From NCBI RefSeq assembly GCF_017348835.2, contig NZ_CP071375.1: a stretch of 64,000 bases of DNA; one strand, given 5' to 3'. This document shows, piece after piece, positions 1 to 64,000 of the stretch. The DNA is from Escherichia coli. Its GTDB lineage: Bacteria; Pseudomonadota; Gammaproteobacteria; Enterobacterales; Enterobacteriaceae. The notes beneath the pieces are model-generated. The model saw only the letters and a program-made list of their open reading frames with translations, had not been told where the DNA came from and searched no databases. How positions within the stretch are numbered: position 1 is the first letter of the stretch; each line of letters starts with the position of its first letter. The position numbers were made by a program, and so were the translations under genes.

Positions 1-15
1 TGCCTTATCCGGCCA
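1..15. repeat. Partial REP (palindromic unit) truncated by the window edge
   Basis: tgccttatccggcc matches the REP core gccttatccggcctac seen repeatedly elsewhere in the window. Confidence 0.4.
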
Positions 16-209
16 ATAAAATCCTACCAATTCAATAAGTTGATATTCTTTCATGCTCTTATAAAGGTCGTGTCTCTGGCGGATGTACGTTTGTCATGAG
101 TCTCACTCTGTTGCTAATTGCCGTTCGCCCCTGAACATCCACTCGATCTTCGCCTTCTTCCGGTTTATTGTGTTTTAACCACCTGCCCGTAAACCTGGAG
201 AACCATCGC

Positions 210-1403
210 GTGTTTCAAAAAGTTGACGCCTACGCTGGCGACCCGATTCTTACGCTTATGGAGCGTTTTAAAGAAGACCCTCGCAGCGACAAAGTGAATT
301 TAAGTATCGGTCTGTACTACAACGAAGACGGAATTATTCCACAATTGAAAGCCGTGGCTGATGCAGAAGCGCGCCTGAATGCGGTGCCTCATGGCGCTTC
401 GCTTTATTTACCGATGGAAGGGCTTAACAGCTATCGCCATGCCATTGCGCCGCTGCTGTTTGGTGCCGACCATCCGGTACTGCAACAACAGCGCGTAGCA
501 ACCATTCAAACCCTTGGCGGCTCAGGGGCATTGAAAGTGGGCGCGGATTTCCTGAAACGCTACTTTCCGGAATCAGGCGTCTGGGTCAGCGATCCTACCT
601 GGGAAAACCACGTAGCAATATTCGCCGGGGCTGCATTCGAAGTAAGTACTTACCCCTGGTATGACGAAGCGACTAACGGCGTGCGCTTTAATGACCTGTT
701 GGCGATGCTGAAAACATTACCTGCCCGCAGTATTGTGTTGCTGCATCCATGTTGCCACAACCCAACGGGTGCCGATCTCACTAATGACCAGTGGGATGCG
801 GTGATTGAAATTCTCAAAGCCCGCGAGCTTATCCCATTCCTTGATATTGCCTATCAAGGATTTGGTGCCGGTATGGAAGAGGATGCCTACGCCATTCGCG
901 CCATTGCCAGCGCTGGATTACCCGCTCTGGTGAGCAATTCGTTCTCGAAAATTTTCTCCCTTTACGGCGAGCGCGTTGGCGGACTTTCTGTTCTGTGTGA
1001 AGATGCCGAAGCTGCAGGCCGCGTACTGGGGCAATTGAAAGCAACAGTTCGCCGCAACTACTCCAGCCCGCCGAATTTTGGTGCGCAGGTGGTGGCTGCG
1101 GTGCTGAATGACGAGGCATTGAAAGCCAGCTGGCTGGCGGAAGTAGAAGAGATGCGTACTCGCATTCTGGCAATGCGTCAGGAACTGGTGAAGGTATTGA
1201 GCACAGAGATGCCAGAACGCAATTTCGATTATCTGCTTAATCAGCGCGGCATGTTCAGTTATACCGGTTTAAGTGCCGCTCAGGTTGACCGACTACGTGA
1301 AGAATTTGGTGTCTATCTCATCGCCAGCGGTCGCATGTGTGTCGCCGGGTTAAATACGGCAAATGTACAACGTGTGGCAAAGGCGTTTGCTGCGGTGATG
1401 TAA
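210..1403 (+). CDS. tyrB: Aromatic-amino-acid aminotransferase (PLP-dependent, class I)
   Basis: 397-aa ORF; N-terminus (M)[19 protein letters not shown] and [17 protein letters not shown] lysine motif recognised; GTG start at 210 chosen by homology, ORF-track start 168 is an upstream extension. Confidence 0.95.
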
Positions 1404-1624
1404 TGCAGGAAAGCAGGCTGGAGTTACCCAGCCTGCAGTAAAATTAAACTGTCGTCGCTTTCACTCTTTCTTTGTAGATGATTTTTTGATGCCATCGTTC
1501 TACGTGAGGGATAATAAAACGTTGTTAGTTTTTTTATTGTTAAGCTTATCCCAATTATCTGGAATTCCTTATCCTGTTTTTTTGTGTGGAGTAATAATTT
1601 CTGCACATCTAACCATTATTAAAT

Positions 1625-2110
1625 TTAATAATAAGTGCCGGGTTTGTTACGATAGAATTTTTCTATATCCTCAAGAATATGCTTTGCCTTATTGCCTGTG
1701 ACTTTCTGAGATTCAATTATAGTATCGTTAAATTCTAAAGTTAAAGAGAACTCTTTTTTTCCGCTTTGTGTAAGTTTAACCTTATATTGTTTACCAATAT
1801 CAAATAAAAAGGTCCTGTAATGAGAATAATCACCTTTAACCTCCTCGGCAAAACAGCAAAGCGTGCAAATATACATACAATCTTTCTTACCCCTGATTTT
1901 GTTAACTAAATCAATAAAAGCGTGAAAAACTCTATTTGCAATAGAACTTGATACTTCTTCTCCAGGTCTACAAAAATCTTTTGCAATTTTTAACTGTGTT
2001 TCTATATATAAAAAGAGATCTTTGGCATAAGAGAAATCTTTGTTATTTTGTGCATCTAACTCAATAGGTAAAGATGTCGTTTTGTTGCTATTCACATATG
2101 ATATATTCAT
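1625..2110 (-). CDS. Hypothetical protein (161 aa from second Met; 174 aa if the upstream Met at 2149 is used), no recognisable domain
   Basis: Intact ORF in the AT-rich tyrB-aphA spacer; AAGGAG Shine-Dalgarno 8 nt upstream of ATG at 2110; Cys cluster CMYICTLCC; no signal peptide or TM segment apparent. Confidence 0.55.
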   Translation of the reverse strand: MNISYVNSNKTTSLPIELDAQNNKDFSYAKDLFLYIETQLKIAKDFCRPGEEVSSSIANRVFHAFIDLVNKIRGKKDCMYICTLCCFAEEVKGDYSHYRTFLFDIGKQYKVKLTQSGKKEFSLTLEFNDTIIESQKVTGNKAKHILEDIEKFYRNKPGTYY

Positions 2111-2232
2111 GTCATCATCTCCTTCGTGAGTAATAAAATTAGTCACCATTGTAGGGTAGGGGTCTGGTCAATCAGAAATCATCTTTATAAACTTCGATTG
2201 TTTTTGTAATGCTGTATCATTAAGTTCATTAA

Positions 2233-3225
<993 letters not shown>

Positions 3226-3230
3226 CAGAG

Positions 3231-3268
3231 CGGGAGAGCGTGATGCTCTCCCGAATGCTGTTTTTTTA
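3231..3268 (+). terminator. Rho-independent terminator downstream of aphA
   Basis: GC stem gggagagc/gctctccc followed by a T7 run at 3261-3267. Confidence 0.6.
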
Positions 3269-3335
3269 ATCACACCTTTATCCTTTCGCTGTCTTGCTGC
3301 AAACTGATTAAGAGAGTTTTATCAAGGAGCAGCAC

Positions 3336-3752
3336 ATGTGGTATCAAAAGACGCTCACGATTAGCGCCAAATCTCGTGGGTTTCATCTGGTAACGGATGA
3401 AATTCTGAATCAGCTGGCTGATATGCCGCGCGTTAACATCGGCTTACTGCATCTGTTGCTGCAACATACCTCCGCCTCTCTGACACTTAATGAGAACTGC
3501 GATCCCACCGTACGCCACGACATGGAGCGTTTTTTCCTCCGCACCGTTCCCGACAACGGAAATTATGAGCATGACTATGAGGGAGCAGACGATATGCCTT
3601 CTCATATCAAATCCTCAATGCTGGGAACATCGCTTGTATTGCCGTTACATAAAGGACGTATTCAGACCGGCACCTGGCAAGGCATCTGGCTGGGGGAACA
3701 TCGCATCCACGGCGGATCGCGTCGCATCATCGCGACACTACAAGGGGAGTAA
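3336..3752 (+). CDS. yjbQ: UPF0047 family protein YjbQ
   Basis: 138-aa [27 protein letters not shown]... recognised as YjbQ. Confidence 0.9.
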
Positions 3753-3755
3753 AAA

Positions 3756-4112
3756 ATGACCATTTCGGAGTTGCTACAATATTGCATGGCAAAACCAGGC
3801 GCAGAACAGAGCGTGCATAACGACTGGAAAGCGACGCAGATCAAAGTGGAGGATGTACTGTTTGCGATGGTGAAAGAAGTAGAAAATCGCCCAGCTGTTT
3901 CGCTGAAAACCAGCCCGGAGCTGGCGGAGCTGCTACGTCAGCAGCACAGCGATGTGCGTCCTAGCCGCCATCTGAATAAAGCGCACTGGAGCACCGTGTA
4001 TCTCGACGGTTCGCTGCCGGATTCGCAAATCTATTATCTGGTGGATGCGTCTTATCAGCAGGCAGTGAATTTACTACCGGAAGAAAAGCGTAAATTGCTG
4101 GTACAACTCTGA
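3756..4112 (+). CDS. yjbR: Uncharacterized protein YjbR
   Basis: 118-aa ORF 4 nt after yjbQ stop, likely co-transcribed. Confidence 0.9.
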   Translation: MTISELLQYCMAKPGAEQSVHNDWKATQIKVEDVLFAMVKEVENRPAVSLKTSPELAELLRQQHSDVRPSRHLNKAHWSTVYLDGSLPDSQIYYLVDASYQQAVNLLPEEKRKLLVQL

Positions 4113-4118
4113 AAGGAA

Positions 4119-4141
4119 AAGGCCGCTCAGAAAGCGGCCTT
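4119..4141. terminator. Bidirectional hairpin between convergent yjbR and uvrA
   Basis: aaggccgct-cagaaa-gcggcctt perfect hairpin between the two stop codons. Confidence 0.6.
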
Positions 4142-4146
4142 AACGA

Positions 4147-6969
4147 TTACAGCATCGGCTTGAGGAAGCGTGCCGTATGCGAAGCTTCGCACTCCGCGAC
4201 GGTTTCTGGCGTACCGGAGACGAGGATTTCGCCGCCGCCACTGCCGCCTTCTGGTCCCAGGTCGACAATCCAGTCAGCGGTTTTGATCACGTCGAGATTG
4301 TGCTCAATCACCACAATGGTATTGCCCTGATCGCGCAGTTTATGCAGCACGTCGAGGAGTTGCTGAATATCGGCGAAGTGCAGACCGGTGGTCGGCTCGT
4401 CGAGAATATACAGCGTCTGCCCGGTGCCGCGTTTTGACAGCTCACGCGCCAGCTTCACGCGCTGGGCTTCACCACCAGAAAGTGTGGTTGCGGACTGCCC
4501 CAGGCGAATGTACGTCAGACCAACGTCCATCAACGTTTGCAGCTTACGCGCCAGAGCTGGCACCGCATCAAAGAACTCACGCGCCTCTTCGATGGTCATA
4601 TCCAGCACTTCGTGGATGGTTTTGCCTTTGTACTTAATTTCCAGCGTTTCACGGTTATAGCGTTTACCTTTGCACTGATCGCACGGCACGTAGATATCCG
4701 GCAGGAAGTGCATCTCCACTTTGATCACACCGTCGCCCTGACAGGCTTCGCAGCGCCCGCCACGGACGTTAAAGCTGAAACGTCCTGGCGTATAACCACG
4801 CGCACGGGATTCCGGTACGCCCGCAAACAGTTCGCGCACAGGTGTAAACACGCCGGTATAGGTCGCCGGGTTAGAACGTGGAGTACGACCAATTGGGCTT
4901 TGGTCGATATCGATCACTTTATCGAAATGCTCCAGCCCCTGAATATCGCGATACGGTGCCGGTTCGGCGATGGTCGCACCATTCAACTGGCGTTGGGCAA
5001 TCGGGAACAGTGTGTCGTTAATCAGCGTCGATTTACCGGAACCTGAAACCCCTGTGATGCAGGTAAACAGACCGACTGGCAGCGTGAGCGTCACGTCCTT
5101 CAGGTTGTTGCCGCGTGCACCTGTCAGCTTCAGCACTTTTTCTGGATTCGCCGGAACGCGTTTCTTCGGCACTTCAATCTTGCGTTTACCGCTCATGTAC
5201 TGCCCGGTCAACGATTCAGGCACCGCCATAATCGCTTCCAGCGGACCTTCTGCGACCACTTCACCGCCGTGAACACCCGCACCAGGACCGATATCGATCA
5301 CATGGTCAGCGGCGCGAATTGCGTCTTCGTCATGCTCCACCACAATCACGGTATTACCGAGATCGCGCAGATGGATAAGCGTACCCAACAGGCGCTCGTT
5401 ATCGCGCTGGTGCAGGCCGATAGACGGCTCGTCCAGTACATACATAACGCCAACCAGGCCCGCACCAATCTGGCTCGCCAGACGGATACGCTGGGCTTCA
5501 CCGCCGGAAAGTGTTTCTGCCGAGCGGGAAAGTGTCAGGTAATTCAGGCCGACGTTAACGAGGAATTTCAGACGATCGCCGATCTCTTTAAGGATTTTTT
5601 CTGCAATCTTCGCCCGCTGACCTGCGAGTTTGAGATTGTTGAAGAATTCCATCGCATGACCAATGCTCATGTCGGAGATGGCGGGCAGCGGCGTATTCTC
5701 GACATACACGTGGCGCGCTTCCCGACGCAGACGCGTCCCTTCGCAGCTGGCACACGGACGATTGCTGATGAACTTGGCTAATTCTTCGCGTACCGCGCTG
5801 GACTCCGTCTCTTTATAACGGCGCTCCATATTGTGCAGCACGCCTTCGAACGGATGACGACGAATGGAGGTATCGCCACGATCGTTCATGTATTTGAATT
5901 CAATGTTTTCTTTGCCAGAACCGTACAACACCACTTTATGCACGTTCGCGCTCAGGCTGCCCCACGGAGCTTCGACGTCGAACTTATAGTGATCTGCCAG
6001 CGATTTCAGCATCTGGAAATAATAGAAGTTGCGGCGATCCCAGCCACGGATCGCACCGCCAGCCAGTGACAGCTCGGGGTTTTGGATCACGCGGTCAGGA
6101 TCGAAATATTGCTGTACGCCAAGGCCGTCACAGGTCGGGCAGGCACCTGCCGGGTTGTTAAACGAAAACAGTCGCGGCTCCAGTTCACGCATACTGTAGC
6201 CGCAAATTGGGCAGGCGAAGTTGGCGGAGAACAGCAGCTCTTCCGCTTTCGGGTCGTCCATATCCGCCACTACCGCTGTACCACCGGAAAGCTCCAGCGC
6301 GGTTTCAAACGACTCCGCAAGACGTTGGGTAAGATCGTCACGCACCTTGAAGCGATCAACCACCACTTCAATAGTGTGTTTCTTTTGCAGTTCCAGTTTC
6401 GGCGGATCGGAAAGATCGCAGACTTCGCCATCAATACGAGCACGGATGTAACCCTGGCTTGCCAGGTTCTCCAGCGTTTTGGTGTGTTCGCCTTTGCGCT
6501 CTTTAATGATTGGCGCGAGCAGCATCAGACGCTTGCCTTCCGGCTGCGACAGCACGTTATCCACCATCTGGCTGACGGTTTGCGCCGCCAGCGGGACGTC
6601 GTGGTCCGGACAGCGCGGTTCGCCGACGCGGGCGAACAACAAACGCAAATAGTCGTGGATTTCGGTGATTGTCCCCACCGTAGAACGCGGGTTATGAGAC
6701 GTCGATTTCTGCTCAATTGAGATGGCAGGAGAAAGCCCCTCAATATGATCGACGTCCGGCTTTTCCATCAGTGACAGAAACTGCCGCGCGTAGGCGGAAA
6801 GGGATTCAACGTAACGGCGCTGCCCTTCGGCATATAAGGTGTCGAAAGCGAGCGAGGATTTGCCAGAACCCGAAAGCCCGGTCACGACAATGAGCTTGTC
6901 GCGGGGGATAACGAGGTTGATGTTTTTGAGATTATGGGTGCGGGCGCCCCGAACTTCGATCTTATCCAT
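4147..6969 (-). CDS. uvrA: Excinuclease ABC subunit A
   Basis: 940-aa ORF with two ABC ATPase Walker A motifs ([20 protein letters not shown]) and zinc-finger cysteines. Confidence 0.97.
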
Positions 6970-7052
6970 TCACCTTTCCCGGATTAAACGCTTTTTTGCC
7001 CGGTGGCATGGTGCTACCGGCGATCACAAACGGTTAATTATGACACAAATTG

Positions 7053-7072
7053 ACCTGAATGAATATACAGTA
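7053..7072. promoter_or_regulatory. LexA (SOS) box in the divergent uvrA/ssb control region
   Basis: Reverse complement tactgtatattcattcaggt fits CTGT-N8-ACAG. Confidence 0.8.
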
Positions 7073-7223
7073 TTGGAATGCATTACCCGGAGTGTTGTGT
7101 AACAATGTCTGGCCAGGTTTGTTTCCCGGAACCGAGGTCACAACATAGTAAAAGCGCTATTGGTAATGGTACAATCGCGCGTTTACACTTATTCAGAACG
7201 ATTTTTTTTCAGGAGACACGAAC

Positions 7224-7760
7224 ATGGCCAGCAGAGGCGTAAACAAGGTTATTCTCGTTGGTAATCTGGGTCAGGACCCGGAAGTACGCTACATGCCAAA
7301 TGGTGGCGCAGTTGCCAACATTACGCTGGCTACTTCCGAATCCTGGCGTGATAAAGCGACCGGCGAGATGAAAGAGCAGACTGAATGGCACCGCGTTGTG
7401 CTGTTCGGCAAACTGGCAGAAGTGGCCAGCGAATATCTGCGTAAAGGTTCTCAGGTTTATATCGAAGGTCAGCTGCGTACCCGTAAATGGACCGATCAAT
7501 CCGGTCAGGATCGCTACACCACTGAAGTGGTGGTGAACGTTGGCGGCACCATGCAGATGCTGGGTGGTCGTCAGGGTGGCGGCGCTCCGGCAGGTGGTAA
7601 TATCGGTGGCGGTCAGCCACAGGGCGGTTGGGGTCAGCCTCAGCAGCCGCAGGGTGGCAATCAGTTCAGCGGCGGCGCGCAGTCTCGCCCGCAGCAGTCC
7701 GCCCCGGCAGCGCCGTCTAACGAGCCGCCGATGGATTTTGATGACGATATTCCGTTCTGA
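7224..7760 (+). CDS. ssb: Single-stranded DNA-binding protein
   Basis: 178-aa [31 protein letters not shown]..., Gly/Gln-rich tail ending DFDDDIPF. Confidence 0.97.
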
Positions 7761-7823
7761 TTTGTCATTAAAACAATAGGTTATATTGTTTTAAGGTGGA
7801 TGATTAAAGCATCTGCCAGCCAT

Positions 7824-7852
7824 AAAAAAGAAGCCTCCGTTATGGAGGCTTC
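7824..7852 (-). terminator. Hairpin terminator after yjcB (probably also serving ssb)
   Basis: gaagcctcc-gttat-ggaggcttc hairpin with an A6 run on the + strand (T6 on the - strand). Confidence 0.55.
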
Positions 7853-7858
7853 TACGTA

Positions 7859-8140
7859 TCAGGTCAAAATCATTGGCCATTGTGGCGGTGTCTGATTCAT
7901 CTCTTCAATCATCACCGACTCGATGTTGTGCCAGATGGCGGTGATATCCGCCATTGTGATGCCAAGCAACCCCATCGCGAACCAGCAGGCGGAAACCACG
8001 CCCAGACCGCTGCTGATCACCGCAAGCCCGACATAATCAGACCGACGAAAACGGATGTTGAGCGTGCTGGCCAGAAACATCATTACGGCACTAAGAAGTT
8101 GCCAGCGAAGAAGAACCACGCCAGTGGTGAGGGTAGCCAT
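7859..8140 (-). CDS. yjcB: Small inner-membrane protein YjcB
   Basis: 93 aa from MATLTTGVVLLRW...; hydrophobic; the ORF-track 126-aa version is an upstream extension. Confidence 0.75.
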   Translation of the reverse strand: MATLTTGVVLLRWQLLSAVMMFLASTLNIRFRRSDYVGLAVISSGLGVVSACWFAMGLLGITMADITAIWHNIESVMIEEMNQTPPQWPMILT

Positions 8141-8568
8141 CAAACAATTCCTCTGAAAAGAGCCGATGCCCTGGACAGCGCGGCGTTGTTCACGGGAGGC
8201 GTGGTACACTCTGGCTATCGCGGGGCTTGCAGAACACAAAAATGAAACACTCTGTTTGTTTCATTAATTTTGTGAACTATATCACAATTGATTGTTTGTT
8301 AGCCATATTAGGACGTGACTTTTATTGCTGTACAAATTATGTGGTTTTTCAGTGGCATTAAGGGTATATCTTCCCGCCGCCTCTGTATTCCTGTAGAAAA
8401 TTAATTTTGAATATCAATGAATTATTTTCATCCAGGTGACGATTAAAAAGGTATCAATTTCAAATCAGGCAAAAGTGCTATTTATACCGTAAGATTTATC
8501 TAAAGACGTCGGTAGCCAGGGTTTCACCTTGCAATGGCCGGGTATAAACAGGCAGGAAATTGATAGCA

Positions 8569-10155
8569 ATGAGTCATCGTGCACGACACCAATTACTGGC
8601 GTTGCCGGGCATTATATTTTTAGTTCTCTTTCCCATCATTCTGTCGCTATGGATTGCCTTCCTTTGGGCAAAATCAGAAGTGAATAATCAGCTCCGAACC
8701 TTTGCTCAGCTGGCGCTGGATAAATCTGAGCTGGTCATTCGTCAGGCAGATTTAGTGAGCGATGCAGCTGAACGCTATCAGGGGCAAGTTTGCTCCCCAG
8801 CCCATCAAAAGCGAATGTTAAATATTATTCGTGGCTATCTTTATATTAATGAATTGATCTATGCCCGTGATAACCATTTTTTATGCTCATCGCTGATAGC
8901 GCCTGTAAACGGCTATACGATTGCACCGGCCGATTATAAGCGTGACCCTAACGTTTCTATCTATTATTACCGCGATACGCCTTTTTTCTCTGGCTATAAA
9001 ATGACCTATATGCAGCGGGGAAATTATGTGGCGGTTATCAACCCTCTCTTCTGGAGTGAAGTGATGTCTGATGATCCGACATTGCAATGGGGTGTGTATG
9101 ATACGGTGACGAAAACCTTTTTCTCGTTAAGCAATGAGGCCTCGGCAGCAACGTTTTCTCCGCTGATTCATTTGAAGGATTTAACCGTACAACGAAATGG
9201 CTATTTATATGCGACAGTTTATTCGACAAAACGCCCAATTGCAGCCATTGTTGCGACTTCATATCAACGTCTTATAACCCATTTTTATAATCATCTTATT
9301 TTTGCGTTACCCGCCGGTATTTTAGGGAGTCTTGTTCTGCTATTACTCTGGCTACGTATTCGACAAAACTATTTGTCTCCCAAACGCAAATTGCAACGCG
9401 CCCTCGACAAACATCAACTTTGCCTTTATTACCAGCCAATAATCGATATCAAAACAGAAAAATGTATCGGTGCTGAAGCGTTGTTACGTTGGCCTGGTGA
9501 GCAGGGGCAAGTAATGAATCCGGCAGAGTTTATTCCGCTGGCAGAAAAGGAGGGGATGATAGAACAGGTAACTGATTATGTTATTGATAATGTCTTCCGC
9601 GATCTGGGCGCGTACCTGGCAACACATGCCGATCGCTATGTTTCTATTAACCTGTCGGCCTCCGATTTTCATACGTCACGGTTGATAGCGCGAATCAATC
9701 AGAAAACAGAGCAACATGCGGTGCGCCCGCAGCAAATTAAATTTGAAGTGACTGAACATGCATTTCTTGATGTTGACAAAATGACGCCGATTATTCTGGC
9801 TTTCCGCCAGGCTGGTTACGAAGTGGCAATTGATGATTTTGGTATTGGCTACTCTAACTTGCATAACCTTAAATCATTGAATGTCGATATTTTGAAAATC
9901 GATAAATCGTTTGTTGAGACGCTGACCACCCATAAAACCAGTCATTTGATTGCGGAACATATCATCGAGCTGGCGCACAGCCTGGGGTTAAAAACGATCG
10001 CTGAAGGCGTCGAAACTGAGGAGCAGGTAAACTGGCTGCGCAAACGCGGTGTGCGCTATTGCCAGGGATGGTTCTTTGCGAAGGCGATGCCGCCGCAGGT
10101 GTTTATGCAATGGATGGAGCAATTACCCGCGCGGGAGTTAACGCGCGGGCAATAA
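8569..10155 (+). CDS. pdeC: c-di-GMP phosphodiesterase, CSS-motif periplasmic domain plus EAL domain
   Basis: 528 aa from [13 protein letters not shown]-domain motifs ([22 protein letters not shown]). Confidence 0.92.
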
Positions 10156-10157
10156 AA

Positions 10158-10481
10158 CTACAGGCGGTGGCGATAATCGCTGGGAGTGCGATCAAACTGC
10201 CGACGGAAAACGCGGGAGAAGGTCTGCTGCGAGACATAACCCAGGTCCATTGCGATATCAAAAATCGGACGCTCGGTGGTGCGCAACTCAACGGCGGCCA
10301 GTAACAGGCGGCGTTGGCGAATGTAATCGCCAAGCGTCTGATGCGTCACCGTGCGGAACATCCGTTGCAAGTACCACTTTGAATAGCCTGATTTTTTTGC
10401 GACGACATCAATGTTAAGCGGCTGGTCAATATGCTCGTCAATCCATGCGATAAGATCCTGAATAATTTTCTGATGGGACAT
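10158..10481 (-). CDS. soxS: AraC-family superoxide-response transcriptional activator
   Basis: 107-aa ORF MSHQKIIQDLIAWIDEHIDQPLNIDVVAKKSGYSKWYLQRMF... Confidence 0.97.
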   Translation of the reverse strand: MSHQKIIQDLIAWIDEHIDQPLNIDVVAKKSGYSKWYLQRMFRTVTHQTLGDYIRQRRLLLAAVELRTTERPIFDIAMDLGYVSQQTFSRVFRRQFDRTPSDYRHRL

Positions 10482-10537
10482 AAATCTGCCTCTTTTCAGT
10501 GTTCAGTTCGTTAATTCATCTGTTGGGGAGTATAATT

Positions 10538-10555
10538 CCTCAAGTTAACTTGAGG
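10538..10555. promoter_or_regulatory. SoxR operator in the divergent soxS/soxR promoter region
   Basis: Perfect palindrome cctcaagttaacttgagg between the two start codons. Confidence 0.85.
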
Positions 10556-10566
10556 TAAAGCGATTT

Positions 10567-11031
10567 ATGGAAAAGAAATTACCCCGCATTAAAGCGCTGC
10601 TAACCCCCGGCGAAGTGGCGAAACGCAGCGGTGTGGCGGTATCGGCGCTGCATTTCTATGAAAGCAAAGGGTTGATTACCAGTATCCGTAATAGCGGCAA
10701 TCAGCGACGATATAAACGTGATGTGTTGCGATATGTCGCAATTATCAAAATTGCTCAGCGTATTGGCATTCCTCTCGCGACCATTGGTGAAGCGTTTGGC
10801 GTGTTGCCCGAAGGGCATACGTTAAGTGCGAAAGAGTGGAAACAGCTTTCGTCCCAATGGCGAGAAGAGTTGGATCGGCGCATTCATACCTTAGTGGCGC
10901 TGCGTGACGAACTGGACGGATGTATTGGTTGTGGCTGCCTTTCGCGCAGTGATTGCCCGTTGCGTAACCCGGGCGACCGCTTAGGAGAAGAAGGTACCGG
11001 CGCACGCTTGCTGGAAGATGAACAAAACTAA
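10567..11031 (+). CDS. soxR: MerR-family redox-sensing regulator with [2Fe-2S] cluster
   Basis: 154-aa ORF; MerR helix-turn-helix; cysteine cluster [12 protein letters not shown]. Confidence 0.97.
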
Positions 11032-11170
11032 AGCGCCACAAGGGCGCTTTAGTTTGTTTTCCGGTCTTTGTCTTTCTCTCTATCCCGCTGGTACACAGGA
11101 GGGTTTCCCCCGACGTCAACACACCTCATTCGAGCACGTGGTGGAGGTTCCGGTTGGTGTTGATGCTTTA
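11030..11170 (-). ncRNA. ryjA: Possible small RNA ryjA in the soxR-ghxP spacer
   Basis: Positional recall only; hairpin aaagcgccacaagggcgcttt lies at 11032-11056; no sequence-level verification possible. Confidence 0.2.
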
Positions 11171-11576
11171 ATTGTATGTCACCGACGTTTCTTCGCCAGT
11201 GTAAAAGTATACTTTTTAGCCGCAATATTTTTGTCATCTCAGACGATTTTTTATCGCAATCCTGAACGGTATACGGCTCGATAACGCTGCAATCTTGCGC
11301 ATCGACGATAACGTTTGCGCATCAATTGCCTGGTTTTTCATCGTCAAGACAATAAAAGAGAAAAAAGCAGCAAACTTCGGTTGAAAAAGCCGCTATGATC
11401 GCCGGATAATCGTTTGCTTTTTTTACCACCCGTTTTGTATGCGCGGAGCTAAACGTTTGCTTTTTTGCGACGCAGCAAATTGTCGCAAACCTGGAGCAGG
11501 AAGATAACGTTTCGCTGGCAGGGGATTGTCCGCCACGCATCTTGACGAAAATTAAACTCTCAGGGGATGTTTTCTT

Positions 11577-12926
11577 ATGTCTACGCCATCAGCGCGTACC
11601 GGCGGTTCACTCGACGCCTGGTTTAAAATTTCACAACGTGGAAGCACTGTCCGTCAGGAAGTGGTTGCCGGGTTAACAACGTTTCTGGCGATGGTCTACT
11701 CGGTCATCGTCGTTCCAGGTATGTTGGGTAAAGCAGGCTTCCCGCCTGCGGCAGTTTTCGTTGCAACCTGTCTGGTTGCCGGACTCGGTTCTATCGTGAT
11801 GGGTCTGTGGGCTAATCTGCCGTTGGCGATTGGTTGCGCCATCTCCCTGACGGCGTTTACCGCATTCAGCCTGGTGCTGGGGCAACATATTAGCGTACCT
11901 GTCGCGCTGGGTGCCGTGTTCCTGATGGGTGTGCTGTTTACGGTAATTTCTGCCACGGGTATCCGTAGCTGGATTTTGCGCAACTTGCCGCACGGTGTGG
12001 CGCACGGCACGGGGATCGGTATCGGTCTGTTCCTGCTGCTGATTGCTGCTAATGGTGTCGGTCTGGTGATTAAAAACCCGCTTGATGGTCTGCCCGTTGC
12101 GCTGGGTGATTTCGCGACCTTCCCGGTGATTATGTCACTGGTAGGTCTGGCGGTGATCATCGGCCTGGAAAAACTGAAAGTCCCTGGTGGCATTCTGCTG
12201 ACCATTATCGGTATTTCAATTGTCGGTTTGATCTTCGATCCTAACGTCCATTTCTCAGGCGTTTTCGCCATGCCTTCATTGAGCGATGAAAACGGCAATT
12301 CACTGATTGGCAGCCTGGACATTATGGGCGCGCTGAATCCTGTAGTCCTGCCAAGCGTTCTGGCGCTGGTGATGACGGCAGTATTTGATGCCACCGGAAC
12401 TATCCGCGCTGTCGCCGGCCAGGCGAACCTGCTGGATAAAGATGGGCAGATCATCGACGGCGGGAAAGCACTGACCACTGACTCCATGAGCAGCGTTTTC
12501 TCTGGCCTGGTGGGTGCAGCTCCGGCAGCGGTATACATCGAGTCTGCGGCGGGTACGGCGGCGGGCGGTAAAACCGGGTTGACGGCTATCACCGTTGGCG
12601 TGCTGTTCCTGCTGATTCTGTTCCTCTCTCCGCTTTCTTACCTCGTTCCGGGGTATGCAACGGCTCCGGCGCTGATGTACGTTGGCCTGCTGATGCTGAG
12701 CAACGTGGCGAAAATCGACTTTGCTGATTTTGTTGATGCGATGGCGGGTCTGGTTACGGCGGTATTCATCGTGCTGACCTGTAACATCGTAACAGGCATC
12801 ATGATCGGCTTCGCGACTCTGGTGATTGGTCGTCTGGTTTCCGGTGAATGGCGCAAGTTGAACATCGGTACGGTCGTTATCGCCGTGGCGCTGGTGACCT
12901 TCTATGCGGGTGGCTGGGCTATCTAA
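11577..12926 (+). CDS. ghxP: Guanine/hypoxanthine permease (NCS2/AzgA family)
   Basis: 449-aa polytopic membrane [31 protein letters not shown]... Confidence 0.93.
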
Positions 12927-12943
12927 TCTTTCATCGGATTCTG

Positions 12944-12977
12944 AAAACGGGTGGCAATGGCTGCCCGTTTTTATTTT
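12944..12977 (+). terminator. Rho-independent terminator after ghxP
   Basis: aaacgggtggcaatggctgcccgttt hairpin followed by ttattttctc. Confidence 0.65.
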
Positions 12978-13076
12978 CTCCGCACATTGTGTGAGCTTTT
13001 GCGATATTCTGAAAAAATGAGAATTCAGGCATAACGTCTTTCTCAGATCATAAAAAACATCGCAAACAGGGAACGC

Positions 13077-29081: not shown

Positions 29082-29771
29082 TTAACCGTTGGTTAATTTT
29101 TCAAACTCTTCACACCCGGTATCAAACCCTTCCATACAGCTCAGGTTCAACCAGTGCAGCGCCTTTTGCTTGTTCTTCTCGATAAAACCTTCTTCACCGT
29201 TTAAGAACATCATTCCCGCCCAGTACTCGGAATAACCGGTTCGGGAAATTGCAGAGCTGCGTTTGAAATACCAGGTTGCCTTGTCATCGTCGGCCTTAAT
29301 GCCCACGCCGTTGGCGTAAATCAAACCAAGCAGCATTTGGGCATCGACGGCGGAGTCATTCTCCAGATCTTCCGAGGCGTTTTCTAACAGCGAAATCGCC
29401 TTTGGATAATCCGGTTTACCCGCTTGAGTATTTACCAGAATATGCGCCAGCGTTACTTCACCTTCTTTACTGCCCGCTTGCGCCGCTTTCTCTGCAAGAA
29501 CTTTTGCTTGTGGATAGTCCAGACTGACCGGATTGGTGATTTTGATCTGCGCCAACAGCGCGCAGGCATCAGCATCACCGCTGTCGGCGGCTTTCTGTGC
29601 CCAATATTCGGCTTTGCTCAAATCGCCGGAGCTAAACCAGCTGTCGGCAAGAAAATATTGTGCGCGTCGGTCCCCGGCCTCTGCTGCCTTTAAATACTGG
29701 CTGCCAGGCTCGGAGTCGTTCGCGTGGGCAAAGAATGTCAAAAACAACATCAATGCGATAATTTTTTTCAT
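29082..29771 (-). CDS. yjcO: Sel1/TPR-like repeat periplasmic protein
   Basis: 229-aa ORF with signal peptide and repeated AxxWxxKAAxxG Sel1-like units. Confidence 0.88.
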   Translation of the reverse strand: MKKIIALMLFLTFFAHANDSEPGSQYLKAAEAGDRRAQYFLADSWFSSGDLSKAEYWAQKAADSGDADACALLAQIKITNPVSLDYPQAKVLAEKAAQAGSKEGEVTLAHILVNTQAGKPDYPKAISLLENASEDLENDSAVDAQMLLGLIYANGVGIKADDDKATWYFKRSSAISRTGYSEYWAGMMFLNGEEGFIEKNKQKALHWLNLSCMEGFDTGCEEFEKLTNG

Positions 29772-29864
29772 TTTGATAATACGATTGGGTAGGGAGTAAC
29801 CAGTATAAAGAGTTCGAATGGATAAAAAAACAGCCTCCGAAAGGAGGCTGTAGAAAGGACTGTA

Positions 29865-32012
29865 TTACGCCAGTGCCGCTTCGCGCAGGCGAGTTTTCAA
29901 CTTGTTGTACTCGTCAATCACGTACTGCTCGGCGGCGCGCTGATCGGCGATCGGCTCGACGCGCACGGCGCAGTATTTGTATTCCGGCGTTTTCGTAATC
30001 GGGCTTAAGTTTTCGGTAACCAGCTCGTTACAGGCACCAATCCACCACTGGTAGGTCATGTAAATCGCCCCTTTGTTCGGACGATCGCTGACCTGCGCAC
30101 GGGTGATAATTTTGCCTTTACGCGAGTGCACCCAAACCAATGCCTCATCTTCAATACCCAGACGTTTGGCGTCTTCGGTATTGATTTGTGCGTAGCCAGG
30201 TTCATCAGCCAGCGCCGCCAGTGCCGCACAGTTACCGGTCATCGAACGGCAAGAGTAGTGACCAACTTCACGCACCGTTGACAGTACCATCGGGTACTCG
30301 TCGGTGAGTTTGTCGATTGGCGCTACCCAGTCGCAGGTGAAGAACTGCGCCAGACCGTTCGGGGTATCAAACTTCTCTTTAAACAGATAAGAAGTCCCCT
30401 GATCGGCATCTGAAGTATCGCGGCAAGGCCACTGAATGAAGCCCAGTTCGCCCATTTTCTCGTAAGTCGCACCGTAGAAATCCGGGCACAGATGACGCAA
30501 CTCATCCCAGATCTCCTGGGTGTTGTTGTAGTGCATCGGATAACCCATACGGGTGGCGATTTCACTGATGATTTGCCAGTCCGTTTTCAGATCCCATTTC
30601 GGTTCAACTGCTTTGAAGAAACGCTGGAAGCCACGGTCAGCCGCAGTAAACACGCCTTCATGCTCGCCCCACGACGTTGACGGTAAAATAACATCCGCCG
30701 CCGACGCGGTTTTGGTCATAAAGATGTCCTGAACGATGACCAGTTCCAGATCTTCAAAGGCTTTACGTACTGCCGACAGCTCCGCGTCAGTTTGTAGCGG
30801 ATCTTCGCCCATAATGTACGCGGCACGCACTTCGCCATGCGCTGCGCGGTGCGGCAGCTCGCTGATGCGATAACCGGTATGAGCAGGCAGGCTTTCCACG
30901 CCCCAGGCTTTGGCGAATTTCTCGCGGTTAGCCGGATCTTTCACGTACTGGTATCCCGGATACGTATCCGGCAGCGCGCCCATATCGCAGGCACCCTGCA
31001 CGTTGTTCTGACCACGAACCGGGTTTACACCCGCATGCGGCTTACCGAGGTTACCGGTCAGCATCGCGAGGCTGGTCAGAGAACGCACGGTTTCCACGCC
31101 CTGGTAGAACTGGGTTACACCCATGCCCCACAGGATGGCGGCGCTTTTCGCCTGGGCATACATCCGTGCCGCCTGACGAATCTCACTGGCGCTGACGCCG
31201 GTGATATCTTCAACCGACTCCGGCGTGTAGCCTTCAACGATTTTACGATACTCTTCAAAGCCTTCTGTACGGGAAGCGACGAACGCTTTGTCGTACAAAT
31301 TTTCTTCAATAATGACATGGCCCATCGCATTCAACAGCGCGATGTTCGAGCCATTTTTCAGTGCAATGTGCATGTCAGCAATGCGCGCGGTTTCAATTTT
31401 GCGCGGATCGCAGACGATAATTTTCGCCCCGTTACGTTTAGCGTTAATTACGTGATTCGCTACGATTGGGTGGGAATCCGCCGGGTTGTACCCGAAAACG
31501 AACACTAAATCTGTATTATCAATTTCGTTAATAGCATTGCTCATTGCGCCATTACCGACCGATTGGTGCAGACCTGCAACCGATGGTCCGTGTCAGACAC
31601 GAGCGCAGCAGTCAACGTTATTGGTACCAATAACGGCGCGCGCAAATTTTTGCATTACATAGTTGGTTTCGTTACCCGTACCACGCGAGGAGCCGGTCGT
31701 CTGGATGGCATCCGGACCGTACTTCTCTTTGATGGCGCTCAGGCGCTCGGCAACGTAATTCAGTGCCTCATCCCAGGAAACAGGTTCGAGTTTGCCGCCA
31801 CGCTGGCGACGGATCATGGGGGTTTTCAGGCGCGGGGTCAGGATCTGGGTATCGTTAATGAAATCCCAGCCATAATAACCCTTCAGACACAGGGTACCCT
31901 GGTTGGTTTTCCCCTGCGCTGCCTCCGCCCGGACGATTTTGCCGTTATCGACGATCAGGTTGATTTTGCAACCTGATGCGCAATAGGGGCAAACCGTGAC
32001 GACTTTTTTCAT
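29865..32012 (-). CDS. fdhF: Formate dehydrogenase H, selenocysteine-containing molybdoenzyme
   Basis: Two ORF-track pieces are one 715-codon frame joined through an in-frame TGA at 31593-31595 (codon 140, reads ...CCARV-U-HGPSVAGLHQSVGNG...); N-terminal CPYCASGC Fe-S motif. Confidence 0.95.
31545..31592 (-). promoter_or_regulatory. SECIS (selenocysteine insertion) element immediately 3' of the fdhF UGA
   Basis: Position immediately downstream of the recoded UGA; bacterial SECIS elements lie within about 40 nt 3' of UGA; structure not folded here. Confidence 0.7.
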
Positions 32013-32063
32013 CGGTCTCGCTCCAGTTAATCAAATCACGCATACGCGCTCTCGACTACAGTA

Positions 32064-32079
32064 TGCATCTTTTATGCCA
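32064..32079 (-). promoter_or_regulatory. Sigma54 -24/-12 promoter of fdhF
   Basis: Minus-strand TGGCATaaaagATGCA with GG-N10-GC spacing, about 50 bp upstream of the fdhF ATG. Confidence 0.75.
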
Positions 32080-32209
32080 CATTTTATTTGGGGTCATTCC
32101 CTGATATTACGGGCACTATTTATTCAAAACTCTGACGAAAAACAGGCTGTCGTCAGTTTTGACGTGACGAAACGAAATACCGCGTGACAGCCATCACGCG
32201 GCAGACATT

Positions 32210-33676
32210 TTATTTTTTCTCGACGACGGGACCTGCCTGATACCCGCCGCCCAGCGATTTCATCAACTGAATGCTTTGGATCACCCGGCGGCTGTCCAGC
32301 ATCAGTAATGACATCTCTTCGGCAAGTACTGGCAACCGGGCTTCAGTGGCCTGTAAGCGGCTGGTTAAGCCGCGCTGATAGGCGGCCTCGGCAGCGCGCT
32401 GGGTGAAGAGCGTTGCTTCCACGCGTTCAGACTGCATTTCTCGCTCGTCGTTGAGCGTTTGCAGACGCGTGCCGTTGACGGCAACGTCACGCACCGCGTT
32501 CAGTACTGACTGGTTGTAACGTTCAATCATCATGTTGCTGGCGGCGCGCGTACCTTCGAGATTGGCATTCAACCGTCCACCGTCAAACAGCGGCAATTTC
32601 AGACCCGGGATGAAGTTGAACTGGCGACTGGTTTTTTTGAATAAGGTATCCAGGTGGATGGAGTCCAGACCGAAAAACGCTTTGATATCAAAGCTTGGGT
32701 AGAACAGCGCCCGCGCGGAATCCACCTGATCTAATGACACCTGAACATACCAGCGCATCGCTTGCAGATCCGGGCGTCTGGCGAGCAACTCATAAGAGAG
32801 TGTCGCCGGAATGCCAGTCTGGACTTGCGGTAATGCCACCGGTTTGATCTCCGGCATATCGCTGGCTCCCGCGCCAATCAATGCGCGCAGAGATTCTCGC
32901 GTTTCGGTGATTTGCCCTTTAACGGCAGCAATTTGTTTATCGACCGCCAGAATCTGTGCCCGCGCGCCGTGGAAAGGTACTTGCGCTTCCAGACCGTGCG
33001 CCACTTTACTCTGGTGCGCTTTCACCGCGTAATCAATCACATCGCGAGTTTGTTCTAACAGATCGAGCATCTGATAGCTGGCCTGCATACTGTAATAAAG
33101 CTGCGCTACGCCCGTGGTCAGCGATAGCTCTACTGCTGCGGTTTCTGCCAGCGCGGCATTATGCGCGCCAATGGCGGCGGCAACCGCTGAGCGATGCACA
33201 CCCCACAAATCAAGATCCAGTCCGGCAAACAAACCGACTGTGGCTTCCGTATAGTACGGCCCGTCCATACCCAGTGCTGGCGCATCCATTGAATAAGGGC
33301 TTAAAAAGCCGTTCGCCGAGACGCGTTGGCGGTTGAGCATCCCTAACGCTGCGACCTGTAATTGTGAACCGGCATCTAACAAATCGGCCTGGGACTGCGC
33401 TTTTTCTTCCCGCAGTTTCGCTTCGGCGAGGGTGTGTGAACCGCTTAGCGTCCGCTGGATCAGGGCATCCAACTGCGGGTCATTGAGTTGTTTCCACCAC
33501 TGCGCCTGCGGCCAGCCGGAGCTGGCAAGATGAATATCATCGGCCAGTTTGATTTGTTCCGGTTTGAGCTGTTGATGAGGCGCAGAATCCTTGCGTACCA
33601 GGGCACAGCCGGAAATCAGCGTCGTGCTGCCGAGAATGCTGCACAACAGCAGACGTGAAAGTTGACGATTGATCAT
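32210..33676 (-). CDS. mdtP: Outer-membrane efflux lipoprotein (NodT/OMF family)
   Basis: 488-aa ORF with lipobox (LISGCA). Confidence 0.92.
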   Translation of the reverse strand: MINRQLSRLLLCSILGSTTLISGCALVRKDSAPHQQLKPEQIKLADDIHLASSGWPQAQWWKQLNDPQLDALIQRTLSGSHTLAEAKLREEKAQSQADLLDAGSQLQVAALGMLNRQRVSANGFLSPYSMDAPALGMDGPYYTEATVGLFAGLDLDLWGVHRSAVAAAIGAHNAALAETAAVELSLTTGVAQLYYSMQASYQMLDLLEQTRDVIDYAVKAHQSKVAHGLEAQVPFHGARAQILAVDKQIAAVKGQITETRESLRALIGAGASDMPEIKPVALPQVQTGIPATLSYELLARRPDLQAMRWYVQVSLDQVDSARALFYPSFDIKAFFGLDSIHLDTLFKKTSRQFNFIPGLKLPLFDGGRLNANLEGTRAASNMMIERYNQSVLNAVRDVAVNGTRLQTLNDEREMQSERVEATLFTQRAAEAAYQRGLTSRLQATEARLPVLAEEMSLLMLDSRRVIQSIQLMKSLGGGYQAGPVVEKK

Positions 33677-35724
33677 TGCGTGGCTCCTTGTGCCTGTTCC
33701 GTGGCGGGCGTTAATGCCGGGGCTGTCCAGTCTGGCAAGCGGGCGAAAAGCTGGCAGACGTGTTGCTCCTGTTTTAATAAGGTGGGCAGGATGGCCTGCG
33801 AGGCGGGTGTCTCTTCAAGCGTTATTTGAGGAGAACGGCTGAGTGCGGTTGCCAGACCGGCAGCGTATTTTTCCAGGGCGTCGGCAAACTGACCTGCTCT
33901 GTCCGGCTGTAGTGCGTTATCCAGCGCCTGCGCCGAGTTCCAGGTGGCATCCCAGGCGTGAAGAAGATCGCGGCCCTGACGAATAACCGTTTGCGAACGT
34001 TCAATCAGTAAGGCGCGTTCTTCGCTGTCCAGTTGACGCTCCAGCGCCACGCGTTGGCACATCTCTTCACAGGCATTAAACGCCGCATGCAGACCTATAC
34101 GAATTTGCAGATAAGTGCGCAGAGCCGTGACTTCCTGCTGGCGTGGGATCCGCATTACTTTACTTAACATACCCAGCGCGACAGCCAGTTTTTGCGGCAG
34201 CGTGCGCGCTTCACTTTCAGGCCAGACAAAGGTGTAAATCACCGCGGACACCACGGTACCAATGATGATACCCAGGGCGCGATCGCGAATTTCCACCAGG
34301 TCGTACACCGGGCCAAAAACGTTTTCGAGCGTGGCGAGCGCGAAGGTGACCACCATCTGTGTGCCGATATAAGAAGAGCGTTCAGAGCTGGTGGCAATCC
34401 ATGCGCCCAACAGGAAAATCGGTGCCAGCACAAACAGCAATTCGACAATATTGTCCAGCCAGGGCATGACCAGTAGCGTGAATAACAGCGCCAGAATCGC
34501 GCCGCAAAAGGCCCCGCCAAAACGCAGCACCATCTTCTGGTACGATGAACCGACATTCGGATTAGCGACGATCACGCAGGTCAGCATACAGGTGTGAATG
34601 CCTTCCCAGTCCACGCCGCTGTAGAAGGTGTAACAGATCAAACAGGCGAGCAGCGTTTTTACCGCGTAGCGCATATAGTCTGGATTGGTAAAAGCATCGG
34701 CGACCATTGATGGCGGTTTGGCGGCGGGCGTTGGCGGCGTATTCGGGTCCATCTGACCCAGTTGTAACAACGTCTGGCAGATATTCTCCAGGTTACATTC
34801 CCGTGCCGCCATCGCTTCACTTTCACTGATCCGCCAGTCGCTTTGCCAGCACTGACCTTCGGTAATGGCATGCTGCAGCTTGTTGATTTCTGAAGCTAAT
34901 TTTTGTCGGAATTCAATAATTGCCTGAGAATCAGCAAAAGAGGTGGGATCGTAGCGATTCAGCGTCGAGTAAATGTAGGTTACCGTTGCCACGCAGCTTT
35001 GCCACCATGCGCTTTGAGTTCGCCAGTTGGCATCGTCCGCGAGGCAAAAGACATTGAGTTTTTGTAGCGCCAGCGCCTCTCTTTCAATCCGCGTTTCGGG
35101 TAGCGGTGCGAGGCTGTCCGTCAGGTGGCTAATGGCATCATCAAGCCGATCATTAAGCGCTTGATGCATTTGCGAAATGGCACGACTGGGAAACCACAGT
35201 ACGCCGATTAACGTCATTAATAACGTCGGGTAGAGGCCAACAACGATACACCACAGCGTTAAGCGCACGACCACTTCCGGATAGTCGAGCATGGCGGGGA
35301 AGGTTTGCCCATAAATGGCGACAATGGCGACAGCGAAAAAGACCAGTCCCAACCGATGGGTGCGCATCAAAAACATACAGCCCATCAGGATCGGCCCGGC
35401 GATGATCAATCGGATCAACGGTTCGCCGTATGACCATTTGTAGATCAAAAACAGGCTGCCGATCTCCAGCACCGTGGCAACCACAAACAAGATCGCGACA
35501 AATTTGGTGTAAAACGCGTTCGACTGAATACCGTAAAACAGCACTGCCAGCGATAACGCCACGAAAGGGATCTCAAAGGTCATCGAGATCAGAATCACCA
35601 GCAGGCAGCCTACCCAGAGTTGCACAGTCTGCGGCACGCGGCCTGGTCGCCGCTCGCTTAACTCTTCATGAAAGAACGCCAGCAGCCTGACCACCGGTAA
35701 TGGCAGGGAGTTGAGCGCGCTCAT
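33673..35724 (-). CDS. mdtO: Efflux pump membrane protein (FUSC/aromatic acid exporter-like)
   Basis: 683-aa ORF with two hydrophobic domains; 4-nt overlap with mdtP. Confidence 0.92.
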   Translation of the reverse strand: MSALNSLPLPVVRLLAFFHEELSERRPGRVPQTVQLWVGCLLVILISMTFEIPFVALSLAVLFYGIQSNAFYTKFVAILFVVATVLEIGSLFLIYKWSYGEPLIRLIIAGPILMGCMFLMRTHRLGLVFFAVAIVAIYGQTFPAMLDYPEVVVRLTLWCIVVGLYPTLLMTLIGVLWFPSRAISQMHQALNDRLDDAISHLTDSLAPLPETRIEREALALQKLNVFCLADDANWRTQSAWWQSCVATVTYIYSTLNRYDPTSFADSQAIIEFRQKLASEINKLQHAITEGQCWQSDWRISESEAMAARECNLENICQTLLQLGQMDPNTPPTPAAKPPSMVADAFTNPDYMRYAVKTLLACLICYTFYSGVDWEGIHTCMLTCVIVANPNVGSSYQKMVLRFGGAFCGAILALLFTLLVMPWLDNIVELLFVLAPIFLLGAWIATSSERSSYIGTQMVVTFALATLENVFGPVYDLVEIRDRALGIIIGTVVSAVIYTFVWPESEARTLPQKLAVALGMLSKVMRIPRQQEVTALRTYLQIRIGLHAAFNACEEMCQRVALERQLDSEERALLIERSQTVIRQGRDLLHAWDATWNSAQALDNALQPDRAGQFADALEKYAAGLATALSRSPQITLEETPASQAILPTLLKQEQHVCQLFARLPDWTAPALTPATEQAQGATQ

Positions 35725-36755
35725 TATTGCGGCTCAAGATTAGCGACTGCCGAAGCGCCGATGCGGAACATTTCCGGGTCAGGTTTATCAACCATGATTT
35801 TGACCGGAAAACGCTGGGCAACGCGGACCCAGTTAATAGAACGAGAAACTTTCGGCAGGCCGCCCAGCACCAGGCCGCCGTCATCCGGTAGCACGCCGTA
35901 GCCAATTGAATCCACTTTACCCTCGAAAGTTTTGCCGCTGTCACTCATCAGGCGAATCGTTGCGGGTGTACCTGAGCGAATATTTTTCAGATCGGTTTCG
36001 CGGAAGTTGGCGATCACGTACCAGTGACGAGTGTCGATTAGGGTAAAAATAGGGCGCATGGCAGAAGCAAATTGCCCGACGGAGGTTTTGAGGGAAATGA
36101 CCCGGCCATCAAACGGCGCGCGAACGGTCGCCATTTCCAGATGCAGTTTGGTCAGGGCAATATCCGCTTCGACCGCCGCACGTTGCGCCACCAGCGCATC
36201 GACGCCGCTGACGGCGCTGGCGGCTGACTGCGCCTGTAACAATACGGCATTAAGATCGGCTTCTGCGGCGCGCTGCGCGGTCCTCGCACGGTCAACGTCT
36301 TCCGCTGAGACAAAACCTTCTTTCAGTAATGGCTCGGTGCGGCGTAATGTATCTGTGGCCTGTTTCGCGGCGGCACGGGCTTTTTCTACCGTGGCATTAA
36401 CCGAGTCGGCACCAAACTGTTGCGCGTCAACGCTACGCTGGGTGAGCATAATTTGCTTATCCAGCGCCGCGAGGGAGGCTTCGGCTTTCGCCAGATTGGC
36501 TTCGTACGGGCGCGGGTCGATGCGGAACAGCACATCGCCCTGTTTCACCGCCTGGTTGTCGGTGACCGCCAGTTCTACAATGCGACCGCTGACTTCCGGC
36601 ACCACATCAATGGTATCTGCTGACGCGTAAGCGTCATTAGTTGATGGCGCACTGTCTATGCGCCAGATAACGAAAACAAGGGCAACCAGCGCCAACGCAA
36701 CCACTAACAGAGCAGGGAATTTACTGCGAGGAGCTTTTTTCGGCGTACTTTCCAT
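35724..36755 (-). CDS. mdtN: HlyD-family membrane fusion protein
   Basis: 343-aa ORF; single N-terminal TM, coiled-coil, beta-barrel C-terminus; 1-nt overlap with mdtO. Confidence 0.92.
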   Translation of the reverse strand: MESTPKKAPRSKFPALLVVALALVALVFVIWRIDSAPSTNDAYASADTIDVVPEVSGRIVELAVTDNQAVKQGDVLFRIDPRPYEANLAKAEASLAALDKQIMLTQRSVDAQQFGADSVNATVEKARAAAKQATDTLRRTEPLLKEGFVSAEDVDRARTAQRAAEADLNAVLLQAQSAASAVSGVDALVAQRAAVEADIALTKLHLEMATVRAPFDGRVISLKTSVGQFASAMRPIFTLIDTRHWYVIANFRETDLKNIRSGTPATIRLMSDSGKTFEGKVDSIGYGVLPDDGGLVLGGLPKVSRSINWVRVAQRFPVKIMVDKPDPEMFRIGASAVANLEPQ

Positions 36756-36773
36756 GAGCGCGTCTCAAATAGA

Positions 36774-37049
36774 TTAGAAAAATGCCAGCCAGAACAGCAT
36801 GGCGTAGAGAGCAAAAAGGGCGGTATAAATAATTCCGACAAATGCCAGATTGATATTTGCCCGCTGAATAATTCGCCTCGTGATGAGCGTCAAAATAAGG
36901 CTGGCAATGGCGCAGAAAAACCAGCTGGGATAATAAGCGCCGATCACCGGGATTGCCGGAGATAATGAGCATCCCGAAACCATGAAGACGGGAATTATCC
37001 AGGCTGTTTTTTTGAGTTGCATCGCCATGCGAGAGAGAACTGTTGGCAT
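36774..37049 (-). CDS. ytcA: Small lipoprotein/membrane protein
   Basis: 91 aa from MPTVLSRMAMQLKK with lipobox (VSGCS). Confidence 0.7.
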   Translation of the reverse strand: MPTVLSRMAMQLKKTAWIIPVFMVSGCSLSPAIPVIGAYYPSWFFCAIASLILTLITRRIIQRANINLAFVGIIYTALFALYAMLFWLAFF

Positions 37050-37257
37050 ATTAAATACATCCTGTCTGCTGCGAACAATATCTGTAGTGAATATCAATAT
37101 CCATTGAAGGCGTCAGTATGGCTATTTTCTTGATGAATAAAAATAGCTTTATTCAGCCACCGCATTCATAACTTATATATTTTATTTATTAATTGGCTGT
37201 ATATATTTTTAAAATAAATGCTTTTGGGGGCTTCAGCGCCCCCAAAAGCGAGTGACA

Positions 37258-39243
37258 TTAATTTGGGGTTACGATATTCACCCACAAATCGAAATTATCC
37301 AGACAAGCAATAATTTCTTCCAGTTTCGCGCCATTGCCAATAATTTTGGCTTTCTTCGCTTTTACCAGATCCGCCATTTGGGCTTGTCCGGTCAGCACGG
37401 CGTGCAGATCTTCACGGCTGATGTAGAAAGAGGCGTCAGCTTGGGATTGCAGCGTTTTACGGTAGTTAAGCACGCTATCGTTCAGCGTCAGGTTGAGGTT
37501 ATCGCCGTTGCTCATATTGAAGTTCAGGCTGATATTTTTACCCGCGGCTTTCGCGCTATCGAGGCGAACGGACATAAAGTCGAACAGCATTTCGACCGAC
37601 ATTCCGCGAATGGTGTCCGGGGAACCGGTGGTGCCGTGGCTGAACTTATGCACCCCTTCGCGCAGCTCTTTCGCGCCGGTCAGGTAGAAACCGCGCCATG
37701 TGGCGGACTCGGCCTGATAGCCCAGCTGTTCAAAGTTATTCGCTTGCAGATTCTTCGCGACCTGGTCACCCGGGTTGGCGGCAATCACCTGTTTCAGCAG
37801 TTCTGCCGACCAGCGGTAATCACCTTGCTTGTTCGCTTCTTGCGCCAGGTTGATGACACGGGCAGAACCGCCCAGCGCTTTCACGTAACGTTTGCCCATC
37901 TCTACCTGACCATACGGATGCAGGTTAGCCGGGGTACCGTCGTAATAGCCAAGATAGAAGTTATACACCGCGCGGGCGTTGTGGCTGACAGAACCGTAAT
38001 AGCCGCGGCTGGCCCAGTTATTGGCAAGCGCAGGCGGCAGCTTAATCATGTCGCCGATTTCATTCATGGTGTAGCCCTGGTTCGCCAGGTGCAGGGTCTG
38101 GTCGTGAATATACTTGATGGTATCGCGATATTTACCAATATAATCATTGATATGCTTATTGCCCCAGACCGGCCAGGTGTGTGGCATAAACAGCACTTCC
38201 GCGTCGTTACCCCACATATCCAGCGTTTCGTTCAGGTACTCGGTCCACTTGCTGGTATCGCGGGTTTTCGCGCCGCGCAGAGTGTAGAAGTTGTGCAGGG
38301 TATGCGTGGCGTTCTCGGCGGTACACAGGGCTTTCAGGGCCGGAATATAGAAGTGCATTTCGGCTGGCGCTTCGCTACCTGGAGTCATCAGGAAGTCAAA
38401 CTCCAGGCCGTCGATAATCATCTTCTCGCCAGTTCTGACGATAGTTTTAGTCGGTGCAATAATGCTCGGGTCGCCCGTTGCCAGCGTCACGCCAAGGCCA
38501 TTACCCACGTTGCCTTGCGCGTTGTGCGGCAGTAACAGACCGTAAGAGTAGAGCGCACGGCGGCTCATGATGTTACCCGCCAGCACGTTTTCGCTGATGG
38601 CTTCGTCCATAAAGCCAGCAGGGGCAATCACCTGAACTTTGCCGGATTTAACATCGGCTTCAGAGATAATGCCTTTCACGCCACCATAGTGGTCGGTGTG
38701 GCTGTGAGTGTAGATAACGGCAACAATCGGTTTTTGCGGACGATGCTGGAAGTAAAGGTCAAGTGCGGCTTTTGCGGCAGGCGGCGTCACCAGCGGGTCG
38801 ATAACAATAATGCCTTTCTCGCCCTCAACGAACGTAATGTTAGAGATATCCTGGCCGCGCACCTGATACATTTTATCGGTGACTTTGAACAGGCCAGAAA
38901 TACCGTTGATTTGCGACTGACGCCACAGGCTGGGGTTTACGGTTTCCGGCGCTGCGGCATTAATATCAAATTTGTAATCGTCCGCGCGGTAGTAAACTTT
39001 ACCGTTCGCATCACGCAGAATACCTTCATCCAGCAGCGGGGCGATAAATCCACGCTGGGCATCGTCAAAATCCTGACGATCGCTAAACGGTAATGATTTG
39101 GCGTAATTCTGATTAACCTGTTGGGTATATTGAGTGGCGGCTTTCGCTTCCTCTTTCGCGTAAGCGGTATTTACCATCATGCCGCTGACGGCGGTTAACG
39201 CAATAACAATCCGGCTCAAACGGAATAACCGAGAGTTATTCAT
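37258..39243 (-). CDS. yjcS: Putative alkyl/aryl-sulfatase (metallo-beta-lactamase fold)
   Basis: 661 aa from [10 protein letters not shown]; signal peptide; HSHTDH metal-binding motif. Confidence 0.9.
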
Positions 39244-39535
39244 ATAAATCTCCATTTATCATTTATGTCGTAAATATGTAATCCATGCAAAATACGTCAT
39301 TTAAAGCTGGCGTTATCATAATTGGGAAATTGCGACTTTAATAAGTGGAAGTGTGAGCGGAACGCGCCATTTTATTAGGCATTTGTGCTGAAGAGGGAAA
39401 AGTACGCGAATTTATTATCTCTGCAAATAATATGAGGTGTTTTATATATTTATTATATATATTGTACTTCGGCAAATACTGAGCACAATTAATCAATGCA
39501 ACCGGTGTTTTTTATTAAAAAACGTACCGGAGCAA

Positions 39536-39813
39536 TGGGCGGTCATGTCGCTGGCACCGCAGGATTCTGTGTTGCTGTGCCAGCCTTTTATTCATGGTCA
39601 ATGAGTGAGGGGATTGATAAAGAAACCAGGTCGTCAGAGCGCACTGATTATCCGCATTACGCCAGTGAAGTTGCACTGGCTTTTGGTTCACGAGTGGTTG
39701 GCCTCGAACTGGCAAAAATGATTGTGGATGCGTGGCTGGGCGCACAGTACGAAGGTGGTCGTCATCAACAACGCGTGGAGGCGATTACGGCAATAGAGCA
39801 GCGGAGAAATTGA
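39536..39813 (+). pseudogene. rpiB: Ribose-5-phosphate isomerase B remnant: degraded 5' end and an internal in-frame deletion
   Basis: IDKETRSSERTDYPHYASEVALA resembles RpiB residues about 31-53, joined directly to the C-terminal FGSRVVGLELAKMIVDAWLGAQYEGGRHQQRVEAITAIEQRRN; the roughly 54-residue block between them, which holds the catalytic cysteine, is missing. Confidence 0.7.
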
Positions 39814-39881
39814 GATTCATCCACTACTTGCATGGATGAGTAATGACTAATGTGGATAGAGTTTCTTTTTGAGGTTGGCTA

Positions 39882-40211
39882 ATGAAACGCTTTCCGCTAT
39901 TTCTTTTATTCACCCTGCTCACGCTGTCCACCGTTCCGGCCCAGGCCGATATTATCGACGACACCATTGGCAATATTCAGCAGGCGATTAACGATGCTTA
40001 TAACCCTGACCGTGGGCGAGACTATGAAGATTCGCACGACGACGGCTGGCAGCGTGAAGTGAGCGACGATCGGCGCAGACAATATGACGACCGCCGCCGC
40101 CAGTTTGAAGATCGTCGCAGGCAACTGGACGATCGCCAGCGCCAGCTTGATCAGGAGCGTCGGCAGCTGGAGGATGAAGAGCGGAGAATGGAAGATGAGT
40201 ATGGGCGATGA
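39882..40211 (+). CDS. yjdP: Secreted small protein with charged DDRRRQ-type repeats
   Basis: 109-aa ORF; signal peptide MKRFPLFLLFTLLTLSTVPAQA; C-terminus of R/Q/D/E repeats. Confidence 0.85.
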   Translation: MKRFPLFLLFTLLTLSTVPAQADIIDDTIGNIQQAINDAYNPDRGRDYEDSHDDGWQREVSDDRRRQYDDRRRQFEDRRRQLDDRQRQLDQERRQLEDEERRMEDEYGR

Positions 40212-40253
40212 GGTAGGCTAGGGTGAGGGGGCCAGCGCGCACATTCCCTCTCA

Positions 40254-41012
40254 TCACGCCACCCCAATCTCCATCCCATCAAACCCGGCTTCAAACCCCG
40301 ACGGCAGTGCGTTTTCCATCAGCCACGCATCAAACTGGTGGCTGATATGGGTCAGAACCACGCGCGGCGAGCGGATAACCTGATTCAGCGCAAGCACGGT
40401 ATTTAAATCACAGTGATTACGCGGTGCATCCTCGCGCGGCGGGTGGCTGCAATCAATCACCATTACCTGCGGCTGATTATTGCGTAAAAATTTCAGCGTT
40501 TTTTCCGGCAAGCCAGCGGTGTCAGACAGCCACGCCACCCGGCTGTGCGCCGTTTCCAGCAGATAACCGAAGGTCAGTTTTGAGTGGTTGAGCGGCAGGG
40601 GCGTGACCTGCAACCCCTGCAAATCAAACACCACAAACGGTTCTACCGTGTGGCTGAAATCAAGCAGGCCCGGATGTTTAAACAGATCGTCGCAGCCCTG
40701 TTCATCCGGCGGGCCGTAAACCGGGATCGTATCGCCCACGCCCCAGCGCAGCGGAAACAGCCCCTGGACGTGATCCATATGGTAGTGCGTCAGCAAAAAC
40801 TGCTGGAACGATCCGGGCGACCAGCGATCGGCGAGATCGTGCAGCCCGGCGTCGATCAGGGTGATCGCCTCGTTAAACTTCACTACGCCGCTGCACGGCT
40901 GGCGGCGATAGTGCGGCGAGCGCCGCGCTCTGGCGCAGGCCGCGCACTCGCAGCCCCATGCCGGAACGCCCTGTGCGCCGCCGGTGCCGGTGAGCGTGAG
41001 GGTCAGGCTCAT
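40254..41012 (-). CDS. phnP: Phosphoribosyl 1,2-cyclic phosphate phosphodiesterase (metallo-beta-lactamase fold)
   Basis: 252 aa from [18 protein letters not shown] motif. Confidence 0.93.
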
Positions 41013-41013
41013 G

Positions 41014-41448
41014 TTACAGCGCCTTCGTGAAGCGGAAGTGGCTCTGCTCGTAGCCTTCACGCAGGTAAAAACGGTGCGCGTCGTGGCGCTTCACGTTGGT
41101 CGAAAGCTCGGTCATTTCGGCCCCGGCCTGGCGGGCTTCTTCTTCTGCCCACGCTAGCAATTTACTGCCGACGTTCAGGCCGCGCGCCTGCGGCATCACC
41201 ACCAGCTCCTGAATTTCGCCGATCCAGTTGACATGATGCAGATGAAACTGCAAATGCAGGCCGATCATACCGACAACTTCGCCATCCAGCAGCGCCAGAT
41301 GGTAGCGCATGTTTGGGTCACGCAGGTTGGCGTTAAAGCCCACGCGAAACGCGTGATGGTCAAACTCCGCCTGTTTTAGCTCACAAATCAGCGCGTAAAC
41401 CGCGTCGGTGTCGTACTGTGTGGCCGGGCGAAGCTCACAAGCAGGCAT
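41014..41448 (-). CDS. phnO: Aminoalkylphosphonate N-acetyltransferase (GNAT)
   Basis: 144-aa [24 protein letters not shown]... Confidence 0.93.
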
Positions 41449-41992
41449 GGTGTTTCTCCTTCTGATGGATCAGCGTCAGCAGCGTGTCGACCGACTGGCG
41501 CAGGCTGCCGTCATTATTGAGCGTATGGCAATCCTGAGGAGTATAGCGGGCGGCGCGCGCCAGCCGGGCGTTAATTTCACTGGCGTTTTCACGACCACGG
41601 TTTTCCAGGCGCTGGCGCAGGATCTCTGGCGACACCTGTAAGCAGATGGGCAGCAGCGCCGATGCATAGCGTGCCCGCGCCTGTGGCAGATGGGCGCGTG
41701 AGCCGTTGACCAGCACGTCGAATCCGGCGTGCAGCCAGAGGTCTATCTCGACGCCGACGCCATAATACAGGCCGTTGGCGTGCCAGCTTAAGGCCAGTAG
41801 GTTCTGCCCCGCGCGGGTAAAAAACTCCTGCTCGCTCAGGGCGATATGGTTTTCGATTCCGGCGCTGGCGTCGCGCGTGATGTAGCGATGTGCCACCAGT
41901 AGCTGAGTTTGTTCCCGCAGGCGGAGTTCCGCCAGCAGGCTATCTTTCCCGGAGCCGGACGGCCCCATTAACCAAATCAGTTTTCCCATCAT
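41435..41992 (-). CDS. phnN: Ribose 1,5-bisphosphate phosphokinase
   Basis: 185-aa ORF with P-loop GPSGSGKDS. Confidence 0.93.
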
Positions 41993-43128
41993 CAGAACAC
42001 CCTTTTACCCTGACGCCAGACGTGGTCGATATGAATGTGATTGCCCTTGCGATGCGCCAGCACCAGGTCCGCGCGTTTGCCCTCGCCAATCACCCCGCGA
42101 TCCTGGAGATTAAGCGCCTGCGCTGGATTTTTAGTCACCAGCTTCACCGCCTGCGGCAGCGTAAAGCGGTTGCTCTCGTCATCGGCGACGCGGAACGCCG
42201 CATCCAGCAGGCTGGCGGGGTAGTAGTCGGAAGAGAGGATATCCAGCAGGCCAAGCTGCGCCAGTTCACTGGCCGCCACGTTGCCGGAGTGCGAGCCGCC
42301 GCGCACGATATTTGGTGCACCCATCAGCACGTTCATGCCATGCTTGCGCGAGGCTTCCGCCGCTTCGAACGTAGTGGGAAATTCGGCGATCACACTGCCA
42401 AGCTGGTGGGATTCGGCAACGTGGGCGTGGGTGGCGTCATCGTGGCTGGCGAGCGCAATGTGTCGCGCGCGGCACATTGCGGCGATGGATTCGCGATTTG
42501 GCTGCGACCAGCGTGCAGCAAGCGCCAGCTGTTCCTCTTCATACTGCTGCATCTGCGCATCAGTAAGCGAGTATTTACCCTGATAATACTCGCGATACTT
42601 CTCGCGATTGGCGAACTGGCGCTGGCCCGGCGAGTGGTCCATTAGCGACACCAGCGTCACCGGCTCGCGCAGCACCAGTTTTTCAAACAGCGGCAGCGTG
42701 GTGTGATGCGGCAGTTCGCAGCGCAGATGCAGACGGTGCTCGGCGCGGTTGACGCCGCGTTTCTGCGTCTCTTCGATGGCGTTGATCATCTTCTCCAGAT
42801 TCTCCAGCCGATCGCCGCCGTCGCGCACGTCGCCAATTGCCACGGCGTCCAGTACGGTGGTGATGCCGCTCGCCACCATCAGCGCGTCGTGGCTGCTCAT
42901 CGCCGAGTGGGCAGGCCAGTCAACTTTCGGGCGCGGGGTGAAGAATTTATCCAGATTATCGGTATGCAGCTCAATCAGCCCCGGCAGCAGCCAGCCGCCT
43001 TCGCCGTCCATCGCCTCCGGCAGGCGGCTCTGGCTTTCGGCAAAGGCGCGGATTTCGCCATCCTGCATCTTCAGCGAACCGTGTACGACTTCGTTTTCCA
43101 GCACCAGTTTAACGTTATTGATAATCAT
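41992..43128 (-). CDS. phnM: Amidohydrolase-family triphosphate diphosphohydrolase
   Basis: 378-aa ORF; HTD metal-binding motif near N-terminus. Confidence 0.93.
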
Positions 43129-43805
43129 GCAGAGGCTCCCATTGGGTGCAGGCGGTCGGCGACATCATTGCGTACGGCTTCGTCATGGAAGATGCCGACG
43201 ATGGCTGCGCCACGGGCTTTGGCTTCGCGGATCAGTTCCACTACGGCGGCGCTGTTTTTAGCGTCCAGCGAGGCGGTAGGTTCGTCGAGCAGCAGAATGG
43301 GATAATCGACGATAAAGCCGCGGGCGATGTTGACGCGCTGCTGTTCGCCGCCGGAGAAGGTCGATGGTGCCAGGTGCCACAGGCGTTCCGGCACGTTCAG
43401 GCGGGTGAGCAGACGCGCGGCTTTAGCGGCGCAGACTTCACGCGGAACGCCGGTATCGAGCAGCGGTTGCATCACCACTTCCAGTGCTGAGATACGCGGG
43501 ATGACGCGCAGAAACTGGCTCACCCAGCCGACGGTGGTTTTGCGGATTTCCACCACTTTGCGCGCTGGCGCAGTGACCAGGTCAACCCATTCGTCGCCGT
43601 GTTTGATCTGGATTTTCCCTTCGTCGGGCAGATAGTTGGCGTACAGCGAGCGCAGCAGGGTTGATTTGCCGCTGCCGGAGTGGCCGTGGAGCACCACGCA
43701 TTCGCCCGCGTTGACGGTGAGCGAGGCACGTTGTAAGACGGGCAGGCGCACGCCGTTTTGCTGGTGCAGGATGAAGGTTTTACTGACGTTTTGTACGTTA
43801 ATCAT
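43125..43805 (-). CDS. phnL: C-P lyase ABC-type ATPase subunit
   Basis: 226 aa from [11 protein letters not shown]; Walker [10 protein letters not shown]; the ORF-track upstream extension covers a REP and is not coding. Confidence 0.92.
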
Positions 43806-43825
43806 TTTTCGCCTCGTGGTTCGGG

Positions 43826-43912
<87 letters not shown>

Positions 43913-43915
43913 GGC

Positions 43916-44674
43916 TCAATTCTGCAAAACCGATGACACCAGCAGCTGGGTGTACGGATGATGCGGGTCGTCGAGCACGCGGTCGGTTAACCCACTCTCC
44001 ACCACCTGCCCCTGCTTCATCACCAGCAAACGGTCCGCCAGCAGGCGGGCGACGCCTAAATCATGGGTGACAATCACCACCGCCAGGTTCAGCTCCACCA
44101 CCAGGCCGCGCAGCAGGTCGAGCAGGAGCGCCTGTACCGACACATCCAGCCCGCCGGTTGGCTCGTCCATAAACACCAGCTTCGGATGCGTCACCAGGTT
44201 GCGGGCAATCTGCAAACGTTGCTGCATGCCGCCGGAAAAGGTGGTCGGCAGGTCGTCGATACGGTTGGCGGGAATTTCCACCTCTTCCAGCCACTTCTGC
44301 GCGGTGGCGCGAATATCGCCGTAATGACGCGCCCCGGTCGCCATCAGCCGCTCGCCGATATTGCCGCCTGCCGAGACCTGGCGGCGCAGGCCGTCGAGCG
44401 GATGCTGATGCACCACGCCCCATTCGGTGCGCAGCAGGCGACGGCGGTCGGCCTCGCTCATGCCATAGAGGGAACGGTTTTCATAGTGAATCTCCCCCTG
44501 CTGCGGCGTCAGACGCGCGGAAATTGATTTCAGCAGCGTGGTCTTCCCGGAGCCGGATTCCCCGACAATGCCCAGCACTTCCCCCGGCCATAAATCAAAA
44601 GAGACATCGCTAAAGCCTTTGCCCGGCGCGTAAAGGTGGGTCAGGTTATTGACCGAAAGTAACGGTTGATTCAT
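43916..44674 (-). CDS. phnK: C-P lyase ABC-type ATPase subunit
   Basis: 252 aa from [15 protein letters not shown]; Walker [10 protein letters not shown]. Confidence 0.93.
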
Positions 44675-45516
44675 TGGCTTTTCGCCTCGCTCTGTTGGCG
44701 GCAATAATCGGTATCGGAGCAGACAAACATGCGGTTTCCGGCGTCATCCAGCACCACTTCATCAAGATAGCTGTGGGTCGATCCGCAGATGGCGCACGGC
44801 TCATCCCACTGCTGAACGGTGAACGGGTGATCCTCGAAATCGAGGCTTTCCACGCGGGTAAACGGCGGCACCGCATAGATGCGCTTCTCACGCCCCGCGC
44901 CGAACAGTTGCAGGGCGGGCATCATGTCCATTTTCGGGTTATCGAATTTCGGGATCGGCGACGGGTCCATTACGTAGCGCCCGTTCACCTTCACCGGATA
45001 GGCGTAGGTGGTGGCGATATGACCGAAGCGGGCGATATCTTCATACAGCTTCACCTGCATCACGCCGTACTCCTCCAGCGCGTGCATGGTGCGGGTTTCC
45101 GTTTCGCGCGGCTCGATAAAGCGCAGCGGTTCGGGGATCGGCACCTGGAAGATAATTATCTGATCTTCGGTCAGCGGCGTTTCGGGGATGCGGTGACGCG
45201 TCTGGATAACCGTCGCATCGTCCGTACATTCCGTGGTGTTCACCCCGGTCACGCGCTTAAAGAAGTTGCGAATCGATACGGCGTTGGTGGTGTCATCCGC
45301 GCCCTGGTCAATCACCTTCAACACGTCGCTTTCGCCAATCACGCTGGCGGTAAGCTGTATGCCGCCGGTTCCCCAGCCGTACGGCATTGGCATCTCGCGC
45401 CCGCCAAACGGTACCTGATAACCGGGGATCGCCACCGCTTTTAAGATGGCGCGGCGGATCATGCGTTTGGTCTGCTCGTCGAGGTAGGCAAAGTTGTAGC
45501 CGCTCAGATTAGCCAT
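44671..45516 (-). CDS. phnJ: Alpha-D-ribose 1-methylphosphonate 5-phosphate C-P lyase (radical SAM-like)
   Basis: 281 aa from MANLSGYNFAYLDEQTKR; C-terminal CAICGS...CSDTDYC cysteine motif. Confidence 0.93.
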   Translation of the reverse strand: MANLSGYNFAYLDEQTKRMIRRAILKAVAIPGYQVPFGGREMPMPYGWGTGGIQLTASVIGESDVLKVIDQGADDTTNAVSIRNFFKRVTGVNTTECTDDATVIQTRHRIPETPLTEDQIIIFQVPIPEPLRFIEPRETETRTMHALEEYGVMQVKLYEDIARFGHIATTYAYPVKVNGRYVMDPSPIPKFDNPKMDMMPALQLFGAGREKRIYAVPPFTRVESLDFEDHPFTVQQWDEPCAICGSTHSYLDEVVLDDAGNRMFVCSDTDYCRQQSEAKSQ

Positions 45517-46567
45517 GGTTCTGCTCCTGTTGCGGACGTTTGAGTAGCTCCAGTTCGGCCTGGAAATCGACGTAGTGCGGGAGTTTGAGGTGCGAGACAA
45601 AGCCTGCGGCTTCGACGTTGTCGGCATGCGCCAGCACGAACTCTTCATCCTGCGCCGGGCCTGTCGCGTGCTCGCCGTACTCCGGAGCCTGCAACGCACG
45701 ATCGACCAGCGCCATCGCTTTGCGCTCGCTCATGCCGAACACCAGCCCGTAGCCGCGCGTGAAATGCGGCGGTTCATCTGGAGGGTCGATAAAACCGTTG
45801 ACCATTTCACACTCGGTCATCAGCAGTTCGCCGACGTTCACCGCAAATCCCAGCTCTTCCGGCACAATCGACACGTCGATGTAACCACTGCGGATCTCGC
45901 CCGCGAACGGGTGATTGCGTCCGTAACCACGCTGGGTGGAGTAGGCCAGCGCCAGCAAATAGCCTTCGTCGCCGCGCATGAGCTGTTGCAGGCGGGAAGA
46001 ACGTGAGCAGGGGTAAACCGGCGGCGTGCGGGTGATGTCATCCGGCTGTGCGCCGCTATCCTCTTCAAACTTCGCCAGCCCCTGACGCGCCAGCAGGCTG
46101 AAAACGTGCGGCGACGGCTGTTGTTCGCTGTCGGCGGTGGTCAGCGTCGGCGCTTCGCCGTTTGCCAGCAGGGTGAAATCGAGCAGGCGATGGGTGTAGT
46201 CGTAGGTTGGGCCAAGCAGTTGGCCGCCGGGAATGTCTTTATAAACGGCGGAGATACGCCGTTCGAGACGCATCCCGGTGGTGTCGAGCGGCTCGCTTAC
46301 CGCGAGTTTCGCCAGCGTGGTGCGGTAGGCGCGCAGCAGGAAAATTGCTTCGACGTTATCGCCGCTGGCCTGTTTCAGCGCCAGCGCCGCCAGTTCGCGG
46401 TCGGCAATGCCGCCTTCGGTCATCACGCGATCTACCGCAAGATTAAGCTGCTGTTCAATCTGGGCGACGCTCAGTTCAGGCAAATCGGTATCGCCCCGGC
46501 GTCGGCTCTCTTGCAGGGCGTGGGCGGCATCGATCGCCTTTTCGCCCCCTTTCACGGCAACGTACAT
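45509..46567 (-). CDS. phnI: C-P lyase core complex subunit PhnI
   Basis: 354 aa from [18 protein letters not shown]; start overlaps phnH stop. Confidence 0.93.
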   Translation of the reverse strand: MYVAVKGGEKAIDAAHALQESRRRGDTDLPELSVAQIEQQLNLAVDRVMTEGGIADRELAALALKQASGDNVEAIFLLRAYRTTLAKLAVSEPLDTTGMRLERRISAVYKDIPGGQLLGPTYDYTHRLLDFTLLANGEAPTLTTADSEQQPSPHVFSLLARQGLAKFEEDSGAQPDDITRTPPVYPCSRSSRLQQLMRGDEGYLLALAYSTQRGYGRNHPFAGEIRSGYIDVSIVPEELGFAVNVGELLMTECEMVNGFIDPPDEPPHFTRGYGLVFGMSERKAMALVDRALQAPEYGEHATGPAQDEEFVLAHADNVEAAGFVSHLKLPHYVDFQAELELLKRPQQEQNHG

Positions 46568-47151
46568 CAGCACACCTCCACATGAGTGGTTCGGGGGATA
46601 GCCAGCAGTCGCTCGCCGCAGGTCAGGATCAGGTCGATGCCGAGCGGGAACGGGTGCGGGCGCTCGGTGAGTTCGTGCAAAATGCACTCCGGCAGCTGCG
46701 GGGCGATCATTCGTTCTTCGGCAATGCCCGCGCCGGTGAGACGCAACATGCGCCCGCCGCTCAGGCTGGCGACCTGTAAAATCAGCGTTGCGCCCGCTTC
46801 CGGCGCAACGGCGGTGCCGGTGGAAAGGGCGTTAAGCTGTTCGCTGGAAATCGCCTCATCCGTTACCGCGAAGGTCGCCTGTTCCGGCTGGCTGACCAGC
46901 GGCGCGTTGGTATGAAAACGCAGGCTCTGGCTGACGATATCGTTACTTAATGGCGCGGAAAGCCACACCGGCGTGTCGTTATCGGCCAGCGTCAGCAGCA
47001 CGCTGGTGGTGGCGATATTCAGCGGCTGCCAGCCGCGTTTGAGCTGATGCAGGGCGACAATCACGCCCGGCTCGCTCATGGCCTTTAACAGGCGACGAAA
47101 ACTGTGCTGGGCATCCTGCACAGGAAGCATAAAAGCGGTTTCCAGGGTCAT
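46567..47151 (-). CDS. phnH: C-P lyase core complex subunit PhnH
   Basis: 194-aa [32 protein letters not shown]... Confidence 0.93.
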
Positions 47152-47600
47152 GCGTTGTCTCCGCGAACCATCGTAAAGAAGTCGACCCGGCTGGCGTTCA
47201 CTTCGGCCTGGCGTGCGGCAATGCGTGCCATACGGTCAGCGTCCAGCGGGGCAATAAGGGTTTCTGATAAGTTTTGAAAGTGGCGAGATTGCTGCATCAG
47301 CGCGTCGATCAGCGCGCAGCGTTCGGCGTGCTGTTTGTCGCGCCCCAGCACCCAGCTGTAGCCGAGCGTGCCGTCAGTCAGGCGTACTGCGGCGCGGGTA
47401 AGCGTGGCGTCGCCGGCAAAAAAGCGTTCGCCGGTGCCGCCCATCCGCGCCTGAATCTGTACCAGGCCAGTTTCAGCGGCGCGGATCACCTCATAGTCGG
47501 CGGTGATGTTCAGCGCGTTCAGGCAGGCTGCCAGTTCTGCCGGTTGGCTGTGTGCCAGTACGGACATCCAGTGCTGGCGGGTCGCGGTATCTGCGTGCAT
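47148..47600 (-). CDS. phnG: C-P lyase core complex subunit PhnG
   Basis: 150-aa [28 protein letters not shown]... Confidence 0.93.
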
Positions 47601-48326
47601 TCAGTGCTCCATAGTAAATTCAATCATGTCGGCGCGCGTCAGGCTGACGGAGTACTCCGCCGGGCTGCTTTCACCGTCACGGTGGTTAAGGGTGCGCACG
47701 CACAGCAGCGGCGACATATTCGGGATTTCAAGACGCTGGCACTCTTTGGCCTGGGCGCGGCGGGCGCTGATCCGCGTCTGGCTGCGGCGCAGTGCAATCC
47801 CCGTTTGCTCGCGCAGAAAATCGTGCAGCGAGCCGCTGTCGAAGCGTTGCAGCGTCGGCCAGAGGGTGAGGTCCGCGAAGTAGTGGTCGATTAAACAGAG
47901 CGCGACGCCGTTGACCCGGCGCAGGGTGCGCAGGTGGATAACGTTCTCGCCCTCGGCGATACCCAGCGCGTCTGCCACGTGACCGGAGGCCGGGCGCAGC
48001 ACAGACAGCAGTTTTTCGCTGGTGGGATGGCTCCCCTGATCCAGCAGGTTCTGGCTAAAACGCGCCTGGGCGTTGAGCGGGTAATCGAACGGGCGCATCA
48101 GCACCAGCACGCCGACGCCCTGACGGCGCTGTACCCAGCCTTTTTCCACCAGTTGGTCGATGGCGCGGCGCAGGGTGTGGCGGTTCACCTCAAAGCGCGC
48201 TGCCAGTTGCTGCTCGGCGGGAAGATAGTCGCCGCAGCGGTAGTGTTGACGAAGCTCCTGCTCAAGTTTTGCGGCTATCTCCTGATAGCGTGTTGGGTAG
48301 CTGGTCGGATGTGTAGACAAGTGCAT
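47601..48326 (-). CDS. phnF: GntR-family transcriptional regulator of the phn operon
   Basis: 241 aa from MHLSTHPTSYPTRYQEIAAKLEQEL; N-terminal winged HTH. Confidence 0.92.
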   Translation of the reverse strand: MHLSTHPTSYPTRYQEIAAKLEQELRQHYRCGDYLPAEQQLAARFEVNRHTLRRAIDQLVEKGWVQRRQGVGVLVLMRPFDYPLNAQARFSQNLLDQGSHPTSEKLLSVLRPASGHVADALGIAEGENVIHLRTLRRVNGVALCLIDHYFADLTLWPTLQRFDSGSLHDFLREQTGIALRRSQTRISARRAQAKECQRLEIPNMSPLLCVRTLNHRDGESSPAEYSVSLTRADMIEFTMEH

Positions 48327-48346
48327 AGATATCAATGCCTCGCTTA

Positions 48347-49126
48347 TCAGATAAAGTGCTTACGCAACCGTTGAGAGAGGAAATCCAGCAGGCTGACCGT
48401 GACGATAATCAGCACCATCAGGGCGCAGGTTTGCTGGAACTGGAAACCGCGAATCGCTTCCCACAGGGTGACGCCGATCCCGCCCGCGCCGACCATGCCG
48501 ACGACGGTCGCCGAGCGGACGTTGGATTCGAAGCGATAGAGGGAGTAGGAGATCAGCAGCGGCATCACCTGTGGCAGCACGCCGTAGAGGATCTCTTCCA
48601 GCTTGTTAGCGCCGGTGGCGCGAATGCCTTCCACCGGGCCGGGTTCGATCGCTTCCACCGCTTCAGAAAGCAGTTTGGAGAGCACGCCGGTGGTGTGGAT
48701 AAACAGCGCCAGCACGCCAGCGAACGGGCCGAGGCCGACGGCGACCACGAACAGCATGGCGAAGACCATTTCGTTAATGGCGCGGCAGGCGTCCATCAGG
48801 CGGCGAACGGGCTGGTAAACCCACCACGGCACCAGGTTTTCGGCGCTCATCAGGCCGAAGGGGATGGAGAGAACCACCGCCAGCGCGGTGCCCCAGACGG
48901 CGATTTGCAGCGTGACGAGCATTTCGGTGAGGTAATCCTGCCACTGGCTGAAATCAGGCGGGAAGAAGTCGGCGGCGAAAGTCGCCATGTTGCCGCCGTC
49001 TTTAATCAGCGTGAGCGGGGCCATTTCCGCGCCCTGCCACGAGACGACCAACACGGCGAGAACAATGGCCCAGCTCAGAAGCGAGAACCAGCTGCGCTTG
49101 GGTGGGGCGATGGTGATGGTTTGCAT
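48347..49126 (-). CDS. phnE: Phosphonate ABC transporter permease, apparently intact
   Basis: Uninterrupted 259 aa from [22 protein letters not shown]...; six hydrophobic segments. Confidence 0.9.
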
Positions 49127-49140
49127 GTTTGGCTCCGGTC

Positions 49141-49231
49141 TGTAGGCCGGATAAGGTGCTTGCACCGCATCCGGCATCAACGCCTGCACATTGTCGGATG
49201 CGACGCCGGGGCGTCTTATCCGACCTACGAT
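49141..49231. repeat. REP pair in the phnD-phnE spacer
   Basis: gtaggccggataaggtgcttgcaccgcatccggca and cggatgcgacgccggggcgtcttatccgacctac. Confidence 0.85.
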
Positions 49232-50248
49232 TTACTGCACCGCTTTACTCACCGAACTCATCGCGCTTAAAGCGTTGTTCAGGCGGTCCAGGTCATCCAG
49301 CTGCGCCTGAATCTCGGTGGTTTTTGCCAGCTTGTCCTGCTCATTCAGTCCTTTATTGCTTTTCACGCCCTGCATCTCTTTAAACAGCGCGAGCTGGCGA
49401 ATCGGCACCAGTTGCAGGTCGCTGGAAGCGCGGAACGGCGCCCAGCCCAGGCGTTCCAGCACCGCTTTTTCTTCCGGCGTTTTGCCGTAGTTCATAAAGA
49501 AGTCGTAGATCTTGTCTTTGGTGGTTTCGGAAAGGTTTTTACGCCAGACGATCGGATCGCCTGGGATCAGCGGCGACTTCCAGATCACTTTCAGTTCTTT
49601 CAACTTCTCCGGCGCGGAGGTTTTCAGCTTGTCGAGGTTTTCGGTGTTGTTAGTGGCAACATCCACCTGCTTGTTGGCGACGGCCAGCGCGTTGGTTTCA
49701 TGCCCGGCGTTGACGGTGCGCTTGAAGTCGCTGGCGGAGATATTGTTTTTGGCGAAGACGTAGTAGCCGGGGACGAGGAAGCCAGAGGTGGAGTTAGGAT
49801 CGCCATTGCCGAAGGTGAGATCTTTCCGCTTCGCCAGCAGATCGTTCAGGTTGTTGATCGGACTGTCTTTGTTGACGATCAACACGCTCCAGTAACCCGG
49901 CGATCCGTCCGCCGCGACGGTCTGAGCGAAGACCTGACCGTTGGCGCGATCCACTGCTTCCATCGCCGACAGGTTGCCGTACCAGGCGATATCCACTTTA
50001 TTGAAGCGCATCCCCTGGATAATGCCCGCGTAATCCGGGGCAAAGAAGGCGTTGACCTTCACGCCCAGCTTCTTCTCCATATCCTGTAAGAACGGCGTCC
50101 ATTGCGGTTTCAGGTTTTGCTGTGATTCCGTTGAAATAATGCCGAAATTCAGCGCCTTTTCCTGCTCTTCGGCGTGCGCCGGGGTTAACAGGGTGCTGAG
50201 GCTGAACATGCTGGTGAAGGCCAGCGAGGCAATTATCTTAGCGTTCAT
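49232..50248 (-). CDS. phnD: Phosphonate ABC transporter periplasmic binding protein
   Basis: 338-aa ORF with signal peptide MNAKIIASLAFTSMFSLSTLLTPAHA. Confidence 0.95.
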   Translation of the reverse strand: MNAKIIASLAFTSMFSLSTLLTPAHAEEQEKALNFGIISTESQQNLKPQWTPFLQDMEKKLGVKVNAFFAPDYAGIIQGMRFNKVDIAWYGNLSAMEAVDRANGQVFAQTVAADGSPGYWSVLIVNKDSPINNLNDLLAKRKDLTFGNGDPNSTSGFLVPGYYVFAKNNISASDFKRTVNAGHETNALAVANKQVDVATNNTENLDKLKTSAPEKLKELKVIWKSPLIPGDPIVWRKNLSETTKDKIYDFFMNYGKTPEEKAVLERLGWAPFRASSDLQLVPIRQLALFKEMQGVKSNKGLNEQDKLAKTTEIQAQLDDLDRLNNALSAMSSVSKAVQ

Positions 50249-50272
50249 TCGTTTTCCTCAATGATGGGGATG

Positions 50273-51061
50273 TCAGGCAGCTTTCGCGTTCTCTTCGACG
50301 CGGTTAATGCTGCGGTAGAGATGGTCAAAACGTTCGTTATCAAACTGTTGGCTGCTGCCGTCGTAGAAGACGTGCCCCTGACGAAGGGCGACGATGCGTT
50401 CGCAGTAGCGCAGGGCGTAATCCACCTGATGCAGCGTGACGACCACGGTGATGCCGTCGTTCTGATTGATGTCGCGCAGGGTGTCCATCACGATGCGGGC
50501 GGATTCCGGGTCCAGCGAGGCGATCGGTTCGTCCGCCAGAATCACCTTCGCCTGCTGCATCAGCGCGCGGGCAATCGCCACACGCTGCTGCTGTCCGCCG
50601 GAGAGGGTGGAAACGCGCTGATGGGCAAAATGCACCATGCCAACGCGGGTCAGCGCCTGTAACGCGCGCTGTTTCTGCTCGCGGGTGAACCAACTAAAAC
50701 AGGTGCGCCAGAACGGCGTGCTGCCGAGCGCGCCAATCAGCACGTTCTCCAGTACGCTTAGGCGATTCACCAGGTTGAATTGTTGGAAGATGTAGCCGGT
50801 GTTGGCGCGGCTTTTGCGGATATCGCGCGCCAGGCGGCCATTTTGCTGGACGGTGCGGCCCAGCAGCTCGACGCGGCATTCTGGCTTTTTATCGCCGACA
50901 ATCAGGCCGCTTAAGTGACGTAAAAGGGTGGATTTGCCGGAACCGGACGGCCCAAGCAGAGCCACCATTTCACCATGATGGATATTCAGATCAACCGCGT
51001 GCAGCGCCTGATGCTGATTGAAGGTTTTGCTCAGTTGTTCGACGCGGATAATCGTTTGCAT
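50273..51061 (-). CDS. phnC: Phosphonate ABC transporter ATP-binding protein
   Basis: 262-aa ORF; Walker [13 protein letters not shown] signature LSGGQQQR. Confidence 0.95.
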
Positions 51062-51100
51062 GATGCAGCCTCCCTAAAAAAGTGGCTCCATCGTGGCGGA

Positions 51101-51138
51101 TTATTGTGACGATTTGGTTAATTAAAAGTGACTAACAG
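51101..51138 (-). promoter_or_regulatory. Pho box (PhoB binding site) of the phnC promoter
   Basis: Minus-strand CTGTTAG-tcac-TTTTAAT-taac-CAAATCG-tcac: 7-bp direct repeats at 11-bp periodicity just upstream of phnC. Confidence 0.7.
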
Positions 51139-51192
51139 ATGAAGAGTTAACGGGAATTCGATGACAGTGCGGGAGGGCGGGCCTCCCGCGGA

Positions 51193-51636
51193 TTATTGCG
51201 TTGGTTGTTGTTTGACGACATTAATCATCCACGGTACGCCAAATTTATCGGTGACTTTGCCGAAGCCATGCGCCCAGAAAGTTTCCTGCCAGGCCATTTC
51301 GATTTTTCCGTTAGCTGCAAGGTTATCAAACCAGCGTTTTCCTTCTTCGACCTGTTGCGAATCGAGCACCAGCGTAAAACCGGAGTAGCTGGCTTTTCCT
51401 GACGGTATAGCATCGCTCATCATGATGTCGCTTCCGGCAATACGCACGTTGGCATGAGCGATGGCAGTATCGGGAAATTGCATTCCGGAAGGGCAGCCTT
51501 CGGCGCTGTCCTGCGCTGATTTTGGCATTTCGCCGAAGCTGATTTTATAGAGCAGTTCCGCGCCCAACGTACGTTGATAATAAGCAATTGCGTCGGCACA
51601 GTTACCGGCAAAAGAGAGGTAGGGACTTAACGGCAT
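51193..51636 (-). CDS. yjdN: Glyoxalase/VOC-like protein (formerly phnB)
   Basis: 147-aa ORF MPLSPYLSFAGNCADAIAYYQRTLGAELL... Confidence 0.88.
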   Translation of the reverse strand: MPLSPYLSFAGNCADAIAYYQRTLGAELLYKISFGEMPKSAQDSAEGCPSGMQFPDTAIAHANVRIAGSDIMMSDAIPSGKASYSGFTLVLDSQQVEEGKRWFDNLAANGKIEMAWQETFWAHGFGKVTDKFGVPWMINVVKQQPTQ

Positions 51637-51699
51637 GATGGTGACCTCAGTTAAGAGAAGCCAGTTAAGTGTAGTTCGAAATTTATACAGATGAGAGGG

Positions 51700-52578
<879 letters not shown>

Positions 52579-52595
52579 TACTGATCACAATACAA

Positions 52596-52931
52596 TCAGT
52601 TCTTTTTCACAAACTCAGATTTCAGTTTCATCGGACCAAAACCGTCGATTTTGCAATCGATGTTATGGTCGCCTTCAACCAGGCGGATGTTTTTCACTTT
52701 GGTGCCAATTTTCAGCATCGAAGAGCTACCTTTCACCTTCAGATCTTTAATGATGGTAACGCTGTCGCCGTCAGCCAGCAGATTGCCGTTAGCATCTTTA
52801 ACGATCAGCTCGTCGCTTTCCTGTGCAGGTTCTGCGTCGTTCCATTCGTAGGCACATTCCGGGCAGATGTACATGCCGTTATCTTCGTAGGTGTATTCGG
52901 AGTTGCATTTTGGGCAGTGTGGTAATGACAT
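52596..52931 (-). CDS. yjdM: Zinc-ribbon protein YjdM (formerly phnA)
   Basis: 111 aa from [30 protein letters not shown]. Confidence 0.9.
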
Positions 52932-53332
52932 GTGGATTTCCTCAAAAGTCAGCAGGGCAAAAGCGCCAAAAAACGGCAGATTGCCGAAAAAGGCCGCAAT
53001 TATACACAAAATCCCTGAGTTTGTCGGGGGTACTGCTGATTTTAGACGACGATCGTTTTCATTTGAAAGGAAACGCAAAAAGAAAATAATCTTTTTGCCT
53101 CCATTTATTATTTAAGATAAGGTTAATGCTCTACTTGTTCTTTTTTTTATTCACATGATATTTTTATCTTTCTGACGTTTTAAACGTATCGGAAGATGTT
53201 ATTTATTCTAATAAAAAACAACACTCTAAATATAAAATTATTTCTTGCAGTAATTATAAAAGCCGAAAACAGAACTCAAAAACAATCTGGCTAAATAAAA
53301 GTAATAAAATTTGCTTTAAGGAAGAATTTTCT

Positions 53333-55561
53333 ATGTACACACAGACCCTGTATGAGTTAAGTCAGGAGGCTGAACGCCTGTTACAGCTTTCTCGCCAACA
53401 GTTGCAGTTACTGGAAAAAATGCCTCTCTCTGTACCCGGAGACGATGCGCCACAACTGGCTTTACCCTGGAGTCAGCCTAATATCGCCGAACGTCACGCG
53501 ATGCTGAATAATGAGTTGCGTAAAATTTCCCGACTGGAAATGGTGCTGGCAATTGTCGGTACCATGAAAGCAGGGAAATCAACCACCATTAATGCCATTG
53601 TTGGTACGGAGGTTCTGCCTAATCGCAATCGCCCAATGACTGCCCTGCCGACGCTTATTCGCCATACACCCGGGCAAAAAGAACCGGTACTGCATTTTTC
53701 ACATGTCGCGCCAATCGATTGTTTAATTCAACAATTACAACAACGCCTGCGTGATTGCGATATTAAGCATCTGACCGATGTGCTGGAAATAGATAAAGAT
53801 ATGCGTGCGCTTATGCAGCGGATCGAAAATGGCGTCGCTTTCGAAAAATATTATCTGGGTGCCCAGCCTATTTTTCATTGTCTGAAAAGTTTGAATGATT
53901 TGGTGCGACTGGCGAAGGCGCTGGACGTCGATTTTCCTTTTTCTGCTTACGCCGCCATTGAGCATATTCCCGTGATTGAAGTGGAGTTTGTCCATCTGGC
54001 GGGGCTGGAGAGTTATCCCGGTCAGTTGACGTTACTGGATACCCCCGGGCCAAATGAAGCCGGGCAACCGCATCTGCAAAAAATGCTTAACCAGCAGCTG
54101 GCACGCGCCTCGGCGGTACTGGCGGTGCTGGATTATACGCAACTGAAATCGATCTCCGATGAAGAGGTCCGTGAGGCGATTTTGGCGGTGGGGCAATCGG
54201 TGCCGCTGTATGTGCTGGTCAATAAGTTCGATCAACAGGATCGTAACAGTGACGACGCCGACCAGGTGCGGGCACTGATTTCCGGGACGCTGATGAAAGG
54301 CTGTATTACGCCACAGCAGATATTTCCGGTGTCGTCGATGTGGGGCTACCTGGCGAATCGGGCGCGCCATGAGTTAGCCAACAACGGTAAGTTACCAGCG
54401 CCAGAGCAACAACGCTGGGTGGAAGATTTTGCCCATGCCGCGCTCGGCAGGCGCTGGCGTCATGCCGATCTGGCGGACCTCGAACATATTCGTCATGCTG
54501 CCGATCAGTTGTGGGAAGATTCGCTGTTCGCCCAGCCAATTCAGGCGCTGCTTCATGCCGCTTACGCTAACGCCTCGTTGTATGCTCTGCGATCTGCCGC
54601 GCATAAACTGTTGAATTACGCGCAGCAGGCGCGGGAATACCTGGATTTTCGTGCGCACGGGTTAAACGTCGCTTGTGAACAATTGCGGCAAAATATCCAT
54701 CAGGTCGAAGAAAGTTTGCAGCTATTGCAACTCAATCAGGCGCAGGTGAGCGGCGAGATTAAACATGAAATCGAGCTGGCCCTGACCTCCGCCAACCACT
54801 TTCTGCGTCAACAGCAAGATGCGCTGAATGCGCAGTTTGCCGCCTTGTTTCAGGATGATTCGGAGCCGTTAAGCGAGATTCGTACCCGCTGTGAGACACT
54901 GTTACAGACGGCGCAGAACACCATCAGTCGCGACTTTACGCTGCGTTTTGCCGAGCTGGAATCCACCCTTTGCCGGGTGTTAACCGATGTTATTCGCCCC
55001 ATTGAGCAACAAGTCAAAATGGAATTGAGCGAGTCAGGGTTTCGTCCTGGGTTTCATTTTCCTGTTTTTCACGGCGTAGTTCCCCACTTCAACACTCGCC
55101 AGCTGTTCAGTGAAGTCATTTCGCGCCAGGAAGCAACGGACGAGCAGAGCACGCGTTTAGGCGTTGTGCGTGAGACTTTTTCGCGCTGGTTGAATCAGCC
55201 CGACTGGGGACGGGGAAATGAGAAATCCCCGACAGAAACGGTTGATTACAGTGCGTTGCAACGAGCATTAAGCGAAGAGGTCGATCTTTATTGCCAACAA
55301 ATGGCTAAAGTTCTGGCAGAGCAGGTCGATGAATCTGTTACGGCAGGCATGAATACTTTTTTCGCTGAGTTCGCTTCATGTTTGACGGAATTACAGACGC
55401 GTTTACGCGAAAGTCTGGCTCTGCGTCAACAAAATGAATCGGTGGTCAGGCTGATGCAGCAGCAATTGCAGCAGACTGTGATGACTCACGGCTGGATTTA
55501 CACCGACGCCCAGCTGTTACGCGATGATATTCAAACACTTTTCACGGCAGAACGATATTGA
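53333..55561 (+). CDS. crfC: Dynamin-like GTPase (clamp-binding sister replication fork colocalization protein)
   Basis: 742-aa ORF; P-loop GTMKAGKST near residue 75; long coiled-coil C-terminus; AT-rich upstream region. Confidence 0.9.
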   Translation: MYTQTLYELSQEAERLLQLSRQQLQLLEKMPLSVPGDDAPQLALPWSQPNIAERHAMLNNELRKISRLEMVLAIVGTMKAGKSTTINAIVGTEVLPNRNRPMTALPTLIRHTPGQKEPVLHFSHVAPIDCLIQQLQQRLRDCDIKHLTDVLEIDKDMRALMQRIENGVAFEKYYLGAQPIFHCLKSLNDLVRLAKALDVDFPFSAYAAIEHIPVIEVEFVHLAGLESYPGQLTLLDTPGPNEAGQPHLQKMLNQQLARASAVLAVLDYTQLKSISDEEVREAILAVGQSVPLYVLVNKFDQQDRNSDDADQVRALISGTLMKGCITPQQIFPVSSMWGYLANRARHELANNGKLPAPEQQRWVEDFAHAALGRRWRHADLADLEHIRHAADQLWEDSLFAQPIQALLHAAYANASLYALRSAAHKLLNYAQQAREYLDFRAHGLNVACEQLRQNIHQVEESLQLLQLNQAQVSGEIKHEIELALTSANHFLRQQQDALNAQFAALFQDDSEPLSEIRTRCETLLQTAQNTISRDFTLRFAELESTLCRVLTDVIRPIEQQVKMELSESGFRPGFHFPVFHGVVPHFNTRQLFSEVISRQEATDEQSTRLGVVRETFSRWLNQPDWGRGNEKSPTETVDYSALQRALSEEVDLYCQQMAKVLAEQVDESVTAGMNTFFAEFASCLTELQTRLRESLALRQQNESVVRLMQQQLQQTVMTHGWIYTDAQLLRDDIQTLFTAERY

Positions 55562-56436
55562 CCAAGACGTTACTTGACGGCCCCGGTCGCGTGCTGGAGT
55601 CGGTTTATCCCCGCTTTTTAGTGGATCTGGCGCAGGGCGATGATGCCCGCCTTCCACAAGCCCATCAGCAGCAGTTTCGTGAACGACTGATGCAGGAACT
55701 TCTTGCGCGCGTGCAGCTTCAGACATGGACGAACGGCGGCATGTTAAATGCGCCGCTTAGCCTGCGTCTGACATTGGTGGAAAAACTGGCGTCGATGCTG
55801 GATCCCGGTCATCTGGCACTGACGCAGATCGCGCAGCATCTGGCGCTGCTGCAAAAAATGGATCACCGCCAGCACTCTGCTTTCCCGGAGCTCCCCCAGC
55901 AAATTGCCGCCTTGTATGAGTGGTTTTCAGCCCGTTGTCGCTGGAAGGAAAAGGCATTAACGCAACGAGGCCTACTGGTGCAGGCAGGTGAACAGAGCGA
56001 GCAAATTTTTACCCGCTGGCGTGCTGGGGCGTATAACGCCTGGTCGTTGCCTGGGCGCTGTTTTATCGTTCTCGAAGAGTTGCGTTGGGGGGCATTTGGC
56101 GATGCCTGTCGTCTGGGAAGCCCGCAAGCGGTGGCGTTGTTGCTGGGTGATTTGCGCGTGAAAGCGACACAACATCTGGCAGAGAGTATCAATGCGGCCC
56201 CGACCACGCGTCACTATTACCATCAGTGGTTTGCCTCTTCGACCGTTCCGACGGGCGGGGATCATGCTGATTTTTTAAGTTGGCTGGGAAAGTGGACCAC
56301 GGCAGATAAACAACCCGTTTGCTGGTCAGTGACCCAACGTTGGCAAACTGTCGCGCTGGGGATGCCACGACTCTGTTCAGCGCAGCGTTTGGTGGGGGCA
56401 ATGGTCGAGGAAATCTTCTCTGTAAATTTGGCGTAA
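55558..56436 (+). CDS. yjcZ: Uncharacterized protein YjcZ, translationally coupled to crfC
   Basis: 292-aa ORF overlapping the crfC stop by 4 nt. Confidence 0.88.
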   Translation: MTKTLLDGPGRVLESVYPRFLVDLAQGDDARLPQAHQQQFRERLMQELLARVQLQTWTNGGMLNAPLSLRLTLVEKLASMLDPGHLALTQIAQHLALLQKMDHRQHSAFPELPQQIAALYEWFSARCRWKEKALTQRGLLVQAGEQSEQIFTRWRAGAYNAWSLPGRCFIVLEELRWGAFGDACRLGSPQAVALLLGDLRVKATQHLAESINAAPTTRHYYHQWFASSTVPTGGDHADFLSWLGKWTTADKQPVCWSVTQRWQTVALGMPRLCSAQRLVGAMVEEIFSVNLA

Positions 56437-56699
56437 ATAATCAGTTACATCAATGAGTCCTAAACGAAATCCATGTGTGAAGTTGATCACAAATTTAAAC
56501 ACTGGTAGGGTAAAAAGGTCATTAACTGCCCAATTCAGGCGTCAACTGGTTTGATTGTACATTCCTTAACCGGAGGGTGTAAGCAAACCCGCTACGCTTG
56601 TTACAGAGATTGCATCCTGCAATTCCCGCTCCCCTTTTGCGGCCGTCGCGCTGATTTTTCTGGCGTTTGCGGAAATGGGCCAACTCTGCGAGGAAAGCT

Positions 56700-58202
56700 A
56701 TGCTGAAAAGGAAAAAAGTAAAACCGATTACCCTTCGTGATGTCACCATTATTGATGACGGTAAACTGCGTAAAGCCATTACCGCAGCATCACTGGGTAA
56801 TGCAATGGAATGGTTCGATTTTGGTGTTTATGGTTTTGTTGCTTACGCATTAGGTAAAGTTTTTTTCCCGGGGGCTGACCCCAGCGTGCAGATGGTTGCT
56901 GCACTTGCCACGTTCTCCGTTCCCTTTCTGATTCGACCGCTTGGCGGACTCTTCTTTGGTATGTTGGGCGATAAATATGGTCGCCAGAAGATCCTCGCTA
57001 TCACTATTGTGATTATGTCGATCAGTACGTTCTGTATTGGCTTAATACCATCCTACGACACGATTGGTATTTGGGCACCGATTCTGCTGTTGATCTGTAA
57101 GATGGCACAAGGTTTCTCGGTCGGCGGTGAATATACCGGGGCGTCGATATTTGTTGCGGAATACTCCCCTGACCGTAAACGTGGCTTTATGGGCAGCTGG
57201 CTGGACTTCGGTTCTATTGCCGGGTTTGTGCTGGGTGCGGGCGTGGTGGTGTTAATTTCGACCATTGTCGGCGAAGCGAACTTCCTCGACTGGGGCTGGC
57301 GTATTCCGTTCTTTATTGCTCTGCCGTTAGGGATTATCGGGCTTTACCTGCGCCATGCGCTGGAAGAAACTCCGGCGTTCCAGCAGCATGTTGATAAACT
57401 GGAACAGGGCGACCGCGAAGGTTTGCAGGATGGCCCGAAAGTCTCGTTTAAAGAGATTGCCACCAAACACTGGCGCAGCCTGTTGACATGTATTGGTCTG
57501 GTAATTGCCACCAACGTGACTTACTACATGTTGCTGACCTATATGCCGAGTTATTTGTCACATAACCTGCATTACTCCGAAGACCACGGGGTGCTGATTA
57601 TTATCGCCATTATGATCGGTATGCTGTTTGTTCAGCCGGTGATGGGCTTGCTGAGTGACCGTTTTGGCCGTCGTCCGTTTGTGCTACTTGGTAGTGTTGC
57701 CCTGTTTGTGTTGGCGATCCCGGCGTTTATTCTGATTAACAGTAACGTCATCGGTCTGATTTTTGCCGGGTTACTGATGCTGGCGGTGATCCTTAACTGC
57801 TTTACGGGCGTTATGGCTTCTACCTTGCCAGCGATGTTCCCGACGCATATCCGTTACAGCGCGCTGGCGGCGGCATTTAATATTTCGGTGCTGGTTGCCG
57901 GTCTGACGCCAACATTGGCGGCCTGGCTGGTCGAAAGCTCGCAGAATCTGATGATGCCAGCCTATTACCTGATGGTAGTGGCGGTGGTTGGTTTAATCAC
58001 CGGCGTAACCATGAAAGAGACGGCAAATCGTCCGTTGAAAGGTGCAACACCGGCGGCGTCAGATATACAGGAAGCGAAGGAAATTCTCGTCGAGCATTAC
58101 GATAATATCGAGCAGAAAATCGATGATATTGACCACGAGATTGCCGATTTGCAGGCGAAACGTACCCGCCTGGTGCAGCAACATCCGCGAATTGATGAAT
58201 AA
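56700..58202 (+). CDS. proP: Proline/glycine betaine:H+ symporter (MFS) with C-terminal coiled coil
   Basis: 500 aa from MLKRKKVKPITLRDVTIIDDGKLRKAI; 12 TM segments; coiled-coil tail. Confidence 0.96.
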   Translation: MLKRKKVKPITLRDVTIIDDGKLRKAITAASLGNAMEWFDFGVYGFVAYALGKVFFPGADPSVQMVAALATFSVPFLIRPLGGLFFGMLGDKYGRQKILAITIVIMSISTFCIGLIPSYDTIGIWAPILLLICKMAQGFSVGGEYTGASIFVAEYSPDRKRGFMGSWLDFGSIAGFVLGAGVVVLISTIVGEANFLDWGWRIPFFIALPLGIIGLYLRHALEETPAFQQHVDKLEQGDREGLQDGPKVSFKEIATKHWRSLLTCIGLVIATNVTYYMLLTYMPSYLSHNLHYSEDHGVLIIIAIMIGMLFVQPVMGLLSDRFGRRPFVLLGSVALFVLAIPAFILINSNVIGLIFAGLLMLAVILNCFTGVMASTLPAMFPTHIRYSALAAAFNISVLVAGLTPTLAAWLVESSQNLMMPAYYLMVVAVVGLITGVTMKETANRPLKGATPAASDIQEAKEILVEHYDNIEQKIDDIDHEIADLQAKRTRLVQQHPRIDE

Positions 58203-58255
58203 GCTGAAACAGATGGCCTGATGTGACGCTGTCTTATCAGACCAACAATTGAACT

Positions 58256-58272
58256 CTTAAGGTTCACTTAAT
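58256..58272 (+). promoter_or_regulatory. Candidate PmrA (BasR) box upstream of pmrR
   Basis: CTTAAG-gttca-CTTAAT direct hexamer repeat with 5-bp spacer, 45 bp upstream of the pmrR ATG. Confidence 0.65.
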
Positions 58273-58316
58273 CTCTGACGCGCATACTCTCCTCCAGGTT
58301 AACGGAGGAGAGTGCA

Positions 58317-58406
58317 ATGAAAAACCGTGTTTATGAAAGTTTAACTACCGTGTTCAGCGTGCTGGTGGTCAGCAGCTTTCTTTATATCTGGTTTGCCACG
58401 TACTGA
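58317..58406 (+). CDS. pmrR: 29-aa membrane peptide PmrR
   Basis: ATG...TGA encoding MKNRVYESLTTVFSVLVVSSFLYIWFATY; overlaps the 3' end of basS on the opposite strand by 25 bp. Confidence 0.8.
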   Translation: MKNRVYESLTTVFSVLVVSSFLYIWFATY

Positions 58407-59473
58407 TCTTTCTTCAGCCGTATCCAGGCGCGCGTGCCAGAAGTCTCTTGCCGGTTTTGCAGGAAAAACTGCCCGTGATGCAACTGTGTAATGCGGCTGA
58501 CAATACTTAACCCCAGACCAATCCCGCCATAACGGCTGTCCATTCGTACAAACGCTTTACTCAACTCCCCGCATTTACTCTCATCAATACCCGGTCCTTC
58601 ATCTTCAACGGCCATGACCGCTCCGTCATCTTCTTGCAGCTTAATCATAATGTTGCTGCCTTGCGGGCTGTAACGATGGGCGTTTTCTACCAGATTTCGC
58701 AATAACATCCGCAGCAGGGTTGCATCACCCTGAACGGTGATGTCGGCGGCGCTCTCTGGCAATAGCAGGGTTTGCTGGCGCTGGTCGAGCATGGTACTGA
58801 GTTCGTCATACGAGGGGAGAATGACATCTTCCAGCAGTTTTACATGTTGATAATTACCGGAAGAAAATGACTGTCCGGCACGCGCCAGTTGCAGCAGCTG
58901 GGAGACGCTCTCCATCATCTGATCAAGCCGTGCCACTAACGGTGCTACATCAATGTGATGCGTTTTCGCCAGCAGTTCCAGATGCAAACGTACCCCCGCC
59001 AGTGGCGTTCGCAGTTCGTGCGCGACGTCAGCGGTAAATAACCTTTCGTTATCCAGCGTGCTGGTCAGGCGACTGACTAGATCGTTCAACGCCGAAACCA
59101 CCGCTTCGATTTCGAGGGTGGCGCTGTGAATGGCAATGGGCGTTAAGTTGTCGGCGGTGCGCGCTTCCAGCTCTTTTTGCAGCTCCGCCAGCGGGCGGGT
59201 GATGCGGCGTACCGCCTGATAGCAGATAAATAGCGTCAGGCTGACCATAAAGACGCCGGGGACAATCAGGCTGGCGACCGCCTCGCGGATCTCACGCATG
59301 ATGTGGCGATCGTTGTTGCGATTGTCGCGTAGCGCCTGCTCAAACAGCTGAATCTGCTCGGTACTTTCATGCCATAGCCAGAAGACGCTGATCAGCTCAA
59401 ACACCAACAAAATGGCCCCGATGGTCAATATCAGCCGTTGGCGCAGCGATATTGGTCGGCGCAGAAAACGCAT
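58382..59473 (-). CDS. basS: Two-component sensor histidine kinase BasS/PmrB
   Basis: 363 aa from M(R)FLRRPISLRQRL; H-box ADVAHELRTP; the ORF-track start at 59482 is the alternative. Confidence 0.93.
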   Translation of the reverse strand: MRFLRRPISLRQRLILTIGAILLVFELISVFWLWHESTEQIQLFEQALRDNRNNDRHIMREIREAVASLIVPGVFMVSLTLFICYQAVRRITRPLAELQKELEARTADNLTPIAIHSATLEIEAVVSALNDLVSRLTSTLDNERLFTADVAHELRTPLAGVRLHLELLAKTHHIDVAPLVARLDQMMESVSQLLQLARAGQSFSSGNYQHVKLLEDVILPSYDELSTMLDQRQQTLLLPESAADITVQGDATLLRMLLRNLVENAHRYSPQGSNIMIKLQEDDGAVMAVEDEGPGIDESKCGELSKAFVRMDSRYGGIGLGLSIVSRITQLHHGQFFLQNRQETSGTRAWIRLKKDQYVANQI

Positions 59474-59482
59474 CAGATTCAA

Positions 59483-60151
59483 TTAGTTTTCCTCATTCGC
59501 GACCAGCATATAGCCAAAGCCGCGCACGGTGCGGATACGGGCTTTGCCCACTTTGTCGCGCAGATTGTGGATATGCACTTCCAGGGTGTTGGTCGAGGGT
59601 TCATTGTCCCAGTTATAGATGTCGTTGTAGAGAATTTCCCGATGTACCGGACTGCCTGCTTTGAGCATTAACCGTGACAGCAGAGCATATTCTTTGGGCG
59701 TCAGAATCAACTCTTCACCGCCCATCCATACCTGACGGCGACCCATATTCAGCGTCAGATTGCCAACAATCAGCTCACTTTCGCCCTGATTATTATGGCG
59801 TCGTAGCAGGGCGCGGATACGGGCGTGTAACTCTTCCAGCGCAAAAGGCTTCACCAGATAGTCATCGGCACCGACATCCAGCCCGGCGATTTTGTCGGTC
59901 AGCGTATCGCGAGCGGTGAGGATCAGTACCGGCAGGGTGTATTTTTTCTGCCGGATACGGGCGAGAAAATGCAGTCCATCTTCGTCGGGTAACCCTAAAT
60001 CCAGTACTACCAGGCTGTAATGACCGGCCTCAAGGCTTTGTTCCGCCATCCGCGCGGTTGTCACGCCATCGCACGCGTAGCCTTCGGTTTGCGCCGCCAG
60101 AATCAGTCCCTGCAATAACAGCGTATCGTCTTCAACAATCAGAATTTTCAT
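59483..60151 (-). CDS. basR: Two-component response regulator BasR/PmrA (OmpR family)
   Basis: 222-aa [22 protein letters not shown]... Confidence 0.96.
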
Positions 60152-61791
60152 TCACTCACTCTCCTGCAAGTATGCAGAATATCATCCGCAGCCTGGTAAT
60201 ACTTCGTCTCAACGCCAGTTAATCCCAATAGCGTGGAGAATAAATTGTCTTGTGAATAGTGTTGCGTTTGCGCCTGTTTTTGCAGGCAGTTCTGGTCAAC
60301 CTGATACCGTTTTTGATAATCCTCCGACAGCCACAGCAGCATCGGCACCTGTTTTTGGCTATCCGGGGCGATGGCATAAGGCAGACCGTGCAGATAGATG
60401 CCATTTTCACCTAACGATTCACCGTGGTCAGAAAGATAAACCAGGCTGGTGGTAAATTTATCCTGATGTTCTTTCAGCAGATTAATCGCTTTATCAACAA
60501 TATAGTCGACGTAAACCAGCGTGTTGTCGTAAGTGTTCACCAGTTGCTCTTTGCTACAGGTCTGGATCTCATTGGTGTCGCAGGTTGGGGTAAATTTCCT
60601 GAACTGCGGCGGATAGCGGTTGTAATAGGTCGGACCGTGGCTGCCGATGGTGTGTAAGACAATCACGCCATCACCCTGCAGGTTATTGATGTACTCTTCC
60701 AGCCCGTGGAACAGCACTTCGTCATAGCATTCGCCGTTGATGCACTGACCAGGCAGATTCAGCGCGGTGACGTTCTGGTGAGGCACGCGGTCGCAGGCAC
60801 CTTTACAGCCGCCATCGTTGTCATTCCACAGCACGTTGATGCCCGCTCGCTGAATGATATCCAGCACGCCTTCCTGGTGCTGTGCCAGCTCTTCTTTGTA
60901 GTGCTCACGCGGCATATCCGAGAACATGCACGGTACTGAAACTGCCGTTGCTGTGCCGCAAGATGCGGTATTAGGGAAATAGACCACGTTATCTTTCGCC
61001 AGCCGCGGGTTAGTTTCACGCGGGTAGCCGTTGAGGGAGAAGTTCTCCGCCCGCGAGGTTTCGCCGACAATCAGGATGGTCAAATTTTTACGTTTTTCGT
61101 TCTGCATTAACGGGTTGCGGTGCGCGTCTTCACCAATTCGCACCAGCGGCAGATTTGCCAGTCGCTGATGGGAGTACCATGACCAGCTGGCAACAATGCT
61201 GTTAGAGGGGCTTAAGGATTTCACCAGCTCTTTGTTATTGCGGAACAACGAGGCGTAGTCTTTATAAAACAGTGCGGCGACCAGCAAAATCAGCAGTACA
61301 GAAACCAGAATATTGGCTCCACGGAAAAGAACACTGCGCAGACGCGAGGTGGCAGGTTTGATTTTTATCCAGCAGGCAATCAGCGCAGCAAGCACGCCGC
61401 TGAATCCCAGCGTTAATAACATTTGCGGTGTCATCAGCGCATAGCTTTCTGCCGGAGTGGTATCAATAATATTGGCAATCATCGAGCGGTCGATGACGAT
61501 GCCGTAAGTCATTATGAAATATTGTGCAGCCGCGCCGACCAGAATAAACAGGCAGGCCAGCGGTCGATTAAGCCATAAGAAAGAGCTTAGTGTCAGGACA
61601 ATATTAATCACGCTGAAGGCGACGACCGGCATCGACAAGAAAACCAGTACGTTATGCAGCGAGTCTAGCGGCAGCGCCTGCAACACCTGTTTAAAAAAGG
61701 CAATATTCAGGCAGATAGAGATATAAAAAGCGGCCAACAATAGCCAGGCGAGTAAATTCAAAGAGGGTCTTTTTAGTAGGCGCTTCAACAT
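60148..61791 (-). CDS. eptA: Lipid A phosphoethanolamine transferase
   Basis: 547 aa from [21 protein letters not shown]-terminal TM domain plus sulfatase-like periplasmic domain. Confidence 0.93.
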
Positions 61792-61837
61792 CACGGTGTT
61801 TCCATCGAACAAAGTGCGCATATGCTCGCAAAGCAAA

Positions 61838-61854
61838 ATTAAGCCAACCTTAAG
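61838..61854 (-). promoter_or_regulatory. PmrA (BasR) box of the eptA-basRS promoter
   Basis: Minus-strand CTTAAG-gttgg-CTTAAT about 50 bp upstream of the eptA start; part of a longer palindrome. Confidence 0.7.
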
Positions 61855-61894
61855 TTCTTAAGGTTGGCTTTTATCTTTGCTGGATTAAGGGGAA

Positions 61895-63232
61895 TTAATC
61901 TTTGCTTATTGGTGCATCTAAGGGATACGGGTTTTTATGCAGCCGGTTGTAATTCAGCGCATACATGGCGGTGATGACCATCAGGGTGACAAATGACCAC
62001 ATAACCTCTTTCGCCCCGGACCCCACCACGGCCCAGATGCAGTAGAGGAAGGCAATGGTAGTAACTGCCAGATATGCCGGGCGTGCTTTACCAAAGTGAC
62101 CGTGTCCGAGCAGCAGTAACGCCGCACAGGTGTAAAGATATGGCACCAGTGTAAAGATGACCGAGACGGAAGAAACCAGACCGAATTCTTTGGTCGCGTT
62201 TGGTGAAATGCTGCTGAGCTGGAAGATGGTCATCAAAATACCGACGATAATCAGCCCCGCCACTGGCGTACCCGCTTTATTTACACGGGCAAAAATCGGT
62301 GGGAACAGTCCGTCATCGGCAGCGGCTTTCGCCGTTTGACCCGCCAGCAATGTCCAGCCGCCCAGTGAACCTAAGCAACCCGCAGCTGCGCAGAAGGAAA
62401 CAATGGCCCCGGCGGTGTCACCCAACGCCATCCGTGCGGCATCACCGAATGGCGAGGCAGAAACGCGCAGTGCGGCATTAGGGATCATCCCCATAATCGC
62501 GGTGGTGGAGAGCACATAGCAAACGGCGGCAATCAATACCCCACCAATGGTGGCTATAGGGACGTTGCGTTTCGGGTTTTTCACCACACCTGCGGCAACG
62601 GAGGCACTTTCCACACCGATGAACGACCACAGCGTAACGTTAAGGGTACTTTGAATCGCACCGAAGGTGCCCAGGCCGCTGACGTTCCATGCCGCCATAT
62701 AGGTTTCACCACGAAACCAGAACCAGCCAAATACGGCAATCCCGACGATGGGGATCAGCGCCAGCACGGTGGCAACGGCCTGCACACGGGTGATCATTTT
62801 CGGACCGACAATGTTCAGCAGGACGAAGATCCACAGCACCACGACGCAGGTGATGGTTAATACCAATGGATCTTTCAGAATCGGGAAGAAGTAACTTAAA
62901 TATCCTACGCCAATGACCACCATGGCGATATTGCCGATCCAGCAGGCCAGCCAGTAGAGGACGTTGGTTTGATAACCGAGAAACGGGCCAAAGCAGCGGC
63001 GGGCGTAAGTGTAAGAACCACCAGGACTTGGGTCGAGGAACGACATTTTGGCGTATACCATCGAGAGCCCCAGCGCACCGATAATCGTCACCAACCATCC
63101 ATAAATGGCAATCCCGCCAGTGGAGGCCAGGTTTGCAGGTAACAGAAAAACACCTGACCCCATAATATTCCCCGACACCATCAGGGTGACGGGGATTAAG
63201 CCCACTTTGTGAGCATCAGCATCCGAAGACAT
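61895..63232 (-). CDS. adiC: Arginine:agmatine antiporter (APC family)
   Basis: 445-aa polytopic [39 protein letters not shown]... Confidence 0.96.
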
Positions 63233-63368
63233 AATTAAACTCCTGCGAAGGCGAGCTTCGTGACAATAAATTACGTCATATCATACGCCTGCATTCGATA
63301 GTTGAATTATTATCGACCGGGTTATCGCTGATGCCGTTATTAATATAGCTCTTCGTTAAGGTTAAAAA

Positions 63369-64000: not shown

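Follow-up and report, generated by a model that had tools for sequence, protein, structure and literature searches.

A conserved stem-loop in the last codons of pdeC as a candidate 3'-end element of the convergent soxS transcript in Escherichia coli

We investigated the convergent junction between pdeC and soxS in a 64,000-nt stretch of E. coli DNA, referred to here as the window, whose coordinates are used throughout. Gene identities were taken from annotated E. coli records with identical or near-identical sequence (pdeC, soxS and soxR) together with Pfam domain assignments. The junction and its surroundings contain the following features:

8314–8328, minus strand: marbox GCAATAAAAGTCACG between yjcB and pdeC, about 240 bp upstream of the start of pdeC; a candidate site for MarA, SoxS or Rob
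8569–10155, plus strand: pdeC (yjcC) coding sequence, annotated as a CSS-domain/EAL c-di-GMP phosphodiesterase, with the stop codon TAA at 10153–10155
9958–10117, minus strand: C-rich, G-poor stretch in the soxS-sense direction, antisense to pdeC; a candidate rut region by composition only
10122–10153, no strand assigned: GC-rich palindromic stem-loop with 12-nt arms (10122–10133 and 10142–10153) and an 8-nt loop
10156–10157, no strand assigned: the two bases 'aa' that separate the stop codons, read from the raw sequence and the list of open reading frames
10158–10481, minus strand: soxS coding sequence, annotated as an AraC/XylS-type regulator, with HTH_18 and HTH_AraC domains (Pfam)
10158–10355, plus strand: the pdeC-sense RNA past the pdeC stop, antisense to soxS; G-rich, not C-rich, with no terminator-like site

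The mechanically called open reading frame of pdeC opens with TTG at 8560, and the annotated K-12 start corresponds to 8569. In the 531-aa product, the CSS-motif domain spans residues 42–246 and the EAL domain residues 276–508 (Pfam), and the C-terminal 23 residues form a non-catalytic tail past the EAL domain. At the junction itself, the raw sequence caaTAAaaCTAcag places the soxS stop TAG (10160–10158 on the minus strand, CTA on the plus strand) two bases from the pdeC stop, and the first-pass annotation was accurate to the base in describing the two stops as lying 2 bp apart on opposite strands. The two genes are therefore neighbors on opposite strands, arranged tail to tail as in a convergent excludon. 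The same geometry is found in K-12 MG1655 (pdeC 4275471..4277057 on the plus strand, soxS 4277060..4277383 on the minus strand; window coordinate = K-12 coordinate minus 4266902), where the sole difference at the junction is a soxS stop codon of TAA.

This arrangement is the standard E. coli layout, already known and present in every E. coli annotation. Of 5426 complete E. coli genomes, 5425 contain a match to the segment from 9700 to 10600; the 76-nt junction likewise occurs as one copy in 5425, with at least 95% identity in 5423, and the 2-bp spacing is a fixed feature rather than a chance occurrence. Within the surrounding 50 kb of K-12, seven CDS pairs converge, with spacers of 2, 34, 98, 146, 153, 501 and 641 bp, making pdeC/soxS the tightest pair in this one 50-kb sample, yet it is no anomaly. 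Comparison with 80 SoxS-encoding loci (86–100% identity, one genome per species) showed a convergent PdeC homologue downstream of soxS in 69, which, counting the window itself, brings the number of junctions to 70. The stop-to-stop distance falls between −16 (a coding overlap) and +15 in 64 of these 70 junctions: it is +2 in Escherichia and Citrobacter (20 junctions), −16 in Klebsiella, Raoultella, Trabulsiella, Pluralibacter and Yokenella (15 junctions), −4 in Enterobacter, Lelliottia and their relatives (9 junctions), and between −14 and +15 in another 20. Junctions of the −16 group have a 16-nt coding overlap and conserved ends of both proteins, with SoxS terminating in RHQISA and PdeC in QAEI. 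Six junctions lie outside the range, five with bigger gaps (56 and 308–712 bp) and one, at −129, from a partial metagenome contig. Because the −16 to +15 spacing is family-wide, the tight pdeC/soxS junction is ancestral to the Enterobacteriaceae.

The first-pass annotation had also held that the junction leaves no room for terminators. This applies to the 2-bp spacer itself but not to the junction as a whole, since a conserved stem-loop sits inside the end of pdeC. The structure spans the last ten codons of pdeC and the T of the pdeC stop, and its arms are 92% complementary. Read in the soxS sense, the sequence runs UAG-UUUU-AUUGCCCGCGCG-UUAACUCC-CGCGCGGGUAAU-UGCUCC, so that the hairpin starts 4 nt past the soxS stop; the overlap to which soxS is obliged may accordingly amount to only about 40 nt. 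The predicted folding energy is −21.6 kcal/mol on the soxS (minus) strand, with a z-score of −4.84 and none of 200 shuffles as good, and −18.9 kcal/mol on the pdeC (plus) strand, with a z-score of −3.23; the hairpin thus lies between convergent genes and can fold in both transcripts. Hairpins this strong were found in 3.6% of 110 random 103-nt windows from the same 64 kb, a control that includes real terminators. The stem of 12 bp with its 8-bp GC core is of the GC-rich kind seen in intrinsic terminators. A repeated element of the REP type was considered and rejected, as the palindrome occurs once in the window and each E. coli genome carries the junction in single copy. An Rfam scan of 9500–11400 (E ≤ 1) assigned no RNA family to the junction.

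To assess conservation of the helix, 17 junctions (Escherichia, E. albertii, Salmonella, Citrobacter and Intestinirhabdus) were aligned without gaps. The helix is kept, with 85.8% of cells paired compared to 33–52% when the 3' partner was slid by 1–3 columns, and changes on both sides of a pair were observed in 18 cells against 7.6 expected, a count that none of 500 shuffles reached. Such double-sided changes affect 4 of the 12 stem pairs, and RNAalifold independently recovered a 9-bp core. One example is the pair of columns 18 and 47, which is U-A in 7 of the 17 sequences and C-G in 7; the former column falls at the third, synonymous position of the final Gln codon and the latter at the non-synonymous first position of a Leu/Ser/Pro codon, a pattern of covariation that is hard to explain by protein constraint alone. 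Double changes are seen at pairs 25–40 and 26–39 as well. The pairs are thus kept via compensatory changes, as in a structured RNA element, albeit through few independent evolutionary events among related sequences and in a protein-coding region with conserved PA and GQ residues.

The hairpin also persists where its coding context has disappeared. Intestinirhabdus alba lacks pdeC through deletion, and yjcB and ssb come after soxS; it nevertheless retains the hairpin, with unrelated sequence beyond it. In S. enterica arizonae, pdeC is lost too, and a remnant of at least 60 nt has kept the hairpin. Other genera carry different hairpins located 0–40 nt past the soxS stop. Against nine control windows from the same locus, the junction hairpin was equalled by none or only one in 20 of 22 genus-representative loci, and the mean fraction of control windows as good as the junction hairpin was 0.08, with the hairpins of the other clades each only moderately exceptional.

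What this structure lacks is the U-rich tail of an intrinsic terminator. The junction hairpin was not called in a terminator consensus scan, and its soxS-sense tail, UAAUUGCU, holds 4 U in the 8 nt past the GC core and 3 in the 8 nt past the full stem; the tail in the pdeC direction, on the plus strand, is CAAUAAAA. Among the 80 related loci, tails contain 0–4 U in 8 nt, mostly 1–3, and none exceeds 4. A stable stem-loop with no U-rich sequence after it is the configuration seen at Rho-dependent ends with a protective stem-loop. Beyond the soxS stop, the soxS-sense RNA has 34% C and 21% G in its first 100 nt (10058–10157, stem-loop included) and 33% C and 24% G in the next 100 nt (9958–10057), and this base composition makes 9958–10117 a candidate rut region. 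In E. coli, Rho-dependent 3' ends have been mapped directly after stable stem-loops without U-rich tails, with rut sites immediately downstream of the stem-loops (Dar & Sorek 2018, PMC6061677). The soxS junction resembles these ends in having such a stem-loop followed by C-rich, G-poor RNA, and differs from them in that the putative protective structure lies within the coding sequence of a converging gene.

Because the hairpin lacks a U-tract and the antisense RNA after it is C-rich and G-poor, Rho-dependent termination appears to be the most probable fate of soxS transcription. We favor, with some reserve, a reading in which this is an ordinary junction and the conserved hairpin defines and protects the 3' end of the soxS mRNA, by Rho-dependent termination and subsequent trimming. 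Transcription of soxS would run into pdeC and would be terminated by Rho shortly inside it, after which an exonuclease would trim the mRNA back to the hairpin; pausing or termination induced by the hairpin itself might contribute in part. The palindrome can also fold in the pdeC mRNA, at its end, where it may protect a trimmed pdeC 3' end. We infer all three elements of this reading: the hairpin as the actual soxS 3' end, the involvement of Rho, and a small regulatory consequence of the overlap. In the accessible portion of the Term-seq data tabulated by Adams et al. 2021, no 3' end is given downstream of soxS and none for pdeC, and the only 3' end, at K-12 position 4277382, falls at the soxS start codon. 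The missing soxS 3' end in that portion of the tables is probably explained by soxS being barely expressed without induction. A search of the literature on soxS term-seq, antisense, convergent or read-through transcription returned nothing specific.

Several other accounts of the hairpin have to be weighed against this one. The structure could be a weak conventional intrinsic terminator serving soxS only, given its GC-rich 12-bp stem with an 8-bp GC core, its 8-nt loop, its position 4 nt past the soxS stop, the 4 U in 8 nt of its tail and the UUUU present in the Intestinirhabdus tail. However, the tail fell short of the U-tract threshold of the scan, and the ceiling of 4 U in 8 nt across the 80 loci indicates that the U-tract is not the feature being conserved, which makes this account unlikely. 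Collision-type bidirectional terminators between convergent genes were reportedly described by Ju et al. in 2019. In such an element, which is also treated by Wang et al. 2022 (bioRxiv 10.1101/2022.10.23.513370), the hairpin would pause polymerases traveling in both directions, and head-on and trailing collisions would release them, leaving sharp, overlapping 3' ends. The pdeC/soxS hairpin shares with the elements of both studies its location exactly at a convergent gene boundary, its ability to fold on both strands (−21.6 and −18.9 kcal/mol) and its lack of resemblance to an intrinsic terminator. The mechanism needs frequent traffic from both sides, however, whereas traffic at pdeC/soxS is expected to be low or asymmetric, with pdeC weak and soxS silent without induction; moreover, the hairpin persists in Intestinirhabdus, which has lost the converging partner gene. 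We regard a collision terminator as a reasonable though improbable alternative here.

It could also be argued that the hairpin has no function at the RNA level and is a by-product of GC-rich coding sequence whose codons specify the conserved PdeC tail (PA...GQ). The conserved core of the stem, CCCGC/GCGGG, does coincide with the Pro-Ala and Gly-Gln codons, and about 4% of random windows reach a comparable stability. Against this, the tail lies outside the EAL domain and varies between genera in sequence and length, a synonymous site covaries with a non-synonymous one such that pairing is kept, the hairpin survives the loss of pdeC in Intestinirhabdus, and other clades have different hairpins at the same place. 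We therefore consider an origin as a mere coding by-product very doubtful, and we retain the hairpin-bounded, Rho-dependent soxS 3' end as the working interpretation.

The first-pass annotation further proposed that each transcript must enter the other gene, and that this could link c-di-GMP turnover to the superoxide response through transcriptional interference. The former proposal stands, because any 3' untranslated sequence of either gene lies inside its neighbor, and the overlap has also been published: ExcludonFinder (NAR 2025, PMC12288877) lists pdeC-soxS among 165 convergent excludons of MG1655, each found in at least 50% of 58 MG1655 transcriptomes (RNA-seq). The overlap of the pdeC and soxS transcripts is thus geometrically unavoidable and already catalogued. 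Its regulatory meaning is a separate matter. In a functional excludon, polymerase collision or RNase III cleavage of the duplex would render soxS and pdeC expression mutually exclusive and would couple c-di-GMP to superoxide in cis. The stop-codon geometry that forces the overlap, the listing of the pair in PMC12288877 and the adjacency of the genes across the Enterobacteriaceae are consistent with this, as is a pdeC-sense RNA that is not C-rich, has no terminator-like site and could cross the 324-nt soxS. The pair also shares with other convergent excludons a short intergenic distance and conserved synteny, the latter being higher for excludon pairs in general (PMC12288877). However, inverse expression was found for just 20 excludons in that study, with only one gene changing in most pairs, and none was reported for pdeC-soxS. 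In addition, the conserved, strong stem-loop and the C-rich tract should halt most soxS read-through early, and pdeC, which is weakly expressed and sigma-S-dependent according to work cited in PMC3720812, would send few polymerases against an induced soxS promoter.

Published data from Klebsiella bear directly on this point. In strain CG43 of K. pneumoniae, paraquat induces yjcC as well as soxS, yjcC mRNA falls in soxRS and rpoS deletions (PMC3720812), and loss of yjcC sensitizes cells to oxidative stress (PMC3720812; reviewed in PMC7216687). Thus, in a species whose yjcC and soxS coding regions share 16 nt, both genes are induced by paraquat and deletion of soxRS lowers yjcC mRNA; such co-induction is the opposite of mutual exclusion and sets the pair apart from what a convergent excludon would entail. 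A link between YjcC/PdeC and SoxRS has, moreover, already been proposed, on grounds other than interference. Taken with the expression data, a functional excludon seems quite unlikely, and cis-regulatory coupling through interference, while possible, is not favored by the available data. Because of the 16-nt coding overlap in Klebsiella, the drop in yjcC mRNA upon soxRS deletion may itself be a cis effect on the yjcC 3' end, as an alternative to regulation by SoxS.

Control in trans provides a simpler connection. MarA, SoxS and Rob recognize the same class of site, and since a marbox lies upstream of pdeC, any functional link between SoxRS and PdeC could be explained more economically through this candidate site than through the junction. 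In ETEC H10407, a MarA ChIP-seq peak was assigned to 'yjcB<>yjcC' with the marbox gcaataaaagtcacg (PMC5684230), and this sequence has an exact match at 8314–8328 in the window. PdeC is redox-controlled through its periplasmic CSS domain (PMC5897775), in a paper that mentions neither sox, superoxide nor paraquat. The yjcC of PMC6286996 is a plasmid gene and is irrelevant to the pdeC considered here.

In the opposite direction, a scan of the plus strand found no terminator-like site between 8608 and 10636, with the next one inside soxR. The pdeC-sense RNA past the stop has 33% G and 24% C in the first bin and 32% G and 27% C in the second, and folds in 10158–10355 on the plus strand are not significant (z about −1.5). 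Lacking a recognizable terminator of its own, pdeC would have to continue its weak transcription into soxS, and read-through antisense to soxS is expected on these grounds. A far-reaching extension of this expectation, which we consider highly improbable, is that the palindrome is a shared 3'-end element selected for both mRNAs, and that sigma-S-driven pdeC transcription reads antisense through the 324-nt soxS and onward into soxR in the sense direction, damping basal soxS expression and feeding soxR in stationary phase. If this were true, a periplasmic-redox-controlled c-di-GMP phosphodiesterase and a cytoplasmic superoxide sensor would be wired together in cis, in an arrangement conserved across the Enterobacteriaceae with spacers from −16 to +15.

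As a discovery, the junction matters little, and its useful lessons are practical. A missing intergenic spacer does not equate to a missing terminator, as the 3' structure of soxS is encoded in the last codons of its neighbor. Because this structure lies within pdeC codons, tagging PdeC at its C terminus, or deleting either pdeC or soxS, can alter the end of the other gene's mRNA in cis.

A useful point of comparison lies only 0.9 kb away, at the soxR/ryjA (SraL) junction, where ryjA (11024–11164, minus strand) overlaps the soxR stop (11029–11031) by 8 nt. This is likewise a convergent pair with overlapping ends, but it is served by a canonical bidirectional intrinsic terminator, with a 13-bp stem at 11025–11055 flanked by runs of A and T, whereas the pdeC/soxS hairpin has no U-tract in either direction. 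The matches returned by the Rfam scan of 9500–11400 consisted of just SraL/RyjA, at 11024–11164, and one chance match.

A 16-nt stretch is shared by the coding regions of soxS and pdeC (yjcC) in Klebsiella, Raoultella, Trabulsiella, Yokenella and Pluralibacter (L022, L025, L026, L033, L035, L044, L058, L071, L072 and others among the fetched SoxS-encoding loci; around 2815-2830), and both protein tails are conserved in this group, SoxS ending in RHQISA and PdeC in QAEI, each directly before the stop. Deleting soxS or soxRS in these bacteria would cut the 3' end of yjcC, and the drop in yjcC mRNA reported for a K. pneumoniae soxRS deletion could therefore be explained in cis, by damage to the yjcC 3' end.

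In a few species, Kosakonia included, inserted DNA enlarges the interval between soxS and pdeC: the gaps measure 308-712 bp at L049, L053, L055 and L057 and 56 bp at L080, whose insert is a perfect palindrome of 45 nt. No pdeC adjoining soxS was detected at L005, L006, L034, L043, L052, L065, L070, L075, L077 and L081, and the groups concerned are S. enterica arizonae, Intestinirhabdus, Pseudocitrobacter, Kosakonia sacchari and Kluyvera; deletion was confirmed by inspection of ORFs for L005 and L006 only. At the Pseudocitrobacter locus (L034), soxS is followed by a hairpin that resembles a REP element (GCCGGATG...CATCCGGC).

The 3' half of pdeC in this strain is a minority allele, since identity to window 9700-10600 (901 nt) reaches 99% or more in only 11 of 5425 E. 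coli genomes. Nearly all the others are 95-99% identical over this segment, and a 100% match occurs in two pig isolates.

About 240 bp upstream of pdeC lies the following element:

8314-8328, minus strand: exact copy of the marbox from a MarA ChIP-seq peak

That peak was mapped between yjcB and yjcC in ETEC H10407 (PMC5684230), and the exact sequence match suggests that pdeC or yjcB is a member of the MarA/SoxS/Rob regulon. As to the start of the gene, the mechanically called pdeC ORF begins at TTG 8560, and the ATG annotated in K-12 is at 8569, three codons downstream (window 8560-8571).

A strong RNA 3' end is listed at K-12 4277382 on the minus strand in the Term-seq data tabulated by Adams et al. 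2021; this position corresponds to window 10480 and falls on base 2 of the soxS start codon. This 3' end points to either an abundant RNA of ~40 nt from the soxS 5' UTR or premature termination.

Among the 165 convergent excludons in Table 1 of the ExcludonFinder paper (PMC12288877), 8 include c-di-GMP genes, namely, pdeA, pdeB, pdeC, pdeD, pdeR, dgcE, dgcM and dgcQ, against an expectation of about 2.2 for a set of 29 (p about 0.001, hypergeometric test). A stricter null, confined to genes at convergent junctions, weakens this excess to p 0.003-0.1; the excess is not mentioned in PMC12288877.

The next convergent junction in the window, soxR/ryjA, likewise overlaps, the sRNA RyjA sharing 8 nt with the 3' end of soxR:

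11029-11031: soxR stop, in the junction region 11015-11065
11024-11164, minus strand: ryjA (SraL) sRNA, Rfam SraL match, 153 bits

A canonical bidirectional intrinsic terminator, common to soxR and ryjA, lies within this region; its 13-bp stem, at 11025-11055, is flanked by A and T runs and folds at about -22 kcal/mol (z about -5.5) on both strands.

Follow-up and report, generated by a model that had tools for sequence, protein, structure and literature searches.

The window, meaning the whole 64-kb stretch of DNA that was analysed, is the soxR–sraL–ghxP region of E. coli. The following genes and signals are found at the locus:

11024-11164, minus strand: small RNA gene sraL/ryjA (Rfam RF01408, 153.3 bits, E 1.4e-36; ryjA in the K-12 annotation)
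11562-11567, plus strand: Shine-Dalgarno sequence AGGGGA of ghxP, inside the invariant block CUCUCAGGGGAUGUUUUC
11577-12926, plus strand: coding sequence of ghxP (yjcD), 449 amino acids, a guanine/hypoxanthine permease of the NCS2 family

The open reading frame at 11577-12926 carries the GhxP annotation in 5,420 E. coli genomes, which bears out an earlier, sequence-only reading of this DNA that had taken the gene for a guanine/hypoxanthine permease. The minus-strand gene sraL/ryjA, within which a terminator-like hairpin is found (11055-11025), is the divergent neighbour of ghxP and supplies half of the name of a published ChIP peak, 'ryjA/yjcD'. It stands outside the control logic of ghxP.

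The control of ghxP by PurR is already known. For in vivo occupancy of the region and for the PurR- and adenine-dependent repression of the gene, the present account draws on the literature. Cho et al. (2011, Table 1) report a PurR ChIP-chip peak at ryjA/yjcD with a log2 enrichment of 2.08 in the presence of adenine and no peak without it. The peak corresponds to positions 10930-11560 of the window and has a resolution of about 600 bp, at which the four sites described below (O1, OM, O2 and site 3) are not separable. PurR-dependent repression of yjcD/ghxP by adenine is stated, with reference to Marbach 2012, in Kozmin 2013, and HAP lowers ghxP expression 4-fold (Kozmin 2013). The PurR-1 iModulon includes ghxP. 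Together, the adenine-dependent peak, the adenine repression and the iModulon agree with the purine-responsive control by PurR that the sequence-only reading had expected.

PurR operators and the predicted promoter

Three copies of an AACGTTT motif are present upstream of ghxP: gatAACGTTTGCgc at 11307-11320 (site 1), gctaAACGTTTGCtt at 11448-11462 (site 2) and gatAACGTTTCGct at 11503-11516 (site 3). They are the motifs to which the sequence-only reading had drawn attention and lie within a few bases of the positions it gave (11307-11322, 11448-11465 and 11504-11517). The operators and promoter elements to which the first two belong or are adjacent are as follows:

11295-11302, plus strand: octamer TTGCGCAT, repeated 20 bp downstream, where it forms the right end of O1 (11315-11322)
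11305-11320, plus strand: O1, distal PurR operator ACGATAACGTTTGCGC (site 1), centred at about -105 from the predicted start; 18.6 bits
11381-11386, plus strand: -35 hexamer TTGAAA of the predicted sigma-70 promoter of ghxP
11404-11419, plus strand: OM, candidate proximal PurR operator GGATAATCGTTTGCTT, overlapping the -10 hexamer and the predicted start; absent from the sequence-only reading
11405-11410, plus strand: -10 hexamer GATAAT of the predicted ghxP promoter
11447-11462, plus strand: O2, PurR operator AGCTAAACGTTTGCTT (site 2), at about +31 to +46 from the predicted start; 19.3 bits

The sequence matches, conservation, spacing constraints and RNA covariation given here and below were computed in this work. 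PurR boxes were scored with a weight matrix built from the 27 other published ChIP-chip motifs, the yjcD site being excluded; the leave-one-out scores of these 27 motifs range from 7.8 to 25.1 bits. O2 and O1 are the top two of the ~64,000 positions in the window, and the next best position scores 11.07 bits. Both are 16-bp imperfect palindromes close to ACGCAAACGTTTGCGT, with a central CpG and a score inside the validated range, and both leave a phylogenetic footprint upstream of the orthologous genes, where they are kept in 80 of 80 Enterobacteriaceae species as conserved islands amid diverged flanks. O1 matches the motif given by Cho et al. (2011) for the peak ryjA/yjcD letter for letter, and RegPrecise lists O2 as a PurR site at -130. 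Thus, sites 1 and 2 are already published. Elsewhere in the window, a 10.7-bit match to the PurR matrix (51046-51061) shares bases with the start codon of a minus-strand open reading frame of 262 aa and was taken as chance. The octamer at 11295-11302 is invariant across genera (22-genus alignment, 78 distinct sequences). It is no PurR box, as it has no central CG and a matrix score of about -3.

Chance clustering of the motif in an AT-rich intergenic region is practically nil as an explanation. AACGTTT is not enriched across the window as a whole (16 matches versus 11.3 ± 3.5 expected), as a chance origin would have it. The clustering is unusual, however, because three of the 13 distinct loci lie inside 203 bp. 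For such a cluster a Poisson estimate (lambda ~0.04) gives P(≥3) of ~1e-5, or ~0.004 when all ~315 intervals of this length are allowed for. The two highest scores with the PurR matrix anywhere in the window are also found here, in boxes that are nearly invariant among all 80 species, and PurR occupies the region in vivo (Cho 2011). Occupancy, scores and conservation refute a chance origin.

The hexamers TTGAAA and GATAAT form the sole promoter-like match in 10950-11700, with 10 of the 12 consensus positions and an 18-bp spacer. GTTGAAA does not vary, and in 81 of 81 sequences it stands at the same distance from the -10 hexamer. Transcription of ghxP is predicted, from this promoter, to start at about 11416-11418. 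The operator positions relative to +1 rest on the predicted promoter; a search for mapped starts found no entry for ghxP/yjcD in the accessible parts of the supplements of Kim 2012, Ettwiller 2016 (coordinate-prefix search) and Adams 2021. The 280 bp upstream of the gene, which had been called a leader, would be one only in part, the predicted transcribed portion being about 160 nt long and site 1 lying upstream of the promoter. Two other promoters were considered and rejected. A second promoter at O1 with TTGCGC as its -35 element has no conserved -10 element at the correct distance, and a sigma-54 promoter at CTGGCAG-N-TTGTCC does not have the GG-N10-GC spacing.

O1 is exactly 75 bp upstream of GTTGAAA in 79 of 81 sequences; the 59-bp spacer between O1 and the promoter has a mean pairwise identity of only 62%, yet its length is fixed. 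The centre-to-centre distance between O1 and OM is 99 bp in every species in which OM scores at least 9 bits. The distance of O2 from the -10 hexamer varies, being either 41-45 bp or 87-155 bp, and the OM-O2 and O1-O2 distances are variable as well. A variable distance between the -10 hexamer and O2 is tolerable for a roadblock to transcription, but not for occlusion of the promoter.

The actual third PurR-like box upstream of ghxP would, judging from its sequence, be OM, which lies over the -10 hexamer. In E. coli it scores 10.2 bits, a score reached or exceeded by six positions of the window, OM included. In many genera the box is AGATAATCGTTTGCCT, which scores 13.6 bits, at the low end of the ChIP-validated range. 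OM is kept in 78 of 80 species, and the overlap with the -10 hexamer explains part of this conservation. Its CGTTTGC, downstream of the -10 hexamer, is invariant although it is not needed for promoter function. The conservation of OM may nevertheless come partly or wholly from the -10 hexamer and the initial transcribed sequence.

The predicted leader RNA and the nature of site 3

The predicted 5' UTR of about 160 nt appears to contain a Y-shaped structure of about 105 nt at 11437-11542. It is closed by helix P1, from which a long arm (P2, followed by P2b and P3) and a side hairpin (P4) extend. The predicted promoter, which is invariant, lies 20 nt upstream of P1. The elements of the structure are:

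11437-11443, plus strand: RNA helix P1, 5' strand GUAUGCG, pairing with 11536-11542
11447-11457, plus strand: RNA helix P2, 5' strand, the left 11 nt of the O2 transcript
11464-11489, plus strand: RNA hairpin P3 (UUUGCGAC ... GUCGCAAA), directly 3' of O2
11506-11516, plus strand: RNA helix P2, 3' strand AACGUUUCGCU (site 3 of the sequence-only reading), pairing with 11447-11457
11517-11534, plus strand: RNA hairpin P4 GGCAGGGGAUUGUCCGCC, between the 3' strands of P2 and P1
11536-11542, plus strand: RNA helix P1, 3' strand CGCAUCU

In most genera the short helix P2b is UGCU/AGCA, with 93% of cells paired, and P4 is GUGGA-UUG-UCCAC. In E. coli the register of P4 is shifted, and P1 contains a mismatch (U11438 x C11541) and a single G-U pair. 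P4 is missing in Mangrovibacter and Erwinia. Within Enterobacteriaceae there is almost no variation in several unpaired stretches, namely the CGG junction, CUGGCA and the internal loop CA-GGA, and the Shine-Dalgarno region sits within an invariant local hairpin. GGA motifs similar to the CsrA consensus are found in the internal loop, P4 and the Shine-Dalgarno sequence; a role of CsrA is speculation, and the literature searched gave no support for an involvement of CsrA or small RNAs at the ghxP leader.

The following observations support a secondary structure, with compensatory base changes beyond those of controls, and make the leader a candidate for a structured cis-acting 5' RNA in the generic sense. 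RNAalifold, run unguided, predicts P1 and P2. When 33 diverged leaders are aligned with plain MAFFT, 89% of the cells pair, versus 32-44% in slid controls, and the covariation score is 0.246, versus at most 0.063 in the controls; none of 500 shuffles reaches 0.246. In a covariance-model alignment of 83 distinct sequences (A3), which is fitted to the structure itself, 92.7% of the cells pair, versus 30-47% in slid controls, and compensatory changes occur at 16 pairs in 178 cells. Parsimony gives 3-9 independent Watson-Crick switches for each covarying pair. Folds of single sequences recover P1 in 71, P2 in 65 and P3 in 76 of the 78 unique leaders. The sense strand folds more stably in 63 of the 78, and G-U pairs are frequent, for which reason the plus strand is taken as the structured one. 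The leaders of Erwinia match the covariance model at E 1e-5 to 1e-7. The covariation found downstream of the promoter implies that transcription probably runs through the leader structure.

The helices differ in the kind of support they receive. Four pairs of P1 have compensatory changes, for example UA in 49, AU in 14 and CG in 8 sequences. All five pairs of the P3 core covary (GCGAC/GUCGC, GUGAC/GUCAC, GUGGC/GCCAC, GCAGC/GCUGC, ACGGC/GCCGU). In P4, 93.5-95.8% of the cells pair, the changes being chiefly one-sided, to G-U, with few compensatory ones. The pairs of P2 are mostly invariant and hence uninformative. The support for P2 consists of one strongly covarying pair, a change in two of the leaders, L085 and L086, and its nesting between P1 and P3. 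The covarying pair involves position 3 of the O2 box, where a C/U polymorphism is matched by the partner in site 3 (CG in 30-32, UA in 32 and UG in 14-15 sequences), with at least six independent switches by parsimony. In L085 and L086, UAAUCGUUU pairs with AAACGAUUA, a compensatory change from A-U to U-A inside the P2 core.

It might be argued that P2 is a by-product of two palindromic PurR-type boxes in one transcript, and that no leader structure has been selected. Sequences near the palindrome ACGCAAACGTTTGCGT are mutually complementary, most P2 pairs never vary, and the E. coli RNA is thermodynamically unexceptional (z = -1.08 for the element alone and -0.97 for the whole leader with the first coding bases) and carries mismatches in P1 and P2. 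P1, P3 and P4 are unrelated to PurR boxes, however, and yet 93-95% of their cells pair, with compensatory changes at four of the eight P1 pairs (including the adjacent G-C junction pair), at all five P3 pairs and at two of the five P4 pairs. The compensatory events are many and independent, the tolerance of G-U pairs is confined to the plus strand, and site 3 is no conserved box. A mere by-product is thus highly improbable.

Other roles for this stretch were considered and rejected. A 22-codon open reading frame in E. coli (ATG at 11439) might have encoded a leader peptide. Its ATG is AAG, ACG or CAG in many genera, and the peptide was rejected because these changes covary with the 3' strand of P1 instead. 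A pairing of the P1 5' strand with ghxP codons 6-9, seen in the E. coli fold, is not kept when P1 varies and was put down to chance; a pairing of the P1 3' strand with the Shine-Dalgarno sequence is not kept either.

The leader structure favoured here bears directly on site 3 (11501-11516). As a PurR box, site 3 has a score of 7.2 bits, obtained on the minus strand and reached by 21 positions of the window, and it mismatches three high-information positions of the matrix, two of them within one half-site. In 85 orthologous leaders the best box at this site scores -3.5 bits at the median and at most 9.8 bits, so that 12 bits is not attained in any of them. Site 3 therefore fails as a PUR box on both score and conservation among orthologues. 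The resemblance to the PurR operator that had been seen in all three motifs is genuine for sites 1 and 2, while site 3 is a poor box.

Could all three motifs still be operators, at which three PurR dimers cooperatively repress ghxP? The central AACGTT core is present in all three, and the ChIP-chip peak spans them all. On the minus strand, site 3 contains one good half-site (AGCGAAAC), and a regulon-inference method of 2015 independently predicted site 3 as a PurR site at -76. In L085 and L086 the equivalent position is a 17.2-bit PurR box, and PurR may bind there in some lineages. Against this arrangement stand the low score with its two mismatches in one half-site, the decay of the box among orthologues, whereas O1 and O2 are nearly invariant, and the identity of the conserved bases in site 3, which are those that pair and covary with the O2 RNA. 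This covariation argues against three operators because PurR binding offers no reason for it. Three cooperating operators are therefore very unlikely, and the cooperation of three spaced sites suggested by the sequence-only reading is not borne out. Most likely, site 3 is no repressor site and is one strand of a conserved RNA helix. It looks like an operator because of the symmetry of the PurR box, a palindrome around AACGTT, by which the complement of O2 again resembles a half-box.

Proposed control of ghxP at two levels

These results suggest that 11295-11576 is probably the control region of ghxP and that it operates at two levels, with PurR operators around a sigma-70 promoter and a structured leader RNA downstream. 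From the computed and published evidence, we infer the transcription start, the role of each operator, PurR binding at OM and any regulatory function of the RNA, and the process can be pictured as follows. In the presence of abundant hypoxanthine or guanine, corepressor-loaded PurR would bind to the ghxP operators. At OM, the repressor would block the binding of RNA polymerase or the opening of the promoter. At O2, it would form a roadblock to elongation, as described for purB and purR. O1, whose distance from the promoter is fixed, would strengthen the repression in a manner that depends on position. An objection is that PurR is known as a dimer without a tetramerisation domain, which offers no mechanism for this fixed distance. 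In the transcripts that are made, the 5' UTR of about 160 nt would fold into the conserved Y, the O2 transcript providing the 5' strand of P2 and site 3 its 3' strand. The additional regulators that had been invoked for this region thus find a partial counterpart: an extra layer of control appears to be present, and it appears to be a structured 5' UTR, not a third operator.

The leader may be asked to do more than fold. It is rather unlikely, although conceivable, that it is a ligand-sensing riboswitch, or an element binding a protein or a small RNA, which adds post-transcriptional purine control to that by PurR. A three-way junction, covarying stems with several unpaired stretches nearly invariant within Enterobacteriaceae, a purine transporter downstream, which is a typical riboswitch context, and a Shine-Dalgarno sequence in an invariant local hairpin would all suit such a function. 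On the other hand, no Rfam family matches the leader at E ≤ 10. The Rfam 15 scan of 10900-11700 at that threshold returned only the minus-strand sraL and noise in the terminator region, with nothing in 11416-11576. The junction and P4 are not kept in Erwinia or Mangrovibacter, unlike a ligand pocket, and inspection revealed no conserved alternative pairing to the Shine-Dalgarno sequence or to a terminator. A link to the Shine-Dalgarno sequence is not apparent because the P1 3' strand covaries with its own 5' strand and not with that sequence. The literature searched gave no support for this function and contained no paper describing an RNA structure in the ghxP leader. Neither Rfam nor the K-12 annotation contains the structure, which is apparently undescribed.

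The boldest version of the two-level model is put forward only tentatively and is unlikely to hold. In it, the leader (11437-11542) would be an unrecognised regulatory RNA of the Enterobacteriaceae, a riboswitch or a protein- or sRNA-binding element that responds to purine status once transcription has begun, interlocked with PurR through the O2 transcript, and the 99-bp spacing of O1 and OM could reflect a novel PurR repression complex.

The PurR part of these findings confirms the textbook regulation of ghxP. The architecture, in which the promoter has a strong box on either side and a weak one over it and the spacer keeps its length but not its sequence, is unusual and raises the question of how a dimeric repressor of the LacI family uses a distal site at -105. 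A conserved RNA supported by covariation, in the leader of a purine permease of the best-studied bacterium, is a testable candidate for post-transcriptional control of purine salvage. Site 3 also calls for caution in motif-based reconstruction of regulons. A palindromic operator in a structured transcript yields a 'ghost' operator, which is its RNA pairing partner, and this ghost has already been scored as a new PurR site by one published method.

Comparison with known systems

O1 and O2 resemble the PUR boxes of E. coli (purF, purMN, purHD, xanP) in being 16-bp imperfect palindromes with a central CpG, and their fit to the ChIP-derived matrix is as good as that of typical validated sites. According to the literature, the ghxP region is occupied by PurR in an adenine-dependent manner and the gene is repressed by purines, again as in this regulon. 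Most promoters of the regulon, however, are described as having a single box that lies between the -35 and -10 hexamers or close to them, whereas the ghxP promoter lies between two strong boxes, one at about -105 and the other at about +38, and is itself overlapped only by a weak box.

The ghxP leader resembles the purine and xanthine riboswitches (Rfam purine, RF00167) in its predicted place in the 5' UTR of a purine permease gene and in its three-way junction with covarying stems. It differs from them in that it matches no Rfam covariance model, has no recognisable expression platform and has a junction conserved only within Enterobacteriaceae.

Repression from several operators is familiar in the LacI/GalR family, with O1 and O3 of lac spaced by 92 bp and OE and OI of gal by 113 bp. 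PurR belongs to the same family, the ghxP operators bracket the promoter, and the distance between O1 and OM is strictly 99 bp despite the divergence of the sequence, although the distances of both to O2 vary. PurR is known only as a dimer, however, and is not known to form loops or bridges between its dimers. Contacts with RNA polymerase or some other protein could explain the fixed spacing of O1 just as well.

Multiple PurR operators have a precedent because PurR binds inside the reading frames of purB and purR, where it halts elongation (Cho et al. 2011). As in these genes, O2 lies in the region predicted to be transcribed, and its distance from the promoter varies by genus, which would fit a roadblock that tolerates changes of position. 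At ghxP, however, the operator lies in the predicted 5' UTR and not in a reading frame, and its transcript forms part of a conserved RNA helix.

PurR boxes upstream of ghxP

Two pig isolates match the region 10500-13100 at 100% identity, and almost all of 5,426 complete genomes of E. coli match it at 95% or more, the matching genomes being annotated here with soxR, ghxP and yjcE. The window is a segment of the E. coli chromosome.

Features of the ghxP locus (window coordinates)
10567-11031: soxR
11024-11164, minus strand: sraL/ryjA small RNA gene, between soxR and ghxP (Rfam 153 bits; annotated in K-12)
11305-11320: site 1 (O1), full 16-mer ACGATAACGTTTGCGC
11404-11419: OM, fourth PurR-like box, GGATAATCGTTTGCTT, 10.2 bits
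11447-11462: site 2 (O2), full 16-mer AGCTAAACGTTTGCTT
11501-11516: site 3, full 16-mer AAGATAACGTTTCGCT
11577-12926: ghxP (yjcD), 449 aa

The sraL/ryjA gene overlaps the final bases of soxR and has its terminator hairpin in common with the soxR end; the K-12 annotation holds no feature between ryjA and ghxP. A glutathione S-transferase-family gene separates the soxR-type MerR-family gene from ghxP in most other genera. It is seen in Erwinia and in two more distant loci, L085/L086, and is the upstream conserved coding sequence in a 22-genus alignment.

The three AACGTTT motifs that the sequence-only reading placed upstream of ghxP are all present. Over the window as a whole the heptamer shows no enrichment (16 matches, with 11.3 +/- 3.5 expected), and three of its 13 distinct loci lie inside 203 bp. 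A PurR weight matrix was trained on 27 other motifs from Table 1 of Cho et al. 2011, the yjcD entry being excluded to avoid circularity. Sites 2 (19.3 bits) and 1 (18.6 bits) are the top two of about 64,000 positions, the next best scoring 11.07, and the training sites span 7.8 to 25.1 bits when each is left out in turn. Site 3 reaches 7.2 bits, on the minus strand, a score attained by 21 window positions. The OM box, which lies over the -10 hexamer and was not listed by the earlier reading, has a score attained by only six positions and agrees with the matrix at 9 of 10 high-information positions. A near-identical sequence, GGATAATCGTTTGCAT (10.7 bits), most likely a chance match, is found at 51046-51061, where it overlaps the start codon of a minus-strand ORF of 262 aa.

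Control of ghxP by PurR, and each of the three motifs, are already known from published peaks, site predictions and repression reports. The motif listed for the PurR ChIP-chip peak 'ryjA/yjcD' is exactly site 1, with a log2 enrichment of 2.08 with adenine and no peak without adenine (Cho et al. 2011, PMC3159470). Converted to window coordinates, this peak extends over about 10930-11560; it covers every site discussed and therefore does not tell them apart. Site 2 is a PurR site in RegPrecise, at -130, and site 3 was reported by a regulon-inference method as a 'novel binding site' at -76 (PMC4576408). Adenine represses yjcD in a PurR-dependent manner, according to the summary in Kozmin et al. 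2013, which cites Marbach et al. 2012, and a purine analogue from which adenine is formed lowers yjcD 4-fold (Kozmin et al. 2013). The PurR-1 iModulon includes ghxP.

Comparative evidence for a leader RNA structure

RNAalifold, given 28 diverged leaders without a prior structure, predicted a two-part long-range helix. In its first part, P1, GUAUGCGCGG pairs with CCACGCAUAC; in the second, P2, the site 3 sequence GACGUUUAGC is the partner of GCUAAACGUU, the left part of O2. When 78 unique orthologous leaders were folded singly, P1 formed in 71, P2 in 65 and P3, a hairpin directly 3' of O2, in 76.

Helices of the E. coli ghxP leader RNA
11437-11443 with 11536-11542: P1
11445 with 11534: G-C pair
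11447-11457 with 11506-11516: P2
11464-11471 with 11482-11489: P3
Within 11517-11534: P4

An explicit structure consisting of P1, P2, a short P2b, P3 and P4 was tested on a MAFFT alignment of 33 leaders and on a model-based alignment (fitted to the structure itself) of 83 distinct sequences, the controls having their 3' partners slid by 1-3 columns. Pairing was possible in 89% of cells against 32-44% in the slid controls (MAFFT) and in 92.7% against 30-47% (model-based), with covariation scores of 0.246 against at most 0.063 and 0.251 against at most 0.053, respectively. Compensatory change was found in 68 cells against 5-21 (MAFFT), and in 16 pairs and 178 cells in the model-based alignment. 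Column shuffles attained the observed MAFFT values in 0/500 cases for four of five measures and in 7/500 for the count of compensatory pairs; in the model-based alignment the figure was 0/500. Parsimony on a neighbour-joining tree of ghxP coding sequences gave 3-9 independent strict Watson-Crick state switches per covarying pair, so that the covariation signal is not one inherited event. The pair formed by O2 box position 3 (C/U) and its site 3 partner (G/A), found as CG (30-32), UA (32) and UG (14-15), has switched at least six times independently. In L085/L086 (85% GhxP identity), where O2 is AGCTAATCGTTTGC and its partner AAACGATTA, an A-U pair inside the P2 core has become U-A by compensatory change.

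Many G-U pairs occur on the plus strand, and the sense strand has the more stable fold in 63 of the 78 leaders, which indicates that the structured molecule is the ghxP transcript. The structure model matches Erwinia leaders at E 1e-5 to 1e-7 and has no match in the 64-kb window besides the ghxP leader. In the E. coli leader, P1 and P2 have one mismatch each and the P4 register is shifted. Thermodynamically this leader is unexceptional (z = -1.08 for the isolated element, -0.97 for the entire leader with the first coding bases); the case for the structure rests on comparative evidence.

Between the -10 hexamer and P1, 45-110 extra nucleotides are present in Klebsiella, Raoultella, Kluyvera, Pseudocitrobacter, Superficieibacter and relatives (L031, L041-L046, L051, L054, L056-L063, L065, L069, L076, L079). 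These insertions form additional GC-rich hairpins; the 5' part of the leader is thus evolutionarily plastic, while P1-P4 are fixed.

Site 3 and the possible role of the leader RNA

At the position of site 3, the median best PurR score among 85 orthologous leaders is -3.5 bits, none reaching 12, and the usual sequence is GATGACGTTTAAC; among 80 species, an equivalent of at least 9 bits occurs in five Citrobacter loci only. Since the PurR box forms a palindrome around AACGTT, an RNA complement of O2 necessarily resembles a PurR half-box. This complementarity is the simplest account of the operator look of site 3 in E. coli, which is probably a 'ghost' operator. The earlier proposal of PurR control is thus partly supported: it holds for the regulation itself and for sites 1 and 2, which are published and score highest, but probably not for site 3 as an operator. 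In L085/L086, the O2 partner ACGGAAACGATTACGT, about -65 from the ghxP start codon, is a good PurR match (17.2 bits) and O2 a weak one (10.2 bits); in this lineage the two strands may have exchanged their roles in operator strength and RNA pairing.

The leader has neither an intrinsic terminator nor a conserved alternative pairing to the Shine-Dalgarno sequence. No Rfam family matches it even at E <= 10, and a literature search found no paper tying yjcD/ghxP to a riboswitch, CsrA, Hfq or an sRNA. Several unpaired stretches are near-invariant within Enterobacteriaceae, which favours a specific function, but Erwinia and Mangrovibacter lack the junction and P4, which speaks against a classical riboswitch; a regulator responding to a ligand or factor appears unlikely. 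Our best guess is a cis-acting element acting on mRNA stability or translation.

An ATG within the 5' strand of P1 opens a 22-codon ORF in E. coli, MRGAKRLLFCDAANCRKPGAGR (11439-11507), ending inside site 3. It probably does not encode a leader peptide, its start codon being unconserved in other genera. Three GGA-containing motifs resemble the CsrA consensus: 1) CAGGAAGA (CACAAGGAGA in most genera) in an internal loop, 11503-11510; 2) GCAGGGGAUUGU in P4, 11520-11528; 3) CUCAGGGGAUGU at the Shine-Dalgarno sequence, 11560-11571.

Promoter and operator spacing

The sole sigma-70-like site in 10950-11700 consists of TTGAAA (11381-11386), an 18-bp spacer and GATAAT (11405-11410), agreeing with the consensus at 10 of 12 positions; neither hexamer varies among the 81 sequences, nor does the spacing between them. 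This conserved promoter predicts a transcription start at about 11416-11418. O1 would then be centred at about -105, OM would lie at -13 to +3, O2 at +31 to +46 and site 3 at about +85 to +100.

The footprint sample comprised 80 ghxP loci, one per species, from Escherichia, Salmonella, Citrobacter, Enterobacter, Klebsiella, Kosakonia, Buttiauxella, Mangrovibacter and others. O1 and O2 score highly in all 80, and OM is found in 78. The 22-genus alignment shows sharp islands of conservation amid diverged sequence: TTGCGCAT-N2-ACGATAACGTTTGCGCAT, CAAAGTT-N2-GTTGAAA, GATAATCGTTTGC, GCGCGGAGYTAAACGTTTGCTTTT, GACGTTT, GGCAGTGGATTGTCCACCACGC and the Shine-Dalgarno block. The CGTTTGC half of OM lies downstream of the -10 hexamer, where invariance is not obviously demanded by promoter function. 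It is probable but unproven that OM is a weak PurR operator and that OM, instead of site 3, is the third box.

From the start of O1 to GTTGAAA there are exactly 75 bp in 79 of 81 sequences and 76 bp in both Mangrovibacter sequences; with O1 so locked, the O1-OM distance is always 99 bp. The spacer between O1 and the -35 hexamer (11321-11379, 59 bp) has a mean pairwise identity of just 62% (minimum 36%). It keeps its length and not its sequence, which points to a positional constraint between O1 and the promoter and suggests that the distal operator has to meet a stereospecific requirement.

Two copies of the octamer TTGCGCAT lie 20 bp from each other, at 11295-11302 and 11315-11322, the second being the right end of O1. 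The first lies outside any PurR box and has no central CG, yet it is invariant in the 80 species; a partly conserved TGTTGC stands just 5' of it. It could be the site of another regulator or an unusual promoter element.

The operator architecture with its length-locked distal site and the conserved leader RNA, apparently undescribed so far, both appear to be new, and both are directly testable. Most species have 41-45 bp between the -10 hexamer and O2; in Klebsiella, Raoultella, Kluyvera and relatives the interval is 87-155 bp. Such tolerance of shifts relative to the promoter fits an elongation roadblock, as described for PurR at purB and purR (Cho et al. 2011, PMC3159470), but not promoter occlusion.

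Follow-up and report, generated by a model that had tools for sequence, protein, structure and literature searches.

The fdhF gene of Escherichia coli is the founding example of selenocysteine recoding in bacteria, bringing together an in-frame UGA at codon 140, a SECIS element, SelB and the sigma-54/FhlA formate regulon. In strain K-12 the gene (b4079) is situated between mdtP and yjcO, and consists of 715 codons, the 140th of which is TGA. The rule described for the fdhF SECIS specifies a 17-nt apical hairpin that lies 11 nt from the UGA, and occupies +15 to +31 (PMC8659212). At the UGA itself, SelB competes with RF2 (PMC4513850). Upstream of the gene, ChIP-seq of sigma-54 in K-12 identified the site OS41 (GTGGCATAAAAGATGCA), which was assigned to fdhF (PMC4591121), while a loose consensus, TGWC-N6-GWCA, has been published for FhlA (PMC7658346).

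Here we describe the fdhF locus in a 64,000-nt stretch of E. coli DNA, referred to in its entirety as the window, which had initially been annotated from its sequence as a textbook case of this system. That description was apt: the locus is almost certainly the canonical E. coli fdhF, encoding the selenomolybdoenzyme FDH-H of the formate hydrogenlyase complex, with a recoded UGA, a SECIS and a sigma-54 promoter. The finding is already known and adds nothing new on mechanism, and the locus is ordinary save for one very rare silent base change within the SECIS.

Results

A single reading frame containing one in-frame UGA

Translation of the frame from 32012 to 29865 met exactly one internal stop, the TGA at codon 140 (Table 1), beyond which the frame runs on for 575 codons. 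A mechanical list of open reading frames presented the gene in two pieces, 31593..32012 (139 aa) and 29865..31544 (559 aa), and the 16 codons separating the TGA from the ATG of the second piece (31592-31545) stay in frame. The initial annotation had joined these pieces into one gene read through the TGA as selenocysteine 140, an assignment upheld by the colinearity of the product with FDH-H over 715 residues, and by the presence of TGA at the same codon in K-12; it had also positioned the feature, which lies on the minus strand, correctly. With cysteine placed at position 140 instead of selenocysteine for the protein searches, the product matched residues 1-715 of 715 of the FDH-H structures 1AA6, 1FDO, 1FDI, 2IV2 and 7Z0T (1668.7 bits), and scored 1094.8 bits against the NCBIfam family TIGR01591 (Fdh-alpha), for which the cut-off is 666.25. 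At the N-terminus, the translation contains the cysteine cluster C8-x2-C11-x3-C15, together with C42; in the 1FDO structure these four residues are the ligands of the [4Fe-4S] centre.

Comparison with K-12 fdhF, found at the same chromosomal position, revealed a nucleotide identity of 99.2%, and the sigma-54 element, upstream repeat region and terminator position all matched. Across 2,345 nt, comprising the 197-nt upstream intergenic region and the coding sequence, there were 19 substitutions and no indels: the replacement V20I, a single intergenic difference, and 17 changes that are synonymous, among them Gly142 GGC>GGA within the SECIS. As 17 of the 18 coding differences are synonymous, and these are distributed on both sides of the TGA, purifying selection appears to have acted on the whole fdhF frame. 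The intergenic difference, at 32088 (-76 from the ATG), reflects the window carrying the majority E. coli allele, which was found in 3,866 of 5,418 records.

The gene is widespread, with the 2.6-kb fdhF region present in 5,419 of 5,426 complete E. coli genomes, annotated as fdhF and located between mdtP and yjcO. The suggestion in the initial annotation that pipelines often split this gene did not hold, as RefSeq represents fdhF as a single 2,148-nt CDS in strains PE164, F2_81 and K-12; only the naive open reading frame track divides it. The gene looks monocistronic, because one terminator begins 14 nt past its stop codon, and a second follows mdtP (32203-32178).

Table 1. Features of the fdhF locus, in window coordinates, and of the associated trans factors, in coordinates of the PE164 genome
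Feature	Position	Strand	Description
fdhF CDS	29865..32012	-	715 codons plus TAA; encodes formate dehydrogenase H; ATG at 32012, stop at 29865
fdhF intrinsic terminator	29830..29851	-	9-bp stem and T-run
Bacterial SECIS	31546..31600	-	Rfam SECIS_2 (RF01988), full 55-nt model; 80.7 bits
Apical stem-loop, GGUUGCAGGUCUGCACC	31565..31581	-	17 nt; identified by folding, putatively SelB-binding by analogy
Rare synonymous SECIS variant	31587	-	C>A at +9, Gly142 GGC>GGA; in the Rfam structure, a lower-helix C-G pair becomes A/G
In-frame UGA at codon 140, read as selenocysteine	31593..31595	-	identified by translation; same codon as the K-12 TGA
Shine-Dalgarno sequence, GGAG	32021..32024	-	8 nt before the ATG; read from the sequence
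Sigma-54 (-24/-12) promoter, TGGCATAAAAGATGCA	32064..32079	-	TGGCAT-AAAAG-ATGCA; GG at 32078-32077, GC at 32066-32065
Probable FhlA upstream activating sequence	32132..32172	-	two direct TTTCGTCA repeats 32 nt apart, and the inverted repeat CTGACGA/TCGTCAG
tRNA-Sec (selC)	PE164 65055-65149		anticodon TCA
selA and selB	PE164 141745-144977		
rpoN	PE164 537394-538827		
fhlA	PE164 1048042-1050120		adjoins hypA-E and hycA-I
selD	PE164 2841085-2842128		

A SECIS defined by its structure rather than its stability

Downstream of the UGA, the initial annotation had predicted a SECIS, and the Rfam covariance model SECIS_2 recovered one over positions 1-55 of 55, scoring above the gathering score of 70 (E = 6.6e-17). 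The UGA itself (31595-31593) corresponds to model positions 6-8, with the hairpin lying within the reading frame, directly 3' of this codon. The apical stem-loop extends from +15 to +31, counted from the U of the UGA, and begins 11 nt past the UGA, conforming to the published position rule (PMC8659212). A GGUC loop (G23, U24) and a bulged U characterise this stem-loop, and partition-function folding assigned its pairs probabilities of 0.8-1.0, with the exception of U17-A29 at approximately 0.5, arising from two bulged-U alternatives. Relative to the enterobacterial fdhF-type family that RF01988 represents, the window shares the apical hairpin and its spacing from the UGA, but differs at the pair of model positions 14-42, which is A/G rather than the consensus C-G, and in a lower helix that is predicted to have slipped by one register.

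The hairpin had also been expected to be stable, and this was only partly borne out. The 51 nt from the UGA do fold, at -14.2 kcal/mol, but without any excess stability, as 81 of 200 dinucleotide shuffles matched this value (z = -0.15); the SECIS 55-mer was likewise not beyond chance relative to such shuffles (z = -1.09). However, the canonical K-12 SECIS 55-mer was similarly unremarkable (z = -1.23). Hairpin stability was consequently dropped as a means of recognising a SECIS, since the K-12 element fails by the same measure, and the Rfam covariance model was used instead. Hence the stability test is non-discriminating, and does not capture a defining feature of a SECIS.

A rare silent allele in the lower helix

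The substitution responsible for the A/G pair is the C>A change at +9, which costs 6.4 bits on SECIS_2, the K-12 SECIS scoring 87.1 bits. Among 5,419 matched E. coli, the exact variant 55-mer was found in only two records, PE164 (China) and F2_81 (Australia), both of which are pig isolates. Including the source of the window, there are three known carriers, two of them being these pig isolates. The canonical SECIS 55-mer, by comparison, was identical in 5,412 of 5,420 E. coli records, making it the most invariant of four 55-nt windows tested across fdhF; the other three, which provide only a rough baseline, were non-identical in 103, 4,465 and 552 records.

Were this change to weaken the SECIS, selenocysteine insertion and the level of FDH-H would be lowered, or otherwise altered, in a pig-associated lineage. 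The near-invariance of the canonical element, exceeding that of the three controls, suggests selection on synonymous sites, and the replacement of a consensus C-G pair, with its attendant loss in covariance score, is in keeping with a functional cost. When the consensus structure was imposed on the variant, the energy was -14.1 kcal/mol, against -19.7 kcal/mol for the canonical sequence, yet the minimum free energy of the variant was -19.0 kcal/mol, against -19.7 kcal/mol, as the predicted one-base slip regains four Watson-Crick pairs (G8-C39, A9-U38, C10-G37 and C11-G36). Nor did folding indicate any alteration to the pair probabilities of the putative SelB-binding apical hairpin, or to its 11-nt spacing, and the occurrence of the allele in isolates from China and Australia, as well as in the source strain of the window, points to its persistence in the lineage. 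Hence a weakened SECIS is improbable, and we give similarly little credence to the lower helix being under selection, with C>A representing a functional allele that would change the register of this helix, and through it the efficiency or the selenium-dependence with which UGA is recoded in the lineage. Rather, the C>A change is most likely neutral, because the lower helix is already unwound by the time of UGA decoding, and because the predicted effect is a one-base slip of this helix that leaves the apical hairpin unchanged.

The sigma-54 promoter and putative FhlA enhancer

The GG-N10-GC element noted upstream of fdhF in the initial annotation was recovered on the gene strand, 52 nt upstream of the ATG, with the GG and GC of TGGCATAAAAGATGCA exactly 10 nt apart. 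The corresponding 17-mer of the window, GTGGCATAAAAGATGCA, is identical to the K-12 site OS41 assigned to fdhF (PMC4591121), and judged by this identity only, the promoter would be occupied by the sigma-54 holoenzyme. The bare pattern TGGCA-N7-TGCA was not enriched, with two matches in the 64-kb window versus 1.06 expected, and therefore the evidence for the promoter consists of its position and its identity to the ChIP-seq site. The second match is at 742-757, antisense within tyrB. Taking the GC as -13/-12 would place the transcription start near 32053, giving a leader of approximately 41 nt.

Such a pattern should arise by chance roughly once in 64 kb, which is also what would make a coincidental match conceivable, with fdhF instead being transcribed from a sigma-70 promoter. 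However, no sigma-70-like site was found upstream of fdhF on the minus strand, the 17-mer is that of a sigma-54 ChIP-seq site belonging to this very gene, and both rpoN and fhlA are present in PE164, such that this explanation is very improbable.

Birkmann and Bock reportedly located the upstream activating sequence of fdhF approximately 110 bp upstream. In the window, the repeat region upstream of the sigma-54 promoter covers approximately -80 to -120 relative to the likely transcription start, and is identical to that of K-12, the sole intergenic difference being that at 32088. The non-coding 55-mer around the repeats (32125-32179) was identical in 5,413 of 5,420 E. coli records. This near-invariance, combined with identity to K-12, fits an FhlA enhancer. 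Scanning upstream of fdhF for the published FhlA consensus (PMC7658346) yielded only matches with two to three mismatches, of which approximately 2.3 per 200 nt are expected by chance; one was centred at -104.5. The region was therefore judged by its identity to K-12 and its invariance among E. coli records, and is the probable FhlA enhancer, to which the activator would bind. Like the promoters of the FhlA/sigma-54 formate regulon (fdhF, hyc and hyp), the locus combines a -24/-12 GG-N10-GC element with repeats lying some 100 bp upstream of the likely start, and fhlA and rpoN are present in PE164; no difference from the regulon promoters was detected.

Trans factors in a near-identical genome

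The window corresponds to the reverse complement of positions 4545450-4609449 of the PE164 chromosome (NZ_CP114128.1), with 63,999 of 64,000 bases matching. The searches for the sel genes, rpoN and fhlA were made in PE164, whose only difference from the window over these 64,000 bases is this one. The initial annotation had proposed that selABCD should be found elsewhere in the genome, and all four genes were located in PE164 (Table 1). Neither these four nor rpoN, fhlA and the hyc and hyp genes carry a pseudogene flag. The PE164 chromosome is inverted around the terminus relative to K-12 synteny.

That the TGA is a real stop, with the locus being a split or decayed gene that retains a 139-aa fragment and a 559-aa open reading frame (29865..31544) either untranslated or translated separately, would suit the two fragments returned by a mechanical ORF finder, the sizeable fraction of ribosomes terminating at the UGA even in the wild type, where recoding is 30-40% (PMC4513850), and the termination that would dominate without selenium, but it is negligibly probable when both parts form one frame colinear with the 715-aa FDH-H, K-12 carries the identical TGA, the SECIS exceeds the Rfam threshold, synonymous changes, located on either side of the TGA, make up 17 of the 18 coding differences from K-12, and the selenocysteine machinery is intact in PE164. 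Nothing contradicts the reading of the locus as fdhF with selenocysteine at position 140.

Discussion

The sequence anatomy of this locus, its family memberships and the trans factors of a near-identical genome are direct observations. By extension from the K-12 literature, transcription would begin approximately 41 nt upstream of the ATG, with the sigma-54 holoenzyme positioned at the -24/-12 element, as its identity to the K-12 site suggests. FhlA, activated by formate under anaerobiosis, would then bind the repeats approximately 80-120 bp upstream, and open the closed complex through ATP hydrolysis.

The subsequent steps of translation are those of an established mechanism, and by analogy with K-12 are likely to apply equally to this copy of fdhF. 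Selenocysteyl-tRNA(Sec) would be made on the selC tRNA by SerRS, SelA and SelD. The C-terminal domain of SelB would bind the apical hairpin of 17 nt that begins 11 nt past UGA-140, and SelB-GTP, competing with RF2, would bring the Sec-tRNA(Sec) to the A site. The product of this decoding would be selenocysteine 140, the molybdenum ligand in FDH-H. From the K-12 literature, binding, induction and selenocysteine insertion are all expected to occur at this locus.

The gene is also instructive for quality control, as a naive open reading frame track breaks a selenoprotein gene, whereas the combination of a covariance model and a check of the reading frame resolves it. At the level of the population, a fresh observation is that the SECIS 55-mer and the 55-mer of the putative upstream enhancer are each identical in approximately 99.9% of 5,400 complete E. 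coli genomes. At the locus itself, only the rare allele in the lower helix of the SECIS, which is probably neutral, is mildly new. This allele represents a natural variant that could serve to probe for any role of the lower helix.

The selenocysteine recoding element of fdhF

The SECIS hairpin, which enables UGA-140 of fdhF to be read as selenocysteine, carries a C>A substitution at 31587 in its lower helix. This change is synonymous (Gly142, GGC>GGA), and the lower helix is predicted to shift register by one base. The 55-mer containing the substitution is rare, with exact copies in only two of the 5,419 matched records. Across the same E. coli collection, 7-8 of 5,426 genomes lacked fdhF, and, of the approximately 5,419 matches to the fdhF SECIS, four fell on records typed as plasmids.

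Sequences upstream of the fdhF promoter

Ahead of the sigma-54 promoter lies a non-coding region that was as invariant as the SECIS itself, being unchanged in 5,413 of 5,420 E. coli records. This is presumably the enhancer bound by FhlA, the activator of the formate regulon. The window contains a second match to the sigma-54-like pattern TGGCA-N7-TGCA, which is probably a chance occurrence, because approximately one such match is expected per window.

Positions and context of the features discussed
Feature	Position	Strand	Context	Details
Conserved non-coding stretch	window 32125-32179		upstream of sigma-54 promoter	TTTCGTCA twice, plus inverted repeat
Second TGGCA-N7-TGCA match	window 742-757	-	antisense within tyrB	TGGCAACATGGATGCA
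REP/BIME-type element	window 29007-29077		between gltP and yjcO	Rfam naRNA4 (RF02564) match
aphA (acid phosphatase)	window 2512-3225			in-frame TAA at 3031-3033, codon 174
Frameshifted eilA, type III secretion translocon/chaperone genes (ETT2-like remnant); rhuM fragment	L003 (PE164 chromosome stretch) 3593-10575 and 14848-15149		adjoin selC in PE164	

Other features, and comparison with pig isolates

The element between gltP and yjcO scored 77.1 bits against its Rfam family, exceeding the gathering score of 59.5. The in-frame TAA of aphA is a true nonsense mutation rather than an instance of UGA recoding as in fdhF; the gene also carries a pseudogene flag in the pig isolate PE164. Over all 64,000 bases, the window and PE164 differ solely at 32739, within codon 313 of mdtP, where GTG (Val) in the window is replaced by GCG (Ala) in both PE164 and a second pig isolate, F2_81, the latter having been compared over 28700-33300 of the window. 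The sequence must accordingly derive either from a third strain, nearly identical to these two and absent from the complete RefSeq genomes, or from a different version of one of them.

Relative to the K-12 gene order, the PE164 chromosome (NZ_CP114128.1) has an inversion around the terminus (approximately 2.2-2.9 Mb; stretches L005-L007), such that umuDC...kdsA and selD...prc follow the K-12 direction, while the rest of the assembly is reversed. Its formate hydrogenlyase activator, FhlA (stretch L015, 18042-20120), has through an annotation slip been given the symbol "flhA", which belongs to a flagellar gene. The eilA and type III secretion genes and the rhuM fragment beside the tRNA-Sec gene, selC, represent a typical island insertion at this locus.

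Follow-up and report, generated by a model that had tools for sequence, protein, structure and literature searches.

Between yjcS and yjdP, Escherichia coli K-12 carries the D-allose genes alsK, alsE, alsC, alsA, alsB and alsR (rpiR) together with rpiB, and in this strain defects in rpiA can be rescued by derepressing rpiB. Strains in which als is absent have been described: E. coli W (ATCC 9637) was reported to be unable to catabolise allose (PMC3032704), and EAEC 042, from which rpiB was reported absent too, was allose-negative in phenotype arrays (PMC2808357). Both accounts present a simple absence; remnants of rpiB and alsK, two junctions and a 78-bp insert, the features dealt with below, are not described there (PMC3032704, PMC2808357). 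The polymorphism and its phenotype are already known, and only the fine structure of the locus appears to be undescribed, which makes it of minor interest.

Here we analyse the window, a stretch of 64,000 nucleotides of an E. coli genome. Going by the published descriptions, it resembles W and 042 in the locus concerned and, by prediction, in phenotype class. Compared with K-12 at the same site, it keeps two blocks of rpiB (121 of 149 codons' worth of positions) and the alsK terminator region, and all seven genes of the als regulon and rpiB are lost or inactivated. O157:H7 differs from both in having, at the same site and with the same left boundary near 39405, a D-lyxose island with a two-component system, a sugar ABC transporter, an isomerase, an aldolase and a kinase; the window contains no gene of this set. 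Sequence comparisons strongly suggest that the segment 39244-39881 is a non-functional scar left by deletion at the als-rpiB locus, derived in all likelihood from an als+ ancestor. The scar allele is a case of ordinary, widespread strain-to-strain variation.

Gene content of the interval

The left flank of the site is yjcS, an alkyl sulfatase gene on the minus strand (37258-39243) whose product is 98.9% identical in amino acids to K-12 YjcS; the right flank is yjdP on the plus strand (39882-40211; 99% amino acid identity to K-12), followed by phnP through phnL. Both assignments come from the ORF list and from the PGAP annotation of the identical strain PE164. The two genes are 638 bp apart, as compared with 7,270 bp in K-12, and a tblastn search with the K-12 Als proteins found no als gene anywhere in the 64 kb, in agreement with the first-pass annotation of this DNA, which had described the operon as missing from the site. 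The transporter, kinase and epimerase genes that would make up a D-allose utilisation locus (alsRBACEK) are not present. Over an 8-kb stretch around the site the window and the pig isolates PE164 and F2_81 do not differ (100% identity), and the nearest complete genomes after these are about 97.8% identical.

The DNA immediately upstream of yjcS (39244-39405) is conserved and common to the als, scar and O157 haplotypes, as seen in a three-way alignment and in a K-12 match of 171/172 nt over 39234-39405. It gives way to an AT-rich segment adjoining the cassette (39406-39467), which is homologous between the haplotypes but diverged (49/62 nt against K-12, about 85% against O157). The change is sharp: at 39405 the mismatches to K-12 jump from 1/172 to 13/62 (Fisher p = 1e-7). 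At the other end the rpiB-yjdP intergenic DNA (39814-39881) is nearly identical to that of K-12, lying within an alignment of 223/225 nt. Further to the right, the spacer between yjdP and phnP is about 100 bp longer in K-12 (L002:17601-17746) than in the window (40212-40253); the extra K-12 DNA contains repeated GGGGAGAGGG/CCCCTC motifs with the look of REP elements, of which the window keeps the last copy only.

Remnants of alsK and rpiB

Between these flanks the interval is made up of four pieces. The first, at 39468-39545, is a 78-bp insert confined to the scar haplotype, which has no counterpart in K-12, E. whittamii or the divergent Escherichia L012 and which holds the start codon (39496) of the open reading frame discussed below and an A/T-rich hairpin of unexceptional folding (z = -0.9 and -1.4). 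A dispersed repeat or MITE was considered and rejected, the insert being found at 1,571 places in 1,570 of 5,426 complete E. coli genomes. A search of Rfam gave no match to it, nor was there a true match on plasmids, the matching records being chromosomal sequences mislabelled as plasmids. Derivation from the adjacent AT-rich DNA (z = 2.4) or from the left edge of the O157 island (z = 2.2) was also set aside, the similarity being too weak in either case.

The second piece, on the minus strand at 39546-39606, is the 3' end of alsK: its stop codon, roughly its last five codons and the downstream hairpin, with arms at 39550-39561 and 39573-39584 (40/52 nt against K-12). Local alignments to K-12 and to the loci L011 and L012 reach z = 13-14, a score that none of 1000 shuffles attained, and the hairpin, inverted repeat I3 of our list, is stable (z = -3.2 and -3.9). 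Its arms differ from those of K-12 at paired positions (GCTGGCAC/GTGCCAGC in the window versus GTTGGCAC/GTGCCAAC in K-12). On these alignments the assignment to alsK appears solid. The first-pass annotation had seen the codons in this part of the interval as faintly RpiB-like, a view that did not survive comparison with rpiB codons 1-28 (z = -0.3): the codons come instead from the alsK 3' end with its hairpin and from the 78-bp insert.

The third and fourth pieces, both on the plus strand, derive from rpiB. Codons 29-53 (39606-39681) are diverged, at 68/76 nt against K-12, 67/76 against E. whittamii and 69/76 against L012; they can also be aligned to PDB 1nn4, and they carry two substitutions, G34E and W36R, at positions that are identical in the RpiB of K-12, E. 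whittamii and L012. The resemblance of this piece to RpiB had been recognised at first pass and is real, although it begins at residue 29 and not, as then given, at 31. Codons 107-149 and the stop codon (39682-39813) are of the usual E. coli type (131/132 nt against K-12). Counted from the junction that joins the two, the stretch 39676-39900, which takes in codons 105-149 and runs on through the intergenic DNA into yjdP, matches K-12 at 223/225 nt, as expected from the earlier identification of the last 45 codons of the frame with the RpiB C-terminus.

Two junctions separate these pieces. Junction 1 (39603-39609) brings the alsK 3' end to rpiB codon ~29; the alignments leave a microhomology of at most 4 nt, with which exact placement is impossible. 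The loss at this point amounts to about 6.55 kb (7270 - 638 - 159 + 78), that is alsK through alsR, the rpiB promoter and rpiB codons 1-28. Junction 2 (39676-39681, plus strand) joins codons 52-53 to codons 105-106 at the motif CTGGCT: two K-12 alignments overlap at 39676-39685, where 9/10 nt agree and L52-A53 coincides with L105-A106. The short direct repeat already noted at the join is there, and the loss is of 159 bp, or 53 codons, in frame. CTGGCT occurs at both breakpoints in intact rpiB and a single copy is left in the window, the pattern of a microhomology-mediated (illegitimate) deletion. Signs of excision by a mobile element are lacking: the ORF list contains no IS, integrase or transposase frame at the site, no tRNA was found in 30000-50000, and a search for att-like flanking repeats gave only short repeats at chance level. 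The first impression that there is no IS or integrase scar here was correct.

Because both ends of the als-rpiB block have left pieces in the segment, we favour descent from an als+ ancestor by deletion. Such an ancestor would have lost a stretch of ~6.55 kb that began in the last codons of alsK and reached rpiB codon ~28, and 159 bp inside rpiB (codons 54-106) would have gone by illegitimate recombination at the CTGGCT microhomology, leaving the hairpin of alsK and two pieces of rpiB, which are fused and happen to form a frame of 105 codons. The opposite polarity, in which K-12 and its relatives gained als-rpiB as an island and the window preserves the attachment site as it was before insertion, can draw on Kluyvera, in which yjcS adjoins yjdP and phnP, and on Salmonella enterica subsp. 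arizonae, in which yjcS adjoins phnP, both of them without a cassette; these two outgroups do indicate an earlier acquisition of the cassette. However, a true empty site would hold neither the alsK stop codon and hairpin nor two pieces of rpiB, and chance similarity of these remnants is excluded by z = 13-14 and by 99% identity, respectively. Moreover, 63% of E. coli genomes have als, other Escherichia species carry it at this very site, and att-like repeats, tRNA and integrase are all absent. We thus consider that the window can scarcely be a pre-insertion state. As to the two possibilities that the first-pass annotation had left side by side, an old decayed gene and the border of a K-12-specific island, the first fits the retained ends of the block; the second does not agree with the occurrence of alsB in 3,396 of 5,426 genomes.

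An intact alsK beside an insert and hairpin of the scar type, as expected of a progenitor, was found neither in the 5,426 complete genomes, nor in the Escherichia and enterobacterial loci compared, nor in 19 metagenome contigs. Two human-gut metagenome contigs, L085 (OGGX01003690.1) and L090 (OIYW01011750.1), have junction 1 with rpiB 29-149 undeleted, a form seen in 0 of the 5,426 complete genomes. L090 switches from scar-type to B2-type and then to scar/K-12-type sequence, the first switch falling within a run of 24 nt exactly common to the scar and to Nissle-type rpiB. The two contigs are either a true intermediate or chimeras assembled from mixed strains; since a chimeric assembly would give the pattern of L090, we do not rely on them as proof that the large deletion came first.

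On the right-hand side, window positions 39789-39828, covering the last codons of rpiB and the DNA after it, are similar to the end of the O157 histidine-kinase gene (3' side) and to the DNA that follows that gene (L004:27419-27456; local alignment z = 4.4, 2/1000 shuffles). From this resemblance, the right-hand boundary of the cassettes may lie at the very end of rpiB. The O157 yjdP is only 92% identical to that of the window.

The 105-codon reading frame

The frame announced at first pass is present at 39496-39813 on the plus strand and is annotated in PE164 as WP_001183282.1, 'RpiB/LacA/LacB family sugar-phosphate isomerase'. It starts in the 78-bp insert, reads the alsK hairpin in antisense and then enters the two rpiB pieces, so that its first 37 codons are insert and antisense terminator hairpin. 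Aligned to K-12 RpiB and to PDB 1nn4, it keeps 70 of 149 residues (29-53 and 105-149) and lacks 1-28 and 54-104; to the solved E. coli RpiB structures 1nn4 and 2vvr it aligns as two separate blocks. Profile searches place it well below the family: it scores 77.0 bits with TIGR01120 (cut-off 138.65; K-12 RpiB 255.7) and 61.7 bits with TIGR00689 (cut-off 88.3; K-12 RpiB 211.1), and Pfam PF02502 gives a significant match only at its residues 61-97 (37 residues, model positions 102-138 of 138). The full-length match above a curated score that membership of the RpiB/LacA/LacB isomerases implies is not obtained. We take the catalytic residues of E. coli RpiB to be Asp9/His10, Cys66/Thr68 and His99/Asn100, all of which fall within the missing stretches, so that the frame is without the catalytic block. 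It is truncated and also substituted at otherwise invariant residues, the combination that marks a pseudogene, and we read it as one on these alignments.

One may ask whether the frame is nevertheless a genuine new gene, encoding a small chimeric protein with the C-terminal helices of RpiB and maintained by selection. It is open in every 638-bp copy examined, PGAP calls it an intact CDS in nearly all carriers, and its C-terminal 45 codons differ by 0 non-synonymous and 2 synonymous changes between the two haplotypes. The openness is, however, only weak evidence against the scar reading because diversity is only 1-3%, the main haplotypes differing by 4 non-synonymous and 4 synonymous changes; all 4 non-synonymous differences lie in the N-terminal part, and recent recombination with intact rpiB alleles explains the conservation of the C-terminal part equally well. 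Further points against a new gene are (i), the scores below the RpiB cut-offs and the loss of residues 1-28 and 54-104, (ii), the make-up of the first 37 codons, (iii), the absence of a promoter-like site by consensus scan, together with two hairpin-plus-T-run, terminator-like structures inside the frame and (iv), the destruction of the start region in strain HH97. A selected gene is, for these reasons, very improbable, and a pseudogene within a deletion scar remains our reading of the frame.

In E. coli HH97 a different sequence of 55 bp (L074:3042-3096) replaces part of the insert and the alsK hairpin, and there is an additional 4-bp insertion. The start of the frame is destroyed, and PGAP marks this further-decayed copy as a pseudogene. 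The 55-bp sequence is a singleton, with no other match in the 5,426 genomes.

The isomerase name has been given in RefSeq to the frame of the scar under two accessions, WP_001183282.1 and WP_001183287.1, in about 1,570 genomes. Such a name suggests an enzyme, whereas the sequence is below both NCBIfam cut-offs and without the catalytic block; the naming is probably a systematic mis-annotation. The remnant should be flagged as a pseudogene in RefSeq, lest metabolic reconstructions count an isomerase.

Distribution of the allele among E. coli genomes

The distribution of the allele was surveyed in 5,426 complete E. coli genomes. Different parts of it give concordant counts: the 78-bp insert and a 241-bp probe spanning junction 1 are each present in 1,570 genomes, junction 2 in 1,574, and at least 80% of the 638 bp in 1,568, so that carriers make up about 29% of the set. 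alsB is present in 3,396 genomes (63%) and the O157:H7-type 9.5-kb island in 411. The three contents are nearly exclusive of one another and jointly account for 99% of the genomes; yjcS|yjdP is a three-allele hot spot at which als, the scar and the O157-type D-lyxose island replace each other, the scar, with its probable single origin, now being one of three alternatives. Since alsB occurs in 3,396 of the 5,426 genomes, BL21 among them, als is not specific to K-12, and intact rpiB is found in Nissle (B2) and in the ST131 strain JJ1887.

Genomes contain the rpiB fragment a single time, the sole exceptions being 4 additional places, each of them on a plasmid; it follows that carriers of the scar essentially never have a second copy of rpiB or als. 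Eight carriers among the complete genomes and 13 full-length metagenome contigs share the identical 638-bp structure with the same junctions, which indicates that the allele arose once. It exists in two main sub-haplotypes that differ by about 2-3%: that of the window, and a B1 type found in O111:H-, O104:H4 and DEC9B.

The cassette of O157:H7 (L004:18222-27509, ~9.5 kb), present in 410 further complete genomes, occupies the site that corresponds to window positions 39406-39881 and is unrelated to als. It encodes a response regulator, a carbohydrate kinase, a ketose-bisphosphate aldolase, a D-lyxose/D-mannose isomerase, a sugar ABC transporter and a hybrid histidine kinase. The genomes that remain outside the three classes include IS-mediated deletions. 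In MSB1_9D (L072:9001-10100), for example, IS903B adjoins yjcS, the cassette through the phn operon is gone and yjdN comes next; yjcS and mdtN are pseudogenes in this strain.

Divergence and age of the scar

The allele is a mosaic of divergence. The window flanks are 96-99% identical to K-12, whereas the interior of the scar is only 71-91% identical to the als alleles compared (K-12, E. whittamii and the divergent Escherichia). The hairpin segment is the most distant, at 71-77% against K-12, E. whittamii and L012, which are 87-90% identical to one another in this part; rpiB codons 29-53 are at 88-91% against all three, and the C-terminal piece of rpiB is at 99% against K-12. Divergence shifts significantly at junction 2 (Fisher p = 4e-4). 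This contrast between interior and flanks suggests an allele that is old or imported. Homologous recombination with other E. coli would have renewed the flanks as far as the sequences remain collinear; the interior, being unable to recombine with als+ alleles, would have preserved old or foreign sequence, with some later decay, although the segments on which this scheme is built are short.

The scar allele might thus have been imported from a diverged Escherichia lineage, or might predate the diversification of E. coli and persist as an old presence/absence polymorphism. Besides the divergence of the interior and its abrupt end at junction 2, such an origin would account for the failure to find, in the 5,426 complete genomes, any intact E. 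coli rpiB at least 95% identical to the N-terminal fragment, for the residue E49, common to the scar and to the divergent Escherichia L012, and for the 2-3% that separates the two sub-haplotypes. On the other hand, the diverged segments measure only 52-76 nt, relaxed constraint after the deletion would lengthen the branch as well, and a survey of 5,426 genomes, 62 genome loci and 19 metagenome contigs yielded neither donor nor progenitor. We regard an imported or ancient allele as a genuine possibility that falls short of an even chance. A fuller scheme, which we put forward as speculation and judge rather unlikely as a whole, would have the scar arise before the phylogroups, or arrive from unsampled Escherichia, with the interior as a fossil of a lost als lineage; the polymorphism of als, scar and D-lyxose cassettes would then have been kept by niche-dependent selection on the use of rare sugars at a recombination hot spot.

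Consequences and related loci

Deletion of als-rpiB, the reading preferred here, carries predictions for the physiology of the carriers. Strains with the scar, including the B1 pathogens O104:H4 and O111, would be expected to be D-allose-negative and would have no RpiB as back-up for RpiA; the rescue of rpiA defects by rpiB would be impossible in them. Outside annotation and strain physiology the importance of the finding is slight, yjcS|yjdP being a small, clear-cut case of a locus at which sugar cassettes alternate.

Alternative contents are found at this locus beyond E. coli too. E. whittamii and the divergent Escherichia L012 have als at this same position, and a lyx island is present in a Citrobacter and in Escherichia sp. 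E1V33. Taken with the outgroups that have no cassette, these comparisons indicate that yjcS|yjdP is an old swap point for sugar cassettes. A Pluralibacter MAG (L030:922-1196) shows a lyx-type cassette followed by a C-terminal rpiB fragment (residues 64-148) and yjdP. It is an independent truncation of rpiB at this site in another genus and hints that cassette swaps break inside rpiB. In Superficieibacter electus (L013:10001-14077), two yjcS-like alkyl sulfatase genes lie in tandem.

Follow-up and report, generated by a model that had tools for sequence, protein, structure and literature searches.

YjdP is best accounted for, with slightly less than even confidence, as a Sec-exported, non-enzymatic periplasmic rod that is directly induced by RcsB. 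The protein is encoded in nearly every strain of Escherichia coli. The gene analysed here is carried by a 64,000-nucleotide stretch of E. coli DNA (contig NZ_CP071375.1 of assembly GCF_017348835.2; hereafter, the window), in which it reads on the plus strand from an ATG at 39882 to a TGA at 40209-40211 and encodes 109 residues. The features of the locus are listed in Table 1. A 1,001-base query covering the 1-kb stretch around yjdP was 100% identical to strain PE164. The window allele encodes His at residue 52 (SHDD; codon 40035-40037), a position occupied by Arg (SRDD) in nearly all other E. coli sequences, and only 3 genome records are at least 99% identical to the window across yjdP.

Table 1 Features of the yjdP locus in the window and in expanded alleles of other strains
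Feature	Position	Strand	Basis or remark
rpiB relic, 105-aa ORF	39496..39813	+	BLASTP against RpiB; directly after yjcS
Candidate RcsB box TGAGATTCATCCAC	39811..39824	+	Overlaps the stop codon of the rpiB relic
Candidate -10 hexamer TAATGT	39848..39853	+	Exactly 23 nt after the candidate RcsB box
Shine-Dalgarno GAGG	39871..39874	+	Read from the sequence, 7 nt before the ATG
yjdP coding sequence	39882..40211	+	109 codons plus stop
Sec-type signal peptide, residues 1-22	39882..39947	+	n-, h- and c-regions, A-x-A rule; cleavage predicted between AQA and D
Imperfect 9-bp repeat (TTCACCCTG CTCACGCTG TCCACC), LFT-like triplets	39909..39932	+	Signal-peptide hydrophobic core
Conserved N-terminal amphipathic helix, residues 23-40 (DIIDDTIGNIQQAINDAY)	39948..40001	+	3-4-3-4 hydrophobic spacing
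Acidic linker, residues 41-61	40002..40064	+	Probably disordered; AF2
Heptad-repeat charged helix, residues 62-109	40065..40208	+	Repeat finding, AF2, heptad parsing, dN/dS
phnP, convergent downstream neighbour	40254..41012	-	RefSeq annotation of strain PE164
(LFT)n expanded alleles	L004 431-536, L005 431-545, L006 431-527		9-bp in-frame arrays

The protein itself is not a new finding. It is already catalogued, and named for exactly its DDRRRQL repeat, as evidenced by the curated families NF041443 and PF28054 and by RefSeq annotation at this locus in 5404 of 5426 complete E. coli genomes (counted with a query consisting of yjdP and 30-nt anchors). The ORF scored 148.2 bits against the NCBIfam equivalog NF041443 ("DDRRRQL repeat protein YjdP"), the cutoff of which is 90 bits, and residues 1-103 aligned with positions 1-101 of 101, that is, with the full model. 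Relatives of the protein carry a precomputed assignment to Pfam PF28054 ("YjdP"), and an older Pfam release returned no family either for the query (E <= 1) or for any of 15 relatives (E <= 0.01). The family is small, as 50 cluster representatives were retrieved among 1.84 billion proteins at E <= 0.001, several of which are fragments or unrelated charged-repeat proteins. Named members occur in Escherichia, Shigella, Citrobacter, Klebsiella, Buttiauxella, Cronobacter and Entomohabitans. Alignment of 15 members from at least six genera revealed a common organization, consisting of a signal peptide, an ADIIDD..QAIN motif, an acidic linker and RRRQL(D/E) heptads. We regard yjdP as a genuine stand-alone gene restricted to Enterobacteriaceae. 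A literature search retrieved mentions of yjdP and no study devoted to it. Relative to the catalogued protein, two modest additions are reported here, an RcsB-type promoter footprint and a polymorphic (LFT)n array in the signal peptide.

The N-terminus of YjdP is composed of MKR, a 15-residue hydrophobic core (mean Kyte-Doolittle value 1.83) and PAQA followed by D, with Ala at both -3 and -1 of the predicted signal peptidase I site. An A-x-A motif followed by D or N is present at this site in 15/15 family members examined. We infer from these features that YjdP is exported through a cleavable Sec signal peptide. No Cys is found in the 109-aa protein or in E. coli YjdP sequences, so YjdP has no lipobox and is not a lipoprotein. 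Residues 23-40, which follow the predicted cleavage site, form the most conserved non-repeat block in the alignment across genera, and the acidic linker next to it varies in both length and sequence across the family.

The remainder of the protein is a run of six and a half heptads (DDRRRQY DDRRRQF EDRRRQL DDRQRQL DQERRQL EDEERRM EDEYGR). The repeat is detectable in both the DNA and the protein. Tandem Repeats Finder reported 3.5 copies of a period of 21 at 40065-40137, and 2 copies of a period of 42 at 40068-40150. At the protein level, lag-7 identity within residues 61-109 was 26/42, whereas composition-preserving shuffles gave 7.6 +/- 2.3. The observed value was not reached by any shuffle (0/20000), even when the best of lags 2-14 was taken. 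Residues 61-109 are 33% R, 20% D, 14% Q and 14% E. Hydrophilins and LEA-like proteins are defined by high hydrophilicity and a Gly content above 6%; YjdP was rejected as a protein of this type, as Gly accounts for 4/87 residues (4.6%) of the mature chain.

An AlphaFold2 (AF2) model obtained from the 15-sequence alignment predicts one continuous helix spanning residues 55-108, with pLDDT values of 89-97 over residues 61-100. The model also features a signal-peptide helix and a low-confidence helix at residues 18-40, and assigns no secondary structure to residues 41-54, pLDDT being lowest at residues 48-50. The initial annotation is thus in part borne out by these analyses. Its naming of the gene as YjdP is confirmed by the NF041443 match and the RefSeq annotation, and the signal peptide it described by the n-, h- and c-regions and by the cleavage site conserved in the whole set of 15. 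The string RRRQYDDRRRQFEDRRRQLDDRQRQLDQERRQLEDEERR, which it had quoted as a charged repeat tail, is found at residues 64-102, and its single highly charged helix is recovered as a prediction.

Within the tail, oppositely charged residues form 18 pairs at each of lags 3 and 4, compared with 1 same-charge pair at either lag. One heptad position is hydrophobic in 6/6 units (Y, F, L, L, L, M), and the other six positions are not, except for Tyr107 in the C-terminal partial unit. A canonical coiled coil, in which both the a and d positions are hydrophobic, was rejected for the tail, as only one such position is present. Because opposite charges are spaced at i+3/i+4 and each heptad has a single hydrophobic position, the tail is predicted to behave, most likely, as a salt-bridge-stabilised rod of the single-alpha-helix type rather than as a classical coiled coil. 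The charge-pair pattern of single alpha-helices is present, yet the conserved hydrophobic stripe remains. Textbook single alpha-helices lack a conserved Leu/Tyr/Phe stripe, and they typically use Glu, which favours helix formation more than Asp does. Foldseek searches of the PDB with the monomer and tandem AF2 models gave no match better than E = 7, and a sequence search of the PDB with YjdP, the best hit of which had E = 2.4, retrieved no related solved structure. Relatives of YjdP carry automatic JGI labels such as "membrane protein involved in colicin uptake" and "Skp family chaperone", which are attributable to resemblance to long periplasmic helices.

Heptad number, which the initial annotation proposed to compare across strains, varies from 5 to 8 (102-123 aa), and every length variant is in frame. 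The 109-aa protein with six full heptads dominates complete E. coli genomes. An allele with one unit fewer (102 aa) is found in ~18/5405 complete-genome records, and the exact 102-aa protein is indexed in 2561 blocks of public assemblies. E. albertii YjdP reaches 123 aa through a 14-aa (42-bp) duplication, Cronobacter YjdP has seven heptads, and six is the commonest number across genera (12/15 sequences). As the repeat tract varies in this manner and the gene is transcribed, the initial annotation is not refuted by its own condition of an invariant tract and a protein not detectably expressed or exported.

A second in-frame repeat lies in the hydrophobic core of the signal peptide. In the window gene, the copies of this 9-bp unit are all imperfect; in some E. 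coli strains, the unit is repeated perfectly, as (TTCACGCTG)n, and encodes (LFT)n. The array expands by 2 to 7 units, adding 6 to 21 residues to the core, and alleles of 115, 118 and 121 aa, as well as a 393-nt gene in one strain, were identified. A probe consisting of three perfect repeats (TTCACGCTG x3) matched 517 complete-genome records at >=99% identity, corresponding to ~10% of E. coli genomes. Those expanded alleles that have been sequenced belong to a single allele background, which suggests expansion by slippage within one lineage. A longer hydrophobic core could hinder cleavage of a signal peptide, and (LFT)n expansion may thus change the processing of YjdP.

In the RefSeq annotation of PE164, the gene order is yjcS (-), a 105-aa "RpiB/LacA/LacB family" ORF (+), yjdP (+) and phnP...phnI (-). 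The 105-aa ORF is almost certainly a non-functional relic, as it retains only residues 29-53 and 107-149 of RpiB, behind a foreign N-terminus. The als operon and most of rpiB are missing in the window (39256-39813), and ~1564/5426 complete E. coli genomes share this als-less/rpiB-relic haplotype. The statement of the initial annotation that yjdP sits beside an als/rpiB junction is imprecise and finds no support here, the neighbour being the rpiB relic. The gene and the phnP/yjdM end of the phosphonate cluster are convergent in every case, and yjdP lacks a conserved operon partner.

The flanks of the gene vary among strains. The slot upstream of yjdP is occupied by the OI-167 island in O157 (PMC10128022). 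A hybrid histidine kinase/response regulator gene is located directly upstream of yjdP, with a spacer of ~68-84 nt, in O157 and JX21CE8 (L007, L008) and in Entomohabitans/Citrobacter (L014, L015). In these lineages the first ~13 yjdP codons also differ (MKRHSTLFLF...), which suggests that an island boundary or recombination breakpoint lies inside the 5' end of the gene. On the other side, in a Citrobacter metagenome contig (L015 4487-5157), an insertion comprising a HigB-like toxin gene and an HTH antitoxin gene separates yjdP from phnP, providing further evidence that both flanks are insertion hot spots. K-12 (L010 761-906) and many other strains carry a ~104 bp GC-rich palindromic insert in the same spacer, which resembles a boxC/REP-type element and is shorter in O157; it has been listed as a G-quadruplex-hairpin candidate (PMC5100583). 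Only the last ~30 nt of this insert are found in the window spacer (40212-40253). A terminator in the spacer was considered and rejected, as the spacer folds no better than shuffled sequence (z = -0.03), and a terminator scan of 39200-40400 returned nothing useful near the 3' end of yjdP.

Expression data link yjdP to envelope stress. Blocking lipoprotein transport with a LolCDE inhibitor raised yjdP RNA 9.5- and 10.6-fold, together with osmB, osmC, bdm, wca genes, rcsA, ivy, cpxP and osmY (PMC5105897). The response was attributed jointly to Rcs, Cpx and sigma-S, yjdP being assigned to no single system, and bdm and osmB were labelled RcsB-dependent (PMC5105897). The candidate RcsB box upstream of yjdP fits 8/9 specified positions of the consensus TN(G/A)GAN4TC(T/C)NA (PMC7913699), the exception being the last base, which is C instead of A, as also in the osmC box. 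A relaxed motif of this kind is common, and the 64-kb window contains 12 strict RcsB-core matches, with 18 expected by chance; the case for the box consequently rests on conservation and spacing rather than on the motif alone. In six lineages (E. coli, the O157 island context, Cronobacter, Buttiauxella, Entomohabitans and Citrobacter), a 14-nt box with the consensus TGRGAWTYMTCCNC is located 71-73 nt before the ATG. In 6/6 lineages the box is followed by exactly 23 nt and then by TAnnnT, and the rest of the spacer has diverged. The genes found upstream of yjdP in these lineages are of four kinds, namely rpiB, a hybrid histidine kinase, an SSF transporter and an unannotated gene. The purine-rich block at the Shine-Dalgarno position is also conserved in the upstream alignment.

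As the motif alone is not rare, the layout was compared with that of known Rcs-dependent K-12 promoters, for which we chose rprA, osmC and bdm, taken here to be RcsB-dependent. In rprA, TGAGACGAATCTGA at -49 to -36 from the annotated 5' end is followed by 23 nt and TACTAT, and 6 nt separate this hexamer from the annotated 5' end. osmC (P1) features TCGGAATATCCTGC, 23 nt and TAGTCT, and bdm features CAGGACTAATCTTA, 23 nt and CATGCT. By analogy with rprA, transcription of yjdP would start near 39860, giving a 22-nt leader. We consider direct activation of yjdP by RcsB likely. A generic sigma-70 scan called no promoter in 39200-40400; a promoter that depends on an activator would be expected to escape such a scan, yet the result lends it no support. 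No published assignment of yjdP to the RcsB regulon was retrieved in our literature search, the available supplements of two stress-response papers do not list the gene, and Rfam detected no RNA family at the locus. The resemblance to periplasmic stress proteins noted in the initial annotation is backed by expression and by the RcsB-type promoter layout and not by homology, there being no CpxP/Spy-type match in the older Pfam release.

The conserved hydrophobic stripe and a conserved charge gradient keep antiparallel self-pairing as a rival to the solitary rod. The tail would then be an oligomerisation module in which helices pair, most plausibly antiparallel, via the Leu/Tyr/Phe stripe. The N-terminal heptads, which are mildly positive, would lie opposite the negative C-terminal ones of the partner chain, and the product would be a periplasmic coiled coil of two or more chains. 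Every seventh residue is hydrophobic and strictly conserved, with a conserved Gln before it, the charge per heptad passes from +1 to -2 along the helix, as it does in most family members, and AF2 applied to a tandem fusion again gave both long helices confidently (pTM 0.47 versus 0.36 for the monomer). However, only one of the two core positions is hydrophobic, and the other would be Arg in every heptad; variation from 5 to 8 heptads would shift an antiparallel register; and the tandem-fusion output covers confidence and secondary structure only. We consider self-pairing possible but doubtful. Binding of the Arg-rich repeats to a polyanion (LPS, anionic phospholipid, peptidoglycan-associated polymers, colanic acid or nucleic acid), as suggested by the initial annotation, appears distinctly improbable. 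Arg makes up 33% of the tail, heptads 1-3 each have three consecutive Arg and a net charge of +1, and yjdP is co-induced with colanic-acid genes. The net charge is nevertheless -1 for the tail (16+/17-) and -9 for the mature protein (19+/28-), which leaves the proposal unsupported. The charge moment was no greater than in shuffles, either for heptads 1-3 (p = 0.25) or for the whole tail (p = 0.61), and a cationic face drawn by hand on a helical wheel, with Arg flanking the Leu stripe, was rejected on the same grounds. Moreover, every Arg is paired with an acidic residue three or four positions away (i+3 or i+4), an arrangement that favours salt bridges within the helix.

Regulation and coding status leave room for other readings as well. 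yjdP could respond to stress via Cpx or sigma-S rather than RcsB, with the upstream box serving another factor, which we hold to be unlikely. The 70-nt region upstream of yjdP contains no direct repeat of the CpxR type (GTAAA-N5-GTAAA), and the box and 23-nt spacing reproduce those of rprA, osmC and bdm exactly. On the other hand, the only expression study names three systems and leaves yjdP unassigned (PMC5105897), and ChIP/expression data for an acid-resistance regulator list the gene as repressed, with a binding site inside it (PMC5217608). That the ORF is spurious, or a decaying low-complexity frame without function, is hardly credible and is effectively refuted already by conservation. 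Comparison with a Citrobacter orthologue (L015) gave a dN/dS of 0.08 overall. By segment, the ratio was lowest in the repeat (0.023), intermediate in residues 23-60 (0.077) and highest in the signal peptide (0.38); all of these values are approximate because dS is near saturation. Relaxed values are typical for signal peptides, and the value for the repeat indicates constrained sequence rather than drifting filler. The gene is present in 5404/5426 E. coli genomes, its length variants are all in frame, its architecture recurs in Klebsiella, Buttiauxella, Cronobacter, Entomohabitans and Citrobacter, and its promoter is likewise conserved across genera. What speaks for a spurious frame is that yjdP is lost in places. 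In strain FLI21 (L009 2531-3636), an IS1 after codon 53 splits it into two annotated pseudogene halves, a natural knockout, and in the viable reduced-genome strain DGF-298 it lies within a 68-kb deletion (PMC10652928). The gene is, on both counts, dispensable. A more elaborate version of the preferred reading remains a long shot. According to it, the RcsB-induced periplasmic rod would be tuned by its two in-frame repeats, heptad number setting helix length and the (LFT)n core, lengthened from ~15 to 21-36 residues, possibly anchoring the protein in the inner membrane in ~10% of E. coli strains. Experiments on Lpp length are reported to show that Rcs signalling depends on periplasmic dimensions; under this long-shot reading, a spacer made under stress and differing in length among strains might in turn influence the geometry of the envelope or sensing by Rcs.

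Returning to the RcsB-induced periplasmic rod without such tuning, YjdP would be a small non-enzymatic envelope protein made when Rcs senses damage to the outer membrane, lipoproteins or peptidoglycan, a role suggested by the promoter layout and one RNA-seq study. As at rprA and osmC, RcsB would act directly on a box whose centre lies ~42 nt before the start site. Judging from its sequence, the product would lose its signal peptide and be set free in the periplasm as an acidic protein of 87 residues. The conserved amphipathic helix (residues 23-40) would be a likely docking or self-association surface, joined by the flexible acidic linker to a ~50-residue helix (~7 nm) of DDRRRQL-type heptads. 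In the stressed envelope, the protein could act as a spacer, a shield or an adaptor. With its box, -10 element and start site defined, the promoter footprint makes direct control by RcsB a prediction that is both specific and testable, and the alleles that differ in helix length and in signal-peptide core length form a natural series that may be used to probe the rod in the stressed envelope.

YjdP may be set beside several known systems. CpxP, Spy and ZraP are small, helical, Sec-exported (in YjdP, by prediction) and induced by envelope stress. YjdP was rejected as a member of this group, since a Pfam match is lacking in all 15 members and LTXXQ motifs are absent from the sequence, and it is predicted to be a rod instead of a cradle. 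TolA domain II and Lpp also place helices of several nm, charged or built on heptads, in the enterobacterial periplasm. Homology of YjdP to them is not detectable; its common allele is neither membrane-anchored nor lipid-modified, and each heptad contains a single hydrophobic position, unlike in the Lpp trimer core. A further parallel is found in the single-alpha-helix (ER/K) domains such as those of myosin VI/X and caldesmon, which share with the YjdP tail the dense i+3/i+4 opposite charges, the lack of an a/d hydrophobic core and a long uninterrupted helix (in YjdP, by prediction). YjdP differs in using Asp/Arg/Gln instead of Glu/Lys, in having one conserved hydrophobic residue per heptad, and in being bacterial and predicted to be periplasmic.

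At the level of the promoter, yjdP shares with rprA, osmC (P1) and bdm a 14-nt box of the form TNRGA-N4-(T/C)CY-NN, a 23-nt spacer and a hexamer in which positions 2 and 6 are A and T, respectively. It differs from them in that its dependence on RcsB is a candidate only, and its box ends in C, as at osmC. Within the NF041443/PF28054 family, the window protein features the same signal peptide, DIIDD motif, heptads and position convergent with phnP, and shows no difference of substance; it has His52, where most E. coli have Arg, and its neighbour is the rpiB relic instead of an intact rpiB.

Follow-up and report, generated by a model that had tools for sequence, protein, structure and literature searches.

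Does the phosphonate operon of Escherichia coli contain internal expression breakpoints at the two repeat-bearing spacers that interrupt its otherwise closely packed genes? The window analyzed here is a 64,000-nucleotide stretch of the E. coli chromosome in which phnCDEFGHIJKLMNOP lies on the minus strand from 51061 to 40254. The phn region is 100% identical to that of E. coli PE164 (NZ_CP114128.1), which is annotated from phnC to phnP, and only ~97% identical to that of most E. coli genomes. From the PGAP annotation of this identical record, the operon begins with phnC (50273-51061), encoding the ABC transporter ATPase, followed by phnD (49232-50248) for the periplasmic phosphonate-binding protein, phnE (48347-49126) for the permease, phnF (47601-48326) for a GntR-type regulator, phnG (47148-47600), phnH (46567-47151), phnI (45509-46567), phnJ (44671-45516) for the C-P lyase, phnK (43916-44674) for the ABC-type ATPase subunit that the literature also places in the core complex, phnL (43125-43805) for a second ABC-type ATPase, phnM (41992-43128), phnN (41435-41992), phnO (41014-41448) and, as the last gene, phnP (40254-41012). 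All 14 open-reading frames translate cleanly from ATG, and all are intact, co-oriented and in canonical order. Together these genes make up an ordinary phosphonate (C-P lyase) operon of E. coli, and its architecture and REP sequences are biology already known. The phn operons of E. coli K-12 and B have the same genes, order, strand and junction geometry, although PhnI is 352 amino acids long in the window and 354 in those strains, and phnE, intact here, is a frameshifted pseudogene in K-12. In K-12 MG1655, the 105-nt phnD-phnE spacer is identical to that of the window and the 110-nt phnK-phnL spacer carries one substitution.

The initial annotation had proposed tight translational coupling through overlaps of 1-14 nt or abutment of neighboring genes, and the geometry was confirmed: the gap is zero or negative at 8 of the 13 junctions, and phnO-phnP adds one with a 1-nt gap (TAAcATG). 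phnF and phnG abut (0 nt, TGAATG), while 4-nt ATGA overlaps join phnG-phnH (47148-47151), phnJ-phnK (44671-44674) and phnL-phnM (43125-43128), and longer overlaps of 8 and 14 nt are found at phnI-phnJ (45509-45516) and phnN-phnO (41435-41448). At phnH-phnI, a single shared nucleotide at 46567 forms TGATG. The values given earlier for phnG-phnH, phnH-phnI and phnN-phnO were correct; the phnM-phnN overlap at 41992, previously described as ATGA-type, is actually a 1-nt TGATG. The phnC-phnD and phnE-phnF gaps measure 24 and 20 nt and, as had been noted, the only sizeable gaps are the REP spacers at phnD-phnE (105 nt) and phnK-phnL (110 nt). Each phn start is preceded by a GGAG/GAGG-type Shine-Dalgarno motif 7-14 nt upstream, which at the overlaps and the abutment falls inside the preceding reading frame.

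Across 80 species, the overlaps of the phnF-phnN block are conserved, with the fraction of junctions at a gap of zero or less reaching 0.57 for phnF-phnG, 0.71 for phnG-phnH, 0.85 for phnH-phnI, 0.81 for phnI-phnJ, 0.57 for phnJ-phnK, 0.81 for phnL-phnM and 0.64 for phnM-phnN. The pattern is therefore not accidental. It is also not unusual for E. coli, as the same -4, -1 and -8 junctions occur in the nrfABCDEFG, mdtNOP, eptA-basRS and yjcH-actP operons of the window. With the Shine-Dalgarno motif in the upstream gene and the overlap or abutment that follows, ribosomes ending one phn cistron would start the next, which would keep production of the PhnGHIJ(K) complex subunits, and likewise of the L-M-N-O(-P) enzymes, coordinated. 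The layout expected of tight coupling is present and conserved, and coupling itself is what we infer from it.

The two wide junctions behave differently from this block. At phnD-phnE, the fraction with a gap of zero or less is 0.00 (median 69.5 nt), and at phnK-phnL it is 0.12 (median +22 nt). A mechanical list of open-reading frames offered longer genes at some junctions, for example a phnL beginning with the TTG at 43919; this codon would create a TTGA overlap with the phnK stop and place the entire BIME within a translated region. This start was rejected; it has no Shine-Dalgarno motif, homologues begin at the ATG, and in the boxC-type allele the reading frame does not stay open. In 22 of 78 loci, phnL does have another possible in-frame start at the stop of phnK, which makes the choice of start codon uncertain, and the description of phnK-phnL as a universally uncoupled junction was softened to match.

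Both spacers contain a BIME, as determined by folding and repeat search. We took as REP units imperfect palindromes of ~35 nt lying outside genes and resembling the GCCGGATG...CTAC-type consensus; four such units were found, all intergenic, and the inverted pair in each spacer folds as one composite hairpin. In the phnD-phnE spacer (49127-49231, minus strand), the first REP in the mRNA, GTAGGTCGGATAAGACGCCCCGGCGTCGCATCCGAC (49193-49228), begins 3 nt past the phnD stop, and the second, inverted REP, GCCGGATGCGGTGCAAGCACCTTATCCGGCCTAC (49142-49175), is followed by the phnE Shine-Dalgarno motif (GGAG). The predicted energy of this hairpin is -50.5 kcal/mol (z -5.0), and the spacer scores 69.1 bits against the Rfam naRNA4 family, the REP325 unit, passing the gathering score of 59.5 bits. 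The phnK-phnL spacer (43806-43915, minus strand) is predicted to fold at -55.5 kcal/mol (z -5.6). Its first REP, GCCGGATGCGGCGTAAACGCCTTATCCGGCCTAC (43876-43909), starts 6 nt past the phnK stop and matches exactly the unit that is repeated in the REP325 array (51748-52481); its second, inverted REP is GTAGGTCGGATAAGACGCATCAGCGTCGCATCCGAC (43827-43862), and the phnL Shine-Dalgarno motif (GAGG) lies 3′ of the BIME. Consensus matches in the window numbered 11 and 2, against 0 in shuffled sequences. Queries containing REPs matched 22-27 places in the median E. coli genome, and the 6.6-kb query matched 22 because of its REPs. An Rfam scan of 39000-53500 returned only naRNA4/REP-type matches and one match at chance level. 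No intrinsic terminator (hairpin plus U-tract) was found in either spacer, and no T-run follows the REPs.

These positions bear directly on the earlier suggestion that the REP spacers act as breakpoints separating transporter, regulator, core lyase and accessory blocks. The phnK-phnL spacer does fall exactly between phnGHIJK and phnLMNOP, but the phnD-phnE spacer splits the transporter itself, with the binding-protein gene on one side and the permease gene on the other. The actual transporter/regulator boundary, phnE-phnF, is a 20-nt gap with no REP, and at the regulator/core boundary phnF abuts phnG, so the division into blocks does not hold and the breakpoint reading is supported only in part. 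In the double dimer Phn(GHIJKL)2, PhnK and PhnL are attached to the core complex together, in a 2:2 ratio, and no stoichiometric step between these two genes is therefore required. The argument from gap length is also partly circular, since both gaps are long through the repeats that they contain; in relatives without repeats, the phnK-phnL gap is ~9-25 nt.

Published expression data on breakpoints in the operon are suggestive only. Under phosphate starvation, one phnC-phnP transcript was observed with both spacers inside it and with coverage varying or decreasing along the operon. Significant PhoB dependence was seen at phnC and phnD only, there being too few reads to test the genes downstream; those data come from a weakly induced K-12 culture, in which phnE is a pseudogene. 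Published assemblies also contain phnGHIJK and phnLMNOP sub-transcripts, which break at phnK-phnL, the latter with a 5′ end at 4315785 and a listed -10-like motif, from a sample in which expression was very low (PMC3734233 supplements). Breaks in transcripts at REPs may be an artefact of multi-mapping reads. By an older K-12 coordinate version, 4315785 would lie within the phnK-phnL spacer, and a promoter in or near this spacer could then drive an independent phnLMNOP transcript, making the spacer a boundary between transcription units instead of an RNA element. We consider this very unlikely, given that the full operon was assembled as one transcript in induced cells, that expression in the sample was very low, that the multi-mapping of REP reads breaks assemblies, and that our search for sigma-70-like promoters found none in the spacers, the minus strand at phnK-phnL included, with promoter-like matches across the region at chance level. 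A literature search for experiments on the phn REPs themselves found none. Genome-wide, REPs between tandem genes are associated with a general expression bias toward the upstream gene (median log upstream/downstream ratio of 0.96 at REP tandem pairs and -0.09 for controls), and the effects reported in the REP literature are variable and context-dependent.

Comparison with other species separates the two sites. Strong folding (z<-2) was observed in 72% of phnD-phnE spacers (n = 40) compared to 3% at phnC-phnD and 5% at phnJ-phnK; a T-rich tail was present in only 1 of the 40 phnD-phnE spacers, and in 34 of the 40 the spacer had no second copy within the ~20-kb locus. Across proteobacteria, the gene for the binding protein is followed by a structured spacer, whatever sequence forms the hairpin. 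At phnK-phnL, the gap is usually short and unstructured and palindromic repeats occur only sporadically. Within the Enterobacteriaceae, the same two sites are occupied by different palindrome families, and within E. coli both spacers differ in length and family (64-256 nt). The BIME is present at phnK-phnL in 4841 of 5426 E. coli genomes and at phnD-phnE in 3876 of 5426, where boxC-like palindromes replace it in about a quarter of strains; boxC-like spacers of 177, 64, 125 and 256 nt were found in other E. coli genomes. This polymorphism argues against a finely tuned element.

It also fits the view that the palindromes, whether REP/BIME or boxC-like, are passengers of a selfish or neutral kind that survive only at junctions free of gene overlap, marking permissive gaps with no role in regulation. 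The 9-nt phnK-phnL gaps of relatives without repeats, the mostly short and unstructured phnK-phnL spacers of other taxa and the inconsistency of reported REP effects point the same way, and we regard this explanation as possible, if on the doubtful side. Against it, a stable hairpin is found at phnD-phnE in nearly all species, mostly with no extra copies nearby, while the similarly sized phnC-phnD gap has none, and the upstream bias at REP tandem pairs is genome-wide. The distances from the stop codons raise another alternative, in which ribosomes terminating at the stop stall on the REP hairpin and the mRNA is cleaved, lowering PhnD and PhnK output. The literature associates this effect with REPs that lie no farther than 15 nt from the stop of the upstream gene, and the 3 and 6 nt read here after the phnD and phnK stops are within that distance. 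Binding proteins normally have to be made in excess, however, and the conserved phnD-phnE hairpins of other species fit a stabilizer equally well, making a fall in PhnD and PhnK output improbable in our estimation. Stalling is the reverse of stabilization, and the mechanism is compatible with the explanation that we prefer rather than exclusive of it.

Given this evidence, we think it reasonably probable that phn is an ordinary Pho-induced, single-mRNA operon with coupled overlaps, a stabilizer or attenuator at phnD-phnE and a modest effect at phnK-phnL, the sequences suggesting that palindromic repeats in the two gaps probably tune the output of each part of the operon. The phnD-phnE spacer would act as a conserved, structured, terminator-less element straight after the binding-protein gene, formed by the BIME (a REP pair) or by boxC-like palindromes depending on the strain, and most likely resembling those at malE-malF, hisJ-hisQ and REP325. 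Its hairpin would block 3′-to-5′ exonucleases and so stabilize the upstream phnCD message, and/or attenuate read-through partially (Rho-dependent), with the expected outcome that PhnC and PhnD exceed PhnE and all downstream products. The phnK-phnL junction is the sole one from phnG to phnN that is usually non-overlapping elsewhere, normally a short unstructured gap holding a Shine-Dalgarno motif, and in E. coli, as in some other lineages here and there, palindromic repeats have come to occupy this permissive gap. Whatever they do at this junction is probably secondary and small, adding polarity on phnLMNOP and providing a protected 3′ end for phnC-phnK decay intermediates.

A further reading, which we offer as speculation and consider rather unlikely taken as a whole, is that selection at phnD-phnE and, less so, at phnK-phnL may favor a strong hairpin of whatever origin, with REP/BIME, boxC-like and species-specific REPs recruited and swapped as interchangeable modules of operon polarity. 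The 64-, 105-, 125- and 256-nt spacer alleles would then set heritably different PhnCD : PhnE-P ratios and different phosphonate-use phenotypes. Beyond annotation the locus matters little, as it confirms a textbook operon architecture, and the modest value added here is comparative: the different repeat families that strains carry at the same two junctions form a natural allele series for REP-type tuning within an operon.

Coupling through stop/start overlaps such as ATGA and TGATG operates at trpE-trpD, at trpB-trpA and in many operons encoding complexes. The phn operon shares with these the overlaps and the Shine-Dalgarno motif in the upstream reading frame, at sizes of 1, 4, 8 and 14 nt, and its overlaps have no distinctive trait, those of nrf, mdt and basRS being similar. 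The phnD-phnE spacer has a close likeness to malE-malF and hisJ-hisQ, where REP-mediated differential expression was reportedly described by Newbury, Higgins and Stern in 1987-88. As at those sites, the phnD-phnE REP pair directly follows the binding-protein gene, precedes the gene for a membrane component of an ABC importer and has no U-tract, and may act similarly; unlike at those sites, about a quarter of strains have non-REP (boxC-like) palindromes at phnD-phnE. The REP325 array, which adjoins the phn operon between the co-oriented yjdM and yjdN, serves both as a terminator, partial and Rho-dependent, and as a stabilizer of the upstream message (Harris et al. 2026 preprint). The phn spacers share its REP units, by identity of the first phnK-phnL REP and by the naRNA4 match at phnD-phnE. 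REP325, however, comprises 12 palindromic units in K-12 and, in the window, nine repeats of two units each, while each phn spacer has only two units, and a weaker effect than that of REP325 is therefore expected.

The E. coli PE164 chromosome matched the 6.6-kb phn region at 100% identity, and the annotation of the matching record places phnC to phnP on the minus strand (51061 to 40254), where 14 of 14 phn open-reading frames were re-derived with an ATG start and without internal stops. When the junctions between neighbouring genes were measured again, the genes overlapped by 4 nt at G/H, J/K and L/M (ATGA), by 1 nt at H/I (TGATG), by 8 nt at I/J and by 14 nt at N/O, abutted at F/G (0 nt, TGAATG), and were separated by 1 nt at O/P, 20 nt at E/F, 24 nt at C/D, 105 nt at D/E (49127..49231) and 110 nt at K/L (43806..43915). 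This bears out the overlaps and gaps described in the initial annotation, except that the M/N overlap, listed there as ATGA-type, is actually a 1-nt TGATG. A GGAG/GAGG-like motif was present 7-14 nt 5′ of each phn start, within the preceding gene where genes overlap. The pattern is not special for E. coli, as in the same window four of the six nrfABCDEFG junctions overlap, and mdtNOP, eptA-basR-pmrB, rdcB-crfC and yjcH-actP have junctions of -4, -1 or 0.

Junctions were also measured at 80 loci, all from different species, across the gamma-, alpha- and beta-proteobacteria, using PhnJ as the anchor and tblastn for the Phn orthologues. The junction pattern is conserved among these species, with a gap of 0 nt or less in a fraction of 0.57 at F/G and J/K, 0.64 at M/N, 0.71 at G/H, 0.81 at I/J and L/M, 0.85 at H/I and 0.91 at N/O. 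The corresponding fractions were 0.12 at K/L (median +22 nt) and 0.00 at D/E (median 69.5 nt, with at least 40 nt in 96%). Such overlaps are the usual arrangement where the subunits of a complex are translated in a coupled manner, and from the conserved anatomy we infer that the phn genes are probably coupled in this way. In 22 of 78 loci phnL has a further possible start, in frame and at the stop of phnK, making the choice of start codon uncertain, so K/L would be uncoupled in roughly 67–88% of species. The best match to PhnE is found ~1 kb past phnD at several of the Pantoea, Vibrio, Marinomonas and Mangrovibacter loci (L017-L019, L024, L026 and L030), which suggests two tandem phnE-like permease genes.

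Both long spacers contain two inverted units apiece of the ~35-nt palindromic repeat REP, making up a BIME that begins 3 nt past the phnD stop and 6 nt past the phnK stop. The first K/L REP exactly matches the unit that recurs nine times in the REP325 array, which lies a short way upstream of the phn operon (nine tandem ~100-bp units at 51701-52581 on the minus strand, Rfam naRNA4 matches of 97-111 bits), and the D/E spacer scored 69.1 bits against naRNA4, the model of this unit, compared to a gathering score of 59.5. Folding predictions for the spacer RNAs give a composite hairpin each, of -50.5 kcal/mol at D/E (z -5.0) and -55.5 kcal/mol at K/L (z -5.6), and the 24-nt and 20-nt phn spacers are predicted to be unstructured. 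No T-run was present 3′ of the REPs in either spacer, and a consensus scan of both found no terminator-like and no promoter-like site above chance. A phnL start at a TTG overlapping the phnK stop (TTGA), giving a 264-aa ORF with 43806-43919 open through the whole BIME, was judged coincidental because it lacks a Shine-Dalgarno sequence and the frame does not stay open in an allele carrying palindromes of the unrelated boxC-like family.

Structure at D/E extends beyond E. coli. Among 40 species, 72% of D/E spacers folded far better than shuffled sequence (median -27.6 kcal/mol), and by the same measure the figures were 3% for C/D, 5% for J/K, 38% for E/F and 46% for K/L (24 spacers of 30 nt or more). 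A T-rich tail accompanied the D/E structure in only one of the 40 species, and a search of the surrounding 20 kb found no related copy of the spacer for 34 of 40. The best reading of the D/E spacer is a conserved stem-loop that follows the gene for the binding protein and would leave the phnCD segment more abundant than phnE and the subsequent genes.

The palindromes themselves differ at D/E and K/L among Enterobacteriaceae, with REP-like units in Citrobacter, Cedecea, Enterobacter and Pluralibacter, boxC-like CCCTCTCCC/GGGAGAGGG/GGGTGAGGG palindromes in D/E of Kluyvera, Leclercia and Enterobacter asburiae, and a K/L gap of just 9 nt in Leclercia, Citrobacter sp. FP75, Hafnia and Cedecea neteri. 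Within E. coli, the K/L BIME is present in 4841 of 5426 complete genomes and is replaced by a 177-nt boxC-like palindromic spacer in 543 (~10%). The D/E BIME is present in 3876 of 5426, and most of the remainder, about a quarter of genomes, have boxC-like spacers of 64, 125 (strain 042) or 256 nt. The same two positions thus host repeats of two unrelated families. That the repeats are purely neutral passengers is a serious rival explanation, chiefly at K/L, which is a conserved non-overlapping junction colonised by palindromic repeats in some lineages. A regulatory role at K/L is possible, although less well supported than at D/E, where we favour the conserved stem-loop.

Of 5426 complete E. 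coli genomes, 5378 contain a version of the 6.6-kb region that is ~97% identical to this one. The allele itself (41014-47600 plus flanks) is rare, with at least 99% identity in just 10 records, the bulk of E. coli at ~97% and 1031 records at 90-95%, which suggests a divergent or recombinant segment. phnE (48347-49126) is intact here at 259 aa and is a frameshifted pseudogene in K-12, and PhnI (45509-46567) has 352 aa compared to 354 aa in K-12, owing to a 6-nt indel. Elsewhere in the window, the matching record lists aphA (~2512-3225) as a pseudogene containing an internal stop. An RpiB-family gene of 105 aa, compared to 149 aa for K-12 rpiB, adjoins yjcS, the annotation showing no als genes in between (39496-39813 and 37258-39255), and the allose operon thus appears absent or truncated in this strain.

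The initial annotation had proposed that the REP spacers may act as breakpoints between blocks for the transporter, the regulator, the core lyase and accessory functions. This holds only in part, as K/L alone meets a block boundary; D/E lies inside the transporter, and E/F and F/G carry no REP. By cryo-EM, the dimers of PhnK and PhnL are bound together in a Phn(GHIJKL)2 complex (PMC9947105), so stoichiometry demands no step at K/L. From weakly expressing samples, separate phnGHIJK and phnLMNOP sub-transcripts were assembled, and the 5′ end of phnLMNOP was placed at 4315785 (PMC3734233). Transcript breaks at REPs may be artefacts because REP reads multi-map. Position 4315785 presumably falls in the K/L spacer, given the older K-12 coordinate version used for that assembly. 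In a phoB knock-out at low phosphate, significant PhoB dependence was reported only for phnC (log2 -3.2) and phnD (-2.05), with too few reads for testing from phnE to phnH (PMC7657598), which is weakly compatible with a drop after phnD. Ribosome stalling and reduced translation of the gene upstream have been reported for REPs that lie less than 16 nt from a stop codon (summarised in PMC12306157), and both phn REPs lie within this distance.

The observation is correct but ordinary and concerns a thoroughly characterised operon. K-12 MG1655 carries the same BIME alleles at D/E and K/L. Tandem gene pairs split by a REP show a genome-wide bias to upstream expression with large variance, and REP325 has been shown both to attenuate yjdN, in a partially Rho-dependent way, and to stabilise the yjdM mRNA (2026 preprint, 10.64898/2026.03.23.713779). 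In the window the array is flanked by yjdN (51193-51636) and yjdM (52596-52931), with a gap between them of 959 nt compared to 657 nt in K-12, the difference being three extra REP325 units. The known REP mechanism may plausibly apply to the phn spacers, and by analogy the D/E spacer would be a functional counterpart of REP325, as it would of the malE-malF and hisJ-hisQ spacers.

Follow-up and report, generated by a model that had tools for sequence, protein, structure and literature searches.

Does an open phnE reading frame make an Escherichia coli strain a user of phosphonates? The phnC promoter is activated by PhoB under phosphate limitation, PhnF is the repressor of the phn operon, and the C-P lyase pathway is made up of PhnGHIJKLM together with PhnN, PhnO and PhnP. 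According to the literature, phosphonates enter through PhnCDE, as does orthophosphate. The question is raised by a stretch of 64,000 nucleotides of E. coli DNA (hereafter the window, meaning the whole stretch), for which a first-pass annotation had noted an intact phnE and had expected a strain able to use phosphonates without the need for a revertant. Here, we explore the phn operon of the window gene by gene, together with its promoter and its counterparts in complete E. coli genomes.

The phnE frame and its 8-bp repeat

The coordinates of all the features discussed are listed in Table 1. The phnE gene is intact, as had been claimed: its frame runs from ATG to TGA without an internal stop, a GGAG lies 6 nt 5' of the ATG, and its product matches TIGR01097, the PhnE equivalog, over residues 16-258 with 312 bits (cut-off 216.7). 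Residues 88-258 constitute the ABC-permease domain (PF00528, BPD_transp_1), and an EAA-type cytoplasmic loop is encoded downstream of the 8-bp repeat. Two other ORFs at this position were set aside. One starts from an upstream GTG (49189) and would give a longer phnE, which merely reads through the REP element of the phnD-phnE gap; the other is a plus-strand ORF over phnE (48335-49270, 311 aa), which has no Pfam match, lies opposite a strongly supported gene and is regarded as a shadow ORF.

It had also been stated that phnE of K-12 carries a frameshifting 8-bp insertion, and an alignment with that allele had been proposed as a check. The alignment bears the statement out, since K-12 reads GCTGGCGT-GCTGGCGT-GCTGGCGC and the window GCTGGCGT-GCTGGCGC, a difference of 8 bp, so that the window has one unit fewer and an open frame. 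The repeat unit, its position (gene nt 406 onward) and its flanks are all shared with the cryptic K-12 allele; however, that allele has three units, and the third one shifts the frame into a stop at codon 190, ahead of the EAA-type loop (OFF), whereas the two units of the window keep the gene in frame (ON). The K-12 gene is annotated as a 'frameshifted' pseudogene in RefSeq. With four units, the stop comes at codon 166. The tandem repeat would be a slippage-prone tract, of which two units are ON, and three, as in K-12, or four are OFF. The gene in the window shows the marks of a phase-variable phnE, namely tandem units within the ORF whose number sets the frame and differs among E. coli strains. 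PMC6469041 credits the phase-variable repeat and the cryptic K-12 allele to Iqbal et al. (2004). In PMC6469041 and PMC4759930, loss of an 8-bp unit through replication slippage is described as activating PhnCDE, and the papers that they cite report reversible switching of phnE for K-12 only.

Compared with the PhnE protein of E. coli B, and likewise with the translation of a K-12 revertant from which one unit has been removed, PhnE of the window differs only by V21I and A70L. Because 257 of its 259 residues are thus identical to these two proteins, we infer that the PhnCDE transporter is functional.

Then, how common is the in-frame state? The phnE gene is present in 5,394 of 5,426 complete E. 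coli genomes, and the phn operon is found at a coverage of at least 80% in 5,385 of them. The alleles were told apart by an 8-nt gap, using probes across the repeat of 96 nt (window 48666-48761) and 104 nt, which matched about 4,920 complete genomes, about 470 being missed by such short probes. Among the probe-matched genomes, about 3,912 (about 80%) carry two units and about 1,005-1,009 (about 20%) carry the three units of the K-12 type, while four units occur in one genome, YZ22PE244, whose phnE bears a frameshift annotation. When the three-unit class was sampled at even intervals, about half of the genomes proved to be other than laboratory K-12 derivatives, and the carriers include isolates from pig, dog, human, chicken and seawater. 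The in-frame phnE is the ordinary, majority state in E. coli and sets the window strain apart in no way; the three-unit OFF allele, which about a fifth of complete genomes carry, is widespread beyond K-12. That phnE is intact in most E. coli is already known, with the K-12 defect as the textbook case, and a 'vast majority' of E. coli with functional phnE is mentioned by Stasi et al. (2019; PMC6469041).

Table 1. Features of the phn operon and its upstream region, numbered from the first nucleotide of the window.
Feature	Coordinates	Strand	Description and evidence
phnC promoter region (Pho box), PhoB-dependent	51105..51138	-	contains CTGTTAGTCACTTTTAATTAAC as well as the ChIP-seq motif ATTAACCAAATCGTCACA (51105-51122)
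phnC	50273..51061	-	ABC transporter ATPase, 262 aa; NF007438 596 bits (cut-off 365); Walker A, signature and Walker B motifs
phnD	49232..50248	-	periplasmic phosphonate-binding protein, 338 aa; TIGR03431 376 bits (cut-off 261); 1 substitution vs K-12
REP pair in the 105-nt phnD-phnE gap	49145..49225	+	Rfam naRNA4/REP, 69 bits
phnE	48347..49126	-	ABC permease, intact; ATG to TGA, 780 nt, 259 aa, 0 internal stops
Putative slippage tract in phnE, in-frame (ON)	48706..48721	-	two tandem 8-bp units GCTGGCGT GCTGGCGC, aligned against the 3 units of K-12 and the 4 of YZ22PE244
phnF	47601..48326	-	GntR-family repressor, 241 aa; NF007486 518 bits (cut-off 363)
phnG	47148..47600	-	C-P lyase core subunit, 150 aa; TIGR03293 180 bits (cut-off 89)
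phnH	46567..47151	-	C-P lyase core subunit, 194 aa; TIGR03292 205 bits (cut-off 91.5)
phnI	45509..46567	-	352 aa vs 354; PF05861 499.5 bits; two-codon in-frame deletion and L347P (K-12 numbering)
6-bp deletion site in phnI	45710..45718	-	one GCGATG unit left, then GCG; GCGATGGCGATGGCG in K-12 and almost all E. coli
phnJ	44671..45516	-	radical-SAM C-P lyase subunit, 281 aa; PF06007 500 bits
phnK	43916..44674	-	ABC ATPase of C-P lyase, 252 aa; TIGR02323 407 bits (cut-off 303)
phnK-phnL gap with REP pair	43806..43915	-	110 nt, two REP palindromes; K-12 gap equally long
phnL	43125..43805	-	ABC ATPase of C-P lyase, 226 aa; TIGR02324 370 bits (cut-off 256)
phnM	41992..43128	-	RPnTP diphosphatase, 378 aa; NF011981 807 bits (cut-off 375)
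phnN	41435..41992	-	ribose 1,5-bisphosphokinase, 185 aa; NF007485 354 bits (cut-off 153)
phnO	41014..41448	-	aminoalkylphosphonate N-acetyltransferase, 144 aa; NF007530 315 bits (cut-off 142); amino acids 100% identical to K-12
phnP	40254..41012	-	cyclic phosphodiesterase, 252 aa; TIGR03307 427 bits (cut-off 272)

Gene content, promoter and haplotype of the operon

From phnC to phnP (40254-51061), all 14 genes are present on one strand, each with an ATG start and without internal stops, and their order matches the annotation of PE164 and of K-12. The uninterrupted frames reported in the first-pass annotation are therefore real, although they hide a rare 6-bp deletion in phnI: the gene lengths are those of K-12 for 13 of the 14 genes, and phnI is 6 nt shorter. 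The tight coupling that it had described was found at 9 of the 13 junctions, with spacings between a 14-nt overlap and a 1-nt gap, and does not extend to the other four, with gaps of 24, 105, 20 and 110 nt; as in K-12, REP pairs occupy the two long gaps. The NCBIfam equivalog cut-offs are passed by 12 of the 14 products. For PhnI and PhnJ, no NCBIfam match was obtained among the models searched, and these two are identified instead by Pfam models PF05861 and PF06007 at about 500 bits, with cut-offs of 34.5 and 25 bits, respectively.

The functional residues considered here are also in place. In PhnJ, Gly32 as well as Cys241, Cys244, Cys266 and Cys272, which we take to be the radical-SAM cysteines, are all found at equivalent positions in the window, and the equivalents of His219, His328 and His333 are kept in PhnI. 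The roles of these histidines and of PhnJ Gly32 are given in PMC9947105. Relative to K-12, the operon shows a nucleotide divergence of 3.8%, with 46 amino-acid substitutions, dS of 0.146 and dN/dS of 0.057; such values point to purifying selection on all 14 phn genes. PhnC accounts for 13 of the substitutions, which are clustered at residues 55-74. This patch (window 50870-50900) lies between Walker A and the Q-loop, where K-12 reads DKSVGSHIELL and the window differs; outside it, PhnC is near-identical to the K-12 protein.

The operon of E. coli B and of the K-12 phnE+ revertant is the functional C-P lyase operon of Makino et al. (1991), cited in PMC6469041. The window shares with it the gene set, order, junctions, REP-filled gaps and promoter, as well as the two-unit phnE, and differs from it in the PhnC patch at residues 55-74, in the lack of two PhnI residues and in L347P; between E. 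coli B and the window, 2 of the 259 PhnE residues differ. We are highly confident that the window contains the canonical E. coli phnCDEFGHIJKLMNOP operon, with phnE in the two-unit ON state that is in the majority in the species.

A Pho box upstream of phnC had been noted as well, and it stands. The 108 nt upstream of the phnC ATG, from the yjdN terminator on, are identical to K-12 and include the 18-nt PhoB ChIP-seq motif reported upstream of phnC (Fitzgerald 2023, Table 1). The same table gives phnC RNA counts of 32,470 in the wild type and 13 in the delta-phoB strain, and the phnC Pho box is reported to be of low affinity. When the window was scanned with the consensus (CTGTCATAWAWCTGTCAY, no more than 3 mismatches), the phnC promoter was not matched, which agrees with the reported low affinity of the site. 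Since the consensus scan misses it, the Pho box is real through its identity to K-12 and not through motif strength. The sole consensus-like match in the window, at 16235-16252 (+) in the actP-yjcF intergenic region, has 3 mismatches and is at chance level, since 15 of 100 shuffles also contain one or more matches. Similarly, a scan of 39800-51700 for sigma-70 promoters and terminators gave no excess over shuffles and no site at the phnC promoter, the latter being expected because this is a PhoB-dependent promoter without a -35 box.

As for its relatives, the window is 99.998% identical to PE164 over 61 kb (61,126 bases), with a single mismatch at 32739 (A vs G), which falls inside mdtP by coordinate mapping. 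After PE164 and F2_81, the best match to the operon among complete E. coli genomes is 97.3% identical. The phn-yjcS-mdtNOP side of the window (33000-51800) shares about 96% identity with K-12 or ETEC1738, and the crfC-eptA side (52500-64000) about 98.5-98.7%; for crfC, 2,040 records reach an identity of 99% or more, as against no more than 97.3% for the operon outside PE164 and F2_81. In comparison with at least one strain, yjcS and mdtNOP show the elevated divergence too. The operon of the window is a rare, divergent haplotype. A foreign origin of this haplotype was considered and set aside, in view of the dN/dS of 0.057 and the identical synteny.

Some other observations concern the surroundings of the operon. 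Between yjdM and yjdN, a REP array (51702-52581) comprises 8.8 tandem copies of a 100-bp REP-pair unit and nine Rfam naRNA4 (REP325) matches; the array is expanded in the window, because REP325 of K-12 has six repeats (PMC4550694). On the other side, the D-allose operon (alsRBACEK), located between rpiB and yjcS in K-12, is absent from 39255-39882, where a truncated rpiB-like ORF of 105 aa (39496-39813) remains beside yjcS; ETEC1738 is arranged alike. The aphA gene for the class B acid phosphatase (2512-3225, +), a further phosphorus-scavenging gene, is inactivated by an internal stop at codon 174 (AGDKPG*NTK) and is annotated as a pseudogene in PE164. Rfam matches elsewhere include the sRNAs sraL (11024-11164, -) and STnc630 (58248-58413, +), and the fdhF SECIS element (31546-31600, -).

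A two-codon deletion in phnI

In phnI, K-12 reads GCGATG-GCGATG-GCG, encoding AMAMA, and the window reads GCGATG-GCG, encoding AMA, so that the gene is 1,059 nt long instead of 1,065 nt. The change from AMAMA to AMA would have arisen by slippage of the tandem GCGATG repeat, as the repeat structure suggests. AMAMA is invariant in 21 enterobacterial PhnI orthologues, and in 36 of 38 homologues, with identities as low as 34%, the segment E281-D291 has 11 residues, as against 9 in the window. The wild-type architecture of PhnI, that is, 354 aa with a fixed-length NE[RT]KA[IM]AMAxxD, is therefore not that of the window protein, in which the near-invariant E281 and K283 are out of register with the remainder of the helix by two residues.

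The structural setting can be read from the AF2 model of wild-type PhnI, built on an alignment of 38 diverse homologues, which has a pLDDT of 85 and matches 4xb6_C with a TM of 0.81. In this model, residues 281-294 form a helix straight after a beta-strand, with a local pLDDT of about 93. An AF2 model of the window protein from 22 close orthologues reached a pLDDT of 33 and was discarded. The window PhnI aligns over its full length with that of the solved E. coli C-P lyase core complex Phn(GHIJ)2 (PDB 4XB6, 7Z15-7Z19; 773 bits) and shares the Zn-site histidines with these structures; however, every solved PhnI chain has 354 aa with AMAMA, whereas the window protein has 352 aa with AMA.

The 6-bp deletion is the only difference between the window and its sister strain F2_81 across the 10,947 bp of the operon, and it must consequently be very recent. 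L347P (K-12 numbering) is a lineage substitution, common to the window and F2_81. Carriers of the deletion number at most about 12 among 5,364 genomes, at no less than 95% identity to a probe with the deletion. The same deletion is found on other haplotypes, in N39/N47 and in P13-6, so that at least three lineages are involved, and phnI of LR-24 shows an apparent expansion of the repeat. Another recurrent in-frame variant of phnI was also observed: several of the E. coli PhnI entries P0029 and P0033-P0046, of 329 aa, have a 25-residue in-frame deletion in a variable region (residues 133-157), and P0035 occurs on 38 contigs.

Would the strain use phosphonates?

Taken together, the operon of the window would lead from a PhoB-driven phnC promoter through import by PhnCDE to a C-P lyase half with a shortened PhnI. 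Whether that half works turns on the deletion, provided that the deletion is genuine. The window matches a single public assembly, PE164, and its sister F2_81 carries the normal phnI allele; the true PhnI might then have 354 aa, and the missing 6 bp would be an assembly or sequencing artefact. We consider this improbable, because the clean loss of one 6-bp non-homopolymer unit is atypical of consensus errors, and because the same deletion occurs in independent assemblies on the haplotypes of N39, N47 and P13-6, with an apparent expansion in LR-24.

If the deletion is genuine, it could have either of two outcomes. PhnI and PhnG form the central tetramer of the complex, and the Zn site provided by PhnI is essential for growth on phosphonate (PMC9947105). 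A strain with competent transport and a defective C-P lyase, whose shortened PhnI does not fold, does not join the Phn(GHIJ)2 complex or lacks catalytic activity and which is consequently Phn-minus, comes close to an even chance. The motif is strictly conserved in length and sequence, the helix that contains the site, just after a beta-strand, is modelled with confidence, and loss of phn function is common in E. coli, as exemplified by phnE in the OFF state in about 20% of genomes. However, the Zn ligands His328 and His333 as well as His219 are retained, a deletion at the N-terminus of a helix is sometimes absorbed by the preceding loop, and the Pfam score of PhnI still amounts to about 500 bits. 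The opposite outcome, in which PhnI tolerates the loss of its AM pair and the entire operon functions, with growth on methylphosphonate without a revertant, appears possible but somewhat doubtful. It draws on the open frames, the catalytic residues and the family scores far over the cut-offs, on the nature of the deletion, which removes one of the repeated A-M pairs near the N-terminal end of the helix and regenerates AMA, and on its presence in N39/N47 and P13-6. It has to contend with the fixed length of E281-D291 and the invariant AMAMA, with the displacement of E281 and K283 relative to the remaining helix, and with the rarity of the deletion, which, being very recent, selection has yet to test.

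It is conservation that suggests a damaging effect of the PhnI deletion, and since the deletion recurs in at least three lineages, it might be tolerated; the chances that it impairs C-P lyase may be put as evenly balanced. Therefore, normal growth of the window strain on methylphosphonate as sole phosphorus source is a prospect for which the chances fall a little short of even. The expectation of a Phn+ strain that needs no revertant is accordingly upheld in one part, as uptake is plausible with phnE in frame, and weakened in the other, as cleavage of the C-P bond is not secure with two codons missing from phnI.

The phnI variant and the wide spread of OFF alleles are modest side results. The tandem GCGATG of phnI could be a second, in-frame slippage hotspot of the phn operon, which silently disables C-P lyase, though we think this rather unlikely. 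If so, slippage in phnI would recurrently remove, and occasionally add, an Ala-Met pair with every frame staying open. Together with the OFF state of phnE in about one-fifth of the genomes, phosphonate catabolism would then be cheaply and repeatedly switched off in host-associated E. coli, and annotation at the level of ORFs would overestimate the number of Phn+ strains. Open frames throughout do not amount to a functional pathway, as the operon of the window, which differs from that of F2_81 by the deletion in the PhnI motif alone, illustrates.

Follow-up and report, generated by a model that had tools for sequence, protein, structure and literature searches.

The 64,000-nt stretch of Escherichia coli DNA analysed here (the window) carries two overlapping genes that RefSeq names crfC and rdcB (Table 1), the latter with the product name 'diguanylate cyclase regulator RdcB family protein'. 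This locus is very probably the chromosomal rdcA (crfC/yjdA)-rdcB (yjcZ) operon of E. coli, which has already been characterised, including the function of RdcA and RdcB. In a strain with 100% identity, RefSeq annotates both CDSs and an identical 4-nt overlap, and the pair was found in 5419 of 5426 complete E. coli genomes, annotated as crfC and rdcB, with 95-100% identity across the species. The strain is not K-12; its locus is 100% identical to that of the pig isolates PE164 and F2_81. Downstream of yjcZ, a 263-bp spacer precedes proP. An earlier sequence-only reading of this DNA had proposed the names crfC and yjcZ, products of 742 and 292 amino acids, a dynamin-like P-loop GTPase and a 4-nt overlap of the two ORFs; the ORFs, Pfam and NCBIfam bore out the names, sizes and family, and the overlap was confirmed in both the sequence and RefSeq.

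Table 1 Features of the rdcA-rdcB locus (positions refer to the 64,000-nt window)
Feature	Position	Strand	Basis or remark
AT-rich region 5' of crfC/rdcA	53083..53332	.	GC 23.6%; H-NS-bound and H-NS-repressed according to the literature
Conserved block GCAGTAATTATAAAAGCCGAAAA, candidate core promoter	53247..53269	+	-10-like TATAAA at 53255-53260
Conserved 5' leader before the crfC ATG	53289..53332	+	Shine-Dalgarno AAGGAAG at 53318-53324
crfC = yjdA = rdcA	53333..55561	+	ORF, ATG start, 742 aa, bacterial dynamin-like GTPase
Beta-clamp-binding motif 41-QLALP-45 codons	53453..53467	+	Motif search; predicted disordered loop
GTPase (G) domain, residues ~69-350	53537..54382	+	Pfam, motifs, AF2
Intragenic sigma-28 (FliA) promoter TAAAGTTCTGGCAGAGCAGGTCGATGAA driving yjcZ/rdcB	55306..55333	+	PWM, consensus, ChIP-seq, SELEX, lacZ
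TTGA overlap, yjcZ start (TTG) and crfC stop (TGA)	55558..55561	+	ORF coordinates, junction sequence, RefSeq
yjcZ = rdcB	55558..56436	+	ORF, TTG start, 292 aa, all-alpha accessory protein of RdcA

CrfC matched the NCBIfam equivalog NF007368 over its full length (residues 1-742 on model positions 1-742; 1596.3 bits against a cutoff of 1146), and Pfam Dynamin_N covered residues 72-277 (E 2.6e-18). All four GTPase motifs were located, namely G1 (GTMKAGKST, 76-84, including K82), G2 (T103), G3 (DTPG, 236-239) and G4 (NKFD, 297-300). The AF2 model (pLDDT 77.9, medium confidence) places long helices at residues 414-505, 513-567 and 639-741, behind the G domain. The sequence-only reading had described this part as a long coiled-coil C-terminus; the long helices are there in the model, and their predicted arrangement is that of a dynamin-type stalk (neck/trunk) rather than of an established coiled coil. 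In Foldseek searches the model matched mitofusins as well as SynDLP, IniA, BDLP and Cj-DLP1/2, the last four over the full length, with E values between 3e-12 and 1e-8 and probability 1.00. Both defining features of a dynamin-like protein (DLP), a GTPase domain with G1-G4 and a helical stalk after it, are thus present, the stalk according to the AF2 model. GTP hydrolysis and nucleotide-dependent self-assembly of CrfC have been reported (PMC6510439, PMC6374313).

Like the paired bacterial DLPs (BDLP, Cj-DLP1/2, DynA, IniA/IniC and LeoABC/Eleos), CrfC combines a G domain with a long helical stalk and is encoded in an operon with an obligatory partner. However, this partner is a 292-aa all-alpha protein rather than a second DLP: YjcZ has neither a GTPase domain nor a DLP-like fold. 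CrfC also differs in that no membrane paddle has been reported for it in the literature (PMC6510439, PMC6374313), and it was listed as the exception among paired DLPs (Liu et al. 2018). Membership of crfC-yjcZ in a known defence system was rejected, as PADLOC gave only marginal partial matches of CrfC to Eleos (LeoA/LeoBC; 6e-6 and 8.5e-6) and none for YjcZ.

RdcB (YjcZ) matched Pfam YjcZ (PF13990) over residues 21-287 with 483 bits (cutoff 27), carries the family-wide motif LEELxWGxFG and is conserved from residue 1. Its AF2 model is all-alpha with 16 helices (pLDDT 91.6, pTM 0.91). No solved structural relative was found, and sequence searches against solved structures returned only coiled-coil noise. 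A Cys/His metal or redox site was considered and rejected: C168, C184, C273 and H219 do not vary among 21 close homologues, but an alignment of 94 sequences has L, V, A or F in their place, indicating hydrophobic core positions.

At the junction, crfC ends with GAA CGA TAT TGA and yjcZ begins with TTG ACC AAG. Because the stop codon TGA overlaps the start codon TTG, the two genes have the four nucleotides TTGA in common, and yjcZ translation may be coupled to that of crfC through this overlap. All 80 loci examined in other species, from about 20 genera, have the two genes side by side. When the strain identical to the window was added, the 4-nt overlap was present in 74 of 81 loci, as ATGA in 70 and as TTGA in four loci of Escherichia type. 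This conservation of the pair across other species, mostly with the overlap, is new in this analysis. The two proteins diverge rapidly and in parallel, retaining 43-69% identity from genus to genus, compared with 86-98% for the flanking yjdM and proP. In other genera, roughly 1.7 kb of extra DNA separates yjcZ from proP; it was considered as a third operon gene and rejected, as it holds an ORF for a 331-aa membrane protein on the opposite strand.

Overlaps of four nucleotides are common in bacteria, and yjcZ has its own promoter, so both observations could be counted towards crfC and yjcZ being unrelated genes that abut by chance through compact packing. This explanation is extremely improbable in view of the invariant adjacency in the 80 loci and in distant gene triads (see below), and it is already refuted by published data on direct binding and identical phenotypes. 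Specifically, RdcA (YjdA) bound RdcB (YjcZ), itself and the MASE1 domain of DgcE in two-hybrid assays, and rdcB deletion phenocopied rdcA and dgcE deletions non-additively (PMC6510439). The sequence-only reading would have been refuted by a lack of physical or genetic interaction between the products; the published binding and the joint requirement for DgcE mean that this test has already been answered, with interactions of both kinds.

The GC content of the AT-rich region upstream of crfC is 0.236, whereas the window as a whole averages 0.529. No other 250-bp stretch of the 64 kb is lower, and only 0.013% of 250-bp windows are as low. It makes up only the ~250 bp nearest crfC of the 401-bp yjdM-crfC intergenic region. 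In other genera, the DNA upstream of crfC is also AT-rich, but more mildly so (GC 0.27-0.40). H-NS binds the crfC upstream region, and de-repression occurs in an hns deletion (PMC6374313). Within the region, alignment revealed that the block GCAGTAATTATAAAAGCCGAAAA is kept across Escherichia, Citrobacter, Kosakonia, Enterobacter and Leclercia, which makes it a candidate core promoter of crfC, and that the block AAATTTGCGTTAAGGAA in the leader is near-invariant in 12 genera. Thus, the idea of a pair lying behind an AT-rich promoter was right about the DNA, including its extent of about 250 bp, but missed both the H-NS repression and a FliA promoter that yjcZ has of its own inside crfC.

This internal promoter ends 224 nt upstream of the yjcZ TTG. 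It matches 13 of 16 bases of the sigma-28 consensus TAAAGTTT-N11-GCCGATAA, being one of only two consensus matches in the window. With a PWM trained on 24 other FliA sites, on which genuine sites score 9.1-30.1 bits, it reached 16.2 bits and ranked first of 127,946 positions in the window. The site is identical to the ChIP-seq motif '(yjdA)yjcZ' (FAT 19) of Fitzgerald et al. 2014, and yjcZ RNA fell from 52 to 1 when fliA was deleted (PMC4183435). A lacZ fusion confirms the yjcZ promoter, and a SELEX peak lies at the identical coordinate. The site is found at an equal distance from yjcZ in most genera, and its third-codon-position conservation ranks 21st of 734 windows. Fitzgerald et al. found that yjcZ deletion alone left motility unchanged (PMC4183435). 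The arrangement resembles the intragenic FliA promoters of (flhC)motAB-cheAW and (yafY)ykfB, which also lie in the 3' end of the upstream gene (PMC4183435), whereas yjcZ moreover overlaps the upstream stop codon. With this overlap and an internal promoter, yjcZ has two expression routes side by side.

An older prediction had placed a sigma-28 promoter upstream of crfC itself. It was rejected as a canonical site, since GCCGAAAA (53262-53269) is -10-like but lacks a -35 element. Across the whole yjdM-crfC intergenic region, the best PWM score was 6.6 bits, below the 9.1 bits of the weakest training site, in agreement with Fitzgerald et al., who reported no FliA site there (PMC4183435). By this score, the conserved block GCAGTAATTATAAAAGCCGAAAA is not a sigma-28 site either. 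Meanwhile, yjdA RNA was 10-fold lower in the fliA deletion (PMC4183435). The FliA dependence of yjdA RNA, combined with the lack of an upstream FliA site, indicates that the promoter logic of crfC is only partly explained.

The partner, whose function the sequence-only reading had called unknown, is RdcB, so that statement is outdated: the biofilm enzyme DgcE, a diguanylate cyclase, is activated via its MASE1 domain, and this requires both RdcA and RdcB (PMC6510439). In confirmation, an independent transposon screen of 2026 recovered rdcA, rdcB and dgcE as low-c-di-GMP mutants (PMC13031359). The locus is the same as that of the RdcA/RdcB activator system of E. coli K-12 (Pfiffer et al. 2019, PMC6510439), with nothing different in kind. 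K82 and T103, the residues studied there, are present in the CrfC encoded here, and K82A and T103D phenotypes of RdcA were reported (PMC6510439). The proposal that GTP acts as an inhibitory signal is based on two point mutants.

The literature shows that RdcA, a soluble, self-associating dynamin-like GTPase (PMC6510439), docks on the membrane MASE1 domain of DgcE when it is competent for GTP hydrolysis or nucleotide-free. The c-di-GMP made by DgcE acts via PdeR, DgcM and MlrA; it turns on csgD, curli and cellulose and brakes motility. We infer that RdcB, compact and all-alpha, may act as an adaptor that gives the RdcA oligomer its shape or stability and so lets it align two DgcE molecules. Expression is two-tiered: crfC is transcribed from the AT-rich, H-NS-repressed region, and yjcZ has its own sigma-28 transcript in addition to possible coupling through the overlap. 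The internal promoter might allow the RdcB:RdcA ratio to be set in the motile phase.

A different emphasis comes from the work on CrfC by Ozaki et al. 2013 and Taniguchi et al. 2019 (PMC6374313), which concerned the same protein, with 41-QLALP and the H-NS-bound AT-rich region both present here, and in which yjcZ plays no part. On a rival reading, CrfC would be mainly a beta-clamp binder on nascent DNA that keeps sister forks together, with yjcZ co-located and dispensable for this role. The clamp motif and the Q41A defect were described there (PMC6374313), and the motif with Q41 was found here at positions 41-45. It lies in a loop that is predicted to be disordered (low pLDDT over residues 35-42 in the AF2 model), as is typical for peptides that bind the clamp. 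The NCBI family name, 'clamp-binding protein CrfC', follows this line, as do the anucleate cells of crfC deletion and Q41A strains and the CrfC foci, findings of Ozaki et al. 2013 as related in PMC6374313. However, among the orthologues examined Q41 occurred only in E. coli: it is absent even from a sister Escherichia species (PLTLPW) and is V or I in other genera, where the pattern [QVI]LxLx[WF] is kept, whereas the G domain and the pairing with yjcZ are conserved everywhere. The operon is tied to the flagellar regulon rather than to replication genes, and clamp binding was GTP-independent, with in vivo data obtained from plasmid expression (Pfiffer et al., PMC6510439). The relative weight of the clamp/nucleoid and DgcE roles is disputed between the two groups (PMC6374313, PMC6510439). 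A primary role at replication forks appears unlikely to us; clamp binding via 41-QLALP and the effect on nucleoid partitioning are probably a second (moonlighting) role of RdcA, alongside DgcE activation.

Distant relatives of the pair point to a possible origin, which is compatible with the function of RdcA and RdcB and concerns only their ancestry and generic mechanism. We consider it possible, at somewhat less than even probability, that rdcA-rdcB is a domesticated remnant of a mobile module of a DLP, a YjcZ-like protein and a patatin phospholipase, which would have lost the patatin and been rewired to DgcE; YjcZ would ancestrally have been the middle component, a putative adaptor coupling a sensor/NTPase to a membrane-attacking effector. 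The survey behind this proposal comprised eight distant context look-ups plus BLAST searches of E. coli and of plasmids. All six non-core YjcZ clades looked up were DLP-YjcZ-patatin triads, and in most of them neighbouring genes overlap by 4 nt. A paralogous triad lies inside a CP4-44-like island in 2615 of 5426 complete E. coli genomes (~48%); its DLP and YjcZ-like protein are homologous to CrfC (34% identity, E 1e-121) and YjcZ (31%, E 2e-39), both over the full length. Triads were also present on 44 plasmid records, with Klebsiella, Enterobacter and E. coli among the plasmid hosts, and one triad lies between IS5 and IS30. The patatin retains its catalytic motifs GGGxxG, GxSxG and DGG intact, and the neighbours include bpMoxR-VWA-HEPN and MNT/HepT genes.

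Among distant contexts, the upstream gene could be assessed in 10, and in 9 of these a dynamin-family GTPase was encoded directly upstream of the YjcZ member; in one further context, the upstream sequence was a fragment of just 64 residues. The exception is a JukA(YaaW)-YjcZ fusion followed by a patatin gene (JukA 8e-74 in PADLOC), which also fits a remnant, JukA being a phage sensor with variable effectors. The pair in the window has no JukA (YaaW/DUF3944) sensor with a JukB-like effector and is thus not a Juk system. It shares gene order and 4-nt overlaps with the triads but is not itself such a cassette, having no patatin; conversely, the cassette DLP has no QLALP loop motif, and its 550 bits fall below the CrfC equivalog cutoff. 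The 80 core-clade loci were queried with crfC, yjcZ, yjdM and proP only; no patatin was seen in them, and this was not a systematic patatin scan. Against a domesticated remnant, the triad is absent from PADLOC v2, and a literature search found no paper on it; the direction of evolution (patatin loss or gain) is unrooted; the sample comprised eight distant contexts; and the non-core member P0130 belongs to a pair that lacks a patatin. The link of the pair to these cassettes is a tentative lead. More tentatively still, the YjcZ fold may be a hitherto unrecognised adaptor domain of mobile, defence-like modules, joining a DLP or JukA to a patatin, with rdcA-rdcB as an effector-less, domesticated version whose output would have shifted from attacking membranes to activating the membrane-bound DgcE; this adaptor reading predicts that the dynamin-RdcB-patatin cassette is a new anti-phage or membrane-stress system.

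Whether the partner interacts with CrfC, and what for, was answered in 2019, and the locus itself was already known. New here, besides the conservation of the pair, are a confident all-alpha RdcB model, the YjcZ-family triads on mobile cassettes and the JukA fusion. [quoted passage not shown] The dual expression by overlap and internal sigma-28 promoter, conserved across genera, offers a simple system for the setting of subunit ratios. The dynamin-YjcZ-patatin cassette is widespread in clinical Enterobacteriaceae, on islands and plasmids, and should it prove to serve in defence or membrane repair, RdcA/RdcB would represent an immune-type module recruited into second-messenger signalling.

The crfC-yjcZ locus is a known, experimentally characterised operon. 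RefSeq carries exactly two CDSs here, 'clamp-binding protein CrfC' and the YjcZ-like 'diguanylate cyclase regulator RdcB family protein', flanked by yjdM and proP. With 1596 bits, CrfC cleared the 1146-bit cutoff of the NCBIfam equivalog model for CrfC; it also matched Pfam Dynamin_N and contains the GTPase motifs GTMKAGKST (residues 76-84), T103, DTPG (236-239) and NKFD (297-300), and YjcZ scored 483 bits against Pfam YjcZ. At their junction, the two genes have the four bases TTGA in common (GAA CGA TAT TGA / TTG ACC AAG), and from this overlap we infer translational coupling. The GC content of the 250 bp preceding the crfC ATG (53083-53332) was 0.236, versus a window mean of 0.529, making it the lowest-GC 250-bp stretch of the entire 64 kb; the yjdM-crfC spacer is 401 bp long and AT-rich only in its crfC-proximal part. 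Thus, ORF calling, the GC scan and the Pfam match bore out what a sequence-only reading had described, namely, two ORFs with a 4-nt overlap, an AT-rich leader and a P-loop GTPase, and the annotation and family matches upheld its gene names. The chromosomal locus is almost universal among complete E. coli genomes (5419 of 5426), and two pig isolates were 100% identical.

Features of the crfC-yjcZ locus and of two related dynamin-YjcZ-patatin cassettes (window coordinates unless a locus is named)
Feature	Location	Strand	Remarks	Source
Conserved block GTAATTATAAAAGCCGAAAA	53250-53269		includes a -10-like TATAAA	12-genus alignment
Conserved leader	53289-53324		with Shine-Dalgarno sequence	12-genus alignment
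crfC ORF	53333..55561	same as yjcZ	ATG start, 742 aa
yjcZ ORF	55558..56436	same as crfC	TTG start, 292 aa
E. coli paralogue triad	L086 7361-11714, E. coli SK1144 chromosome, DAECLI1_RS09020-09010		4-nt overlaps
Plasmid triad	L092 1372-5743, E. coli AW1.7 IncF plasmid		4-nt overlaps

Elsewhere in the window, 250-bp GC content dropped to 0.30 or below in just two regions. Collinearity with strain F2_81 assigned 1494-2426 to the spacer between tyrB and aphA, which contains an annotated pseudogene fragment, and 15665-16319 to the beginning of yjcF, a pentapeptide-repeat gene. Positions 51702-52581, between yjdN and yjdM, contain 8.8 tandem copies of a GC-rich 100-bp unit (97% matches). Judged by its sequence, this array resembles a palindromic repeat cluster of the REP/BIME type, and it gives rise to numerous spurious ORFs that overlap one another on the two strands. 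Additionally, Dynamin_N and YjcZ domains occur together in 438-442-aa proteins (P0020-P0022) of some E. coli assemblies. The YjcZ portion, which covers 66-72% of the query, shares 96-98% identity with RdcB, and these proteins look like internal deletions fusing crfC to yjcZ.

YjdA and YjcZ were renamed RdcA and RdcB by Pfiffer et al. 2019 (PMC6510439); CrfC is the name of the same GTPase in a separate line of work. Deletion of rdcA or rdcB gave the phenotype of a dgcE deletion, non-additively, in macrocolony matrix, CsgD, csgB::lacZ and c-di-GMP (PMC6510439). RdcA was reported to self-associate, to bind RdcB tightly and to bind the MASE1 domain of the diguanylate cyclase DgcE; its K82A variant was functional, and T103D, which binds GTP without hydrolysis, was non-functional (PMC6510439). 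A genome-wide FRET-sorting screen in 2026 again recovered dgcE, rdcA and rdcB, together with ynjH, among low-c-di-GMP mutants. Therefore, the earlier statement that the partner's function is unknown is out of date. The outcome it had named as refuting, a lack of physical or genetic interaction between the two products, had likewise been addressed in the literature with the opposite result (PMC6510439).

A sigma-28 consensus search of the window returned two sites only, one of them inside crfC at 55306-55332. This site is letter-for-letter the '(yjdA)yjcZ' motif from the FliA ChIP-seq study of Fitzgerald et al. (PMC4183435), in which fliA deletion lowered yjcZ RNA from 52 to 1. Moreover, the activity of the (yjdA)yjcZ promoter was confirmed by a published lacZ fusion, and an in vitro RNAP-sigma-28 SELEX peak lies at the same coordinate. 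With a FliA position weight matrix trained on 24 strong FliA sites, this one excluded, 55306-55333 scored 16.2 bits and ranked first of 127,946 positions. Across 79 orthologous genes, the distance from the motif to the yjcZ start was unchanged in most genera, and third-codon-position conservation across the motif codons ranked 21 of 734 windows, giving modest support for selection on the promoter DNA besides the protein. The view of a pair behind an AT-rich promoter is too simple, as yjcZ also has a FliA promoter inside crfC. Two further sigma-28-like sites on the minus strand, 38974-39001, with just 2 mismatches to the consensus, and 38017-38044, scored 13.4 and 13.9 bits, respectively, with the same matrix; neither was found in the published FliA ChIP-seq table.

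Upstream of crfC, an alignment of 12 genera revealed two conserved blocks, and the GTAATTATAAAAGCCGAAAA block is likely the core promoter, with a predicted transcription start near 53267. RNA-seq data indicated that yjdA/crfC RNA also fell upon fliA deletion, from 111 to 11 (PMC4203485, Table 2). No FliA ChIP peak was present upstream of yjdA/crfC in the published data, and the best sigma-28 motif there reached only 6.6 bits, lower than all 24 training sites. The internal promoter cannot account for this FliA dependence of crfC RNA either.

One genome per species was scanned for the YjcZ family, which turned up in 111 of about 100,000 species; nearly all of the 80 species listed were labelled Enterobacteriaceae. 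A CrfC homologue lay directly 5' of yjcZ in 80 of 80 retrieved loci, where the order yjdM, crfC, yjcZ was constant, with proP further downstream wherever captured. When the reference strain was included, the 4-nt overlap was retained in 74 of 81 loci, as ATGA except for TTGA in Escherichia-type loci. Between genera, identity was 53-69% for CrfC and 43-64% for YjcZ, whereas the flanking yjdM and proP showed 86-98%; therefore, the pair evolves fast and together. YjcZ conservation begins at residue 1, supporting the annotated TTG start. In most non-Escherichia genera (loci L004-L081), the yjcZ-proP interval is longer by ~1.7 kb and contains an oppositely oriented ORF for a 331-aa membrane protein (for example, L036 6913-7908, -); this extra segment is missing from Escherichia, Trabulsiella, Yokenella and some Superficieibacter.

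The CrfC structure model was of medium confidence (pLDDT 77.9) and comprised, in order, an N-terminal helix, a disordered loop with QLALP, the G domain and three very long helices. Its best structural matches were SynDLP, IniA, BDLP, Cj-DLP1/2 and mitofusins, and CrfC is a genuine bacterial dynamin-like protein (DLP). Its partner is, unusually, not another DLP. Strict QLALP (region of residues 41-46; window 53453-53470) was confined to E. coli in the CrfC alignment: the sister species Escherichia sp. E1V33 has PLTLPW at this position, and in most other genera the conserved sequence of this disordered loop is VLPLHFS. The hydrophobic pattern of the loop was retained across genera, whereas Q41, shown to matter for clamp binding, occurred only in E. 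coli. The loop is thus a short conserved motif, though perhaps not one that always binds the clamp.

The RdcB model, built from a 94-sequence alignment, was confident (pLDDT 91.6, pTM 0.91) and contained 16 helices. Profile searches of PDB sequences with YjcZ returned coiled-coil noise only; therefore, RdcB is not a second dynamin in disguise, nor does it have any solved fold. A metal site in RdcB was considered and appears unlikely: the cysteines are invariant in close homologues and replaced by hydrophobic residues in distant ones.

An exhaustive profile search identified 263 YjcZ-family representatives. In six of the six non-core clades looked up, a DLP, a YjcZ-like protein and a patatin-like phospholipase were encoded together, with neighbouring genes mostly overlapping by 4 nt; one non-core YjcZ member was a plain pair. 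The E. coli paralogue triad is part of a CP4-44-like island, next to antirestriction and cbtA/cbeA genes, and was detected in 2615 of 5426 complete genomes. The DLP of this triad shares 34% identity with CrfC across the full length and the YjcZ-like protein 31% with RdcB, and the patatin retains the GGGxxG, GxSxG and DGG motifs. The triad dynamins have no QLALP loop motif. Triads were also present on 44 plasmid records from Escherichia, Klebsiella and Enterobacter, one flanked by IS5 and IS30, and none was detected in the phage collection. The triad is not in PADLOC, and we found no publication studying it. On a 1.44-Mb metagenome contig (L085 5001-7630), a 532-aa fusion combines a JukA/YaaW-like sensor (PADLOC JukA match, 8e-74) with a YjcZ-like domain at residues 251-526 and is followed by a patatin gene with a 4-nt overlap. 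JukA (YaaW) is a jumbo-phage sensor. No dynamin gene lies upstream of the fusion, where the genes are parE/parC-like. In this small sample, and with the tree unrooted, these architectures suggest that the YjcZ fold may be an adaptor linking a sensor or NTPase to an effector and that the core rdcAB pair may be a patatin-less, domesticated relative.
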